Below, one piece after another: positions 1 through 64,000 of a DNA stretch of 64,000 nt. The stretch's first letter is position 1, and every line of letters begins with the position of its first letter. The notes beneath the pieces are model-generated. The model ran no database searches. It saw nothing but the letters and a program-made list of their open reading frames with translations, and was not told the origin of the DNA. The stretch comes from Heterodontus francisci (Eukaryota), in the NCBI RefSeq assembly GCF_036365525.1, contig NC_090373.1:104035692-104099691 (forward strand), in the 5' to 3' direction. Made by a program: the position numbers and the translations under genes.

Positions 1-2410
1 CCCTTGCCTCCCTCAGTATTCTAGGGTAGATCCCATCAGGCCCTGGGGACTTATCTACCTTAATGCTTTGCAAGACACCCAACATCTCCTCCTTTTTGAT
101 AATGAGATGACTGAGACTATCTGCACTCCCTTCCCTAGGCTCATCATCCACCAAGTCCTTCTCTTTGGTGAATACTGATGCAAAGTACTCATTTAGCACC
201 TCACCCATTTCCTCTGACTCCACACATAGATTCCCATCTCTGTCCTTGAGTGGGCCAACCCTTTCCCTGGTTACCCTCTTGCTCTTTATATATGTATAAA
301 AAGCCTTGGGATTTTCCTTAATCCTGTTTGCCAATGACTTTTCATGACCCCTTTTAGCCCTCCTAACTCCTTGCTTAAGTTCCTTCCTACTGTCTTTATA
401 TTCCTCAAGTGCTTCATCTGTTCCTGGCCTTCCAGCCCTTACAAATGCTTCCTTTTTCTTTTTGACTAGGCTCACAATATCCCGTGTTATCCAAGCTTCC
501 CGAAACTTGCCAAACTTGTCTTTCTTCCTCACAGGAACATGCTGGCCCTGGATTCTAATCAGCTGACATTTGAAAGACTCCCACATGACAGATGTTGATT
601 TATCCTCAAACAGCCGCCCCCAATCTAAATTCTTCAGTTCCTGCCTAATATTGTTAGAATTAGCCTTCCCCCAATTTAGCACCTTCACCCGAGGACTACT
701 CTTATCCTTATCCACAAGTACCTTAAAACTTATGGAATTATGGTCACTGCTCCCGAAATGCTCCCCCACTGAAACTTTGACCACCTGGCCGGGCTCATTC
801 CCCAATACCAGGTCCAGACTGGCCCCATCCCTAGTTGGACTATCTATATACTGTTTCAAGAAGCCCTCCTAGATGCTCCTCACAAATTCTGCCCCATCCA
901 AGCCCCTAGCACTAAGTGACACCCAGTCAATATTGGGGAAGTTAAAATCACCCACCACTACAACCCTGTTACCTTTACATCTTTCCAAAATCTGTCTACA
1001 TATCTGCTCCTCTACCTTCCGCTGGCTGTTGGGAGGCCTGTAGTAAACCCCCAACATCGTGACTGCACCCTTCCTATTCCTGAGCTCCACCCACATTGCC
1101 TCGCTGCATGACCTCTCTGAGGTGTCCTCCCGCAGTACAGCTGTGATATTCTCCTTAACAAGTAATGCAATTCCACCACCCCTTTTACATCCCCCTCTAT
1201 CCCACCTGAAGCTTCTAAAGCCTGGAACATTTAGCTGCCAATCCTGCCCTTCCCTCAACCAAGTCTCTGTAACAGCAACATCATATTTCCAAGTACTAAT
1301 CCAAGCTCTAAGTTCATCTGCCTTACCTGTTATACTTCTCGCATTGAAACAAACGCACTTCAGACCACCAGTCCCGTTGTGCTCAGCAATATCTCCCTGC
1401 CTGCTCTTCCTCTTAGTCCTACTGGCCTTATTTACTATGTCCTCCTCATTTACTTCACTAACTGTCCTACTGCTCTGGTTCTCACCCCCCTGCCACACGA
1501 GTTTAAACCCTCCCGAGTGACGCTAGCAAACCTTGCAGCCAGGATATTAGTGCCCTTCCAGTTTAGATGCAACCCGTCCTTCTTGTACAGGTCCCATCTG
1601 TCCCTGAAGAGAGCCCAATGGTCCAGATATCTGAAACCCTCCCTTCTACACCAGCTGCTCAGCCACGTGTTCAGCTGCACTATCTTCCTATTTCTAGCCT
1701 CATTGGCACGTGGCACAGGGAGTAATCCAGAGATTACAACCCTGGAGGTCCTGCTTTTTTAACTTACTACCTAACTCCCTAAACTCCCCCTGCAGGACCT
1801 CGTCACTCTTCCTGCCTATGTCGTTGGTACCGATGTGTACCACAACCTCTGGCAGTTCACCCTCCCCCTTCAGAGACATCCTTTACCCTGGCACCAGGGA
1901 GGCAACATACCTTCCTGGAGTCTCTTTCACGTCCACAGAAGCGCCTGTGTCCCTGACTATAGAGTCCCCTATAACTATTGCTCTTCTGCGCTTTGTCCCT
2001 CCCTGCTGAACAACAGTGCCAGCCGTGGTGCCACTGCTCTGGCTGCTGCTGTTTTCCCCTGATAAGCCATCCCCCTCAACAGTATCCAAAACGGTCTACT
2101 TGTTAGAGAGAGGGATAGCCACAGGGGATTCCTGCACTGACTGCCTGCCCCTTCTAGCGGTCACCCATCTATCTGCCTGCACCTTGGGTGTAACCACTTC
2201 TCTAAAATTCCTGTCTATGACACTTTCCGCCACCTGCATGCTCCTAAGTGCATCCAGCTGCCGCTCCAACCGATCCATGCGGTCTGTGAAGAGCTGCAAC
2301 TGGGTACACTTCCTGCAGATGTAGTCGCCCGGAAAGCTGGAAGCGTCACGGACTTCCCACATCTCACAGGTGAAGCACTTCACCCCTCTAACTGACATTT
2401 CTATCACTAA
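1..2410 (-). mobile_element. CR1 LINE, 5' half (ORF1 zinc-finger/leucine zipper + SGNH esterase; ORF2 AP endonuclease), disrupted, runs off window start
   Basis: ORF pieces CFTCEMW..CRKC (2096-2407), IGDSIV (1883-2089), DGLHLN (1450-1716), NARSI..TETWL..YRPP..VGDFNFP (869-1498); frameshifts and stops. Confidence 0.93.
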
Positions 2411-2611
2411 TTAGTTAATTGATATAAAATAAATAAATACTTATTAAATCCTTACTAAATTATGATACACTCCATCTTATTTCGCATGTTTCTGCTAGTC
2501 AATTGAAATTCACATATGCTGTTATACAACCATTTGTAGGTTAGACTGCATGTTCAGACGTGGTATGGTTATATGGAGGGGAAAAAGATTTTAAAATTCT
2601 GCATGTGTTCC

Positions 2612-3440
2612 TTTATTTTATTCATCTATGGGATGTGAGCGTCACTGGCAAGGCCAACATTTATTGCCCATCCCTAATTGCCCTTAAGAAGGTGGTGGTA
2701 AGCTGCCTTCGTGAACTGCTGCAGTCCATGTGGTGTCAGTTCACCAGTTAGGAAGGGAGTTCCAAGTACTTGACCTAGCAACTGTGAAGGAACGGCGATA
2801 TAGTTACAAGTCAGGATGGTGTGTGGCTTGGAGGGGAACTTGCAGGTGGTGATGTTCCCAAGTGCCTGCTGCCCTTGTCCTTCGAGGTGGTAGAGGTCGT
2901 TGGTTTGGAAGGTGCTGTTGAAGGAGCCTTGGTGAGTTGCTGTAGTGCATCATGTAGATGGTACACACTGTATGTTGGTGGTGGAGGGAGTGAATGTTTA
3001 AGATGGTGGATGGGGTGCCGATCAAGCGAGCTGCTTTGACCCGGATGGTGTCAAGTTTCTTGAATATTGTTAGAGCTGCACTCATCCAGGCAAGTGAAGA
3101 GAGTATTCCATCACACACCTGACTTGTGTCTAGATGGTGGACAGGCTTTGGGGAGGCAGGAGGTGAGTCACTTGCCACAGAGTTCCCAGCATCTGACCTG
3201 CTGTTGTATTTATATGGCTGGTTCAGTTAAGTTTCTGGTTTATGGTAATCCTTCAGGATGTTGATGGCGGGGGAATCAGTGATGGTAATACCATCGAATG
3301 TCAAGGGGAGATTATTAAATTTTCTCTTGTTGGAGATCACCATTGCCTGGCACCTATGTGGCATGAATGTTATTTGTTACTTATCAGCCCAAGCCTGAAT
3401 GTTGTCCAGGTCTTGCTGCATATGGGAACAGACTGCTTCA
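2612..3440 (-). mobile_element. CR1-group LINE (family B) 3' fragment
   Basis: RT C-terminal remnant KKLDTI...IHSLHH; 3' end GGGCAATTAGGGATGGGCAATAAATG shared with other family B copies. Confidence 0.88.
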
Positions 3441-4229
3441 GTAAATACATGGTGTGTCAGACAACAGCAAAGATATCAATACAATGGGTAAGTAGAAAAC
3501 TTTGCGTGAACAAAGAATAATTTAATTGATTGAAAACACTTTTCTGATAGGTGATAGTTCCCAACATATCTTTCTGTAGCACCTTTCAGGTATATTTCCT
3601 TTGTAATTTTAATCCATCTTCCATCAGAAACACTGATATCACTTGAGTGGGGCGATAACAATATAGGGGCACAGGATCATTAACTCTCTGCTACGTGACT
3701 GCCATTTATTTTAACAGTTTTCTGAAAACATTTAAGCTAATGCTATGATTTGCGTCACTGTCTATAAGTCAGCATTGTGGCGGGGGAGGTGGAATGATCT
3801 GGTATTGTTTCCATTCATGATCACTATCTTGTGGCTCCAGCTTGAAAGCAGACGTCAGGTGCAAACAGGATCATGCTCATTACAATCTCCCATGTAGCCA
3901 ACAGCCAGCCAACATTCACAACTGAAGAATGGTCACTTAAGCAAAGTAACAAAGGGTGGCTGAGGCCTGTGAAACCCTACCTAAGCACGTGTCACCACCT
4001 TCAGGAGGGAAGGGACAGTACTGGAGGGATAAAAGAGGCGGTGGTTATGTCAAAGGATGCTGCAATTAAGGCATTGCTTTATGCACTGGGTAATCATTGT
4101 AAGTAACCCGTTCATTGGACAGTCAGTCCTCTCATATCTTTAAGAACAGCAAAAGTAGGAGAGTTTGAGGATAAAATTGTATTCGATAGTCCTGCCTAGG
4201 TACCTGTGGGAGGACCAGGTAGTGCTGGA

Positions 4230-6265
4230 TAGAAACAGGAACACAAGAAGTAGGAGTGGGAGTAGACCATACGGCCCGTCAATCCTGCTCTGCCAATATG
4301 ATCATGGCTGATCTTGGGCTTGAACTCCACTTTCCCACCTGCTCCCCATATCCCAGCCTTAAATGTATTTAACGATGGAGCATCCGCAACCCTCTAGGGT
4401 CGAGAATTCCAAAGATTTACAACCCTTTGAGAGAAGTAATTTCTCCTCATCTCAGTCCTGAATGATCGGCCCCTTATCCTGAGACTGTGCCCCCATGTTT
4501 CAGATTCCCATACCAAAGGAAACAATCTCTCAGCATCTACCCTATTAAGCCCCTTCAGAATTTTGAATGTTTCAACGAGGTTGCCTCGCATCCTTCTACA
4601 CTCCAGATAATATAGGCCAAATTTACTCAGCCTCTTATCATAGAACAACCCTCTCATCCCAGGGACTAACCTAGTGAACTGCCTCCAATGCGAGTATATC
4701 CTTCCTTAAATATGGAGACCAAAACTGCATAGAGTATTCCAGATGTGGTCTCACCAAAGCCCTATATAACTTGCTACGACCAGGTGAGAAAGGGGTCTAG
4801 GGGTTCCCTCTTAGCCTTTTCCTGGTTTAGCTGTAACAGGGTTTAATTTTTTTAAACACCGTGTTTTCAGTTTCCCCTCAGTGAATCCTTGTTCAGTGCT
4901 CTCCAATTGCAATGGCAAAGAAATCAACCAAACAGGTTTTCTTAGATTTAAAGAAGAAAGATGTAAGTTTATTAACCTGAAACTCTAATTCGGTTAAAAC
5001 TACTAAAATACGCCATGCGACCCATCTAGCATGCATATGCGATAAACACACACGCAGATAGAGACAGAAAAGGAGAAAGAATCAAGGGGAAAGGTTTGAA
5101 GCAATAGCTGGAGTTCATTTACTGTCTTTTGAGCTCGATGTGAAGTCTTTGATTGCAGATAAATCTTGCTGTCTCACTGGGGCCCAGTGCACTCTTTCAA
5201 ACTTGGTTCAATGGTTTTCTGTCTTCTGGAAATCCAGTTGTAGCCTCTGCTTTTCGCGAGAGAGAGAGAGTTAGAGAGCAAGACAGGGAGATGCTGTCTT
5301 CCTTCAAGTTCAGTTGCAGTCTGACCCAAACTGTTCTGCAAACACAATTCAAACCAAGCCTGGGCCAGCAGGCCAGTCATGTGACTAGTTCTTTCATTTT
5401 TTTGTGGATTCTTTCAATCTTAGTAGACATCCTCAGTTGGGGGCTGGAATGCTGACCTTCACACCCTTAATGTCTTTTGATCAAAATCCATTTGGTTAAT
5501 TGAATCAGGGAGCAGTTCCATTGACTTCTCCAGGCAACTGTCTCTTAGAATGCAAATGTTTCCAGCCATTGTCCTTTTAGAATGCAGGTGTAGCCATGGT
5601 TTCAGTCCAGTAAGAGTTTAAAATTAATGTTCCATATAATGAAATTAATATGCCTCATTCTTGGCAGGTGTGGTTTTCATCACAAACTGCAGCAAGACAT
5701 CCTTATTCTTGTACTCCAAATCCCTTACAATAAAAGTCAACATGCCACTTGCCTTCCTAATTGCTTGCTGTACCTGCATGCTAACTTTCTGCATTCCTTG
5801 TATGAGCACACCCACGTCTCTCTGAACATCAACATTTAAAAGTTTCACATCTTTCGAAAAATATTCGGCTTTTCTATTATAAGCAAAGTGAATAATTTCA
5901 CACTTCCCCACATTATACTCCATTGGTCATCTTGTTGCCCACTCACTTAACCTGTCTACATCTCTTTGCAGCCTCTGTGTCTTCCCCACAGTTTACCTTT
6001 CCACCTAGCTTTGTATCAGCAAATTTAGATACATTACGACCTATATCAATGACTTAGATGAAGAGACAGAGAGTAAATAGCTAAGGCCCTAGCACTGATT
6101 CTTGTGACACTCCACTAGTTGCAGCCTGCCAACTTGAAACTGCCCTGTTTATTTCCACTCTTTGTTTTCAGTCTGTTAATAAATCCTCTATCCATGCTAA
6201 TATATTACACTCAACTCCATGAGCCCTTATCTTACCCATTAACCTTTTGTGTGGCGCCTTATCAA
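4230..6265 (-). mobile_element. CR1 LINE (family A) 3' part, interrupted by a solo LTR
   Basis: RMRGNLVETFKILKG..YFSQRVVNLWN (4394-4657) and MEYNVGKCEIIHF (5645-5923); sequence is continuous across the LTR (tataact|gcagcaag). Confidence 0.9.
4772..5684 (-). mobile_element. Solo LTR (Gypsy/ERV-type) with 4-bp TSD
   Basis: TG...CA ends; AACT duplicated at 4768-4771 and 5685-5688; homologous to 15119-16002; AATAAA on minus strand near 4970 suggests orientation. Confidence 0.82.
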
Positions 6266-6330
6266 TTGTCCTTCACTTCAGAAACCTGGTTTTGAATCCA
6301 ACTCAAACTAATGGATGAAAGTCAACTCCA

Positions 6331-6465
6331 TCAGTTCTGATGAAAGGTCATCAACCTGAAACATCAACTCTGTTTCGCTCTCCACAGATGCTGCCGTACT
6401 GGCTAATATTTTCAGCATTTTCTGTTTTTATTTCAGATTTCCAACATCCACAGTATTTTGCTTTT
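6331..6465 (+). mobile_element. Penelope-like terminal repeat with hammerhead ribozyme motif
   Basis: AGTT-CTGATGA-A-AGGT(catca)ACCT-GAAAC-ATC-AACT followed by the family body ...ccacagatgctgcc...cagtattttgctttt. Confidence 0.78.
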
Positions 6466-6985
6466 GTAGCTAAGCACATAACCCTTTTTGTCATTTACAG
6501 TTTCAGAAAATAATTACTGCCCTACCTCCTATTTATTTTGATGTTTTTCCCTGCTCTACACCTTCCCCAAGCTCATCTTTTCCAGGAGTGTTAATTCCTG
6601 TACCATTGACCTTCTCTCCAACCAACCACTGATCACCTAACTTCCCAACCCACTCCCCATGGCTCCCAAGATAGTGGATATTGTCAAATTTTCCCTTTCT
6701 TCAAGCACCCTCCTCTCACTTTCATCATCAATCCTCTCTCAGAAAACCCACCCTTGGCTCATCCATCCTCTCAATATCTCCCCATCTCTGACCTTTCCTT
6801 CCTGCTTGCCAATCACCCCTGTTCGCATTGATTCCCTGCCCCCAAATGAATTACATTTCCAGTCTATGAGTCTTAAATGCCTACACAGTTTCATCCCACC
6901 CAATCTTTGCTATCTCCTCTAATTTTAAACCCCCAGAACACTATGTACATCCACTCTTCCCCTTGGTTATCATTGATAGCAGCTA

Positions 6986-8062
6986 AGGAAAACCCTCCGC
7001 TGGTTGGAGTCACACGTAGCGCAAAGGAAGATGGTTGTGGTTGTTGGAGGTCAATCATCTGAGCTCCAGAACATTACTGCAGGAGTCCCTCAGGGCAGTG
7101 TCCTCGGCCCAACCATCTTCAGCCGCTTCATCAATGACCTTCCTTCAATCATAAGTTCAGAAGTGGGGATGTTCGCTGATGATTGCACAATGTTCAGCAA
7201 CATTCGTGATTCCTTGGATACTGAAGCAGTCCATGTAGAAATGCAGCAAGACCTGGACAATATCCAGGCTTGGGCTGATAAGTGGCAAGTAACATTTGCG
7301 CCACACAAGTGCCAGGCAATGACCATCTCAAACAAGACAGAATCTAACCATCTCCTCTTGACATTCAATGGCATTACCATCGCTGAGTCCCCCACTATCA
7401 ACATCCTAGGGACTACCACTGACCAGAAACTGAACTGGAGTAGCCATATAAATACCGTGGCTACAAGAGCAGGTCAGAGGCTAGGAATCCTGTGGCGAGT
7501 AACTCACCTCCTGACTCCCCAAAGCCTGTCCACTATCTACAAGGCACAAGTCAGGAGTGTGATGGAATACTCTACACTTGGGTGCAGCTCCAACACACTC
7601 AAGAAGCTCGACACCATCCAGGACAAAGCAGCCCACTTGATTGGCACCCCATCCACAAACATTCACTCCCTCCACCACCGACGCACAGTGGCAGCAGTGT
7701 GTACCATCTACAAGATGCACTGCAGCAACGCACCAAGACTCCTTAGACAGCACCTTCCAACCCCGCAACCTCAACCAAATAGAAAGACAAGGGCAGCAAA
7801 TGCATGGGAACACCACCAGCTGCAAGTTCCCCTCAAAGTCACACACCATCCTGAATTGGAACTATACCGCCGTTTCTTCACTGTCGCTGGGTCAAAATCC
7901 TGGAACTCCCTTCCTAACAGCACTGTGGTGTACCTACCCCAAATGGACTGCAGCAGTTCAAGAAGGCAGCTCATTACCACCTTCTCAAGGGCAATTAGGG
8001 ATGGGCAATAAATGCTGGCCTGGCCAGTAACGCCCACATCCCATGAATGAATTAAAAAAAAA
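6986..8062 (+). mobile_element. CR1-group LINE (family B), 5'-truncated RT fragment
   Basis: GVPQGSVLGP..INDLP..FADD RT motifs (7004-8011); family 3' end then A-tail. Confidence 0.93.
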
Positions 8063-8710
8063 GCATTTTTGGCCATCTTAGCCCTGCTCTCTAACTTCCT
8101 CCCTAAACCCTTCCATCTTTACACTCTCTCAACTTTAAAATCCTTCTAAAAGCTCATATCTTCAGCCAAGTGTCCAGTAACCCCCTGTTAATATCTCCCT
8201 TTGTGGCTTGTTATCTTCTTCAACAATTTCTATTTTATGTAGCATGTTGGGACACTTTTTATGCTGGAGAGGGGAGGACCAGTAACATTCAATCACACTC
8301 CTTGGTAAATCCTACATGGGGCACTGGAGTGCTGTTGCAAGGAAATGTTCAATTGTTCTGTGTAAATACATAATCTCTGTAATGCCAAGGGGCATTTGTC
8401 AATATTAAAAGGTGTAATAAAAAATAAAAGGTTTTGTCACTGAGAAGTTTCTAAATCTCCAAACAAATTCCATAAGAATCACAAACATTTTGAATTCTGT
8501 GTTCCTTTGAAGCACTTTTCAGTTTTGATTAAACACTAACCTCGAATAACCCAACTTCAAGAAAACACTTTCTCAATTTCCTTTCATTACGGGGATGTAC
8601 TGTCAAATTTGTTTTGCTTTAGAATTTCCTTTCAACTGTTTGAGTGTGACTGTCGGCTGCTGTCAGATTGAATCTGCCATTGCACTACAGCAAGGGGTAA
8701 TGTGAAGTTA

Positions 8711-8917
8711 AAACAAAAAGTGCTGGAAATACACAGCTGGTCTGGCAGAATCTGCGGGGAGAGAAACAGAGTTACCGTTTCAGGTCTGTGACCTTTCCCA
8801 GTCCTGAAACATTAACACTGTTTCTCGCTCCACAGATGCTGCCAGACCTGCTGTGTAATCCCAGCACGTTCTGTTTTTATTTCAGATTTCCAGCATCCGC
8901 AGTATTTTGTTTTTATT
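8711..8917. mobile_element. Hairpin Penelope-like repeat insertion with 14-bp TSD
   Basis: Inverted arms; GTAATGTGAAGTTA duplicated at 8697-8710 and 8918-8931. Confidence 0.85.
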
Positions 8918-11900
8918 GTAATGTGAAGTTAGTTGTATTTATTCAACTTTTAGAGCCATCACATTGTCACAACATTCGTAGAATTAAACAGTAACAGTAG
9001 TCAAATATTCATCACTACCATAATGATAAAATGTCAAAGCCGTTACATTGTGTGGTAAAAGCAGAATCAATTCAGATTAGAAAAGAAATTCAGAACAAAA
9101 ATATGCTAAATGACATAAGCTGTGACATGTCACAAGCTCCAAAATCTTTCTGTGGAACCCCCAAAACATTTAAAAATAAAATTTTGGAAACATTTAATAA
9201 ATCACAAGTATACTCATAACCATCAATTTGATATTAAAACTTAATTGAATAAATATCCTTGGGGTGAAGCAGTTAGTCAGAAAAAGCCTGTTTGAATCCC
9301 AGCCAAGTCTGAAAGTCAGTATCTTCTATGCTACCTCGCCACCCACCCCATAGTAATTTGTCAGGTCCAGCGCTATGAGGTAAAACAGTACTCTGATTTG
9401 AGATGGGGCAAGAAGAAATACAAAACAGCTATCAACTAGTCAGTGACCTAACTGACCCAACAAAGTGCAATACCTTACCCGATAAGGAGCTGCATTGATG
9501 GCAACTACTGAGAATTCTGTAAATTAACATGGCCTGTCATCCTTGATAAAGGAGAACAGCACAAAGCCATTACAGCAAAGCAAGAAGGAATAAAAGAAAA
9601 GACTAGATAAGATCCTCCACTACTCTGACTTATCTATAAGTGTACACGTATGTGGGTAACCACCATTAGGACTTACACACTGTAATATCCAGTAACCAAG
9701 ACAGAAAGGGACCATGAAAACCTTATGATTGACTAGATAAATTTCCTTGTGCTACAATGAAACAGCTGATCAGCTATGACATGTAAAATACACATGACTT
9801 CTGAATCTACAGAACAGATTGCAGCACAAAAACAACAATTTCCTCTGCAGCAATATCACAAACACAATATTTTTAAATCAGTTTATGATTTCAGTATAAA
9901 TAAGGCATAGAGGAAATGAACACCTCAGGTCTCATGGCTCTGAGACTGAATCTTCCTGCATCAGCCCAAGCAGGCAGCCTTGGAAGATCTGTAGCACTTG
10001 ATCTAATACAGGTTATGAAAATAATTTCATAATTTTATATGGATTTCAGTTGTACAACTCAATCTAGTATTTTCCGATTTAACTGACTTCTTGGTTTGCA
10101 GCATCCCCTGCTGGAGCTATTAACGAGTACACATTTTTTTTCAGAGATGAACTGAAAAGTTCACTACAATTATTGTCCTTGTTATGGGAAGCCTCAGTCA
10201 CACAGATGAAGGCAAATCTGGAAAACCATACACCTGGCCCAAGCATAAATTTCTGACATACTATTCCCATTATGTAACATGTAAAAAATGGAAATAAACC
10301 CTAAATAGGATTCACCTTCACTGGAGTAGAGGCCTACAGAAGCCTAAGGGTTTAAAAGGTCAAAAGAGCCATGAAAGGATAAATGATTTCCTGAACTTTA
10401 TACATAAGAACACTGAACAAAAAAAACAAGGAGGTGGCAGTGAACCGGTACATAGCATTATTCAGGGCACAGACACAATGTTGTATGCAGTTTTGGGCAC
10501 CCCAATATGAAAAATATTAGAGCCCTGAACAAAAGCACAACACTGATTTACCAGTTGGCAACTGGGTGAGAGAATATATTTATAAATGAAACGTCCACAA
10601 ATTGCTGGAGTTTTATTCACAGGAGCAGAGGAGGTTAATGCATGTCGTGACTAACAGAAATAAAAAACGGAAGAGTCTGGTGAGAATAAACAGGGAATGA
10701 TTATTTCCGCTCGTCAATGAATCAGTAACAAGGGGACATAAACTTAGTATTAGTATTTTCAGAGCTTTCTTAGATTTCTTAGTCTTCCACTACCTGAAAC
10801 AACCTCTGCAAAAGTAGCAGCAACAGCATTATGCATGCATATCAAGCAACCATTTTGTAGCTGGGGTAGGATTTTTAAAAAAGCATTCGGGTGGACATAT
10901 GACTCTATGGGTTCTATTTTGACCTTTGGGCATCCAACTGGCAGAGCATGCCAAACAGGTTCCCTGGATTGAAGTCTCAAAATCAGGCCGTAACGGCTGG
11001 CAGCAAAGCAAGTTGCAGTGGAGTGCAGCTGGGTCTTTTCGGTTCCATCACATGTGGTGCAGTGTGCAGGCTCTGACCAGTTCAGACCTTAAATGGTAAT
11101 CTAGGTCCTATTTATATCATAAGACCACAATTTCCATATTAAAAAAGTCCTATCCCTGAAACAGGCACTTACGACACCAGTTGGAAGACCCTTTTCAAAA
11201 TGGAGCAGGCCAGACAGCCGTTGTTAACAGAGTGATTAGACACTAAAGCCATTTTGAGTCCTTTACCATTAGCACTAGGCTAACACAGTCTAAATCAGCC
11301 CTAATTTATTTTGGTTAGGTTTAAGTGTGTACTCAAACACTGTCTCCTGTTAGAGTCCCACCTAATGGTATGAAAATCATAGTTCCAGATGACACTGCAG
11401 CAGAAGGACTTCTTTGAAAAAAATTAAAAAGACAATGATGACCATTTGTTATTAATTTTTGCAGGTACGGCAGGCATGAGATGGAAAAAGTTAATTTTAA
11501 GCCAGGAACTACACTTAAGTCTTGATCCAAGCACACTTTTTTACATGTGGCTAAAGTGAGAAGCTGTGAAAAATTGTTCGAGTCACACAAGATTTCATTT
11601 ATATGCTGCTTTTGAAAGAAAAATCTGTAGACTATCATTTCTGTGAACACAAACTAATGTTGGAATCTTTTTACATTTGTGAGCTACAAAGCTTTAAAAT
11701 GTTGTATGGTGCTTTGGTTGCATTGCTTCAGCCAGATAGTTCTGCTAATGCATGCTGTAGCCCTGCAAAACACGATTCTCAGGTACATTATGACCTCAAG
11801 TTTATTATTTATAGCTTCCCTGCAAACAAATATTCCCAAAATAGATGAATAATTTTTATGCACAATTTCTAAAATGATAATCAGCAACATCTCAGTAATA

Positions 11901-12835
11901 CTGTGGGATTCAAGACTGAGAGAAAGACTGATGGAAATTATATTCCAATTTCAAAATGTATAACATCAGAAAGTAGTCTCAAACTCATCTCAACTTACAA
12001 AACATTAAAATTAATTTTATTTTTTGAAAGCCAATATATGAGTGCAATAAAAAGGAGGATATATCTCAGGGCCATTGCATGATATGATAAATATCACCAC
12101 TTGTGAGGTGAACTCTTAAATATCTCCAGTCAGCAGTTATCCAGTTAGATACACTGGCAGAGATATTTCTCCTGTTACATGGCTGGTTCTGAAGGATCCT
12201 CCATTTGTAACATTTGATCTAATGAAACATACTGATTAATGCTCAAAGACAGTAATGTGCAGATTCAAATGTAATTAACTGAAAGCTTGATTTTATGTTA
12301 AGTTTCAATATTTTAAATGAAAGCATATCCTCTCTTTAGTACACTTGATGCTTGTTTGTTTCTAAAACAAATTGATTTGAATGAGTTTTTTTGAAATGCA
12401 AAAAATAAAAATGGAGGTACTTTGTACTGCGCAGAACAGAAACAAATGAACCTGAAAGATCTAGAAGGTATGAGTGATGTTGTAACGTTACAGTAATACT
12501 TGATTTTTAATACGCTAATATGTTCCTTGTTGGAGTATTATGAATATATCAGAAGCAGGTAGGAGACCATTGTTGTGAATAATTCCACATGAAAAATCCA
12601 ACTGAACATTGAGTAGCATCCAATCAGTCCAAGCATGAATAGAACACTAAGTATAAGGGGAAATTCTAATGTGCTCCAAAACCATGTAAAGTAATACTTA
12701 ACAGGAGACATTCAAACTTTATTAATAGCATTTTTAAACTGCATACCAAAGTGCATAGAGTATTACATCAGCAGTAATCAACACCAGAATTTAAATAAAT
12801 TAACTTTCTATATATTTCCACAACATACAGGTTAG

Positions 12836-13208
12836 ACATTCACTCCCTTCATCACCAACGCACAATGGCAACAGTGTGTACCATCTCCTTCGACAGCACC
12901 TTCCAAACCTGCAACCTTTACCACCTAGAAGTTCAAGGGCAGCAGATGTATAGTAACACCATCACCGGCAAGTTCCCCTCCAAGCCACACACCATCCTGA
13001 CTTGGGACTATATAGTCATTCCTTCACTGTCGCTGGATCAAAATCCTGGAACTCCATTCCTAACAGCACTGTGAGCGTACCTACATCCCAAGGACTGCAG
13101 CGGTTCAAGAAGGCGGCTCACCACCACCTTCTCAAGGGCAATTAGGGATGGGCAATAAATGCTGGCCTAGCCAGAGATGCCCATATCCCACGAATGAATA
13201 AAAAAAAG
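12836..13208 (+). mobile_element. CR1-group LINE (family B) 3' fragment
   Basis: Same 3' terminus as 6986-8062 with A-tail. Confidence 0.88.
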
Positions 13209-14102
13209 TTTTCTACAAGGCAGTAATGCACATAGGTTCAGATAACTGAAGGAGCAAAGCTTAAGCGATCACCTGAATCCCCAAGGCATTTTTGTATAAC
13301 TGAAACAGACTCCAGTCTTTATGAAGTATACAGCCACAGTTTATTAAGTATATGAGTTCATTCTTTTTTTGCAGAAAATTGTGTTTTATGTCAATGTGAA
13401 TGCCATGGAGGAACTGAAGTGCTATTGTATTGTATGATTTCAATGAGAATATTAGGTTTCCCTTGACCGCATTTACTAGGAAATACCATACCTTCCTTAC
13501 GCTATGAAATGCTGACATTTTAATTGTACAGTCACCTCGGCTAATGTAATAATTCCCTCGCCTCACTGAATGAACATAAGCACTTTGTGTTATTTGACTA
13601 CATTCATTTGTTGAAACAATTAAATGAATCAGTGTATTAGAACATCAACACAGTGTTCCACATTTTGGGAAATGTGGATTCACATGTATGATCCCCCAAG
13701 TGTTGAATTGCCAAGCACCATTCCAAGCATGTTTCTTCTTAGAAGGGAGTATGTGTGTTTAAAAAGAAATCCAAATATCAAAGCAAGAGAAAATATACAC
13801 TTTTGACAATCCAAAAGCAACCTCTTGGAAAGTACTATATCTACCCTTTCTGTTGCAATATACCCCTTCAAAAGAGAGCAGGCAGAACACTAAATAAACC
13901 CAATACAAAGTAATCCCAAACAAGTATCCTCTATCCCTCATAGCATAATTCATGAAGGCAGAATAGTAGTAATAAAATATGCAAATTATAGTTCACTGAG
14001 AATCAAATATATGTACAAGACCAGATTTATATTTACAGCATATTGGAAAGTTAAGTAAAAGGATATATTTTTCAAAAAATATAAAAATAAATTGATACTT
14101 GC

Positions 14103-14234
14103 TCAAGTTTATATACAGGTAACCAGTAAACCAGACGACCATTCATGACCAGGTTTTCTGCAGCAAAGTTCAGCAGGTCGATGAAAATGTCACTCAGGTG
14201 ATAACTCATGGAGACTGGGACATGACTTTCAATG
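14103..14234 (-). CDS. TRMT11: TRMT11 coding exon 11 (probable GC donor); downstream exons not found in window
   Basis: tttcAG|(Y)IESHVPVSMSYHLSDIFIDLLNFAAENLVMNGRLVYWLPVYKL(E)|GCAAGT; 132 nt; exact 3' boundary inferred. Confidence 0.9.
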
Positions 14235-15118
14235 CTGAAAGACAATAAAAACAAATTCAATCATTCTTCAGATGACAAATAAGTTTTCTTTTTTTTTTAC
14301 AATAAGTTTATATATCCTAAATTGATTCTTTTGTTATTTAGTTCTTAAATATCTCAATTTCCCTTCCCATAGCTTTTAAAATCGACATATGGAGCCAGGT
14401 TTAAATCTTCAAATGTCAAATAGGAAAAATATGAATTTTTCACCATAAAATGCTAATATAAAAAAAAATTGTCAGAACTGACAGCTTTGAAGTGTGCAAT
14501 TCGAAAAATATTGCTTGTGAAGAAAAATAGAAGCTAATGATGCAACTGCAAAAATGCTTTAATGCTTCACAAGCATCAAGTACTTAACCAGTTTAAATGT
14601 CGAGGTTCAAAGAAAGCAGTCTTAGTGAAAGTGCAGGGGAGGAAGCAAAGCACAGGGTCAAGCTTGATACCAAAGTTCCTTACATCAGAGGTTAATCTGA
14701 GGTGACAGCCTGGGAGGTTGACAGCATTGAAGCTGGAGGCATGTAGATGGTTGGGGGGCCAGAGTAGATGGCTTCAGTTTTACTGACATCTAGCTGGAGG
14801 AGATTTGGACAACACTGCTGTACACCCACTGCCTGTTGTAATAACTGCTGTGAATAGGGTGTCTCCTAAACCCTCCGCATATTTGGGATATCCACTCTTT
14901 TCGTCCTGTTTCATTACAATATACCTGCCAATGGCCACTTCATCATGCCTGTTGACAAAAAACTGCTCTCTACTGTTCAGTGTTTTTTTTAATTACTATG
15001 CTGACATTTAAAAATCTTTCCCTTTCATTACACTCACAGCAGGTCTAACCTGTGGTAAAATACTCACTTTTCAATTTAACCGTACAGGTGTGGAACGTTG
15101 CCCAGGTTCATCTTTAGC

Positions 15119-16002
15119 TGTTATGACCAGGTGAGAAAGGGGTCTAGGGTTCCCACTCAGCCTTCACCTGGTTACACCGTTTTTAAACACACCATTTTTA
15201 TTGCTTAGCTCCCTCTTGGTGAATCCTTGTTCACCACTTTCCAATTATAAGGCCAAGAAACTAGCCAGACAGGTTTTCTTAGGTTTAAAGAAAAAAGGTT
15301 GACCTTTATTAAACTTCAACTCTAATTCGGTTAATGCCTAAACGACACGCCCACGCTAGCATGCATACACGATACACACATGCAGATAGAGACAGAAAAG
15401 AGCAGAATAAATAAAGTGCAAAAGTTTGAGGCAATATCTGAAGATGGTTTTGGTTACTGTTCTTCGAGCTCGCTGTAAAGTCCTTGATTGTAGGTAGGTC
15501 TTGCTTTTCGTTGCGGCCCAGTATTCTTCTTAAACCTTGTTCGATGTAGGAGACTTTTCTCCCTTGAAGTTCATGTGTCCTAGGTGGGTCCAGAGGCTTG
15601 TGAGAAAGAGATGGGAGCAGACAGGAGAGATCTTCTCACTCCAGAAGCAAACAGTCTTTCTCAGTTCAAAAACTCTGTGGCTAGTTCAAAAAACCCTGGA
15701 CTAGCCAGTTAGTCATGTGACCAGCTGGTTTAACCAGTCCTGGCTTTTGTGGATTGTATCACCTTAGCAGTCTCTGGAATGCTCTTCAATGTCTGGTGAT
15801 CAAAATCCATTTTGGGTTGAATGTGTCAGGGAATGGTCCTTTTGTCTCCACAAGCACCGTCTGTTAGTATGCAAATGTTTTTCAGCTAAGTGTCTGGTAG
15901 CCCTTGTAACAGGCCTTCTCTTCTTCCCAGCAAGTTTAAAATCAATGTTCATATGACAAAAGTAATATGCCTCATTGTTGGCAGGTGGGGGCCTGCATGA
16001 CA
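15119..16002 (-). mobile_element. Solo LTR, same family as 4772-5684
   Basis: TGTTATG...CATGACA termini; shared 'gaccaggtgagaaaggggtctaggg' start and 'aatatgcctcatt.ttggcaggtg' end; no clear TSD. Confidence 0.75.
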
Positions 16003-17882
16003 GTGACCTTAACAACCAAAGAAAGGGAGAATTTCTCACTTTTCCATAATGTTTGTTGGATCCATTTTCAAAGGGGTTAGAATCTTTAAATCAATGCCAA
16101 ACAGACGTCGGTAATCATTAGTGATTCGACCAACATTCAACTACTTTTTTAATTATATCTATTTTTCTCCTAAATGTAGTGAAGATATGAATGTTGGTCC
16201 AATTTGGTCTACAAAACTAATGCTCGGCATGCTAAATAAACAACTACTCATTCATATGATCACAGTTAACACAATAATTATTCATTTTTAACAGGTTAAC
16301 ATTGCCCATTAACTTCAAAAGAACAAATGACTGGAAGAGCGCTGTAGAGTCTGGGATAATATCAAGTTACCAAATTAAGCACATTATAAAGTAATTTAAA
16401 ATCAGAGGGTTTTTAAAATTATAGACATATTTTGCTTGCTTATAACAAATTTGGACCTTTACCCATTAAAGTTTTAACAGAGTTCACATCTTCTGTGACA
16501 GATACCAACGTGGCCTCTGAATTTAACCATGTGCCTCTCTACTGTGCAATATGAAGAATGAATATTTTATAACATTCTACAGAGATAAAATATCCATGGA
16601 CATGTTAAAGTATTTGTGGACTGTTATAAAGAGGGGAGACAGTGGTACAGTCACAGGGTTCTGGGTTCAAGTCCCACTTCAGGTCTTGAACATAGAAATC
16701 AAAGCTGACACTCCAGCGCAGCATTGAGGGTGAGGCAACCCTAACAGAAAACCTCTACTTACAATATGCCATGCCAGTTTGTCAGTATATGGCAGAGATT
16801 CTTCATGCAATGGAAAGGCACGAGGAGGAGTACATCCTACAGTGGATGAACATAGCCTAAACTAATAAGCAATGATGATGGACTGTAAAAAGTCTTAGAA
16901 TAATGACTTGTAGAACAACCTGAAGGGAAATAATGAAGGCAATGAAATTTAAAAAAAACTCAAACAGGATGTTCAAATTAAGATCACCTGGCAATTGTTT
17001 CCACTTTATTTTTTGGGTTGGGATTGAATTGATTGATCAAAGTGAGAAATGTTAGTCCAAAAGAATAGAAAATTGATTGTCTTGCTAACAGAAACAAACA
17101 GTCATTCACAAGATGAACACGGTTATTCAGTCCCTCTTAGTCCATTCAGAAAGATCCTTTTCACTCCCAATGAGACATCTAATTGTTTCAAAATTCTAGA
17201 GTTCTCACCTCCACTATTCTACACAGAAATCTGTATTGATCACTCTGTGAAGCGAACTTCCTGACACCAATGCTAAATTTTCCATTTTCCTTGTGTTTGC
17301 TATTCAGACTTGTAATTCAGTTTGAAATGGTTTTCTGCATTTACTCATTCCATAAAAATTGACTGTTTTATATACTTCCACATTATCTCCTCTCAGTCTC
17401 ATTTTGAGGCTGAAGATTTCAAGTTTTTCCAGTCTTTCTTCAAAACTCTGACACTAGGGATCAGTATCCTGGCTCTTTTCTGTATTGCCTCCAGCACCTG
17501 AATGTCTCTTGTGTCACAGTGACCAGAACAGGGCACAACACTCAAGCTGTAATTTGATGAGCGCACTATAGAGTGTCCAGTGTTCTGGTTATGCAGTTCA
17601 GCATTCTATTTGCTTTGCTGATGGCTGTTTTCCAGTAGTCAGACACATTGATCATCAAGTCTAAGACCCCTAATCACTTTCAATTATATCTTTAGCAATT
17701 TCATCAACATTTGTGGAGTATATGTAATGCCCATTTCTTCAAAATGAAAGGAATGATAAAAAAAAATCTATAAAATAACAGATTAGTATCTCACCCTCTT
17801 CCTGGACCATTTTTGTCCATTAGAAAGGATTTGAAATTGTACTTAGCTCAAGACTAATATTAAAGCTGTAACCAAAGATAAA

Positions 17883-17901
17883 TGGTGCCACCTAGCGTTG
17901 A
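17883..17901 (-). promoter_or_regulatory. CTCF-like motif
   Basis: tggtgccacctagcgttga resembles the reverse-complement CTCF core; motif match only. Confidence 0.35.
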
Positions 17902-17930
17902 ACTTGACAACTTGAGAAATAGAACTGCAA

Positions 17931-18511
17931 AGAGGGAATTTTAACTCCTGGACAGAAAGCCAGCAATATGCGATTCGGGATCCATAAGGGGAAGCCTGCT
18001 CCATTTTCTCGTCCAGGCCTCACTAAACATCCAGCATATCATCCATAACAGGTATCCAGAGACAGCTTGATGGCTTTCAGCCTGTGAAGATCGGTGGCCC
18101 AGAGGCTGTCAGGTAAGTCCCGAGGGGTGCTCGGGAGGGTTTCACATGTGGGAAGGGAGGGGAAGCCCAGGGTGGGGCAGTCCAAACTCCCTTTGTGGTA
18201 CCTGGAGTAGCACTCCTGCTCTTTCTGGTTCCATAAAGATAAATTTTAAACTTACCTTTTCGAGCCCTGTGCTGCGGACGCCCTGCTCAGTAGGCAGTTA
18301 AAACAGCATCAGTGTCCTATCTATCTGATAGGATCTCAATTTGCACATATTTATAAGGCTCTACCCAAGTCGGATGGGTGCCTCAACGGTCCTAGAGAAA
18401 GCAATGGTAAAACACCCAAGGAGGCTGGAAACGAGCAGCAAGAGTACCTCCCAAATTTTAACACCCATCCTTCCCAGTTTTTTCAGGGCAGAAGAAATTC
18501 AAATTCCCCTC
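17931..18511. mobile_element. Non-autonomous TIR (MITE-like) element, degenerate
   Basis: Ends gagggaatttt ... aaattcccctc form imperfect inverted repeats; GC-richer interior than the flanks. Confidence 0.45.
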
Positions 18512-18852
18512 AAGTGTCTCTTTCATGATTCAGAATGTATTCAAGTTGTATTTAAATGTGAAAGCCTATCTGGGCAAAGAGCTTTCTGTTCAAAGAAGTC
18601 ACCCAACCATACCTTTTCAGATCTATACCTGGGAAAAAAAATTGCAACATATATAAGTTACCTCGCAAAATAGAATACTCTTGCAACAGTGCCAGGGACC
18701 CACCACTTTGAATCTCCTTCCCTTTTTAGCTACTTCATGCCTTAAGTGATGAGAAGCTGCATCCAACCTGGAGCATTTTCATACACTGTCCTTTGAACCT
18801 GCTTAGGAGCTTGTCCCCAGAAAAAAAAACACTACTGAGTGCTGCTACATAC

Positions 18853-20337
18853 TGTTACAGACAGGTAGAAAGGGGCTTGGGTGGTTCCCACTGTTCACCT
18901 CCCAACTGATTGCAATTGCGTTTTGTTAAAAATGGTGTTAGTCCCAGAGTGTTTTTTAGGGTCAAATAAACAGACAAATTATATATTTTTTAACCTAACA
19001 GAAAACCTAACTATTTTTTACACAATTCCCAAAATGGTCGCAACCTCCCTCACACACATACATACACCAGAATAGATAGATAGAGAGAAAATGGTAGAAT
19101 GTCGTTCAAAATGAGGTAGGTGTTCATGGTTTATGGTAAACCTGTTGAATGTTCTCAGAAGGACAACCTCTTTTAAAGGTGTTTATAGCCTTGAACATTT
19201 TGTAAATTTCTGACAGTTAAGACTTCAGACTGGATATGGTGGTCACTTTCAGTTCTCTACTGCAGCAAGTTAAGTGTAGAATTAACAACAGGGCTTCTTC
19301 TTGCTGGACTGGATCTCTTTTCACAGCCTCTAGCTGGACTGCTTTCAGAAGGTATTGGCTTGATCTCTCCACTCTCCAGAGGGCTACCTTTTAAGGTAAA
19401 AATCCATCACATCAGAATTTCTGTGAGAAGACACAGGTCCTTCCCCCCTGGTGTGACCACACAATGGACCAGGATGTGGAATCAATGGCTAGCTATTGAT
19501 ATAAAAGCAAAATACTGCAGATGCTGGAAATCTGAAACAAAAAGAAAACGTGCTGGAAATACTCAGCATCTGTGGAGACAGAAGCAAAGTTAACATTTCA
19601 AGTCTGTGACCTTTCATCAGAACTGGCAAAGGTTAGAAAAGAATTAGGTTTAAAGCAAATGAAGGGGAGGGGGGTGGGGGAAGAGAACAAAGGGGAAGTG
19701 TTTGATAGGACAGGGGAGATTAAATAACAAAGCTGTCCTGGGACAAAGGCAAAGCGTGTGCTAATGCTTGTGGTGAAAGACTAGCATTAGTCCAGAGAGA
19801 CTGTTAATAGCGGAATAATGAGTAGCTCTGACTACATGATTTTATTTTTTAACCACATGCCTGCTTTTCATGCACACTCTTTGCCTTTGTCCCAGGACAG
19901 CTTTGTTGTTTAATTTCTCCTGCCTTATCAAACACCTTCCCCTTTGTTCTCTCCCCCACCCCTTCACTTGCTTTAAACCTAATTCTTTTCTAACCTTTGC
20001 CAGTTATGATGTGGCTACTTCACACCTATTCGTTCTGGTTTAGGCTGAGTTAGATTGTCTCCAGCATCCTCTTTTAATTCATTCATGTCGATAAGAGTCA
20101 TTAATATGTGATAGTCCTCCTTTCAATTTGAAAGGCGTTCTCCCCAGAGCTATTTCAGACGAGGTTAACGAGTTCCATCTGTGTAGACAAATTTGTTTAT
20201 TTTCAGCACAGGAAGGGGTCACGTGACCACTACTCTATTTTAATTGTGGGACCAGTGTCCATGTTCTTGAGATTTTGTTTAACAGTTGACTTTTTAAATC
20301 CATAATTCTTCCATCATGGCTTCTTCCACACATGACA
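18853..20337. mobile_element. Diverged solo-LTR-like element with nested Penelope-like hairpin
   Basis: Starts tgttacagacaggtagaaagggg (similar to the other LTRs), ends catgaca; flanks atac/atat (3 of 4 match). Confidence 0.55.
19500..20011 (-). mobile_element. Penelope-like terminal repeat with hammerhead motif and inverted partial copy
   Basis: Minus strand AGTT-CTGATGA-A-AGGTC(aca)GACTT-GAAA-TGTT-AACT at 19588-19624; about 19620-19770 is inverted at about 19870-20011. Confidence 0.8.
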
Positions 20338-20685
20338 ATATACAACCATAAAACACTTTCTGGAGCCAATTCACTCTAAATTAGCTACTAGATCATTCTT
20401 AAGCGTCTGCATTCAGGAAAGCGAAGGGAGTCATTTGGGGGCATACATCAGAGAGCAGCTGATGAAGGGAGGAAACTGAATTCATAAGTCTCCATGAGGT
20501 TTCTGGAACAATATTTTATGATGAGCACGTTTTCACATAAGGCAGTAATAGCTTTGTAAAATAATCCCAAAACTCCAAATGTCTTCAAAACTTTTGTCCT
20601 ATAATAGTTGCCTAAAAATATTGCCATGTTAGTATTTACTATATTTAAAGGTGCTTTTAGTTGTTCAAATCAAATCAATACTTAC

Positions 20686-20758
20686 TATTCTTCTGTTGGT
20701 TTTAAAATTTCTTTCTGTGATCCTGTTTTTCTTGTGGATTCCCTTATACCATATGGAG
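20686..20758 (-). CDS. TRMT11: TRMT11 coding exon 10 (completes catalytic DPPY motif)
   Basis: ttccAG|(P)PYGIRESTRKTGSQKEILKPTEE(Y)|GTAAGT; 73 nt. Confidence 0.95.
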
Positions 20759-21071
20759 CTGGAAAAAAAAGTATTTGCCAATTTGACAAAAAGGATCTTT
20801 AAATTCACACTTTCAACAAGTTAAGGTGACTAGCACTGCTTTCTTTTACTCCAATTTTTGGGCCATTTTGACATAATTGAATTAAACCATGCAGTGGTTT
20901 CTGGGCACAGGTGAATGTTTTTAAAAGCTCATCAGCACTGGAAGAAAATCTTAAACACAATATAAATACACTTTAAACAAAAAAATTGTCAGTAAAGAAT
21001 GGGAAAATGCTGCTCAGCCTCTCCTCCCATTCAGTATATTGGAACTTTAGCATTCTTCAGTATCAACTTAC

Positions 21072-21236
21072 GATCTGTTATGATTGCATCGAACAACTTC
21101 CCTTTCCTCCATATATTTTTTGATGCATCGGAAACAAGTACATCAATGTAGAATTCCTCTAAGCCATACTGGCGAAGGTTAGCCCGGATGTTCTCATCTG
21201 GTCCTCTCCATTTCTGGTTCTTCCGACTGGCTTTAC
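21072..21236 (-). CDS. TRMT11: TRMT11 coding exon 9
   Basis: gcAG|(G)KASRKNQKWRGPDENIRANLRQYGLEEFYIDVLVSDASKNIWRKGKLFDAIITD(P)|GTAAGT; 165 nt. Confidence 0.97.
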
Positions 21237-21782
21237 CTGCAGAATTAAAGAATGGCCTGTAGTAATCACTCCGTAATAATAAAATTACCAGCCCACACTA
21301 AATCTACCACATAACTAACAAATATGAAATTGCTCTGATCATATTCTTTTCAGTCTCTATTTTCTCAATTTCATTATTCCGTTGTACACACTTCTCTGAA
21401 TTTTTTTATGCTTCTACTTCCACTTTTGCATTTTATGCTCCTTTCATTGTTTTCAATTTAGTTCCATCACGTGATTTTCCTCTCTTTGTTCTTACAAAAG
21501 CTCCCCCCACAACCCCCTGCCACTGCCCCCAGACAACCCACCATTCATTACTGACAGCACCTATTTCACTCTGTATCATTAACTCCCACCCCGACTATAT
21601 CCATATTTTTGTAACCTCCAGCCTTGCTCATTCCAACATTTTTGTTTCTGGCCTCCAATCCTCCATAAATTCCAACTTGTCCAAAACATAACAGCCGATA
21701 TCCTGTCTCACAAAAGTCCAACTGACTCCATTAACCCCAAACTCACTGAATTACACTGGCTCCCTTTCTTTTAAAACAAAAG

Positions 21783-22170
21783 AAAAGGTGTATTTATATA
21801 GCATCTTTCAAGTGATCAGAATGTCCCGTAATGACTTACAGCCAATTAAGTGCAATCAAATTTGCACACAGTAAGATCAAACAAACAGAAATCAGCTAAT
21901 CTGTTTTGGTGCAGGTGGTTGAGGGACAAACAAAGGACAAAACAAGTGGAGATCTTTTCTACTCTTTTGTGGATTGTCCCATGGGATCTTTTAAATCCTG
22001 CCGAGCACAACATCCCACCAAAAGGCAGCACCTCTAATAATGCAGCACTCCCTCCGTACTCCACTGAACAAAAGACATAGTCTAGACTGAAACAAGTCCT
22101 GGAATGGGGTTTGGACACACACACAACCTTTGAACTCAAAGGCAAGAGTGCTACTACTCAGCCAACTCTT
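21783..22170 (-). mobile_element. Degenerate tRNA-derived Deu-type SINE
   Basis: Diverged copy of 32255-32695 (head tggctgagtagtagcactcttgcc; same 3' tail). Confidence 0.65.
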
Positions 22171-22576
22171 CACAAAACCTAATCAACCTGGCTTTCAATC
22201 ATTCACTCTAATCTCTCCCTCCATAGCTTGGTGTCCATTGCCCTTTCTATTTACTTTCATGAACTGCTTTGGTACTTTTAAACATTAAAGGTGACATATA
22301 AATGGAAGTTGTTGGTCCTTGCAGAGAACATGTATATCTGACTCAAAAATTAACCCATTGAAGTGAAGTTAAAGGGGAAAAAAATTCTTCAACAATTACT
22401 TTTTAAATAAACACCTATTTCCCAGGTGCAGCAGAAGAGGTAAACCTACTATTTATTTTAAGAAAACACAGTTTACATAAATTATATGCATGAGTGCCAC
22501 AAATTCATACATTCCTTTATTAGCAATGCAAAACTTAATGAAAGGGTTTGGTTCCTTTTCAAGTATGGTTACTTAC

Positions 22577-22657
22577 CACGCCCATGAATAATGTTGTAGT
22601 CAATGTCTGTCCCACATACATATGCTCCAAAATGGGCACAAGCTACAAGAAGACTAC
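22577..22657 (-). CDS. TRMT11: TRMT11 coding exon 8
   Basis: cctAG|(G)SLLVACAHFGAYVCGTDIDYNIIHGR(G)|GTAAGT; 81 nt. Confidence 0.96.
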
Positions 22658-23117
22658 CTAGGAGATACAAGATGTGACCATGTAACATGAACTGCTGTAA
22701 TAGGACATTAAACTGTCAAATATACAAAATGCTGAAGGCCTGTAGAATTGCCAGCCCTGAAGCTCTGCAGAGGTTCTCTCCATCTCCCACTGGAACTTTG
22801 ACAGGAGACCAGCAGACCCCACTCGTACCCTACCCCACCTGCCTCTTCCACTAGAAAATCAACATAAATAGCTGAAAATGGCCATTCATGACGATTGTCT
22901 GACAGTTCCACCAATCTAAAGTTTGTAAACTGATCTGTTTCAGTAGTCTCACCAACTGTGCCGATGGATCTTTAGCAGTGGTTTGGCTCAAAGCTAACTG
23001 GACTGTCATGGCCCAACCTATGGTGGGGAGCAAAGATTTGTTGATATGTATAATGCCCTGTCTCAACAACAAGATCCACCTGAAGAAAGGAACTTTCCCA
23101 CAAGTAGGAAAATCAAT

Positions 23118-23824
23118 GGCCTGAATTTTGCAATTTGAATAACGGCGAGGCTATCAGTGCCCACCGTTATTAGGAGTAAATCGGACAACAACTTGCAGTC
23201 TGCACATGCACAATTAAACACAGGAAACTGCTGTCCGATTTGCCTTGCTCCTCCACACGTATCCTTGCACCAGTGCCTCACCGAGAGTTGGCATCAAAAC
23301 ACATTAAGGGCATGCACTTGCATTACTTACCCACTAAACATGCCAGAAAAAGTTAGGGGGGCTTGTCCATTCAAGAGTAAGTGAATTTTTAACAGCACAA
23401 TAAGTCTTAATTACTGCCAAGCAATCTCTCTGGCCCTGAAAAGTAAAGATTCTTATTCCTTCCTTAATTATTGTTCGGGATTCTTAAAAATTAAAATAAA
23501 AAAATTAAAATGTTACTTTTTCTGTCTCTCTCTCTCTCTCTTAATCCCATCTTTCTTTCACTTTCTGTACATAATTTGACATTGAATTAACATTCTGGCT
23601 TAAACTTCCTGATTTAGACTGTGCATGCTTCAGTAAGGATTCTTCAATCTGATTGATTGAGGAGACACACTGTTGCTTGCCCTGTTCACACAGGTCCCAG
23701 ATCCCCAGTAGAGGGTGCTGTACTATTTTGGCTGTCTGATAACTGCAAATCGCAGTGTAAAAGCCGACAGAATGTGTAAGGAAAAGAGCGCCGTTCATTT
23801 ACCGCTGATTGCAAAATCCAAGTC
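23118..23824. mobile_element. Non-autonomous TIR (MITE-like) element
   Basis: ggcctgaattttgcaat ... attgcaaaatccaagtc imperfect TIRs. Confidence 0.55.
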
Positions 23825-24212
23825 TTGAGATCAACAACTATTGCTTAAAGCGCAGTTTCATTGGCATTATTCTTTACATATTTCTAAATACAAATACACA
23901 ACCATATAAATTATAAGACCAAGGTAAAGTTCAAACCACACCATCCACAAAACATGCCTTAATCACATTTTCCAAAAAAGGCAAAAACAAAAAATAATTT
24001 GAAAACAGACAGACATTCAAAGAATTAATATAAAATGCCTGGTTTTAGAAAGTAACAGATAGGAACTGAAAACTAAACTGCAACCATGTACTTGCTGGAC
24101 AATTTGCCTTTGGAGTTTATAAATAACAAAGGGAAAAGAAACCAAATTCTTAGCATGCAAAAAATGGAATATAGTGTGCACTTGGTGTATGCTTCATCAG
24201 TCTCCTATTTAC

Positions 24213-24369
24213 CTGTTCCCACAAATGGATCAAATACCAAGTCATTAGCTCCTGCTTTAGCGTGATTTGCCACTAGAAAGGACAGACATGCATCCATGCT
24301 GGTATTACCAATGAAGTGACGCTTCTTTACACTGTACAAGTTGATTAGCTCCCTTCGACCATCAGCAAG
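24213..24369 (-). CDS. TRMT11: TRMT11 coding exon 7 (SAM-binding motif DPFVGTG)
   Basis: tttAG|LADGRRELINLYSVKKRHFIGNTSMDACLSFLVANHAKAGANDLVFDPFVGT(G)|GTAAAT; 157 nt. Confidence 0.97.
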
Positions 24370-25622
24370 CTAAAACAGAAACGGATCGTGGCAGCAGATT
24401 AAGGATTTACTTATCTCCAAATTATTTTTTAAGAATACACTATTTCCAGTCTTTCTGACATATACCAATCAAAAGAGAAACTAAACATATTAGAGTATCA
24501 AATAATGAGACATATATTAAAACTTTTAAATCAAGATTTCTAGTTTCAACAAAACTGATGAATTTACCAGTTCTCTATAGACTGTATTAATTATTCCTTG
24601 TTTATCGCTTACAGAGTTTTTTCCTCAACACAGGAACTTTTTATAAATCTCTTAATTCCCCTCACTTCTCATGAATGCAATGGTTCTCAGAGGGTACAGT
24701 GCCACAGATAAATACTCATTGTTCTCACTTGCTCAAGTGTCCACTCTTCAGGTTTGCACCTAGACAACAAAGCTTGTACTCCTGTTCTGCTGACATAATG
24801 GGGTGAAGCAGGATTGCAGGTTCACTATACAATTATGACTGGCCCCATCGCAAATCCTAGGGTCAGGCTATTTTCATGAAGTAGACAAGTATCTCCAGGT
24901 AGAAGTGGGGATGGGGGATGATGAATCAACTGGTGTTGGACAGCCACTGAAGCAAATGGAAGAGTGCAGCATAACGTGTCCCTTTGCTGGAACGTCAGCT
25001 TTGTGACTGACCGTTGTAAGGAAACCAAGACCTCTTCCAATGGCTTAAAGTACTGCACACATGCTTCATGCAAGTGTACAGTGTGTTAGGGAACCAGAGT
25101 CGGAATGGGAAGAAATTCCAGTGGCAATATCATCCTGCAAATCCCATCATGGGCAGATGGGCGTAGTCCCCAACGCCTTTAGCTAAGGAAATCGCCAGTT
25201 CAGGGCTCATGCGATAGAGACCGGCATAACTGGGTCCTGTTCTAACCTCCACCCACCCCAATAATAAGCAGCCTAGATGCCCCAAAAGTAATATAGGCTT
25301 TGAGCCCCCTCGTGTCCACAGGCTATTTTACCATGGAAGCCATACAGCAAAGACTTGACATCCATAAAATTTTTTAGCACAGGTCACAATAGGAGTCCTG
25401 GCTGGGTCCCACTCAGGCCAGGCACTGAGGCCAATTAAGGCCAGTTTGATTGAGATCAACTGACGCAGTACAGGCAAAGGGATTAAAAGTTTGACATTTT
25501 ATGGTTTGTATAAATCTGTACAACATCAGACAGCACAATTACCCACAGAGAGGAACATAATAAAAGTGTAATTATAAACTAGTACTCAATTTCCCTTAAG
25601 GTGCATGTTCTATAAATCTCAC

Positions 25623-25757
25623 CCATCTTCCAAAGTAAATACAAAAGGGCTTCTCTGGAGCATTATTTGGGTCTGTACCATAGTCTTCAAGTAACCAGAA
25701 CACATGCTCTGGATTCTTTAGATTCACTGCTCCTTGAAAGGGCAAAAATCCTAAATC
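25623..25757 (-). CDS. TRMT11: TRMT11 coding exon 6
   Basis: cAG|DLGFLPFQGAVNLKNPEHVFWLLEDYGTDPNNAPEKPFCIYFGRW|GTGAGA; 135 nt. Confidence 0.96.
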
Positions 25758-26579
25758 CTGTATAACACATGAAATAAAATTTAAGACAAAACCACATGTA
25801 ACAACCAAGACAATTCACCAGTCAGAAAAAATATTTTATTAACTTATTGACAACTTCAATAATTACTCTATATATTGTTATATATATTAGTGTGGTGACA
25901 ATGATTTTACTCTTGAGGGCCTTTTATGATTGTCTTATGCAGGAATCCCACGGGCTTTATTCACAATTTCTAATAACAAGATCATTTGGATTGACAAAAA
26001 CATTGAAAATCCATCTATATAGCCAGAAGAGATAAATTAAATATGACCATTATAATGGCAGTTTCTGCAATGAAACTCAGGAATGGAGGGTCCTTATCCT
26101 TATACTGGGTTTGGGGAAGCAAATTATAGACTGGACATTTTCTCTTCAGCAACTTGTACAGAACACATCTGATTCTCTCTCCATCCTTCGGGCACACTTT
26201 TATTTTGTTCTTGGGACGTGGGAGATACTGACATTGCACATCCCTCATTGCCCTAAGAGCCAACCACATAGTGTGGGACTGGAGACACATCTACTTTGGA
26301 CCAGGTAGAGGTGACTCAGCTGGGTGTCTCCAACAAACTGGCAATTTGCATGGTTATTTTTCTGAAGAAGAATTATCGTTTACCAGTTTACAACCCACAG
26401 GTTAGTTCAATTTCACAAGTTGCCATGGTGGGTTTGAGCTCACAACCTTGGAATTACTGGTCCAGTACAATAATCGCTAGGCTATCCTAACCTTACACAT
26501 GTATCAAAGGATAATTTACCAATTTTTCTTCAGCCAATGTACCTTTTCTCAAACCGGCAGGCACCCTTTCCCCATCATT

Positions 26580-28470
26580 CATATCTCACCTCATACCACA
26601 AAATGAGGTGTTAACATGGTGAAGCTATAACCCAGGACTACATGCGTGCCAAACAGCGTAAGCAGCATGCGATAGACAGAGCAAAGCAATCCCACAACCA
26701 ACGGATCAGATCTAAGCTCCTCAGTCCTGCCACATCCAGTCATGAAAGGTGGCTCCACAAATATCCCATCTTCAATGATGGGGCAGCCCAGTACATCAAT
26801 GCTGAAGCATTTGCAACAATCTTCAACCAGAAGTGCCGAGTGGATGATCCATCTCGGCCTCCTCCTGAAGTCCCCAGTATCACAGATGCCAGTCTTCAGC
26901 CAATTCCATTCACTCCACATGATATTAAGAAACAACTGAAGGGATTGGATACTGCAAAGGCTATGGGCCCTGACAACATTCCAGCAAAAGTACTGAAGAC
27001 CTGTGCTCCAGAACTTGCTGTGCCCCCAGCCAAGCTGTTCCACTATAGCTGTAACACTGGCATCTACCCGGCAATGTGAAAAATTACCCAGGTATGTCCT
27101 GTAAACAAAAAGCAGGACAAATCCAACCCGGCAAATTACCGCCCCATCAGTCTACTCTCAATCATCGGTAAAGTGATGGAAGGTATCATCGACAGTGCTT
27201 TCAAGGGGCACTTGCTTGGCAATAACCTGCTCAGTGACACTCAGTTTGGGTTCTGCTAAGGCCACTCAGCTCCTGACAGCCTTAGTTCAAACATGGACAA
27301 AAGAGCTGAACTCAAGAGGTGAAGTGAGAGTGACTGCCCTTGACATCAAAGCAGCATTTGACCAAGTGTGGCATCAAGGAGCCCTAGCAAATCTGAAGTT
27401 AATGGGAACCAGGGGTCAACTCTCCACTGGTTGGAGTCATAGCTAGCGCAAAGGAAGATGGTTGTGATTGTTGAAGGTCAATCATCTCAGAAGTGCAGGA
27501 GTTCCTCAGGGTAGTGTACTAGGTCCAACCATCTTCAGCTGCTTCATCAATGACCTTCCTTCAATCATAAGTCAGAAGTGGGGATGTTCGCTGATGTTCA
27601 GCACATTTGCAACTCCTCAGATACAGAAGCAGTTCATGTAGAAATGCATCAAGACCTGGACAATATCCAGGCTTAGGCTGATAAGTGGCTAGTAACATTC
27701 GCGCCACACAAGTGCTAAACAATGACTATCTCAAACAAGAGAGAATCTAACTATCTTCCCTTGACAGTCAATGGCATTACAATCACTGAATCCCCCACTA
27801 TCAACATCCTGGGGGTTACCATTGACCAGAAACTGAACTGGAGTAGCTATATAAATATAGTAGCTACAAGAGCAGGTCAGAGGTTAGAAATCCTGTGGCG
27901 AGTAACTCACCTCCTGACTCACCAAAGCCTGTCCACAAGACATAAGTCAGGAGTATGACAGAATACACTCCATTTGCCTGGATGGGTGCAGCTCCAAAAA
28001 CACTCAAGAAGCTCGACACCATCCAGGACAAATCAAAACACTTGATTGGCACCCCAACCACCATGTTCAACATTCACTCCCTTCACCACCAACGCACAGT
28101 GGCAGCAGTGTATACCATCTACAAAATGCACTGCTGCAACGCACCAAAACTCCTTAGACAGCACCTTCCAAACCCTCGACCTCTACCACCTAGAATTACA
28201 AGAGCAGCAAATGCATGGGACCACCACCATATGCAAGTTCCCCTCCAAGCCACACACTTGACTTTGAACTATATCGCCGTTCCTCACTGTCGCTGAGTCA
28301 AAATCCTGGAACTCCCTTCCTAACAGCACTGTTGATGTACCTACTCCATACGGACTGCAGTGGTTCAAGAAGGCAGCTCACCACCACCTTCTCAAGGGCA
28401 ATTAGGGATGGTCAATAAATGCTGTCCTAGCCAGCGACACCCACATCCCATGAATGAATCAAAATAAAAT
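26580..28470 (+). mobile_element. CR1-group LINE (family B), about 1.9 kb 5'-truncated, disrupted RT
   Basis: KAMGPDNIP..LKTCAPELA, ALDIKAAFDQVWH, FAD motifs with stops and frameshifts; family 3' end. Confidence 0.92.
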
Positions 28471-28569
28471 TCTCCCTACCCTTTTGGCAGGTTTCCACTC
28501 TCTTCTTTCCCAACACATGCACATCTTACACATTCTCACTCTGACCGCTGGGTGTTTTTATTTTACTTT

Positions 28570-28960
28570 CTCTCAGGATCTGGGCGATACTGACAAGGCT
28601 GCAATAATGCCCATCCTTAGTTCGGCCCGAGAAGGCAATTGTGGGTCTTCCCCTTGAAACACTGCAGTCCTTGTGGCGATAGCGCTTCCACAATGGTTTA
28701 GGTAGGGATTTCCAGGATATTAGCCCAATAATGATGAAGAAATGGCAATATATGCCTAAAACAGATGATGAGTAACTTTGAGGTGATGGTGCTACCATCC
28801 ACAGTGCTGCTTGTGCCCTTCTCGGTGGCAGAGGTGACTGGGGTGGAAGGTGGTTTCAAAGTGACAGTGATGAGTTTCTGCAGCATTTCCTCTAGTCTGT
28901 ACATACTGTAGCCACAGTGCGCCAGTGATGGAGGGGTAAAATATTGAGCCCACTCATGCA
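28570..28960 (-). mobile_element. Old family-B LINE 3' fragment
   Basis: Degenerate antisense match to the family-B 3' end (atgcccatccttagtt..., gggatttccaggat). Confidence 0.6.
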
Positions 28961-30018
28961 ATAACCATGAAGGTGTCTGGCTACAATATGATAAGCATTT
29001 TTAGATATTTTTCCCCCTTGGTTTTCCTGCATCACAGCCCAATTAGGGAGGTAGCCTACTCCCAGGCCTCAGCTGATGATAGTTAGCAACAAGGAGATAC
29101 ATAACCATGATCCAAATAAGCTCAGATTTACCTTCTATCTTTACAAGTGGCGACCTTACACCGGTATGACTCTATTTGAAAACAGTAATACATGGGGGCA
29201 ATCTAGGCATACAGTTCGAACGTACTGCGGTTTTGAGATTAGCGTTCAGAAATACAAAAAACAAAAACTTAATAGTTCATTAAAATACTTGCTGCTTTCA
29301 GCATTACTGAAGGGAAGGTGGTCTGTAAAATGAGTAAAATAGGGCAAAGCGTTGGCTGAAGAAAAAGTGTAGAGGAAGCTTCAAGAAATCACTGATTGAC
29401 ATTTATAGTTAGAATGGAGAATGAAAATATAAAAAGACAACAATTTTCCCAGAGGAAAAAAAAAATCTACAAGACCCTCAATTATTCTGACAAAAGTATA
29501 TCAAGCTTGAATATAAGTGGCTGTCTTAAATGAAGCAAGTCTTATGCAAATTATTTTCTTTTCTTTTTCATAATGGTCCCCAATCTCTCCCGAAGTTACA
29601 GATTCATGTTTCAGTATGCAGCTGTCATCTGATATCTTACTCAGGTTCTCATTTTCCACGCGCGTGGTAAGATAGTGAGTGCTGAGCTACTGTGAAGAGC
29701 ATCAGAACAGAGCCTGATCCATGGCCATGTTTTCTGAAGGAGTCGCCTTGACTTACTTTTCCCTCCCTAGCTTAGATTTGCTGACACCAAATTTTATGCC
29801 CCCGTCCAACCATCTAATCCAAGACCAGGGTTAAAATCCAGGACCTTCCAGTTTTCTGTGGTATAGTTCCACACTTAGCATTACACTTACCAACTGAGGC
29901 ATCGAGGAAGTTCTTTTTCCAATCACAATGTTCTCAGAACTCTAGACTAATCAATGACAATATGAAAATAAACAAAGGCCAAACCAGAGACAGAAAAATA
30001 AAGCAATATCATACATAC

Positions 30019-30111
30019 ATCTATCTTTTGAATCCTCTCTTTATGTTTCAGTGTTTTATTGAATGCATAAACGTTTATCTGATATGTTGAACCACACTGA
30101 AGGAATGGGAT
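30019..30111 (-). CDS. TRMT11: TRMT11 coding exon 5
   Basis: tttAG|IPFLQCGSTYQINVYAFNKTLKHKERIQKID|GTATGT; 93 nt; 94-nt intron to exon 4. Confidence 0.93.
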
Positions 30112-30205
30112 CTAAAGTCGGAAAATAAAAATGGTTAATTTAACTCAGACCAATAGTTTTAGCTATGTATACAAGACAATGTAGATGGTTCCTGTGCATA
30201 CACAC

Positions 30206-30287
30206 CATTCTGTCTGCAGGATAATTTTTCAGTGAGTTATACAGCTCTTCATGTGTTCTTCCTTGACCCCACAATTCAAATATTGAT
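30206..30287 (-). CDS. TRMT11: TRMT11 coding exon 4
   Basis: tgcAG|SIFELWGQGRTHEELYNSLKNYPADRM|GTGTGT; 82 nt. Confidence 0.95.
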
Positions 30288-31399
30288 CTGCAAAGTAAAG
30301 CATGGTTGTTGTGTCTAAAACAACTACTTCAAACATGGATGCTGTTGCCATACGGTGGCCAAGGTGAAACACCACGAGAACAGCTTGTACTGTAATTCTT
30401 CCATTAGTCTGTTGTAAACCATCTTGATGTGAAAGAGTTTTCCTTAAAAGACATAGGGGCCAATTTTCCTGATATTTGGACCCAGGGAATCCCTGGCACA
30501 AAGGTCAGAAAAAAGGTGAGGTGGCTAATTTAGCTGGGTCAATGCCCCTTTTAAGTAACCTCAAAATTTCCAGGGCTTCCCCAAGGAGGGAGTGTTGGAG
30601 GAAGAGCTGGATATGGGGCCATTGTATACATATAAATGAGGCAGTAGGGAACAGCTCCAGCTTCCCATCTCATTTTCTTTTATATCAGCCTGCTGGGAAC
30701 TTGAAGAAATCAGGTACTGGGACTATTGGCAGAACCTCCACAGACTGTTGAGACAGCTCAGATCGAAGAGCAGCCCACAAATGAAGACTGCAGGTACTCG
30801 CCACTCTCCAACAGGACAATATTCGGTCCTCTGATTCTCCAGCACTAGCCAGAAGGACCAGGGGTCACTGGGACAGCAAATGGCAGGGCCCCAATCAGCA
30901 ACTGAAAAAAATACTGTAATGATCCTTCTGCAGAACACCAAGAGATAGAATTATGATGGAGAATCACTCCCTAGGCATTAACCATTCTTTCTCTTTTAAA
31001 GGTTGACTGAATTTCCAGCATTTTCTGTTCTGTAAAATCACAGGAACAGAAGTAGGCCATTCATCCCATCTAGCCTGTTGCACCATTTAATTAGATCATA
31101 GGTGACCTGTATCTTAACTTCATTTACTATTTAGTTCAATATCTCTTAATGCCCTTGCCTAACAAAAATCTAACAATCACAGTTTTGAAATATTCAATTG
31201 ACCTTGCCTCGAGAGATTTCAATCTACTTCTAGTCTTTTTGTGAAAAGTGCTTACTTCAGACTTATCATTGCATGTTTCGTTTAACTTCTGTCCACTGCT
31301 CAAGAATAGTCCTTGAAAATTCTGAGATTAATGTAAACTCAAACATGCTCTGGGATGGTTTCATCATTTAATTGTACGAATAAATGACTACCTAGGGAG

Positions 31400-33560
31400 A
31401 TGAGAGGCAAGAAAAGGATAGTGATAGTGGTGGAGGATCCTTTAATCAAAGATGTGGACAGTCTGTTTTTGCAGACATGACTGGGAGTGGCATGTTGCCT
31501 GGCTGGAGTTAGGATGAAGGACATTATGAAATAGTTGGAAAAAGTCCTAGAAAGGGAGAGCAGCCAGAAGTCACAGTTCACATTGGAACTAATGACAAAG
31601 AAAGACGTACATTTGAGGTCCTGCAAAGGAATTTAAGGTGTTAGGCTCTAGATTGGCACAGGCAGCTCAAAGATGATAATCCCTGGATTGTACACTGTGC
31701 TACATGTTGAACATGTTAAGGAGAGGAAAATTAGGAAGGTCAAACGTGGCTGCAGTGAAGGATTTAAACTGTTGTGGTGGCTGGAAGGCTTGAGGAAACT
31801 CAATGTTTGAGACTAGGAAGGAACTGTAGGTCAATAAAATTATTAGAATAAAAGCATAAGGTTTGCCTGAAATGAATTGAATTGTGTAAAAATACTATCA
31901 GGGAAGAAAAGAAACAGGATATGTGGTAGCGAGAGATAAAAGCACTATAGCAGAAGGGGCAAGTGATATCAAACAATGAAGTAAAAAAAACCCAAAGAAG
32001 ATTCACAGAATAATACAGTGCAGAAGAGGCCCTTCGGCCCATCGAGTCTGCACCGATGCATTAAAGACACCTGACCTGTCTACCTAATCCCATTTGACAG
32101 CACTTGGCCCATAGCCTTGAATGTTATGACGTGCCAAGTTCCAAAACTTTGGAGTCAGGACTGAGTCATGCAAAATGAATGCACAAAACATTTAAAACAG
32201 TATTGTAAAATGAGAGAAATTAAAGGAATATGATATAGTAGTTAGAACAGAGAAAAAAGATTTGCATTTATATAGCTCATTTCATGACCACTGGATGTCC
32301 GAAATTGCTTTACAGCCAATGAAGTACTTAAGTGTAGTCACTGTTGTAATGTAGGAAACACGGCAGCCAATTTGCGCGCAGCGAGCTCCCACAAACAGAA
32401 CTGTGATAATGACCAGATAATCTGTTTTTATGATGTTGATTGAGGGATAAATATTGGCCAGGATACCGGCGATAACTCGCTTGCTCCTCTTTGAAATAGT
32501 GCCATGGAATCTTTTACGTCCACCTGAGAAGGGGTAGGGGCTTTCGGTTTAAGTCTGGTCCGAAAGATGGCATCTCTGACAGTGCAGCACTCCCTCAGAA
32601 CTGTTAGATTTTTGTGCTCAAGTCCTGGAGTGGGTCTTGAACCCACAACCTTCTGGCTCGGAGGCGAGAGTGCTACCAACTGAGCCAGGGCTGACAAATT
32701 TGTGGCTTAATTTAGACAGGACTGGGAACTTAAATTTAGGAGAGATAGAGAGGGATATAAAAGGTGGGCTTGTGATTTAAGTGAATAATACTATTACATT
32801 ACAAGAATGTAAGTATATTCCATCAAGTTAGATTGACAGATTCTATAAAGATAGAGTGAAGAAATATGAAGGGAACTGATGCAATTTTGGCATGCATGAG
32901 AGCTCATCCAGCTGTAGAGATGAGATAGAGGTAAAGATCTGTAGAAAGTTTGGAGAGATATGTAGGAACAACATAATATTGGTGATTTTAATTATCCCAA
33001 TATACGTTGTAATAAATGTGGTCAAAATGGGGAATATTTTTCAAAGTGCATCCAGCAAAGTATGTTTCTAGTCCATCAAGGAAGGAAGCATTACTTAATT
33101 TAGTTATTGGAAATGAAGAATGATGAACAACTAATATGCAAACAATGGGGTAATATGCAATGCAAGAAAAAGATAATGAGTTATAGATAAGGATGCTGGA
33201 CTGGTAAAGAGCAGAGTTCAGTGAGATATTAAAGGATCTGACCCAAATTAAATGGGCAGAAAATTTAGAAAACAGATTAATAGATCAGTGGGAAATCTTC
33301 CAATATGAGATGGATAGAGGACAAAATTAATATATAGCTATACTGCACAGGAGATCAGCCAATGTAACATCTTTGTTCAAAAGAGAGAGGAGGATCAATC
33401 AGGTAACTATCAACCAGATAGACTAATGTCAATTATGCAAAATACTTAGAATCCATAATGTGATAAATGTGCTGCTGTGTTTAATAAACTTAATAGAGCT
33501 TTTGATGAAGTGACTGACTGAACAGATAAAGGGAACATAGTAAATGGATTTTTAGAAGGG
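31400..33560 (+). mobile_element. Highly decayed CR1 (ORF1 esterase and ORF2 remnants) with nested SINE
   Basis: Remnants resembling CCLAGVR..VHIGTND and endonuclease/RT segments; many stops. Confidence 0.55.
32255..32695 (-). mobile_element. tRNA-derived SINE (Deu-type, SacSINE1-like)
   Basis: Minus-strand head with A box TGGCTCAGTTGG and B box GGTTCAAGACCC; central domain; 3' tail ...gctatataaatgcaaatctttt. Confidence 0.8.
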
Positions 33561-34023
33561 TGAAAAAAGTTAAAAGAATGGAAGGGAGAACGAAGACAAG
33601 CAAAACACTATTTTTCATCATTTATTTCAGAAAAACAAAGCAACTAAAGTTGTCAGTTGGACTCAGTCTTTGCAATAACTGAAGAATTTCTGCAAGTACA
33701 TATTTTTCTTAATGCACTTAACTGAATGCTGATGTCATACTTTTGACAACAACAGTCATTGTTATATTCCACTAAGACCCATACTATTGACACTGGTTCC
33801 TGAGCGTCATGTAGAGCGCCACAACCCATTTTAAACCAGGTTTGCACAACAATTAATTCTAATGAATCCCAGCGTTAGTTCTTAGCTTGTAGCCAGTTAC
33901 GAGACCCACATGTCAGGAACTGACACTAATAGCATAGGTCATGGTGCAATATAAAAACAACTAGAAAGGCAAACAATATTCTTCAACTACTGTGCATCCA
34001 TTACAATTATACGAAGCACATAC

Positions 34024-34097
34024 TTTGCACACACGGTCCGCTTCATGATTCCTTTTGCCATCTCCTCAGTGGGAATGTGTAGAATCCAGAACGGAGA
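34024..34097 (-). CDS. TRMT11: TRMT11 coding exon 3
   Basis: tttcAG|SPFWILHIPTEEMAKGIMKRTVCA(K)|GTATGT; 74 nt, ends phase 2. Confidence 0.95.
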
Positions 34098-34477
34098 CTG
34101 AAAAGGAAAATATACTTATACATTAAATCACCTTGGAACATCAACAATGTTATGTTGATGAATCTATTAAAAGTATGTTAGTGAAAGTGAGTCAAAATTA
34201 AAAGACATTGACATTAAATGGAACTGCACATCTAGGAAATTATCAGAGTTCATTTAACATAATGAGAATCTGAACCTTTATGTTCATCACTCTCCAACAA
34301 AAATGTGCTTTGAAACTTCAAAGATTTCCTAAAGTACAGCTTTACACACCCATTTGGAAAAGGGAGTGAAAACTACATCAGGAATCAGAACTGGCAACAA
34401 AACTCCAAATCACACAAACGGGCAGAGAAGCCTCTTACACACACAAAGCAATACAATATAGCGATGGTTTATAACAT

Positions 34478-35247
34478 AAGCTGGATTTTAAGAGCCAGCG
34501 GTAAGCTCAAAAAATGGCAGCCCGCCAAAGAGCCGCTGCGACCTCCCGCATGGCGGCTCATTTAAAAAGCCGGGGCAGCCCCCTCCCCCTATCACGTGGA
34601 GGAGGCAGGCTGTCCGTCGCCGGCAATGGCATCAGCTGCCTGTGCGCATGCGCCATTTTTAAAAGGCAGCCAACCCTGCAGGCAGATTTGAATTTTTAAA
34701 GATACAGCAACCACTCCCCTCCAAAATTTATGTAATAAACTTATAACGCCCCTTTGCAACCCCACCACCCCCCTAAACAATTACATTAACTATTTGGCCT
34801 TTCCCCCCAAAAACGCTTACCTTTTAAATCTGACCTCCCCTACCATAGACTGCACAAAGTTTAAAGTTCACCCCTTCCCACCATCCCCTACACCCATTAT
34901 GTTTATTTGACCCCATCCCCAAGCCCGCATTGAAAATCTCAACTCCTCCCAACTCCCCACCAGTATCACACCAGCTTTTCCCGGACGGGGAATTGAAGGC
35001 GCGGGAGTGCCGGCCGCTGTGCCGAAGATCGCGGAGGACCCGGAAGATTGAAGGTAAGAATATTTTAAATTTATTCCTGTCATTCATTTAAATATTGAAA
35101 TGCTGTTCTCATCACTCAGCGGTGCGGAGGCTGCCACGGAGACCCGCCGCCGCCTGGAGGATCGGGCCGGACCCATCTTCCGGCCACCCCACCACCCCCC
35201 GCCCCTGCCACGGAGCCTGATATCGTGGGCTTGGCAAAATCCAGCCC
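34478..35247. mobile_element. Non-autonomous TIR (MITE-like) element, CpG-rich
   Basis: gctggatttt ... aaaatccagc terminal inverted repeats; no coding capacity. Confidence 0.65.
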
Positions 35248-35259
35248 ATAAAATCATTG

Positions 35260-36312
35260 ACACAACAAAATAAGGCCATTCGGCCCAGTGACTCCATGAC
35301 AGCTGCCCACAGAGCTTTGCTGTCAGTCCCACTCCCTGACTCGATCCCCGTAACCCTGCAAGTCTATTTCTCTAAGGTGGCCATCCAACTTCCTCTTGAA
35401 GTCATTGATCGTCTCCCCTTCCTCCACCCTTGTGGGCAGCGGGTTCCAGGTCATTACCACCTGCTGCGTAAAAAAGTACTTCCTCATATTCCCTCTGCAT
35501 CTCTTGCCCAAAATTTTCAATGTGTTCGCTAGTCCTCGTACCATTTGTTAAAAGGAACAGCTTTTCCTTGTCTAACTTATCTAAGCCTGTCATAATCTTG
35601 TACACTTCTATTAAATCCCCCCTCAATCTCATTTGTTCTAAGGAGAATGAACCAACCTAACCTTGTAACTAAAATCCCTCATCCCCCGAACCATTCTGGT
35701 AAATCTGCTCTGCACCCTCAAGGACCCTCACATCCTTCCTGAAGTGTGGTGACCAGAACTGGATGCAATACTCCATTTGGGGCCTAACCAGAGCTTTATA
35801 AAGGTTCAGCATAACTTTCCTGCTTTTGTACTCAATGCCTCTATTTATGAATCCCAAGATCCCATATGCTTTACTAACCACTCTCTCAATATGTCCTGCC
35901 ACCTTCAAAGATCGATGCTCATGCACCCCCAGGTCCCTCTCTTCCTGCACACTCTTAAGAACGGTGCCATTAAGTATATATTGCCTCTCCCTATTCCTTC
36001 TGTCAAAATGCATCACCTCACATTTGCCAGTATTAAATTCCATCTGCCACTTATCTGCCCATTTTGCTAGCCTATCTATGTCCTGTTGCAGGCAGTTCTT
36101 ATCATCCTTACTGTTTGCCGCACCTCCAAGTTTAGTGTTGTCAGCAAATTTTGAGATTCCGCTCTTTATTCCAAGATTCGTCATTTATATATAGTAAGAA
36201 AAAGCAGTGGTTCCAGCACTGACCCTTGGGGAACACCACTGTCTACCATCCTCCAGTCTGAAAAGCAACCATTTACTACGACTCGCTGTTTTCTGTCCAC
36301 AAGCCAATTTTC
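35260..36312 (-). mobile_element. CR1 LINE (family A) 3' RT fragment
   Basis: ISKFADNTKLGG..LQQDIDRL..WQMEFNTGKCEVMHF; RLRGDLIEVYKIM; CR1 3' end. Confidence 0.92.
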
Positions 36313-37049
36313 TAAATCCAAAAAACAGCTCTAAGTTCAAATATCATACAATATGTGAATGTTTCATGCATCATGAAATAAATCTAATAATAGATTATGG
36401 CAACAGTTAGAACCAATTAATCCCTTTTTGTTACATTTTTCCTTTAACAGACCTTGCACTCCCTGCAATTCTGTGAGCCAACATTCAAACATAGGAATTG
36501 CAGATCTCTCTGAACACTTTTTACACTTAGCCTGATCATTTCTAAATGCACTAGGACTGAGGAGACAAGGTTTATGATCTCTGTACTTTTTTCATTATCA
36601 GTCCTGTTGTGGCATAGGATTTGATGCCAGTAGTATTGTTAGCCCCTGTAAGCACAACAACAACATTCATAAAGCGCCTTTAACACAGAATAACATCCCA
36701 CACAGCCATATGGAAAAAATGGACACTGAGGCATGAAGTGACTGAAAGCTTGGTTAAAGAGATGGGTTTTAAGAACAGTCTTAAAAGCAGCAGGGAGATG
36801 GTTGCAAAGTAGAAGATTTAGGGAGGGAATTGCAGAACACAGCCAACAATGAAGGAGGTGGGGGCACAGACAAATGAAACCCTTAACAATGAGTCAGCAT
36901 AAAGTCAAACAAGGCCAAGGAAAGCTACTATGTCTCCCCACACTTCCAACACCCACCCCCACCCCCCCAACCAGTGAATCAGTTTTTCTCCACGTTGAAC
37001 ACCACTTGTAGGAAGTAAAGCATGTACTCTAGATAAGGACTTCAATTTC

Positions 37050-37185
37050 CACCATGAAGGGCCATAAGACTTCAAATATTAACTTTTGTTTCTTCTACAA
37101 CAGATGCTGCCTAACTGCCAAATGTTTCCAACATTTTCTGCTTTTAATTCAGGTTGTCAGGATCAGCGGTATTTTGTTTTTTGGC
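37050..37185 (+). mobile_element. Old Penelope-like terminal repeat (decayed hammerhead)
   Basis: catgaagggccataagacttcaaatattaact...cagatgctgcc...gtattttg aligns with the family by eye. Confidence 0.6.
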
Positions 37186-37668
37186 TTAAATTAAGTTTCT
37201 TATTTTGCAGGTATTTAGCTGGGTGGGATCAATTATATTTGTTTGGTGGTCAAGGTGATGAAAACTGATCTGGGAGAACACAACCAAGGCCATAAGGATA
37301 GAAAAATTAGGCTGGTAGTTTAGCCTGGGATGCTCAGTGTGCTGACTGTGGGAAATGGTGGTCATCACCAGCCATTAAAAATTACTCATGCCCTTCTGTT
37401 GATATCAAAAGGCTCTTTTCTGAATATTGATATACAAACAGATACTTGCACAGCCAACCATCATAAGCATTCATAGCTCAAACATAAAATCCCACAAACA
37501 AATTAGTGTATATTATTGAAAACAAGATAACAAGGAGAGAATCAAAGACTGTAATTTGATTTGAGATCTCACATAAAAATCATAAACAAGTCCAATATTT
37601 TGCAGCTGTAGCATCCTGTGATTATATTAGTATTTGATTGTACAAACTGAGGGTGTACTGTACCCTAC

Positions 37669-37734
37669 CTTTTCGTCAAAGTTCTCTTCACTTCTTAACC
37701 GTCCACCACAAAGAGAAAACAGGGACTTCAGCTC
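37669..37734 (-). CDS. TRMT11: TRMT11 coding exon 2
   Basis: ttacAG|ELKSLFSLCGGRLRSEENFDEK|GTAGGG; 66 nt, frame-consistent. Confidence 0.88.
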
Positions 37735-38377
37735 CTGTAACAAAAGAAAATAGATATTTGGTTGGCACAGCACACGTTAAAAATCAAGCAGCTGAATTAA
37801 AAACCCTTTTGATTCAAAAAATGCACTCAGTTATCAAGCACTTCCTTGGTCACAGCACAGGACTTCCCAATCTGGGCTGCAATATCCCTCTTATATCTTT
37901 TGTTTGTGGCATTTTAGCTGTGCTTAATATTAGCAAATAACAGTACTATGGAATAAGAAGATATTAAATAAGATTTCCAAAATTCTTCAGACCTGTGGTG
38001 CTAAAATAATCTTGAAAATCACTCTGGGCAAGTGGGAATAGTCTAATGAATCTGGACAAGTGGGAATAGTCTAATGAATTATCAATTAGCAGTCGGATGA
38101 CATTACAATGATAACACTTGCTTCAAATCTTTATGTCAATAATTTTCAATCACAAACAGCATAAACAGTCTGTCCACCATTCAAAGAGTGGTGGAGTGAG
38201 GTTATCTCATGTTTAGAAGGATCACTGAATGGCATTCAGGGTGAATGAACATGGGAACTGACAGTCTTCCTTTCACTGGACCAGAATGCATCACCAGACA
38301 GATACTACCCATTTTGCACCACAAAAATATATCTTGTGCTAGATAACATGCATATAAGCTGAAAAGGGTGATTTTTA

Positions 38378-38668
38378 ATTCATTCATTGGATGTGGGCAT
38401 TACTAGCAAGGTCAGCATTTATTGCCCATCCCTAATGGGCCTTGAGAAGGTGGTGGTGAGCCGCCTTCTTGAACCGCTGCAGTCTGTGTGGTGAAGCTGC
38501 TGTCAGGGAGTGAGTTCCAGGATTTTGACTCAGCGATGAAGAAATGGCAATATATTTCCAAGTTAGGATGGCATGTAACTTGGGGGTAAGCTTAGAGGTG
38601 GTGGTGTTCCCATGCACCTGCTGCCTTTATCCTTTTAGGTGGCAGAGGTCATGGGTTTGAGAGGTACT
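38378..38668 (-). mobile_element. CR1-group LINE (family B) 3' fragment
   Basis: Antisense family-B 3' end (cagcatttattgcccatccctaat). Confidence 0.85.
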
Positions 38669-38989
38669 GAAGAGTTACACAATAAAATGAACAACCCAAA
38701 TTAAGCTTACTTGGAACTTGTAACACACATTAGAGAGATCATTCATCTGGGTCTGCAGGGCTGAGGTATCAGTGGAGAAACAACTGTGCCCTAACCCACC
38801 AAATCACCTATTCATGGAATACATATGATGGTATTATCAGCAAAGTTTACTGCATTATAAGAATGACTCTCAATATTTATGGACTAAAAAGGAAAATTAA
38901 AAAGTGCTATCACACTGCTAGAGGATTTATCAAATCAGCACTAATACTAGTTATCCAGAGCTGTGGAGGAAGGTTTAACCTAATTTGGC

Positions 38990-40860
38990 CCAAGATAAAA
39001 CATGAGAGGAAGAACAGGATGGACAGAAGTCTGGCAGAGGCAAAAAGCACCGGAGTAAAGAACAGTCCAGAAAAAGAGAGGAAGGATCAGACAGAGAGCA
39101 AATTCGAAGCAGTCTAAAGTGGATCTGAAGTGCATGTATGTGAATGCATGGTAAATAACGTCAGTGAGCTGCAGGCACAAGTTGCCACATGGGACTATGA
39201 TATAGTGGCAATAACAGAGCTAACTCAAAGAAGGGGAGGATTAGAATCTTAATATTCCTGGCCAGAATGAAAGGGAAGGAAAAAAAGAGGGCGGGATGGC
39301 AGTATTAATCAAATAAATGATTGTCGCACTGGAGAGGGCTGATGTAGTTGAGGGGCTAAAGATAGAGTCCATTTGATTAGAATTAATGAATGACAGAGAA
39401 GTTATTGCACCATTGGGCATTTACTGCAGGCCAGCAAAAAATGGGAAGTTGGGGTGAAAATGTGCAGGCAAATTACAGAAAAATGCAAGAACTATGAAGT
39501 AATGGTAATTCGGGACTTCAAGAGTCTTAATATAAACTGCTATCATAGTAGTGTGAAGGACAAAGAGGGGAGGAATTCCTTAAATGTGTACAAAAGAATT
39601 TTCTTGGTCAATGTATTTCCAGCTGAACAAGGAAGTGCTGGATCTAGTTCTGGGGGATGAAGTGGGGCAAGCGGAGCAAGTTTCAGTGGGAGAGAATTTG
39701 GGGCACAATGATCATATCATCAGCAACAAAAACAAGAAATGCTGGATTCACTCAGCAGGTCTGGCAGCATCTGTGGAAAGAGAAGCAGAGTTAACGTTTC
39801 GGGTCAGTGACCCTTCTTCGAAGAAGGGTCACTGACCCGAAACGTTAACTCTGCTTCTCTTTCCACAGATGCTGCCAGACCTGCTGAGTGAATCCAGCAT
39901 TTCTTGTTTTTGTTTCAGATTTCCAGCATCCGCAGTATTTTGCTTTTGATCATATCATCAGGTTTGGAACAGTTATGAAAAAGGACAAGGTACAATCAAG
40001 CATAAAAAATATTACAATAATTTGTATTTATATAGCACCTTTAACATAGTAAAATATCTTAAGGTGCTTCACAGGAACGTTATCAAACAAAATTTGATAT
40101 GGATTGCATAAGGATATATTAGGGCAGATGGCCAAACTTGGTCAAAACTTGTTCAAAGAGGTACGTTTTAAGGAACATCTTACAGGAGAAAAGAAAAGAT
40201 GAGAGGCAGAGAGATTTAGGAGGGAATTCCAGAGCTTAGGGCCTAGGCAGCTGAAGGAATGGCCACCAATGGTGGAGTGATTAAAATCATGGATACTCAA
40301 AAGGCCAGAGTTGGAGAAGTGCAGATAGCTTGGAGGGTTGTAGAGCTGAAGAAGATTACAGAGATAGGGAGGGGCAAGGCCATGGAGGGATTTGAAAACA
40401 AGGATGAGAATCTGGTTGAGAAGGCTGTTCTTAAAAAAAAAGCATATGGGATTCTCGGCTTTACTACTAGAGGAATACAGTACAAAAGCAAGGAAGTTGT
40501 GCTAAATCTTTATAAAATACTGGTTAGGTCTCAGCTACAGAAGGATGTCAAGACTTTGAAGAATGTTCAAAAAAGATTTACTAGAATGATACCAGGGATG
40601 AGGGACTTCAGTTATGCAGAAACAATGGAGAAGATGGGGTTGTTCTCTTTAGTGTAGAAAAAGATTTGATAGAGGTATCATAAATGGTTTTGATAGGGTG
40701 AATAAATGAAGAACTGTTTACAGCAGATGAGTCGGTAACCAGCAGACACCGATTTAAGGTAATTAGCAAAAGAACCAGAGGCAACATAAGGAAAACTTTT
40801 TTTTAAAAAGCGAGTTGCTGTGATCTGGAATGCACTGCCTGAAAGAGTGAAGCTGCATCA
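38990..40860 (+). mobile_element. Decayed CR1 (endonuclease to 3' RT remnants) with nested Penelope hairpin and L2-like fragment
   Basis: Remnants YVNA..ELQAQVATWDYD, LDLVLGDE..GENLGHNDH, AYGILGF..IQYKSKEVVLNLYK; L2-like 3' fragment at about 40018-40390 (minus). Confidence 0.7.
39725..39946. mobile_element. Young Penelope-like hairpin insertion: perfect 190-bp palindrome + tail, 15-bp TSD
   Basis: 39725-39914 equals its own reverse complement (centre 39819/39820); TGATCATATCATCAG duplicated at 39709-39723 and 39947-39961. Confidence 0.93.
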
Positions 40861-41089
40861 TTTTATGATTCTATGATCACATTAGAATTAGAACATTACA
40901 GCGCAGCACAGGCCCTTCGGCCCTCGATGTTGCGCCGACCTGTGAAACCATCTGACCTACACTATTCCATTTTCATCCATATGTCTATCCAATGTAGTAA
41001 CAACTTCTCAGCCAGTGTTTCTTTTTCAATAGAGCACGTGGGCAAAGCAATCTTAGAATGACACTGAGAGATAAAAGTAATTCATTCAT

Positions 41090-42558
41090 ACACTGTTCCA
41101 GTACAGCTACAACACTGGCATCGACCTGGCAATGTGGAAAATTGTTCAGATATGTCCTGTCCACAAAAAGCAGGACAAATCCAACCCAGCCAATTACCTC
41201 CCCATCAGTCTACTCACATTATCAGCAAAGTGATGGAAGGCATCATCAACAGTGCCATCAAGCAACACTTGTTCAGCAATTACCTGCTCACTGACGCTCA
41301 GTTTGGGTTCCGCTAGGGCCACTCTGCTCCTAACCTCATTATAGCCTTGGTCCAAACATGGACTCAAGAGTCGAACTCCAGAGGTGAGGTGAGAGTGATT
41401 GCCCTTGACAACAAGGCAGCATTTGATCAAGTGTGGCATCAAGGAGCCCGAGCAAAACTGGAGTCAATGGGAATCAGGGGGAAAACTGTCTACTGGTTGG
41501 AATCATACCTAGCACAAAGGAAGATGGTTGTGATTGTTGGAGGTCAATCATCTCAGTCCCAGGACATCACTGCAGGAGTTCCTCAGGGTAGTGTCCTAGG
41601 CCCAACCATCTTCAGCAGTTTCATCAATGACCTTCCCTCCATTAGGTGGTCATAAGTGGGTGTGTTCGCTGATGACTGCACAATGTTCAGCACCATTCGT
41701 GACTCCTCAGATACAGAAGCAGCCCGTGTCCAGATGCAGAAAGACGTGGACAATATCCAGGCTTGGGCTGTTAAGTGGCAAGTAACATTCAAACCACATA
41801 AATGCCAGGCAATGACCATCTCCAACAAGACAGAATCTAACCATCTCCCCTTGATGCTCAATGGCATTACCATTGCTGAATCCCCCATCAACATCCTGGG
41901 GATTACCATTGACCAGAAACTGAACTGCACCAGCCATATAAGTACTGTGGCTACTAGAGCAGATCAGAAGCTGCAAATTCTGTGGCGAGTGACTCACCTC
42001 CTGACTCCCCAAAGCATGTCCACCATCTACAAGGCACAAGTCAGGAGCGTGATGGAATACTCTCCACTTGCCTGGATGAGTGCAGCTCCAAGAACACTCA
42101 AGAAGCTCAACACCATCCAGGACAAAGCAGCCCACTTGATCGGCACCCCATCCACCACCTTCAACATTCACTCCCTCCACCACCAATGCACAGTGGTTGC
42201 AGTGTGTACCATCTACAAGATACACTGCAGCAACGCACCAAGGCTCCTTCGACAGCACCTTTCAAACCCCGAACCTCTATCACCTAGGAGGACAAGGGAG
42301 CAGATGCATGGGAACACCACCTGCTGCAAGCTCCCCTCCAAGCCACACACCATCCTGACTTGGAATTATATCACCATTCCTTTACCGTCACTGGATCAAA
42401 ATCCTGGAACTCCCTTCTTAACAGCACTGTTGGTGTACCTACACCCCAAGGACAGCAGCAGTTCAAGGATCACCACCACATTCTCAAGGGCAATTAGGGA
42501 TGGACAATAAATGCTGGCCTAGCCAGCGATACCAAAATCCCGAAAAATATTTAAAAAA
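41090..42558 (+). mobile_element. CR1-group LINE (family B), 5'-truncated RT
   Basis: ALDNKAAFDQVWH, GVPQGSVLGP, FADDCT motifs; family 3' end. Confidence 0.93.
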
Positions 42559-42559
42559 G

Positions 42560-43275
42560 CTTTGCAATGTAGTAAATAATGAGCAGGATAGTAGTAGACT
42601 TCTGAAGGACATCATCAGACTGGTGAAATGCGCAGGTAAACAACAGATGCAATTTAATGCAGCTAAGTGTGCAGTGATTCACTTTGAGGAAAACAACATG
42701 GAGGGTGCAAGAATATAGGGATCTCAGGGTGCATATTCACAAATCCTGGAACAGCAAACTGATAAGGTGGTTAAGAAAGCAAATGGGATACTTGACTTTG
42801 TAAATCAGGGCATTGAGCACATAAACAAGGAAGCCATGCTAAACCTTTATAAATGACGTTTGGCCACCACACTTTAGAAATAATGTCAAGGCCTTTACGA
42901 GGAGTCTTACTGGGGAATATTAGGGATGAGAGACTTCCATTATATGGAGCATGTAGGGAGAAAATGTTTTCTCTCGCAAGTGGCTTGGTAACCAGAGGTC
43001 AGACGTTTAAAATAATTGGCAAAAGAACTTGAGGGAAAATGAGGAGTAATTAGTCCCTACAGACGGTTGTTTTAATGTGGAATACACTAACTGAAAGTGG
43101 TGGAATCAGATTCTGTGGGAACTATCAAAAGGCAATTGAACATATACTTGGAGGACTAATTTGCAGGGTTATAGGGAAAAGGTGAGGGTGTAGGACTAAA
43201 GTGGACAGCTCTTTCAAAGAGCCAGCACAGGCATCATGAGCCAAAGAGCCTCCTTCTATGCTGTAAGGTTCTATC
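42560..43275 (+). mobile_element. Decayed CR1 (family A) 3' fragment
   Basis: QMQFNAAKCAVIHF remnant and CR1-type 3' end. Confidence 0.7.
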
Positions 43276-44531
43276 TGGCCTGAACAAGGCCACAAAGAAT
43301 GGATAATGTTTCTTAGTTTATGTTTATTTGCCCTGGAAATACATCATAACACCCTACTTGTTTCACAATAACCTTCCAATGCACAATAACCCTCGGGTGT
43401 GTCCCTCAATCAGCAGCATTAAGCACCAATACTGAATGGTGAACATACAGTTGGAGATTGCCCGATCCAAGTATATCATGTACCAGGCATATCATCTGTT
43501 AGTAGAACACACTGTGTATGGGTTTCCAGACACAGACCCATTCCACCGTTTCATCTAGATTTGTCACAAATCTATCTTTTCCATGCAGGGTTCATAAAAT
43601 TTGACATATCTTCATGTCATTCATTGTAGAAAGTTTTCCTAATGCCATCATCTAGATTGTTGATAAAAGTGGTGAAGTGCAACAGTACTAGCATTAATGC
43701 AAGTAGCTAGAGAATTTGATGGCTGACTGCCTCTCTGGATAGACAGCTGCCCTCTGTAAGGGGGCCAAACAAGGTTTGTTCTCAATATACATTTTCTGCA
43801 CCTTTTTCAGGGATCAAGGTCTTCCCTTGTTCCATATGATAGGGCCCACTTACATCCCTGTGTTTCTTCTCACCCACCACACCAGCAAAAAGTTCTTCAA
43901 ATCCTGACACAGCCAGGAAAACGGGAACTCCTGGTGCAGGGAAACTGGCTCTGCCCTCCTGACATTTGCCTTGTAGGGGGTGGGCGGAGATTCCACCGCT
44001 TAAAAGGTGCGATAAAGAAATGACCACAGATGGCAGAGACTGGCACAACTCTGCAGATCATCGGTGCCCATCCCAACATTTTACAACATGACTGCCCAGC
44101 TGTCGCTGTCGGAGCAGTGGGAATAGTCTGAATGACTGCTGCAAGATGTCACACTTGATGTGAACTTGGGCGAGATACCAAGAGACTGCGGGCACCTGGA
44201 GCACGGACTGTCCGCTGAAATGAACTGGTGTCCTCAGCAAAGAAACTGGAAAAACAAACCGACATTTCCAAACAGACTGAGCTGGCCTTTATCCAGGATG
44301 CCGCCGTGGCACCGCTCGCACATATTTCCCCGGCACTCAAACAGCAGCAAAATTCTGCGAGTGCTGAAAATTTGAAATGGAAACAGAAATCGCTGCAAAT
44401 TCTCCGCCGCTGCCTTTCCAGCGTTTTCTGTTGTTATTCAAGCTGCTCTGTGGGGCCTGATCTGATGTGGAGTTCAGTTACAATCCCACTCCAGATATCA
44501 CCGGGCAGATCCAGGCCGCACTAGGACTCAC

Positions 44532-44609
44532 CGGGAGCCGGAATTCCAGGTTTTCTTGAGCTAAAAGAAGCAAAAACCTCCGAAACACGTCCCGACTGGA
44601 CAGCGCCAT
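44532..44609 (-). CDS. TRMT11: TRMT11 (tRNA m2G10 methyltransferase) coding exon 1
   Basis: Minus strand ATG GCG CTG... encodes MALSSRDVFRRFLLLLAQENLEFRLP, followed by a GTGAGT donor; matches the TRMT11 N-terminus (LLLMAQEHLEFRLP); 78 nt, phase 0. Confidence 0.93.
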
Positions 44610-44690
44610 CTTCCCGTCCGTCAACAAAACAATCCCGACCCGCACCCCCTAAACCCCGGATATCAGTTCCGGCACTGACTCACCCCTCAC
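44604..44690 (-). promoter_or_regulatory. TRMT11 proximal promoter / 5' region
   Basis: CpG-rich; YY1-type AAGATGGCG overlapping the ATG (44604-44612), ETS-type CCGGAA (44667-44672), AP-1 TGACTCA (44676-44682); motif matches only. Confidence 0.5.
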
Positions 44691-45547
44691 ACTCAAACAC
44701 ACCACCTTTACCCCTTGTTTTATGTTCTTAATAAATACTTGCATTCTACTACTTCCAAATCATATTTCATTATTTTCGTTGAGTACTGCTGGTATATATG
44801 CTTTTATCTTTTGTTTGGAAATTGTTTTCTTCAGCAACTCGAAATAACCGTCCTGCCAGTTTTTGATATAAAAAAACCCTCAAATCTTTTCGCATTCACG
44901 GAGTAGAGATCAAGTTCAAACAAAGCATACGATTACAAATAAAATTTTATATAGTAAACATTCATTGTAGTATAGAAACACAGGAAACTGTAAAATAATG
45001 TGTTTCAGATATATAACTCCCTTAAACTTGCCTCCTGATTCTGAGCAGAAGACTAGGAGTCAATTGACGGCTGAACGTTGACCGGGAAACAAGATGTATA
45101 TATATACTTCACATATGCATATATATATATATCCCCTCCACCTGAACGTTTGCAACATTTCTTGCAGTTTTCATGCTGCAAATAACTCACTACCTCTTAG
45201 CCAATTACCTACGCACGTTACCACCATCCCTCTAATACCTTGTGAGTCTACTTTACTAATAAGTCTGTTTGGTAGTTTATCAAACGCCTTTGAAAGTCTA
45301 TACATCGGACATCCTTTATCAACCCTCTGTGTTACTTCATCAAATAACTCAATCAGACATACTCTGCCGTTAACAGATCCTTGACAATAGTGTCTGGTAA
45401 TTTTCCTATTTGCTACATCACAACAGTGACTACACTTCAAATGTACTTCATTGGCGTTTTGGGACGCCCTGAGGTCCTGAAAGGCGCCAAATAAATGTAA
45501 GTCTTTTTTTTCTTTTAACTCACTGGTTCAAATCTATCTGAATCTTA

Positions 45548-45842
45548 AGAGCAAAATACTGTGGATGCTGGAACTTTGAAATGAGAACAAAAAGTGCCAG
45601 AAATACTCAGCAAGTCTGGCAGCATCCCAAAGCTAATAGACTGAGTAGTGAATTTTCCATGCACTACTTGAAGAGCGGAGTTAACGTTTCAGGTCGATGA
45701 CCACCCAATTCTGATGAAGGGTCATCGACCTGAAACGTTAATTCTGTTTCTCTGTCCGCAGATGCTACCTGACCTGCTGAGTATTTCCAGCATTTTCCTG
45801 TTATTGTGTCAGATTGCCAGGATCAGCAGTATTTTGCTTTTT
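45548..45842. mobile_element. Hairpin Penelope-like repeat between TRMT11 and the ABRA-like gene
   Basis: Inverted arms gcaaaatactgtggatgctgg... / ...cagcagtattttgc; contains the best-preserved hammerhead motif. Confidence 0.85.
45707..45743 (+). ncRNA. Minimal hammerhead ribozyme motif (Penelope-type)
   Basis: Stem I AAUU/AAUU; core CUGAUGA (45711-45717) plus extra A; stem II GGGUC-auc-GACCU; GAAA; palindromic AACGUU in place of stem III; predicted cleavage after GUU (45739). Activity untested. Confidence 0.68.
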
Positions 45843-45892
45843 GGATAGCGGAATATCATTTAATCAGTATTACTGAAAGAGAACGCCCACTG

Positions 45893-46046
45893 ATTGGAAC
45901 TAGAAACATTGTCCAATAGACAGATGGTGCTCCCACCCTCTGCCCTTTTCCATTGGTGCCCCGATGGAATTCACCGTTCTATTGGTTGATTAAACTGTCC
46001 ATCATAATGACCCCGCCCTGAACTACCAGCTGCTGACTTGGTGAGT
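45893..46046 (+). promoter_or_regulatory. CCAAT-cluster/GC-box promoter and putative first non-coding exon donor for the ABRA-like gene
   Basis: ATTGG/CCAAT at 45893, 45913, 45952 and 45981; GC box CCCCGCCC 46011-46018; TG|GTGAGT donor at 46041; candidate acceptors cctactttccAG (46197) and ccttctAG (46242). Confidence 0.55.
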
Positions 46047-46273
46047 CGCGGGCTGATAGCGAGTCTGCGGTGTCCCTACTGCAGTATGAAATGACCAATG
46101 CTCTGGTTTTCTAAAGGCAAAACCAACCTGAAACCCATCAATACAAGTGAAAGTTGATGCGCGGGTGGTTAAAATAAAAACGAATCCTACTTTCCAGCTG
46201 CTGATTATTCCTGGGGAAGAAATGGCTGTGATGACCTTCTAGGATTAGAGGATCCTAATCTATTGGAAAAGAA

Positions 46274-46738
46274 ATGGCAGAAAGTGGAGGCAATCACATA
46301 GCGCCAGGCATGCCAGGACAGCCCGGAACAGCAAGACTAAAGGAGAAGTGGCAGGAATGGGCCGATGATCATAGAGAGTACCAGAGGTGCAATCCTTTCA
46401 GTGGCTCCCATGCGGTGACTTTGCAGCTGCAGAGAGGGGGAGAAGAATACGGGCATCCTAAAAAGGGGTCTAAAACCGACCAGAGGGGCAAAGATGCACA
46501 TATCCTGGTCGGGAAAGAAGTTGAGGAGTTGCTTTATATTATCAGAAGGAACGGCGAACTCGGGTCGGATGGAAACATTTGTATAACTTTTGGAAGATTG
46601 TTTGATGCCTATGTAACAATTTCCAATAAAGTGGTGGGGCTCCTGCTGCGAGCAAGGAAACACGGTCTGGTTCACTTTGATGGGGAAATGCTTTGGCAAG
46701 GAAGGGATGATCGCGCTCTCATCACATTGCTGGAGTGA
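46274..46738 (+). CDS. Actin-binding Rho-activating protein-like (short ABRA/STARS paralog, Costars domain), 154 aa, single coding exon
   Basis: Intact ORF with good Kozak context (gaaATGG); motifs LKEKWQEWADDH..Q..NPFS, YGHPKKGSKT, ITFGRLFDAYVTISNKVVGLLLRARKHGLVHFDGEMLWQGRDD..ITLL match the ABRA C-terminal actin-binding/Costars region; AATAAA at 47284. Confidence 0.9.
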   Translation: MAESGGNHIAPGMPGQPGTARLKEKWQEWADDHREYQRCNPFSGSHAVTLQLQRGGEEYGHPKKGSKTDQRGKDAHILVGKEVEELLYIIRRNGELGSDGNICITFGRLFDAYVTISNKVVGLLLRARKHGLVHFDGEMLWQGRDDRALITLLE

Positions 46739-46971
46739 AGATAGTTTGCAGTTAATTTGTAGAAAGTAAGGTCGAGTAAGTTATAAAGTTGCACCTTTCG
46801 TTGTGATTACACTGAAGCTACGCTTATCGGAAGCCTTTATTGAAAAACACCAACAACACATCGACAATTTGAATATATTCGTGTCCTGAAATGTACAGGA
46901 TTTATAGTAAAAGATATACGTACTTTATTGCAGATGTCGTAAATACAAAGCTGTAAAAGTTGGTACGGAAA

Positions 46972-47100
46972 CAAAATACTGCGGATGCTGCAAAAGTAAA
47001 CAAAAACTGAAAATGCTGGACACTCAGCGACTTAGGCAGCATTTGTGGAAAGAGAAACAGAATAAATGTTTCAGATCAATGACCTTTTGTCAGAAATGGC
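46972..47100 (-). mobile_element. Decayed Penelope-like terminal repeat in the ABRA-like 3' region
   Basis: aaaatactgcggatgctg...gagaaacag...tttcagatcaatgaccttttgtcagaa; hammerhead core mutated. Confidence 0.7.
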
Positions 47101-48080
47101 GAAACTTACTAGCAGTTTCCTTTTACTTACTGTAAAATTTTTTGTGATTCATTTGTAAATAAGCTATAGCAAACGTACTTACAAAGCTGAACAATTACCA
47201 AGAGAGTTACAATCAGAAACTAACAGCAAAGCTCTGCAAACAGTACCTGTCTTTGGTTACATCCTATTGCATTTATTTATCCTAATAAAAAAGGAACACA
47301 ACAACTTGCATGTGATTAGCATCTTTGAAGTAGTAAAACATCCCAAGGTGATTCAGAGGGGCCTGATCAAACAAAGTTTAACAGGGACCCACAGAGATAT
47401 TAGGAAAAAAGCTTGGCAAGAGGTTTAGGTTGGAGTTAAGAGTTTAGGGCCGAGACATCTGAAGGCACATAATGCGAGCAGCACAAAAATCTTGGTGGGG
47501 GCTGGGGTAGGTGGTAAGGGCTGTTAGAGGTTACAGAATGGGGGTGGGGAGCCCATGAAGGAATTTGAAAAGGAGAATTTAAAAATTGAAGCGATACATA
47601 TTCAGGAACTAATGTAGGTTATCAACCATAGGGATGATAGGTGTACAAACGTTAATCAGTTAAAAAAACAAGTAGATCAGATGTTATGTATTGTGTTAAA
47701 GTCTTGAATAAAGTATTTGATTGTTATAAACCTCTACTGAAACAAAATCAGTAAACCAGCACAATGCACAGTAACACTAACACAAGAAGCTCCTGATCCT
47801 TCAAAATCACAACACTTGTTATTGTATGGCATACTAACAATGTATATCCAAAGATAATGCAACGAGGAGTGATGTCTGACAAGCTTGATAGTTGCCAGTA
47901 GCAGAGAAAACTCCAAAGTTTTATTTTGGTACCAAAAGGCAAGTCACAAGTATACCTAAGGCCCAGCTCATATTCCAGCAATCATGGGTCAGTAAAATGG
48001 TAAATTTTACATATGAACTCGTACATGAGGATCACACTGCCAGTTTCTCATCTACCTTAGATAATCTTGAATAAAGTGGT

Positions 48081-49118
48081 AATAAAAAGAAGAAATGCTG
48101 GAAATACTCAGCAGGTCTGACAGCATCTGTGGAGAGAGAGAGAGAAGCAGAGTTAATGTTTCAGGTCAGTGACCATCAGAACTGGCAAATGATAGAAATT
48201 TAATCGGTTTTAAGCAAATAAAGTGGGGTGGGGCAAGAGGTAACAAAAGGCAAGATGTTGATAGGACAGAGGATCACAGAGAATAACTGACCTAAAGGTC
48301 ATGGAGCAAAGGCAAACGGTATGTTAATGGTGTGATTTTTTTTTTAGATTAGAGATACAGCACTGAAACAGGCCCTTCGGCCCACCGAGTCTGTGCCGAA
48401 CATCAACCACCCATTTATACTAATCCTACACTAATCCCATATTCCTACCAAACATCCCCACCTGTTCCTATATTTCCCTACCACCTACCTATACTAGTGA
48501 CAATTTATAATGGCCAATTTACCTATCAACCTGCAAGTCTTTTGGCTTGCGGGAGGAAACCGGAGCACCCGGAGAAAACCCACGCAGACACAGGGAGAAC
48601 TTGCAAACTCCACACAGGCATTACTGGAATCGAACCCGGGTCCCTGGAGCTGTGAGGCTAACCACTGCGCCACTGTGCCGCCCTGCTGAAAGACAAAGAC
48701 AGAGAGGGTATTAATTGACAGAAAAATGAACAGCCCTGGCCCAAACACAAACATGAAAAAAAGTGGGCAGGTGCATGGTAAAAAATGATGAAACAAACTA
48801 AAATAAAATAAACAAATAATAAAGAAAAAATAACTAAAAATAATAAGGAGGGCCCGTCATGGCTCTGAAATTATTGAACGTAGTGTTCAGTCTGGTAGGC
48901 TGTAACATGCCTCATCAGTAAATGTTCCTCGAGCTTGCGTTGATGTTCACTGAAACACTGCAGCAAGCCCAGGACAGAAATATGGGCATGACAGCAGGGG
49001 AGTTTGTTGAAATGGCAAGCAACCGGAAGCTCAGAGTTATGCTTTCGGACTGAGCAGAGATGTTCCGCAAAGCGGTCACCCAATCTGATTTCCAGCATCT
49101 GCAGTATTTTGCCTTTAT
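48081..49118 (-). mobile_element. Truncated Penelope-like element with GIY-YIG endonuclease remnant and terminal repeat
   Basis: RLGDRFAEHLCSVRK..LPVACHFN..VLGL..RKLEEH (48871-49098); terminal repeat at 48085-48190; inverted tail at 49087-49118; TSD TTGA(A/G)TAAAGTGGT at 48067-48080 and 49119-49132. Confidence 0.85.
48345..48683 (-). mobile_element. V-SINE (HE1-like) nested in the Penelope-like element
   Basis: tRNA-like head (TGGCGCAGTGG, GGTTCGATTCC), V-domain gtgtggagtttgca..tctgcgtgggtttt..ctccggtttcctccc, and a 3' tail matching the CR1 family-A 3' end (gggccgaagggcctgtttc..tgctgtat). Confidence 0.88.
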
Positions 49119-49379
49119 TTGAGTAAAGTGGTGTTGGTCACTCCCATAAGCAATCAGAAAATCTCACTTTCAGCAGTGTGCTTATACTACCCAATATCTA
49201 TTATGTTAGTGTAAACCAAGGTTGTTGTAATAGGACACCTTGTGACCTTAACTGGCAACTTATAAACTGCAAAGAAAGTACCTCCTGCACTTTAGTTTCC
49301 AGTTCCAGGCTACACCTCAGTGTCTTGTTTCAAAGCTGTTTGATGTCTCAAGTGTATTTTTCCTTATACTATCTGAATA

Positions 49380-49885
49380 TTCCATTGTTGGCTTCCCAAC
49401 TCCTCCATCCATAAACCTCTCATTACTCACATTAAGTTCTGTTTGCCCATAATCTCTATACCCTCAACCTACATTGACTTCCAATCCAGAAACACAATTT
49501 TAAAATTCTCATTCTTGTTTTCAAATTCATCAATCCTCTCTATCTCTGTAACCTCATCTAGGCATAAAACTCAGAGCGATCTGCACTCCTCCAATTCTGG
49601 CATCTTGCACATCCCCAATTTTAAACACTCCACCATTGGCAGCCGTACTTTCAGCTACCTCAGCCCCAAGTTCTGGAACTCCTCCACCCCAAAAAAACGT
49701 CTGCGTCACTCTAACTTTCCTCTTAACATTCTTTAAAACCTACTTCTTTAATAAAGTTTTAGGTTAGCTGCCGTAATATCTCCTTATGTAGCTCAGTGTC
49801 AAATTTTGTTTGATAACATTCCTTTGAAGTGCCTTGGGATGGTTTACTACATTCAAAGCACTGTTTAGATACAAGATATTGTTGA
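49380..49885 (+). mobile_element. L2-like LINE 3' fragment
   Basis: Remnant STIGSRTFSYLSPKFWNS; similar antisense fragments near 36660-36860, 40018-40390 and 47305-47640. Confidence 0.65.
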
Positions 49886-51214
49886 ATACTCACCAGAAGG
49901 AGGGAAAGGCCTTTAATTCTTTCTGAATTCAGGGATTCACCAATAGCCAAGTCGACGAAGATGATTATTGATTCTTCAAGAGTATATTCTCACTAGACCC
50001 ATCATATTGCTCTACATGAATAGTCCTATCCTAACCATAACAGGTGTGGTTGTTTTCTGAGGTTATTAAAGACAGGATAACAAATTTTTTCATGTCCCTG
50101 GTTGTTGTAGAAAAATAAGGATACATGGCTTGTTGGCACATCAAATTCCTCGTGTCAATGTTGCAGTTTCCTTTTAAACCTATGAAAATTCAGTTTTAAA
50201 ATACAATTATGAAACAAAAATAATTCCTACATCCTCTGTACCAAGAAAAACATTAAATGTCCAAAAAATTCACACATCTCACCACTCCAGGGTAGATCTC
50301 TCACATCCAAGATCTATAGCTTGCCCGAAAAGACTGTATGCATACAGGCATATTACAAAAATGCCTGATTCTCTCGAGAAATCCAAGAGCAGCATGGAAA
50401 CCTGACTGAGCCGTGCCACTCTTCTACTGACTTCTGACACAAAAATATAAGACGTCAGAATTCTAATACTTCAGTACAAATTAATTTTTCTATTAAAATA
50501 TTAATGAAACTATTAAAGTGTGCAATGAAAAATATGCTAGATGTTGGTGCTCCAATACACTTTCAGAGTGATAGATATGAATTTTGGCCCTTGTTTCTGT
50601 TCATAGGTTCAGGTAACAGCACTGGTTACATATATGAATTGTAGGATGCCACTGTTTGGGAAATTAGGAACAAAATGGTAATTTCCAGTATTTCAGAGGT
50701 ATCAAAATCTCATAGATCTGAGCTGAAAAGCAGACTTCAACTTAGTATAGTTAAGAGACTGCACGCTCAGACTGTGGATCAGAGAATGCCACGTAATAAA
50801 AGCATCCGGTGGCTGAGGCGTATTGAGAACCAACAGCCATTTGAATTGTTATGCAATGCACTTATAAGCTGTGGCATAGATGTTATTCAATGAGGATAAA
50901 TTGCAATTGTATAACTTTTTTTTATTATATTCAAATTCATGAAATCCATAACAGCAAGTTAGAACAAATAATTTGGTCATTAACACAAGATGGCACAGTA
51001 GTGACTCATTTTTATCTTACCATTGTAAGAATGGATTGTAATATTACATGCAGAAAATAATTAGTCTGTTCTGACATTCAGTTCCGTAAGTTGAGAACAG
51101 TTGAGTCAGGAATACAATTGTTTAGATGGCTCCAAAAATCCTGATCCACACTCATGTAGTAGTATATATTATATACTAATGTATTTACAATCTTCCAGAC
51201 AAAAGATAAATATT

Positions 51215-51220
51215 TTTATT
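51215..51220 (-). terminator. Candidate HINT3 polyadenylation signal
   Basis: AATAAA on minus strand about 470 nt after the stop, in an AU-rich 3' region. Confidence 0.5.
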
Positions 51221-51690
51221 GATGCACATTAAAAACATATTTACAAAAAGTGTTTATATTAATGTTGAAGCAATTAAATATTTCACATAAACATAGTATT
51301 TCAGACAAAAGAACATATTGCAATTAAAGTTCTTCAATCTTTCCAATTTTACATTGCAGATAACCTTACTGATTGGTGTGCCACTAAATGTATGCTGACA
51401 GGTTTAATAAACCATTGTCTTGGTGACTTCCACACATGCAAATTTTGCAGTCTCTGTTAAACAGTCTAGGAGAACAGTTACAGATCTTTACTGTCTTAAA
51501 TCAAAAATTATGAATTTTATATAATAGAGGTATTCAGGAACCCATTAAATGGCATTTTCAGTTATCACAGGCAAAATTTAGTTCTTGTTGATTAAATCAA
51601 AAACTAGATTAGATTAAAGATCTTGAAATGGAGTCACCTTCTGGAACTAAATGTACTGGGATTCAACTGCATGTGTTTAACTTCCACCAC

Positions 51691-51735
51691 TCAATTATCT
51701 GGAAGCGACTTTAGCTTTTCAATCAACTGGTCAAC
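51691..51735 (-). CDS. HINT3: HINT3 terminal coding exon
   Basis: ccctcccaaAG|VDQLIEKLKSLPDN*; resembles HINT3 C-terminus (ADHLIEKLRT); frame-consistent, total CDS 663 nt. Confidence 0.88.
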   Translation of the reverse strand, partial: VDQLIEKLKSLPDN

Positions 51736-54138
51736 CTTTGGGAGGGTAAAAAGTCCATATTATGGTAAGCTGGGTACAATGTGTGCAAAACATGTTAGTA
51801 TTTGCTAATAATTCAGACTCCAAAAATAACCATAATCTATAATTGAGACTGAGTAATGCAATGTATTCTTTGTTGAAACCTAGCTGACACTGATAGCATG
51901 AAATTCTCCTCTGCCTATTGCCTCTGTGGGTTCTATGTGAAATGAGTTTGGACAGTCTCAATCCAGTTCCCAGTAAGCATGCAGCACTAAACAATTTCCA
52001 TTTAATTTAGCAGCGTTATGAAAAAAAGGTGGTTGGTGCAATAAATCATTGATGCAGCAAGGATTACTAAGGTACAAAGCTGGACAGAGTCAAAAGCAGT
52101 TTGTTCCACATCTAGCCGTGCTACATATACACATATATTCTCTACTGTGGTTATATGAACATACCAACATAGAATTTACATGTATTCATTTGCTTTTTAG
52201 TTTGGTTCAATCTATAGTTATCAGTAGTGAGAATATAGGCACAAGAAGGTACTATATAACCACCTAATCTTTAAATATAAAAATGAAGCAAATCCAAAAG
52301 ATTAACAGCCTTTTTCATCTTTCTACTGTTGCTTTTTTTGAACATTTTTATTTAAACAGAATTCTTGCAGAAGTTTGAGCAGGATGGTGAGAGAGACGAA
52401 TACTTGCAATTGCAAATGAGATGATCACTACAATAATCCAAGTTATTAGCTACAAATCTGCTGTTTAAATCAGCTCATTCACAGTGCCGGGGTGGGTGGC
52501 GGTGGTATGTTCAACTTCAGTCAAACTGGCCAGGGTGACCCAGCATGACTATTCTACTAATGTCCTCTCCTTGTAGACTCTAATGTTGTCCTTCTCTCCT
52601 ATCCACACAAAACATTTCCAACACTCACAACCCTCTGCTTTCTCTCTTTGCAGAAGACAGCACACAACCTTGGGGAGAAAGAGAGACCTGGCCCAGCAGG
52701 GGGGTGGGGGTGGGGTACCCTCCAATGACTGGTACATTGACGACCAGTGGCAATACATGCTCACCTGGCCCACTGAGGCCTTGTTCCAGGAGGCTGCAGA
52801 TGTCAGCAGCGACTTGCCGTGAAAACATGAGCCTCCAGAGGCACTGTTGCTCGCACATATCAAGAGAGATGTTCCTCTGAATGTAGACCCTGTGTTGGGT
52901 ATCTCACCTCCTTCGACCTGGATCTCTGTGTTCATCTCATCTGCCCTGTCGAGCTGCATGTGGCTGAGGAGAAGACAGCTGATGCTGTTCCTGCTTCTCC
53001 TCTTGTTCCTCAAGGTAGAGCTGTATAAGCCATGCCATGGTGAAGGCTGGCAGAGGGAAGTGCAGCTGAAGGCGAGAGAAGTCCAAGACCGGTGAAGTGA
53101 CTTCTAAGAAGTTGGCAATAGCCAGTCAAGTAGTGAAAGCACTCTGAGAAGCAGTGCTATGAGTATCTGCCTCTCACGTGGCCATGGCTGCAGCTCTTCA
53201 GTTTCACTGACCAAAGGCTTCCCAGTCTGACAGTTTCACTAAAGAAGAACTCCCCGCTGTGCATTCACCTCACTGAATCTGGCAAGTTGTGACAGCTCAG
53301 GAAATAGGTCTGTGGTTGTTAAAGCCAGAAAGCCTGGTTAAAACTATGCTAAATTTAAATAACTTACCCGACAGCTGCACAAGGGTTCCCACTCGCCTTC
53401 AAACCCACCAGGGTGAAACCCAGAAGTGGGCAGGATGATATTGGGATCCCAACCCACCGATACTTTTAGGGGATTTAACTCTCCACATGCACCCAAAACC
53501 TTCTCCCCTTGCCTGGGAAAATTCCCCCCTCTGACTGAGGACTAATTTGCAGTGTTACGAGGAAAAAGCTGGAGTGTAGGGTTAAATTGGACAATTCTTT
53601 CCAACAGCTGACAGAGACACAATGGGCCAAATGGCCTCTTTTTATGCTGTAAATTACTCAGATTATTTTCAGGGCCGTTTAAAGTGTTTTGTAAATCAAA
53701 CACTTTTTGCTTTTGTGCAATTATATTCTTATAAACCTTATGGCCTAACATAGTGTGTGTTTTAATATTCGAGTTGACAGGAGAGCAGCCTATGCAATTT
53801 CCAATGTGAAAGATAACAATAAAAGGGCAATTTAAACCTATGGCATTCTATTTCTTTTGTGTGGCACAAAGTTACATGTTTCAGATCTTAGGAATGCAGG
53901 TCAGTTTATGGAAACTGCCTTTTTGCTGTAAACAAAGAATTGGGAGAAACTCTGAAGTGTAACAGTCTCCGCAAGTATATTTTTCAGCAGTGATCACGCG
54001 ATTGCAATTGAGGACTGGAATCCATCTAACTTATCGTCTTCCTAGCCTGGGGTAACTGAGCCACAGAAGTGCTAAAGCAAATTGGTTTACATTTTCACCT
54101 ATTACAATATTATTCAGCAATAGAAACAAAGTACTTAC

Positions 54139-54265
54139 TGTAATGAACCAGTAGGAATTGATTCTGTAAACCAATCTCGATATAAATCCCATCTGACTGG
54201 CTGGAGCCAGTACATGCAAGTGCAAGTGAGTTATTGTGCAGAATGGAGGCCAGTGAAAGCCCAGC
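54139..54265 (-). CDS. HINT3: HINT3 coding exon 4 (histidine triad HLHLH)
   Basis: tacAG|(R)[42 protein letters not shown]|GTAAGT; 127 nt. Confidence 0.97.
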
Positions 54266-55000
54266 CTGTAAACAAATCCAATATCTTGGTAACTATGAGC
54301 AACATTGTTGATCACAATAATCACAAAAATCACAGCAGCAAAACTGCAAAAAACAACTGAATGAGGTCAGTTAAATGAATCTTGAAAGTGTTCATTCATA
54401 TTTAAGTTTTTTTTTGTGCCGTCAACATAATCTGTAAGTACACCATTAAACTTGTGAAAATAATTCAACCCAAGCAAGTTACAGGAAATGTACCAAAATG
54501 TTTACAGTAAAATTGAAAATGAGATGTAATATGCTTTGAGTGTAGTTTTAATTTTGCATTGTTATGAAAACCTGCTGTTCTTTTCACAATGTTTAGACAA
54601 TGAGGATAATTGTTCCGTAGGTTAGAATATTGCAGCAAAATGCCTGCCACCAGCATGTACTCAGAAAATAACCCTCACTGGGCCAGCTTCCTTTGCCATG
54701 CTATGCTAGGTTAAATTTAAATACAAGAACTAAACTTTGCTCAGCTACTGTACAAATTGAAATACCTTTTTAAAAGCTGAACTGCCAATAGACTTCACAA
54801 AACAATGTTGATTCACTTCAAAGTTTGACAGAATGCTAGATCATAGTTTATTTTTAATTGGTCTGAGCGCAATAGATAACTTTCTTGAAAACTAAAAAGT
54901 CCAGAGGCAGCTATCAAACTAACAAATGTAATAACCATAACTTTTTCAGAATAGTATTTAGTTAACATACACTGTTAGTTTTCTGCAGTACTGTACATAC

Positions 55001-55070
55001 CTCACATCTGCCAGGTCATCGATACCCTTTTCTTGTAGTACATTTTTTCCAATGTTCACCATCTTCTGAA
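55001..55070 (-). CDS. HINT3: HINT3 coding exon 3
   Basis: atAG|(V)QKMVNIGKNVLQEKGIDDLADV(R)|GTATGT; 70 nt. Confidence 0.92.
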
Positions 55071-56179
55071 CTATTCATTAAAACAGAATTTTACAAATTA
55101 AAGCATACTATTGAAATATATCTTAGCCATAAATGATGTACATCAGGACCAACATGTAAAATAGGAACCAGTAGTGTAAAACTACAACTGAGTTAGCACT
55201 CTTTAGAACCCAGTCCTCTCCCATTTTAACTGCCAGCTACCTTTCAATTACATTTTGGTCATATGTAGGTGCAGCACAATGAGACTTCTTGCCATGTCTC
55301 CCTCCTACAACTGGGAGTCTTGTAAGATGAAGTGGGACACATGTAATAGGAATTACCAGTGTTGGCAACATTAAGACAATGGTTAAACAGGCAGAGTACC
55401 AACCACCTGCTCTCTCTGAATTGCTGGTACAGAGAAGACACCAATCATGGGAATATAACAGGACAGAATAATACAAATCAACCTAATATTCCATCCAAAG
55501 GAAAACACAAGATTGCTTTATATTTCAAATAGGAATTGGTTCAATAAACCTCCGTTGATCTTACCCCCACCAAGATAGTGTAACATCATCCACAAATAAC
55601 TGTGTACGCTAACTATGATTTAAAATACTGGAAGTGGACGCTGAAGGCAACAAGAATAGCATCTGTAGTGTGTCCAAAATTCTAACTAGAATGCAGTTGT
55701 CTTTCATCCTGTGTAAATAAAAGTCATCTTTTCAGCTGTGGTACAGCATTGTCAAATACAATACAAGAAAAAATTGTTTTTGCCATGTACACAATGCTAT
55801 CTACTCCACATCGTGGGGTATTCTCAAGTAGGCTAAAGTTCTCTAGAAGCTGTTCAGACAAGGATGCTAGCAGAAGTTTGTGCTGATGCCTGAACTTCTA
55901 ATGCAGCTTTCAAATTTTAACTTTTAAAAGAAATACTAGATTTACAGATGTGACCAGGAAGTGAACATGCCACCAAGTGAATCATTTATGTGGACCTAAT
56001 GTATTTTTTGCATCTAAACTTGGTCTTTGGTCTGTCAGAATTGATCTTAAGAGGAGTTGCTTTTTTGAAGATTGTTCATGAAACACATTTGCAAAGTTTT
56101 CACAAGCACTGTTCAATTGAAAGAGGATGCAGTAGAGTGTTGTAATATGATTTGGAAAATGAAGTGAATGCAATCTCAC

Positions 56180-56297
56180 CTACTGATATGTGTTCCTTCT
56201 TCAGAGATTTGCAATTTCCAATGTGTTTTCTTGGCACTACAAGATAATGATGGGGTGCACCAGGTCGGATGTCCCTAAAACAAGCAAATTGCTCATC
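56180..56297 (-). CDS. HINT3: HINT3 coding exon 2
   Basis: ttcAG|DEQFACFRDIRPGAPHHYLVVPRKHIGNCKSLKKEHISV(V)|GTGAGA; 118 nt. Confidence 0.96.
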
Positions 56298-56496
56298 CTG
56301 AATAAAAAAAATGCAGCGTTTTAAATTTTAACATCTTTTTGACTAATTATTTTAATAATGATACAGCAATTTAAAAACATAAATGTGGTCATGTATGAAA
56401 CACTGATCAGACTAGGAACTTACTTGTGGACAGAAATTTATGATTATTTTTAATTTCTCAACTGAATATTCATTTAAGACAATAGGTTAAAATATA

Positions 56497-56647
56497 TAAA
56501 AGCAAAATCCTGCAGTGCTAGAAATCAAATTAAAACAGAAAATGTTGGAAATACACAGCAAGTCAGGCAGCATCTGTGAAGAGAGAAACAAAGTTAACAT
56601 TTTAGGCCGTTGGGTTCTGCTGAAAGATGCTGCCAGACATGCTGAGG
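56497..56647 (-). mobile_element. Partial Penelope-like terminal repeat in HINT3 intron 1
   Basis: aaagcaaaatcctgcagtgctagaaatc...ggcagcatctgtgaagagagaaacaaagttaac plus a short inverted piece. Confidence 0.7.
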
Positions 56648-57584
56648 TCAAGATATATGCTATGCTACAACCAATATTTGTTAAATTAGTGATAGAACAA
56701 GCAATATTTTAAATTTGCTACTCTTAGTGGATATTGCAATACAAGGCTGGTCACAAATTAGACATTAGCACAATTACTTAAAAAAACCCTGGATAAGTGC
56801 ATTTTGCAAACTCCTGCAGAGACATCATCGGTGTTGCTATTGGTTAGTACAATAGGCAGGATGTCCAAGTAACAATGAAATTCATTGGAGGCTAGCTAAC
56901 ATTTCATGCGACCTTTAACTCCAATGAGAACATCAGTATCATATCCACTCATCCCAAATAACACATTTTAGTTTATTACAAAAATAACATGTTTTCCTCT
57001 CCAATTCTCTCTTTTCCCCTTATCTGCTTAAAGTATTGGCACAGATACTGAAATTGAAACACAGAATGAGACCATCCAACCTAATATGTGCAGAGTCAAA
57101 AAGTATCACAAAACCCCAGGACAGAAAGTAAAGGTGCCTCATTCTTCACATGCCTAGACAGTGAGCATCAACAGGCTGATGGGATAGGGGCACCACAGCT
57201 AAACCTGAAGCTTCCTTCTCCACCCAACATTCACCATCATGCACCCTTCAGCAGGGCTCATTGGATAGCAATCAGGACTTTATTCCTAGCCAAGGGCACT
57301 GAAATCAACTGTAGTTCCCGCCACCCTCAGTTGAAAATAGTTAACTTTGCCCAGATTGATGATTAAATCCAGAACCTTCCTAACCTGGATACTCTATCAC
57401 ACAAGGTGGCCAATCGATTCATGAGCCCATATGGGAACTCTAAATGAAATATCTATTATTCACTGAAGCATTTACTGAATCTGTCCCCTTCTCCATCCTG
57501 CTGTCAAGACCTTTAGCCATAGTTCTGTTATTTCAATGTTTGATTTTTCCAACATGTATCTCACTGGCTTCCCAGCTTCCACTC

Positions 57585-58145
57585 ATGGGGTGTGGGCGCT
57601 ACTGGCAAAGCCAGCATTTGTTGCCCATCTCTAGTTGCCCTTGAAAAGGTGGTGGTGAGCTGCCTTCTTGAATCCCTGCAGTCCATCTGGTGTCAGTACA
57701 CCCACAGTGCTGTCAGGGAGGAAGTTCCAGAGGTTTTGATACAATAATACTAACGGTGATATTGTTCCAAGTCAGGATGGTGTGTGGCTTGGAGGGGAAA
57801 TTGGTGGTGTTCCCATGCATCTGCTGTCCTTGTCCTTCTAGCTGTTTGAGGTCACAGGTTTGGAAGGTGCTGTCAAAGATGCCTTGGTGAGTTGCAGCAG
57901 TGCAGCTTGCAGATAGAAACATACAAAACATAGATTTATACACTGCGGCCACTGTGTGTCGGGAGCGGAGGGAGTGAATGTTTAAGATGGTGCATCAATC
58001 TTCTTGAGTGTTGTTGGAGCTGCACTCATCCAGGCAAGTGGAGAGTATTCCACCACACTCCTGACGTGCCTTGTAGATGGTGGACAGGCTCTGGAGAGTC
58101 AGGAGGCGAGTTACTTGCCTCAGAATTCCCAGTCTCTGACTTGTT
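57585..58145 (-). mobile_element. CR1-group LINE (family B) 3' fragment
   Basis: Antisense family-B 3' end and MHGNTT..PSKPHTILTW remnant. Confidence 0.85.
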
Positions 58146-58244
58146 CTCCCACTCAAATCGCTGCACTCCCATTACTCCTGTGCTTGAAAAGTTCCCTCGA
58201 TCTAGTAGATTGCGGAATTTATAACCATTCACATGCAAGGGTGT

Positions 58245-59568
58245 CATAGAGTCATAGCATTATACAGCACAGAAACAGGCCCTTCGGGCCATCGTGTCTG
58301 TGCCGGCCATCAAGCACCTAACTATTCTAATCCCATTTTCCAGCACTTGGCCCGTAGCCTTGTATGCTATGGCGTTTCAAGTGCTCATCTAAATACTTCT
58401 TAAATGTTGTGAGGGTTCCTGCCTATACCACATCTTCAGGTACTGCATTCCAGATTCCAACCACCCTCTGGGTGAAAACATTTTTCCTCAATCTCCTCTA
58501 AACCTCTTGCCCCTTACTTCAACTCTACGCCCCCTGGTTATTGATCCCTCAGCTAAGGGAAAATGTTTCTTCCTATCTACCCTATCTATGCCCCTCATAA
58601 TTTTGTATACCTCAATCAGGTCCCCCCTCAGCCTTCTCTGCTTTAAGGAAAACAACCAGAAACTTTTCAGTCTCTCTTCATAGCTGAAATTCTCCAGCCC
58701 AGGCAACACCCTGGTGAATCTCCTCTGCACCCTCTCCAGTGCAATCACATCCTTCCTATAGTGTGGTGCCCAGAACTGTATTTAGTACTCCAGCTGTCGC
58801 CTAACTAGCATTTTATACAGCTACATCATAACCTCCCTGCTCTTATACTCTTATGTCTGATAAAGGCAAGTATCCCATATGCCTTTCTAACCACCTTATC
58901 TACCTGTGTTGCTGCATTCAGTGATCTTTGGACAAGTACACCAAGGTCCCTCTCTACTTCCTAGGGTCCTACCATCCATTGTATATGCCCTTGCCGTGTT
59001 AGTGCTCCCAAAATGCATCACCTCACACTTCTCAGGATTAAATTCCATTTGCCACTGCTCTGCCCATCTATATCATCCTGTAATCTAAGGCTTTCCACCT
59101 CACTATTTACAACACCACCAATTTTCCTGTCATCTGCGAACTTACTGATCATACCTCCTATATTCATGTCTAAATCATTAATGCACACTACAACAGCAAG
59201 GGTCCCAGCACCCTTTGGTACACTACTGGCTTCCAATCACAAAAACAACCCTCGACCATTACCCTCTGCCTCCTGCCACTAAGCCAATTTTGGATCCACT
59301 TTGTCAAATTTCCTTGAATCCCATGGGCTCTTACCTTCTTAACCAATCTCCCATGCGGGACCTTATCAAAAGCCTTACTGAAGTCCATGTAGACTACATC
59401 AACTGCTTTACCCTCATCGACACATCTAGTTGCCTCCTCGAAAAATTCAATCAAGTTTATTAGACACGATCTCCCCCTGACAAAGCCATGCTGACTATCC
59501 CTGATTAATCCCTGCCTCTCCAAGTGGAGATTAATCCTGTCCCTCAGAATTTTTTCCAATAGTTTCCT
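58245..59568 (-). mobile_element. CR1 LINE (family A), 5'-truncated, in HINT3 intron 1
   Basis: QHGFVRGRSCL..YMDFSKAFDKVPH, ISKFADD, RLRGDLIEVYKIM; CR1 3' end. Confidence 0.94.
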
Positions 59569-59742
59569 AATTTTCACTATAAATTTAGCATCCATATTTC
59601 GGGCTTGAACTTTGGAGCAACGCTGAAGTGGTGTCGGCTCCCTGCTGTCTGGATTCCCCCCACCCTGACTCCAGCTCCCAACCCTGGATCCTTGCCTCAG
59701 CCTGCCCCCGGGTTCCTCCACCCCACAAGGCCGCTGTCTCAC

Positions 59743-60045
59743 CCAGTGCAGCAGATCCACCGACTCCTCTTTGTTCCCGATTTTGCAGAAGATACATTTC
59801 TTTTCAAACTCTGCACCAGCCGCGATCGGGGCCTCCGACTCGGACTCTCCTCCCGCCGGGGTCGGGGCCTCCGACTCGGACTCTCCTCCGGCCGGGGTCG
59901 GGGCCTCCGACTCGGACTCTCCTCCCGCCGGGGTCGGGGCCTCCGACTCTCCTCCGGCCGGGGTCGGGGCGTTGGTCTCGACTGGAGACTCTCCCAGGCC
60001 CGGAGACTCGGCAGTCGCTGGAGCTTCCATCGCCATCGCCGCCAT
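59743..60045 (-). CDS. HINT3: HINT3 coding exon 1 (repeat-expanded N-terminus plus CIFCKI motif)
   Basis: gtcATGG start (alternative ATGs at 60036 and 60030); ...EFEKKCIFCKIGNKEESVDLLHW|GTGAGA; the CxxC motif is typical of HINT N-termini; 303 nt. Confidence 0.9.
59826..59970. repeat. Coding 36-bp minisatellite in HINT3 exon 1 (3 x 36 bp + 30-bp unit + partial)
   Basis: Unit tcggggcctccgactcggactctcctcc(c/g)gccgggg; encodes (ES)EAPTPAGGES repeats. Confidence 0.95.
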
Positions 60046-60164
60046 GACAACCACACCAATCGAACCCAGAGAGCATGGATTTATGCCAATCTCATTTTGA
60101 GATGAGAGTGAGAGTTATGTATAGGACCCCTGGTAGCAGCTGTGAAGTAGTAGATTGTATAAGG

Positions 60165-62140
60165 GTCATAGAGTTATACAGCACAGAAACAGGCCCTTCG
60201 GCCCATCGTGTCTGTGCCAGCCATCAAGCACCTAACTATTCTAATCCCATTTTCCAGCACTTGGCTCGTAGCCTTGTATGCGATGGCATTTCAAGTGCTC
60301 ATCTGAATCTTAAATGATGAGGGTTCCTGCCTCTATCACCTCTTCAGGCAGTGTATTCCAGATTCCAACCACCCTCTGGGTGAAAAAATGTTTCCTCAAA
60401 TCCCCACTGAACCTCCTGCCCCTTACCTTAAATCTATGCCCCCTGGTTATTGATCCCTCCGCTAAGGGAAAAATTTTCTTCCTATCTAACCTATCAATGC
60501 CCCTCATTATCTTGTACACCTCAATCATATCTCCCCTCAGCCTTCTCTGCTCTAAGGAAAATAACCCTAGCCTTTTCAGTCTCTTTTCATAGCTGAAATG
60601 CTCCAGCCCAGGCAACATCCTGGTGAATCTCCTCTGCACCCTCTCCAGTGCAATCACATCTTTCCTATAGTGTGGTGCTCAGAACTGTACACAGTACTCC
60701 AGCTGTGGCCTAACTAGCGTTTTATACAGCTCCCATAACCTCCCTGCTCTTATATTCTATGCCTCGGCTAATAAAGGCAAGTATCCCATATGCCTTCCTA
60801 ACCACCTATCTACCTGTGCTGCTGCCTTCAGTGATCTATGGATAAGTACACCAAGGTCTCTCTGTACTTTCTAGGGTCTTACCATCCATCGTATATTCCG
60901 TTGCCTTGTTAGTCCTCCCAAAATGCACCACCTCACACTTCTCAGGATTAAATTCCATTTGCCACTGCTCCACCCATCTTACCAGCCCACCTATATGGTC
61001 CGGTAATCTAAGGCTTTCCTCCTCACTATTTACGGCATCACCAATTTTCATCTGCGAACTTACTGATCATACCTCCTATATTCACATCTAAATCATTAAT
61101 GTACAATACAAACAGCCAGGGTCCCAGCACCGATCCCTGTGGTACACCACTGGTCACAAGCCTCCACTCGCAATAACAACCCTGGACCGTCACCCTCTGC
61201 CTTCTGCCACCAAGCCAATTTTGGATCCAATTTGCCAAATTGCCCTGGATCCCATGGGCTCGTACCTTCTTAAACAATCTCCCATGCGGGACCTTATCAA
61301 AAGCCTTACTGAAGTCCATGTAGACTACATCAACTTGCTGACCCTCATCTACATATCTCATCACCTCCTCGAAAAATTCAATCAAGTTTGTTAGACACGA
61401 TCTCCCCCTGACAAAGCCATGCTGACTATCCCTGATTAATCCCTGCCTCTCCAAGTGGAGATTAATCCTGTCCCTCAGAATTTTTTCCAATAGTTTCCCT
61501 ACCACTGATGTTAGACTCACTGGCGTGTAATTACCTGGTTTATCCCTGCTACGCTTCTTGAACAATGTTACCACATTCGCTGTCCTCCACTTCTCTGGTA
61601 CCTCTCCTGTGACAGAGAGGATTTGAAAATTTGTGTCAGAGCCCCTGATACCTCCTCCCTTGCCTCACATAACAGCCTGGGATACATCTCATCTGGGCCT
61701 GGGGATTTATCCACTTTTAAGCCCGCTAAAACAGCTAATACTTCCTCCCTTTCAATGCTAATTTGTTCAAGTACATCACAATCCCCCTTCCTGATCTCTA
61801 CACCTACATCGTCCTTCTCCATAGTGAACACAGATGAAAAGTAATCATTGAAAACCTCACCTATGTCCTCTGGCTCCACACACAGATTGCCACTTTGGTC
61901 CCTAATCGGCTCTACTCTTTCCCTGGTTATCCTCGTGCCCTTAATATACTTATAAAACAAAAACAAGAAATGCTGGAATCACTCAGCAGGTCTGGCAGCA
62001 TCTGTGGAAAGAGAAGCAGAGTTAACGTTTCGGGTCAGTGATTTTGCTTTTATACTTATAAAATGCCTTGGGATTTTCCTTTTTCTTGCCCGCCAGTGTT
62101 TTTTCATGTCCCCTCTTCATTCTCCTAATTATTTTTTAAG
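60165..62140 (-). mobile_element. CR1 LINE (family A) immediately upstream of HINT3, with nested Penelope repeat
   Basis: KSPGPDEMYPRLL, YTPVSLTSVVGKLLE, GVPQGSVLGP, FADE; same subfamily as 58245-59568. Confidence 0.94.
61958..62050. mobile_element. Penelope-like hairpin insertion with collapsed right arm, 13-bp TSD
   Basis: Left arm nearly identical to 39725-39810, jumps to the tail attttgcttt; TATACTTATAAAA duplicated at 61945-61957 and 62051-62063. Confidence 0.85.
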
Positions 62141-62423
62141 TATTAGACAAGCATGTAGTAAAGGCAGGGCACTTTTAATGTGGGATTGTAACTTCCATAT
62201 GGTTTGGAATAAGTAGACAAGGTCATGTCAAAAAGGTTGTGAATTTCTTGAATGTGTCCAGGATACTTTTCTGAAACGATATATCCTTAAACCAACAATG
62301 GAGCATACCATATTAGATTTAATACTGAGCAATGAGCCAGATTTAGTTAACAGCATAATGATACATGAACATATGTATATTAGTAATCATAATTTGATCA
62401 ACTTCAATGTGGTGCTTGAAAAG

Positions 62424-62688
62424 GAGCGGACCTGATGGGAGAACACCGAGAGAGAAGTTGATAAATAGAGCCCGTGCATCGCGACCTAGACACTTACCTT
62501 CCGAGGGCGGAGATGAGCGGACCTGAGAGGAAAACGCCGAGAGAGGAGCAGATAAATAGAGCTGGAGGATCGCGGCCTGGACACTTACCTTCTGGGAGCA
62601 GAGCGGACCTGAGGAGAGAACACCGAGAGAGGAGCGGATAAATAGAGCCGGAGGATCGTGGCCTGGACACTTACCTTCCAGGAGCGGA
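62424..62688 (+). repeat. Three about 86-91-bp CpG-rich tandem monomers at the 5' end of a CR1 element
   Basis: Units start at 62424, 62515 and 62601 (gagcggacctga...ataaatagagc...gacacttacctt). Confidence 0.88.
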
Positions 62689-64000
62689 GTCCAAGTGCTC
62701 CGGAGTTTTGAAAAAGGAAGGAAAAAAGTCAACAGTGACATTACAGGAAAGCTGCAAGGTGATTGTTTGGGGAAGTAACAGCTGCTAGTGCCTGTAAATA
62801 GATTAAAAAAGGGAACATTCTTTTTTGAAAAAAACTCCTCAAAACTTACCATATAAGTGATATAGTTAGTACTATTAAAATGTGTTTTTTTTTTAATTAG
62901 TGTAATTTATTAAGGACTTTTGATTGTAGTTGTAGTGTTTGGAGTAGAACAAGTCCCCTAGCCTAATAGTATTTTTTAATTAAAGGGAGTAACTAAGTAA
63001 TCTAAAGGTAAGTCATGGCAGGAGAGCTCGCACCCATGATATGCTCCTCCTGCGCTATGTGGGAAATCAGGGATGCTTCCAGTGTCCCTGACGACCATCT
63101 GTGCAGGAAGTGTATCGATCTGCAGCTACTGGCTACCTGGATTACAGAGCTGGAGCTGCGGGTAGATTCACTGTGGAGCATCCGCGATGCTGAGGACGTC
63201 GTGGAAAGCACGTTTAGCGAGGTGGTCACACCGCAGGCAAATGCTGCAAAGGCAGGAAGGGAATGGGTGACCACCAGGCAGGGTAGAGGAAGGCAGGTAG
63301 TGCAGGAGTCCCCTGTAGCCATCCCCCTCTCTAACATATATACTGCTTTGGATATTGTTGGGGGAGATGGTTCAGGGGAAAGCAGCAAGAGCCAAGTTCA
63401 TGGCACCATGGGTGGTTCAGCTGCACAGGAGGGTAGGAAGAAGAGTAGCAGGGTTACAGTGATAGGGGATTCAATCGTAAAGGGTACACATAGGCGTTTC
63501 TGTGGCCACAAACGTGACTCCAGGATGATATGTTGCCTCCCTGGTGCTAGGGTCAAGGATGTCATGGAGCAGCTGCAGAACATTCTGAAGTGGGGGGTGA
63601 ACAGTCAGAGGTCGTGGTACACATTGGTACCAACGACATAGATAGAAAGAGGGATGTGGTTCTGCAACAAGAATTTAGGGAGCTAGGCAGCAGATTAAAA
63701 AGCAGGACCTCAAAGGTTGTAATCTCTGGATTACTCCCGAAGCCACGTGCTAGTGAGTATAGGAATAGGAGGATAGAGCAGATGAATGCGTGTGTGAAGA
63801 GATGGCACAGGAGGGAGGGCTTTAGTTTCCTGGATCACTGGGTCTGTTTCTGGTGAAGGTGGGACCTGTACAAGTTGGATGGGTTGCACCTGAACCGGAA
63901 CGGGATCAACATCCTTGCTAGGAGGTTTGCTAGTGATGTTTGAGGGGTGGGGGGTGCAGTTTAAATTAATTTGGCAGGGGGATGGGATACAGAGTGGAGG
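62424..64000 (+). mobile_element. CR1 LINE 5' end: 5' UTR and ORF1 (zinc finger/coiled coil + SGNH esterase), frameshifted; runs off window end
   Basis: ORF 63015-63641 CSSCAMW..CRKC, IGDSIV; 63590-63856 VHIGTNDI..ISGLLP; DGLHLN after a premature stop. Confidence 0.92.

Follow-up and report, generated by a model that had tools for sequence, protein, structure and literature searches.

Minimal hammerhead motifs in repeats that are very probably the 3' ends of a shark Penelope-like element

The short repeat that recurs through a 64-kb stretch of the Heterodontus francisci genome (the window, by which we mean the whole stretch of DNA analysed) very probably consists of the 3' ends (a pseudo-LTR with its tail) of a shark Penelope-like element (PLE), probably from the Neptune clade, whose insertions are 5'-truncated, often inverted and decaying without selection. 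Derivation from a PLE is supported by the arms, the one-sided tail, the target-site duplications and a remnant of an open reading frame (ORF). The window itself displays the anatomy, the duplications, the tails, the decay and, in fold predictions, the masking of the one complete motif. All 11 repeat loci listed by an earlier sequence-only reading of this DNA match the repeat (11/11), the one at 44346 being weak and degenerate. The insertions and their arms are as follows.

45548..45702, minus strand: left inverted arm of the same insertion as 45705..45843, starting within stem II, with a foreign interruption of ~50 nt
45705..45843, plus strand: right arm, a 5'-truncated PLE end (hammerhead, body of ~70 nt, tail), ~13% diverged from the window majority
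45707..45743, plus strand: minimal type I hammerhead, from the window sequence, a descriptor match and the consensus of the rows compared in Fig S3 of PMC4209133
48081..49120, minus strand: longest insertion, with ORF remnant, 3' UTR (interrupted by a SINE-like insert, ~48345-48680), a hammerhead with a 4-nt deletion and a tail-less end at 48081
39709..39961, unstranded: young insertion with a 15-bp duplication, inverted arms identical at 95/95 positions and a 32-nt tail confined to the right; the junction interrupts the core at G5 and the stem II closing pair is G-C
8697..8931, unstranded: inverted insertion that has lost the core, with a 14-bp duplication and a 36-nt tail confined to the right
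61945..62063, unstranded: young insertion whose centre is deleted, matching the 39819 arm at 83/84 positions and flanked by a 13-bp duplication
19503..20011, unstranded: inverted insertion with long arms, intronic, sense to a TRMT11-like gene; the minus arm keeps core and stems, its palindrome decayed to AUGU
6331..6468, plus strand: single arm, core and stems kept, palindrome decayed to ACAU
46968..47103, minus strand: single arm, core broken at G8
37047..37182, plus strand: old degenerate arm, 29% diverged
56497..56646, unstranded: degenerate insertion with a short inverted arm, within intron 1 of a HINT3-like gene
44346..44407, minus strand: weak degenerate fragment without hammerhead, a repeat match

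These loci are not uniform, and five of them (45548, 39725, 8711, 56497 and 19503) are head-to-head inverted pairs. The density of 11 repeat loci per 64 kb is that of a single selected window and should not be assumed to hold genome-wide. Two insertions (39709-39961 and 61945-62063) form a young subfamily, with arms identical at 95/95 positions within an insertion and at 83/84 between loci; the element was active recently.

Target-site duplications of 13-15 bp flank 4/11 loci, one with a mismatch, and none arose in ~1500 random flank pairs; at the other 7/11 loci, the insertion at 45548 included, we found no such duplication. In all four duplication-flanked insertions the tail is confined to one end (32, 36 and 35 nt where whole), and in the longest insertion the tail is inverted (49084-49118) and the duplication spans 14 bp with 1 mismatch (48067 / 49119). 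The insertion at 45548 has a tail on both arms. Inverted, 5'-truncated copies with a tail of 30-40 bp at one end have been described for PLEs, and Neptune1_Ap (Craig et al. 2021) combines this arrangement with a hammerhead near the 3' end (PMC8557442). In the anole Poseidon element (Frangieh et al. 2024, PMC11167929), the hammerhead likewise lies upstream of the tail, which two alternative start sites of reverse transcription account for.

The longest insertion extends upstream of the hammerhead, past the later SINE-like insert, into 55 open codons.

48922..49086, minus strand: 55-codon ORF remnant, then a frameshift, similar to the C-terminal half of a GIY-YIG endonuclease from the Neptune clade

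Compared by eye with the PMC8557442 supplement, ~24/55 residues are identical to the endonuclease C-terminus of Neptune1_Ap, which is a better by-eye match to the 55 residues than the other rows among the 12 printed rows compared. The peptide had no match in Pfam, NCBIfam, PDB, the atlas or a word-seeded protein search, so that the ORF link and the Neptune clade, both drawn from by-eye comparison only, are probable but short of proven. Among 277 window ORFs (14+147+116, known LINE regions mostly excluded) none matched a PLE reverse transcriptase or GIY-YIG family in Pfam, the copies in the window all being too short to reach the reverse transcriptase, and direct tandem pseudo-LTRs, expected at some loci only, are absent from the 64 kb; with neither reverse transcriptase, nor GIY-YIG N-terminal half, nor direct tandem, the window is unlike the Neptune EN+ PLEs of PMC8557442. 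A repeat scan of a bacterial and archaeal genome collection gave 0 matches, and a covariance model made from the copies recovered the arms already identified, with no additional match below E 0.4, a result that is circular by construction. The SINE-like sequence at 48345-48680, which has a poly(A)-like end and sits within the PLE 3' UTR, has related copies at ~32000, 58250 and 60166. The sequence-only reading had described a shark Penelope-derived short-element family: the Penelope origin stands, on the arms, one-sided tails, duplications and remnant, but a separate short family is not established, the insertion at 48081-49120 being a 5'-truncated PLE that reaches into an endonuclease-like ORF remnant.

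The complete motif lies at 45707-45743 as had been claimed, with matching letters and layout. Stem I consists of 4 A-U pairs (AAUU 45707-10 / AAUU 45740-43), the core CUGAUGA (45711-17, C3-A9) is followed by one extra A, and stem II (45719-23 / 45727-31) has 5 bp, a 3-nt loop and a G-U as outer pair. On the 3' side, GAAA (45732-35), CG and UU supply G12-A14, A15.1, C15.2, G16.2, U16.1 and U17; with U16.1 and H17 at 45738-39, the motif has the CUGANGA plus GAAA core required of the PLE minimal hammerhead, and cleavage is predicted after GUU, at 45739/45740. Stems I and II can pair, with the extra base between A9 and 10.1, and stem I is weak. Stem III had been read as the palindrome AACGUU; the palindrome is there, but only its inner ACGU (45735-38) pairs, as the palindromic 15.2-16.2 segment of a dimeric helix III (duplex -1.7 kcal/mol), while the A and U flanking it belong to the core.

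With a descriptor built on the published layout of the PLE minimal hammerhead (PMC4209133), the strict form found 1 match in the window (45711) and the relaxed form found 3 (6337, 19620 and 45711), every one within the repeat, versus 0 in 150 third-order Markov windows. Together with the agreement between the layout and the published consensus, this bears out the assignment to the PLE type of minimal hammerhead. The loose core pattern by itself is only modestly enriched in the window (16 versus a mean of 6.7). An Rfam search of the window, a check that had been proposed, matched no hammerhead model, whether at the gathering score or with E relaxed to 10; the 10 + 10 rows of the relaxed search are hairpin-driven miRNA/snoRNA matches below the gathering score.

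Minimal hammerheads were reported in 2014 from fish Neptune, Poseidon and Xena PLEs (Cervera and De la Pena, PMC4209133). In the portions of that study compared here, they resemble the shark motif in the CUGANGA core, the extra base after A9, the GAAA, the palindromic 15.2-16.2 and the short stem I, and also in being mostly single dispersed motifs with some close pairs on opposite strands. Unlike our case, no shark is among the Fig S3 rows compared, and the window's copies are noted as differing in the 5-bp stem II, the 3-nt loop and, when older, the G-U or A-U at 10.1-11.1. This pair is G-U in the 45707 copy, A-U in 4 rows and G-C in the young subfamily; in the published alignment, G10.1-C11.1 is highly conserved though not invariant, with A-U in some rows (PMC4209133). 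Non-LTR retrozymes (bioRxiv 10.64898/2026.07.22.740005) are similar in carrying PLE-derived type I hammerheads in vertebrates, one of them chondrichthyan, but they are defined as tandem direct units, each with a hammerhead, unlike the dispersed inverted copies of the shark window. We did not adopt this class for the shark repeat, because 0/5 tandem-repeat rows of the window involve it. Among the papers listed, our literature search found no published description of this shark family, and a Repbase or Dfam entry may well exist.

The variation among copies had been taken as covariation. Stem I is AGUU/AACU at 6333 and at 19588-19624 (minus strand), and loop II differs among copies, both as stated; over 11 rows (one of which, 48183, is slightly misaligned), 2 pairs changed on both sides, a value that 76/500 shuffles reach, and covariation of the stems is not above shuffles. 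On the same 11 rows, 87% of 70 stem cells pair versus 9-44% when slid. The AAUU/AAUU form of stem I is confined to the 45707 copy and the inverted arm of the same insertion has AACU, so that the change probably postdates the insertion; a better candidate for a real compensatory change is the closing pair of stem II, where the young subfamily has G-C against A-U. Among 15 arms (fragments 49084, 44346 and 56626 excluded), N7 and loop II are ~3x more variable than the repeat body (14/42 versus 127/1083 cells, p 0.0003, the copies not being independent), and conservation of the core does not significantly exceed that of the body (6/99 versus 112/1015 non-CpG cells, p 0.17), which fits selection on master elements and none on inserted copies.

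Most inserted copies have decayed. The palindromic CG is gone in 7/13 arms, every loss being a CpG-type transition (C-to-T or G-to-A), and 3 of 17 arms retain the core and both stems, a single one of these (45707) retaining the palindrome as well. The survival of this arm may be due to its CpG-rich flanks (CpG o/e 0.58 versus 0.29 for the window), although the 46968 copy has decayed in flanks that are similarly CpG-rich. The core-less left arm (45548..45702) retains the same CpGs as the right arm, which, with the CpG-rich flanks, suggests low methylation over selection. Across 45678-45744 the inner 25 nt of both arms are 24/25 identical versus 60/78 for the outer parts, perhaps through gene conversion or because methylation is low around the centre.

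From fold predictions, the 45707 arm is most likely inert where it stands. In read-through RNA, the left arm is predicted to pair with the right arm across stem II, GAAA and the cut site, thereby masking the hammerhead; the hairpin of the insertion reaches -52.5 kcal/mol over 101 nt (z -8.6, and z -15.6 in a second fold test), and the active-compatible fold lies ~36 kcal/mol above the ensemble (P ~1e-25 in context). For an RNA starting at 45704 this fold is still 6 kcal/mol above the ensemble (P 4e-5), and the all-AU stem I has a pairing probability of 0.03. A two-strand hammerhead dimer comes to -3.9 versus -19.3 kcal/mol for the best fold, which is weak evidence because the nearest-neighbour model omits core contacts. 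The arm has no tandem partner within the window, and published minimal hammerheads do not cleave as monomers and cleave slowly as dimers (PMC4209133; review PMC6765202). In the anole, in an element likely of a different clade, activity of the motif was demonstrated but depended on the element's protein, and RNA-seq gave no reads ending at the cut site (PMC11167929). The inverted arms at 39725-39920, 45548-45843, 19503-20011 and 8711-8891 would yield long dsRNA hairpins in intronic or read-through RNA, possibly as substrates of editing or small-RNA pathways; Rfam miRNA models respond below the gathering score only.

The arm lies in the gap between two genes, ~300 nt upstream of the donor of the second.

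44532..44609, minus strand: first coding exon of the TRMT11-like gene, whose transcription runs away from the motif; its UPF0020 lead scored below 0.9
46274..46738, plus strand: ABRA-like (Costars) coding sequence of the neighbouring host gene; ABRA-like proteins of three sharks match it at 85-88% identity, which identifies the host as a shark

In the ABRA-like gene, four CCAAT boxes (45893-45985) precede a short non-coding first exon whose donor is at 46041. The 45707 copy was rightly placed upstream of the likely ABRA-like start on its sense strand, both the boxes and the donor lying downstream, and for the same reason the arm is probably outside both mRNAs. Further exons of the TRMT11-like gene reach ~14.1 kb on the minus strand, its last exons not being found in the window, and we take the gene order to be TRMT11-like 14100-44609 (minus), ABRA-like 46274-46738 (plus) and HINT3-like 54100-60100 (minus). 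The claim that many host transcripts contain latent cleavage sites finds no support in the window, where 1/17 arms is complete and this one is masked by its inverted arm, has no tandem partner and sits upstream of the ABRA-like donor.

Elsewhere in the window, the first coding exon of the HINT3-like gene holds a 36-bp tandem repeat (59808-59970, minus strand, ~4.5 copies) encoding an acidic 12-residue repeat, and the exon is flanked by a pair of 1.3-kb segments (58248-59567 and 60162-61498) that are 88% identical to each other and retain reverse transcriptase remnants. Long open frames at 52584-52877 (plus) and 52549-53103 (minus), one W/D/Y-rich and both without a Pfam match, are possibly an exon of an unrecognised gene. 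There are also two unclassified repeat pairs (4772-5673 with 15119-15990, and 40014-40411 with 49505-49882) and a GC-rich tandem repeat of 86 bp (62424-62689).

Where the arms begin bears on how they arose. Eleven of 17 arms (8/11 loci) start between -5 and +27 of the 37-nt motif, one of these starts (62041) being a later deletion, and of the remaining arms 3 extend at least 136 nt upstream, one of them into the ORF remnant, and 3 are shorter. None (0/17) starts at the predicted cut, from which we infer that insertions were copied from uncut RNA, as were those of anole Poseidon (PMC11167929). The clustering could reflect stalling of the reverse transcriptase, a 5' motif edge that acts as transcript start or splice acceptor, or a short master. 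Under this last option, a short derivative of a PLE, non-autonomous and either ~135 nt long or preformed as a ~220-nt palindrome, would have its own masters, borrow a PLE protein and make most of the insertions; we consider it possible but rather unlikely, and partly compatible with our preferred explanation. The clustered starts speak for it, as do the 39819 and 62041 arms, 83/84 identical at different target sites, and the non-autonomous PLE derivatives known in vertebrates, one chondrichthyan (bioRxiv 10.64898/2026.07.22.740005). However, the inversion junctions differ by locus (+7/+7, -1/+14, +10/about +20), the three long arms run far upstream, and no tandem arrays of it occur in the window. 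Near-perfect inverted repeats at several loci might instead recall a MITE-like DNA transposon or another palindrome with a hammerhead pattern by chance, a reading in keeping with the lack of an Rfam hammerhead match and with the isolated 45707 motif, which folds no better than shuffles (z -1.15). We find it scarcely credible given the asymmetric ends with a tail on one side, the long and variable duplications, the varying arm lengths and a hammerhead descriptor absent from 150 controls.

Alternatively, the 45707 copy could be an active, co-opted cis-regulatory ribozyme whose targets are upstream or antisense transcripts from the interval that separates the TRMT11-like promoter from the ABRA-like one. 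In favour of this, it is the sole complete motif of the window and lies on the ABRA-like sense strand, one stem I pair is changed on both sides, and the inner arms are more alike than the outer ones. The predicted masking in context and from 45704, the all-AU stem I and the missing dimer partner make this highly improbable, and the CpGs shared with the core-less arm, in CpG-rich flanks, suggest low methylation rather than selection. A further lead concerns splicing.

45738..45764, plus strand: UUAAY resembling a branch point and overlapping the cut site, then a pyrimidine tract and an acceptor-like CAG/ATG (G at 45761), from the sequence

Branch points and acceptors follow the consensus UUAAY, pyrimidine tract, CAG, and here UUAAY overlaps the cut site ~20 nt before the pyrimidine tract and CAG/ATG. 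The site appears to be used as an acceptor in shark gene models: three predicted models (P0122, P0124, P0125) enter the repeat frame at or next to the ATG, a fourth (P0131) does so twice, and a predicted Heterodontus francisci RNF14 isoform starts inside the repeat, 25/26 of its residues being identical to a young copy. The 5 longer and 39 representative protein matches to the repeat reading frame include none with a PLE domain, so that the ATG after the acceptor is not demonstrated as an ORF start. Acceptor-like sites arise by chance on T-rich strands, and the 19624 arm has an acceptor-like CAG within the 5' strand of stem I. In Drosophila virilis, an intron end has been mapped to helix I (PMC4209133), and an intron and a 34-bp repeat are described (PMC2377424). 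One could imagine the hammerhead coupled to splicing and reverse transcription: the 3' splice site ~20 nt downstream would have its branch point where the cut site and stem I (3' strand) lie, and the point at which most copies are truncated would be set by folding of the motif, or else by an acceptor or transcript start located at the motif's 5' edge. Ribozyme folding and spliceosome binding would then be mutually exclusive, because the cut site and the branch point coincide. We judge this coupling very unlikely; if true, at ~1 copy/6 kb and exonised in shark gene models, the repeat would amount to a very large pool of splice-or-cut switches in shark genes.

Returning to 5'-truncated PLE ends as the preferred explanation, active master elements would have kept the hammerhead, and two pseudo-LTRs in one tandem transcript would pair their ACGU palindromes into helix III and be cut slowly after GUU, probably with protein help. 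We infer the cleavage chemistry, the dimer mechanism and the neutrality of decay, the first two from published PLEs. The motif would most likely work only in the master element, and inserted copies would decay neutrally, mostly by CpG loss in the palindrome, otherwise by truncation through the core or by pairing of inverted arms.

Seen in this way, the known association of minimal hammerheads with PLE pseudo-LTRs extends to a very dense and partly young shark repeat. The window illustrates why hammerheads need not damage host RNAs, since truncation, CpG decay and inverted arms silence the copies. With so many copies, the repeat makes a good data set for the role of the ribozyme in the transposition cycle and for the siting of truncation and inversion.
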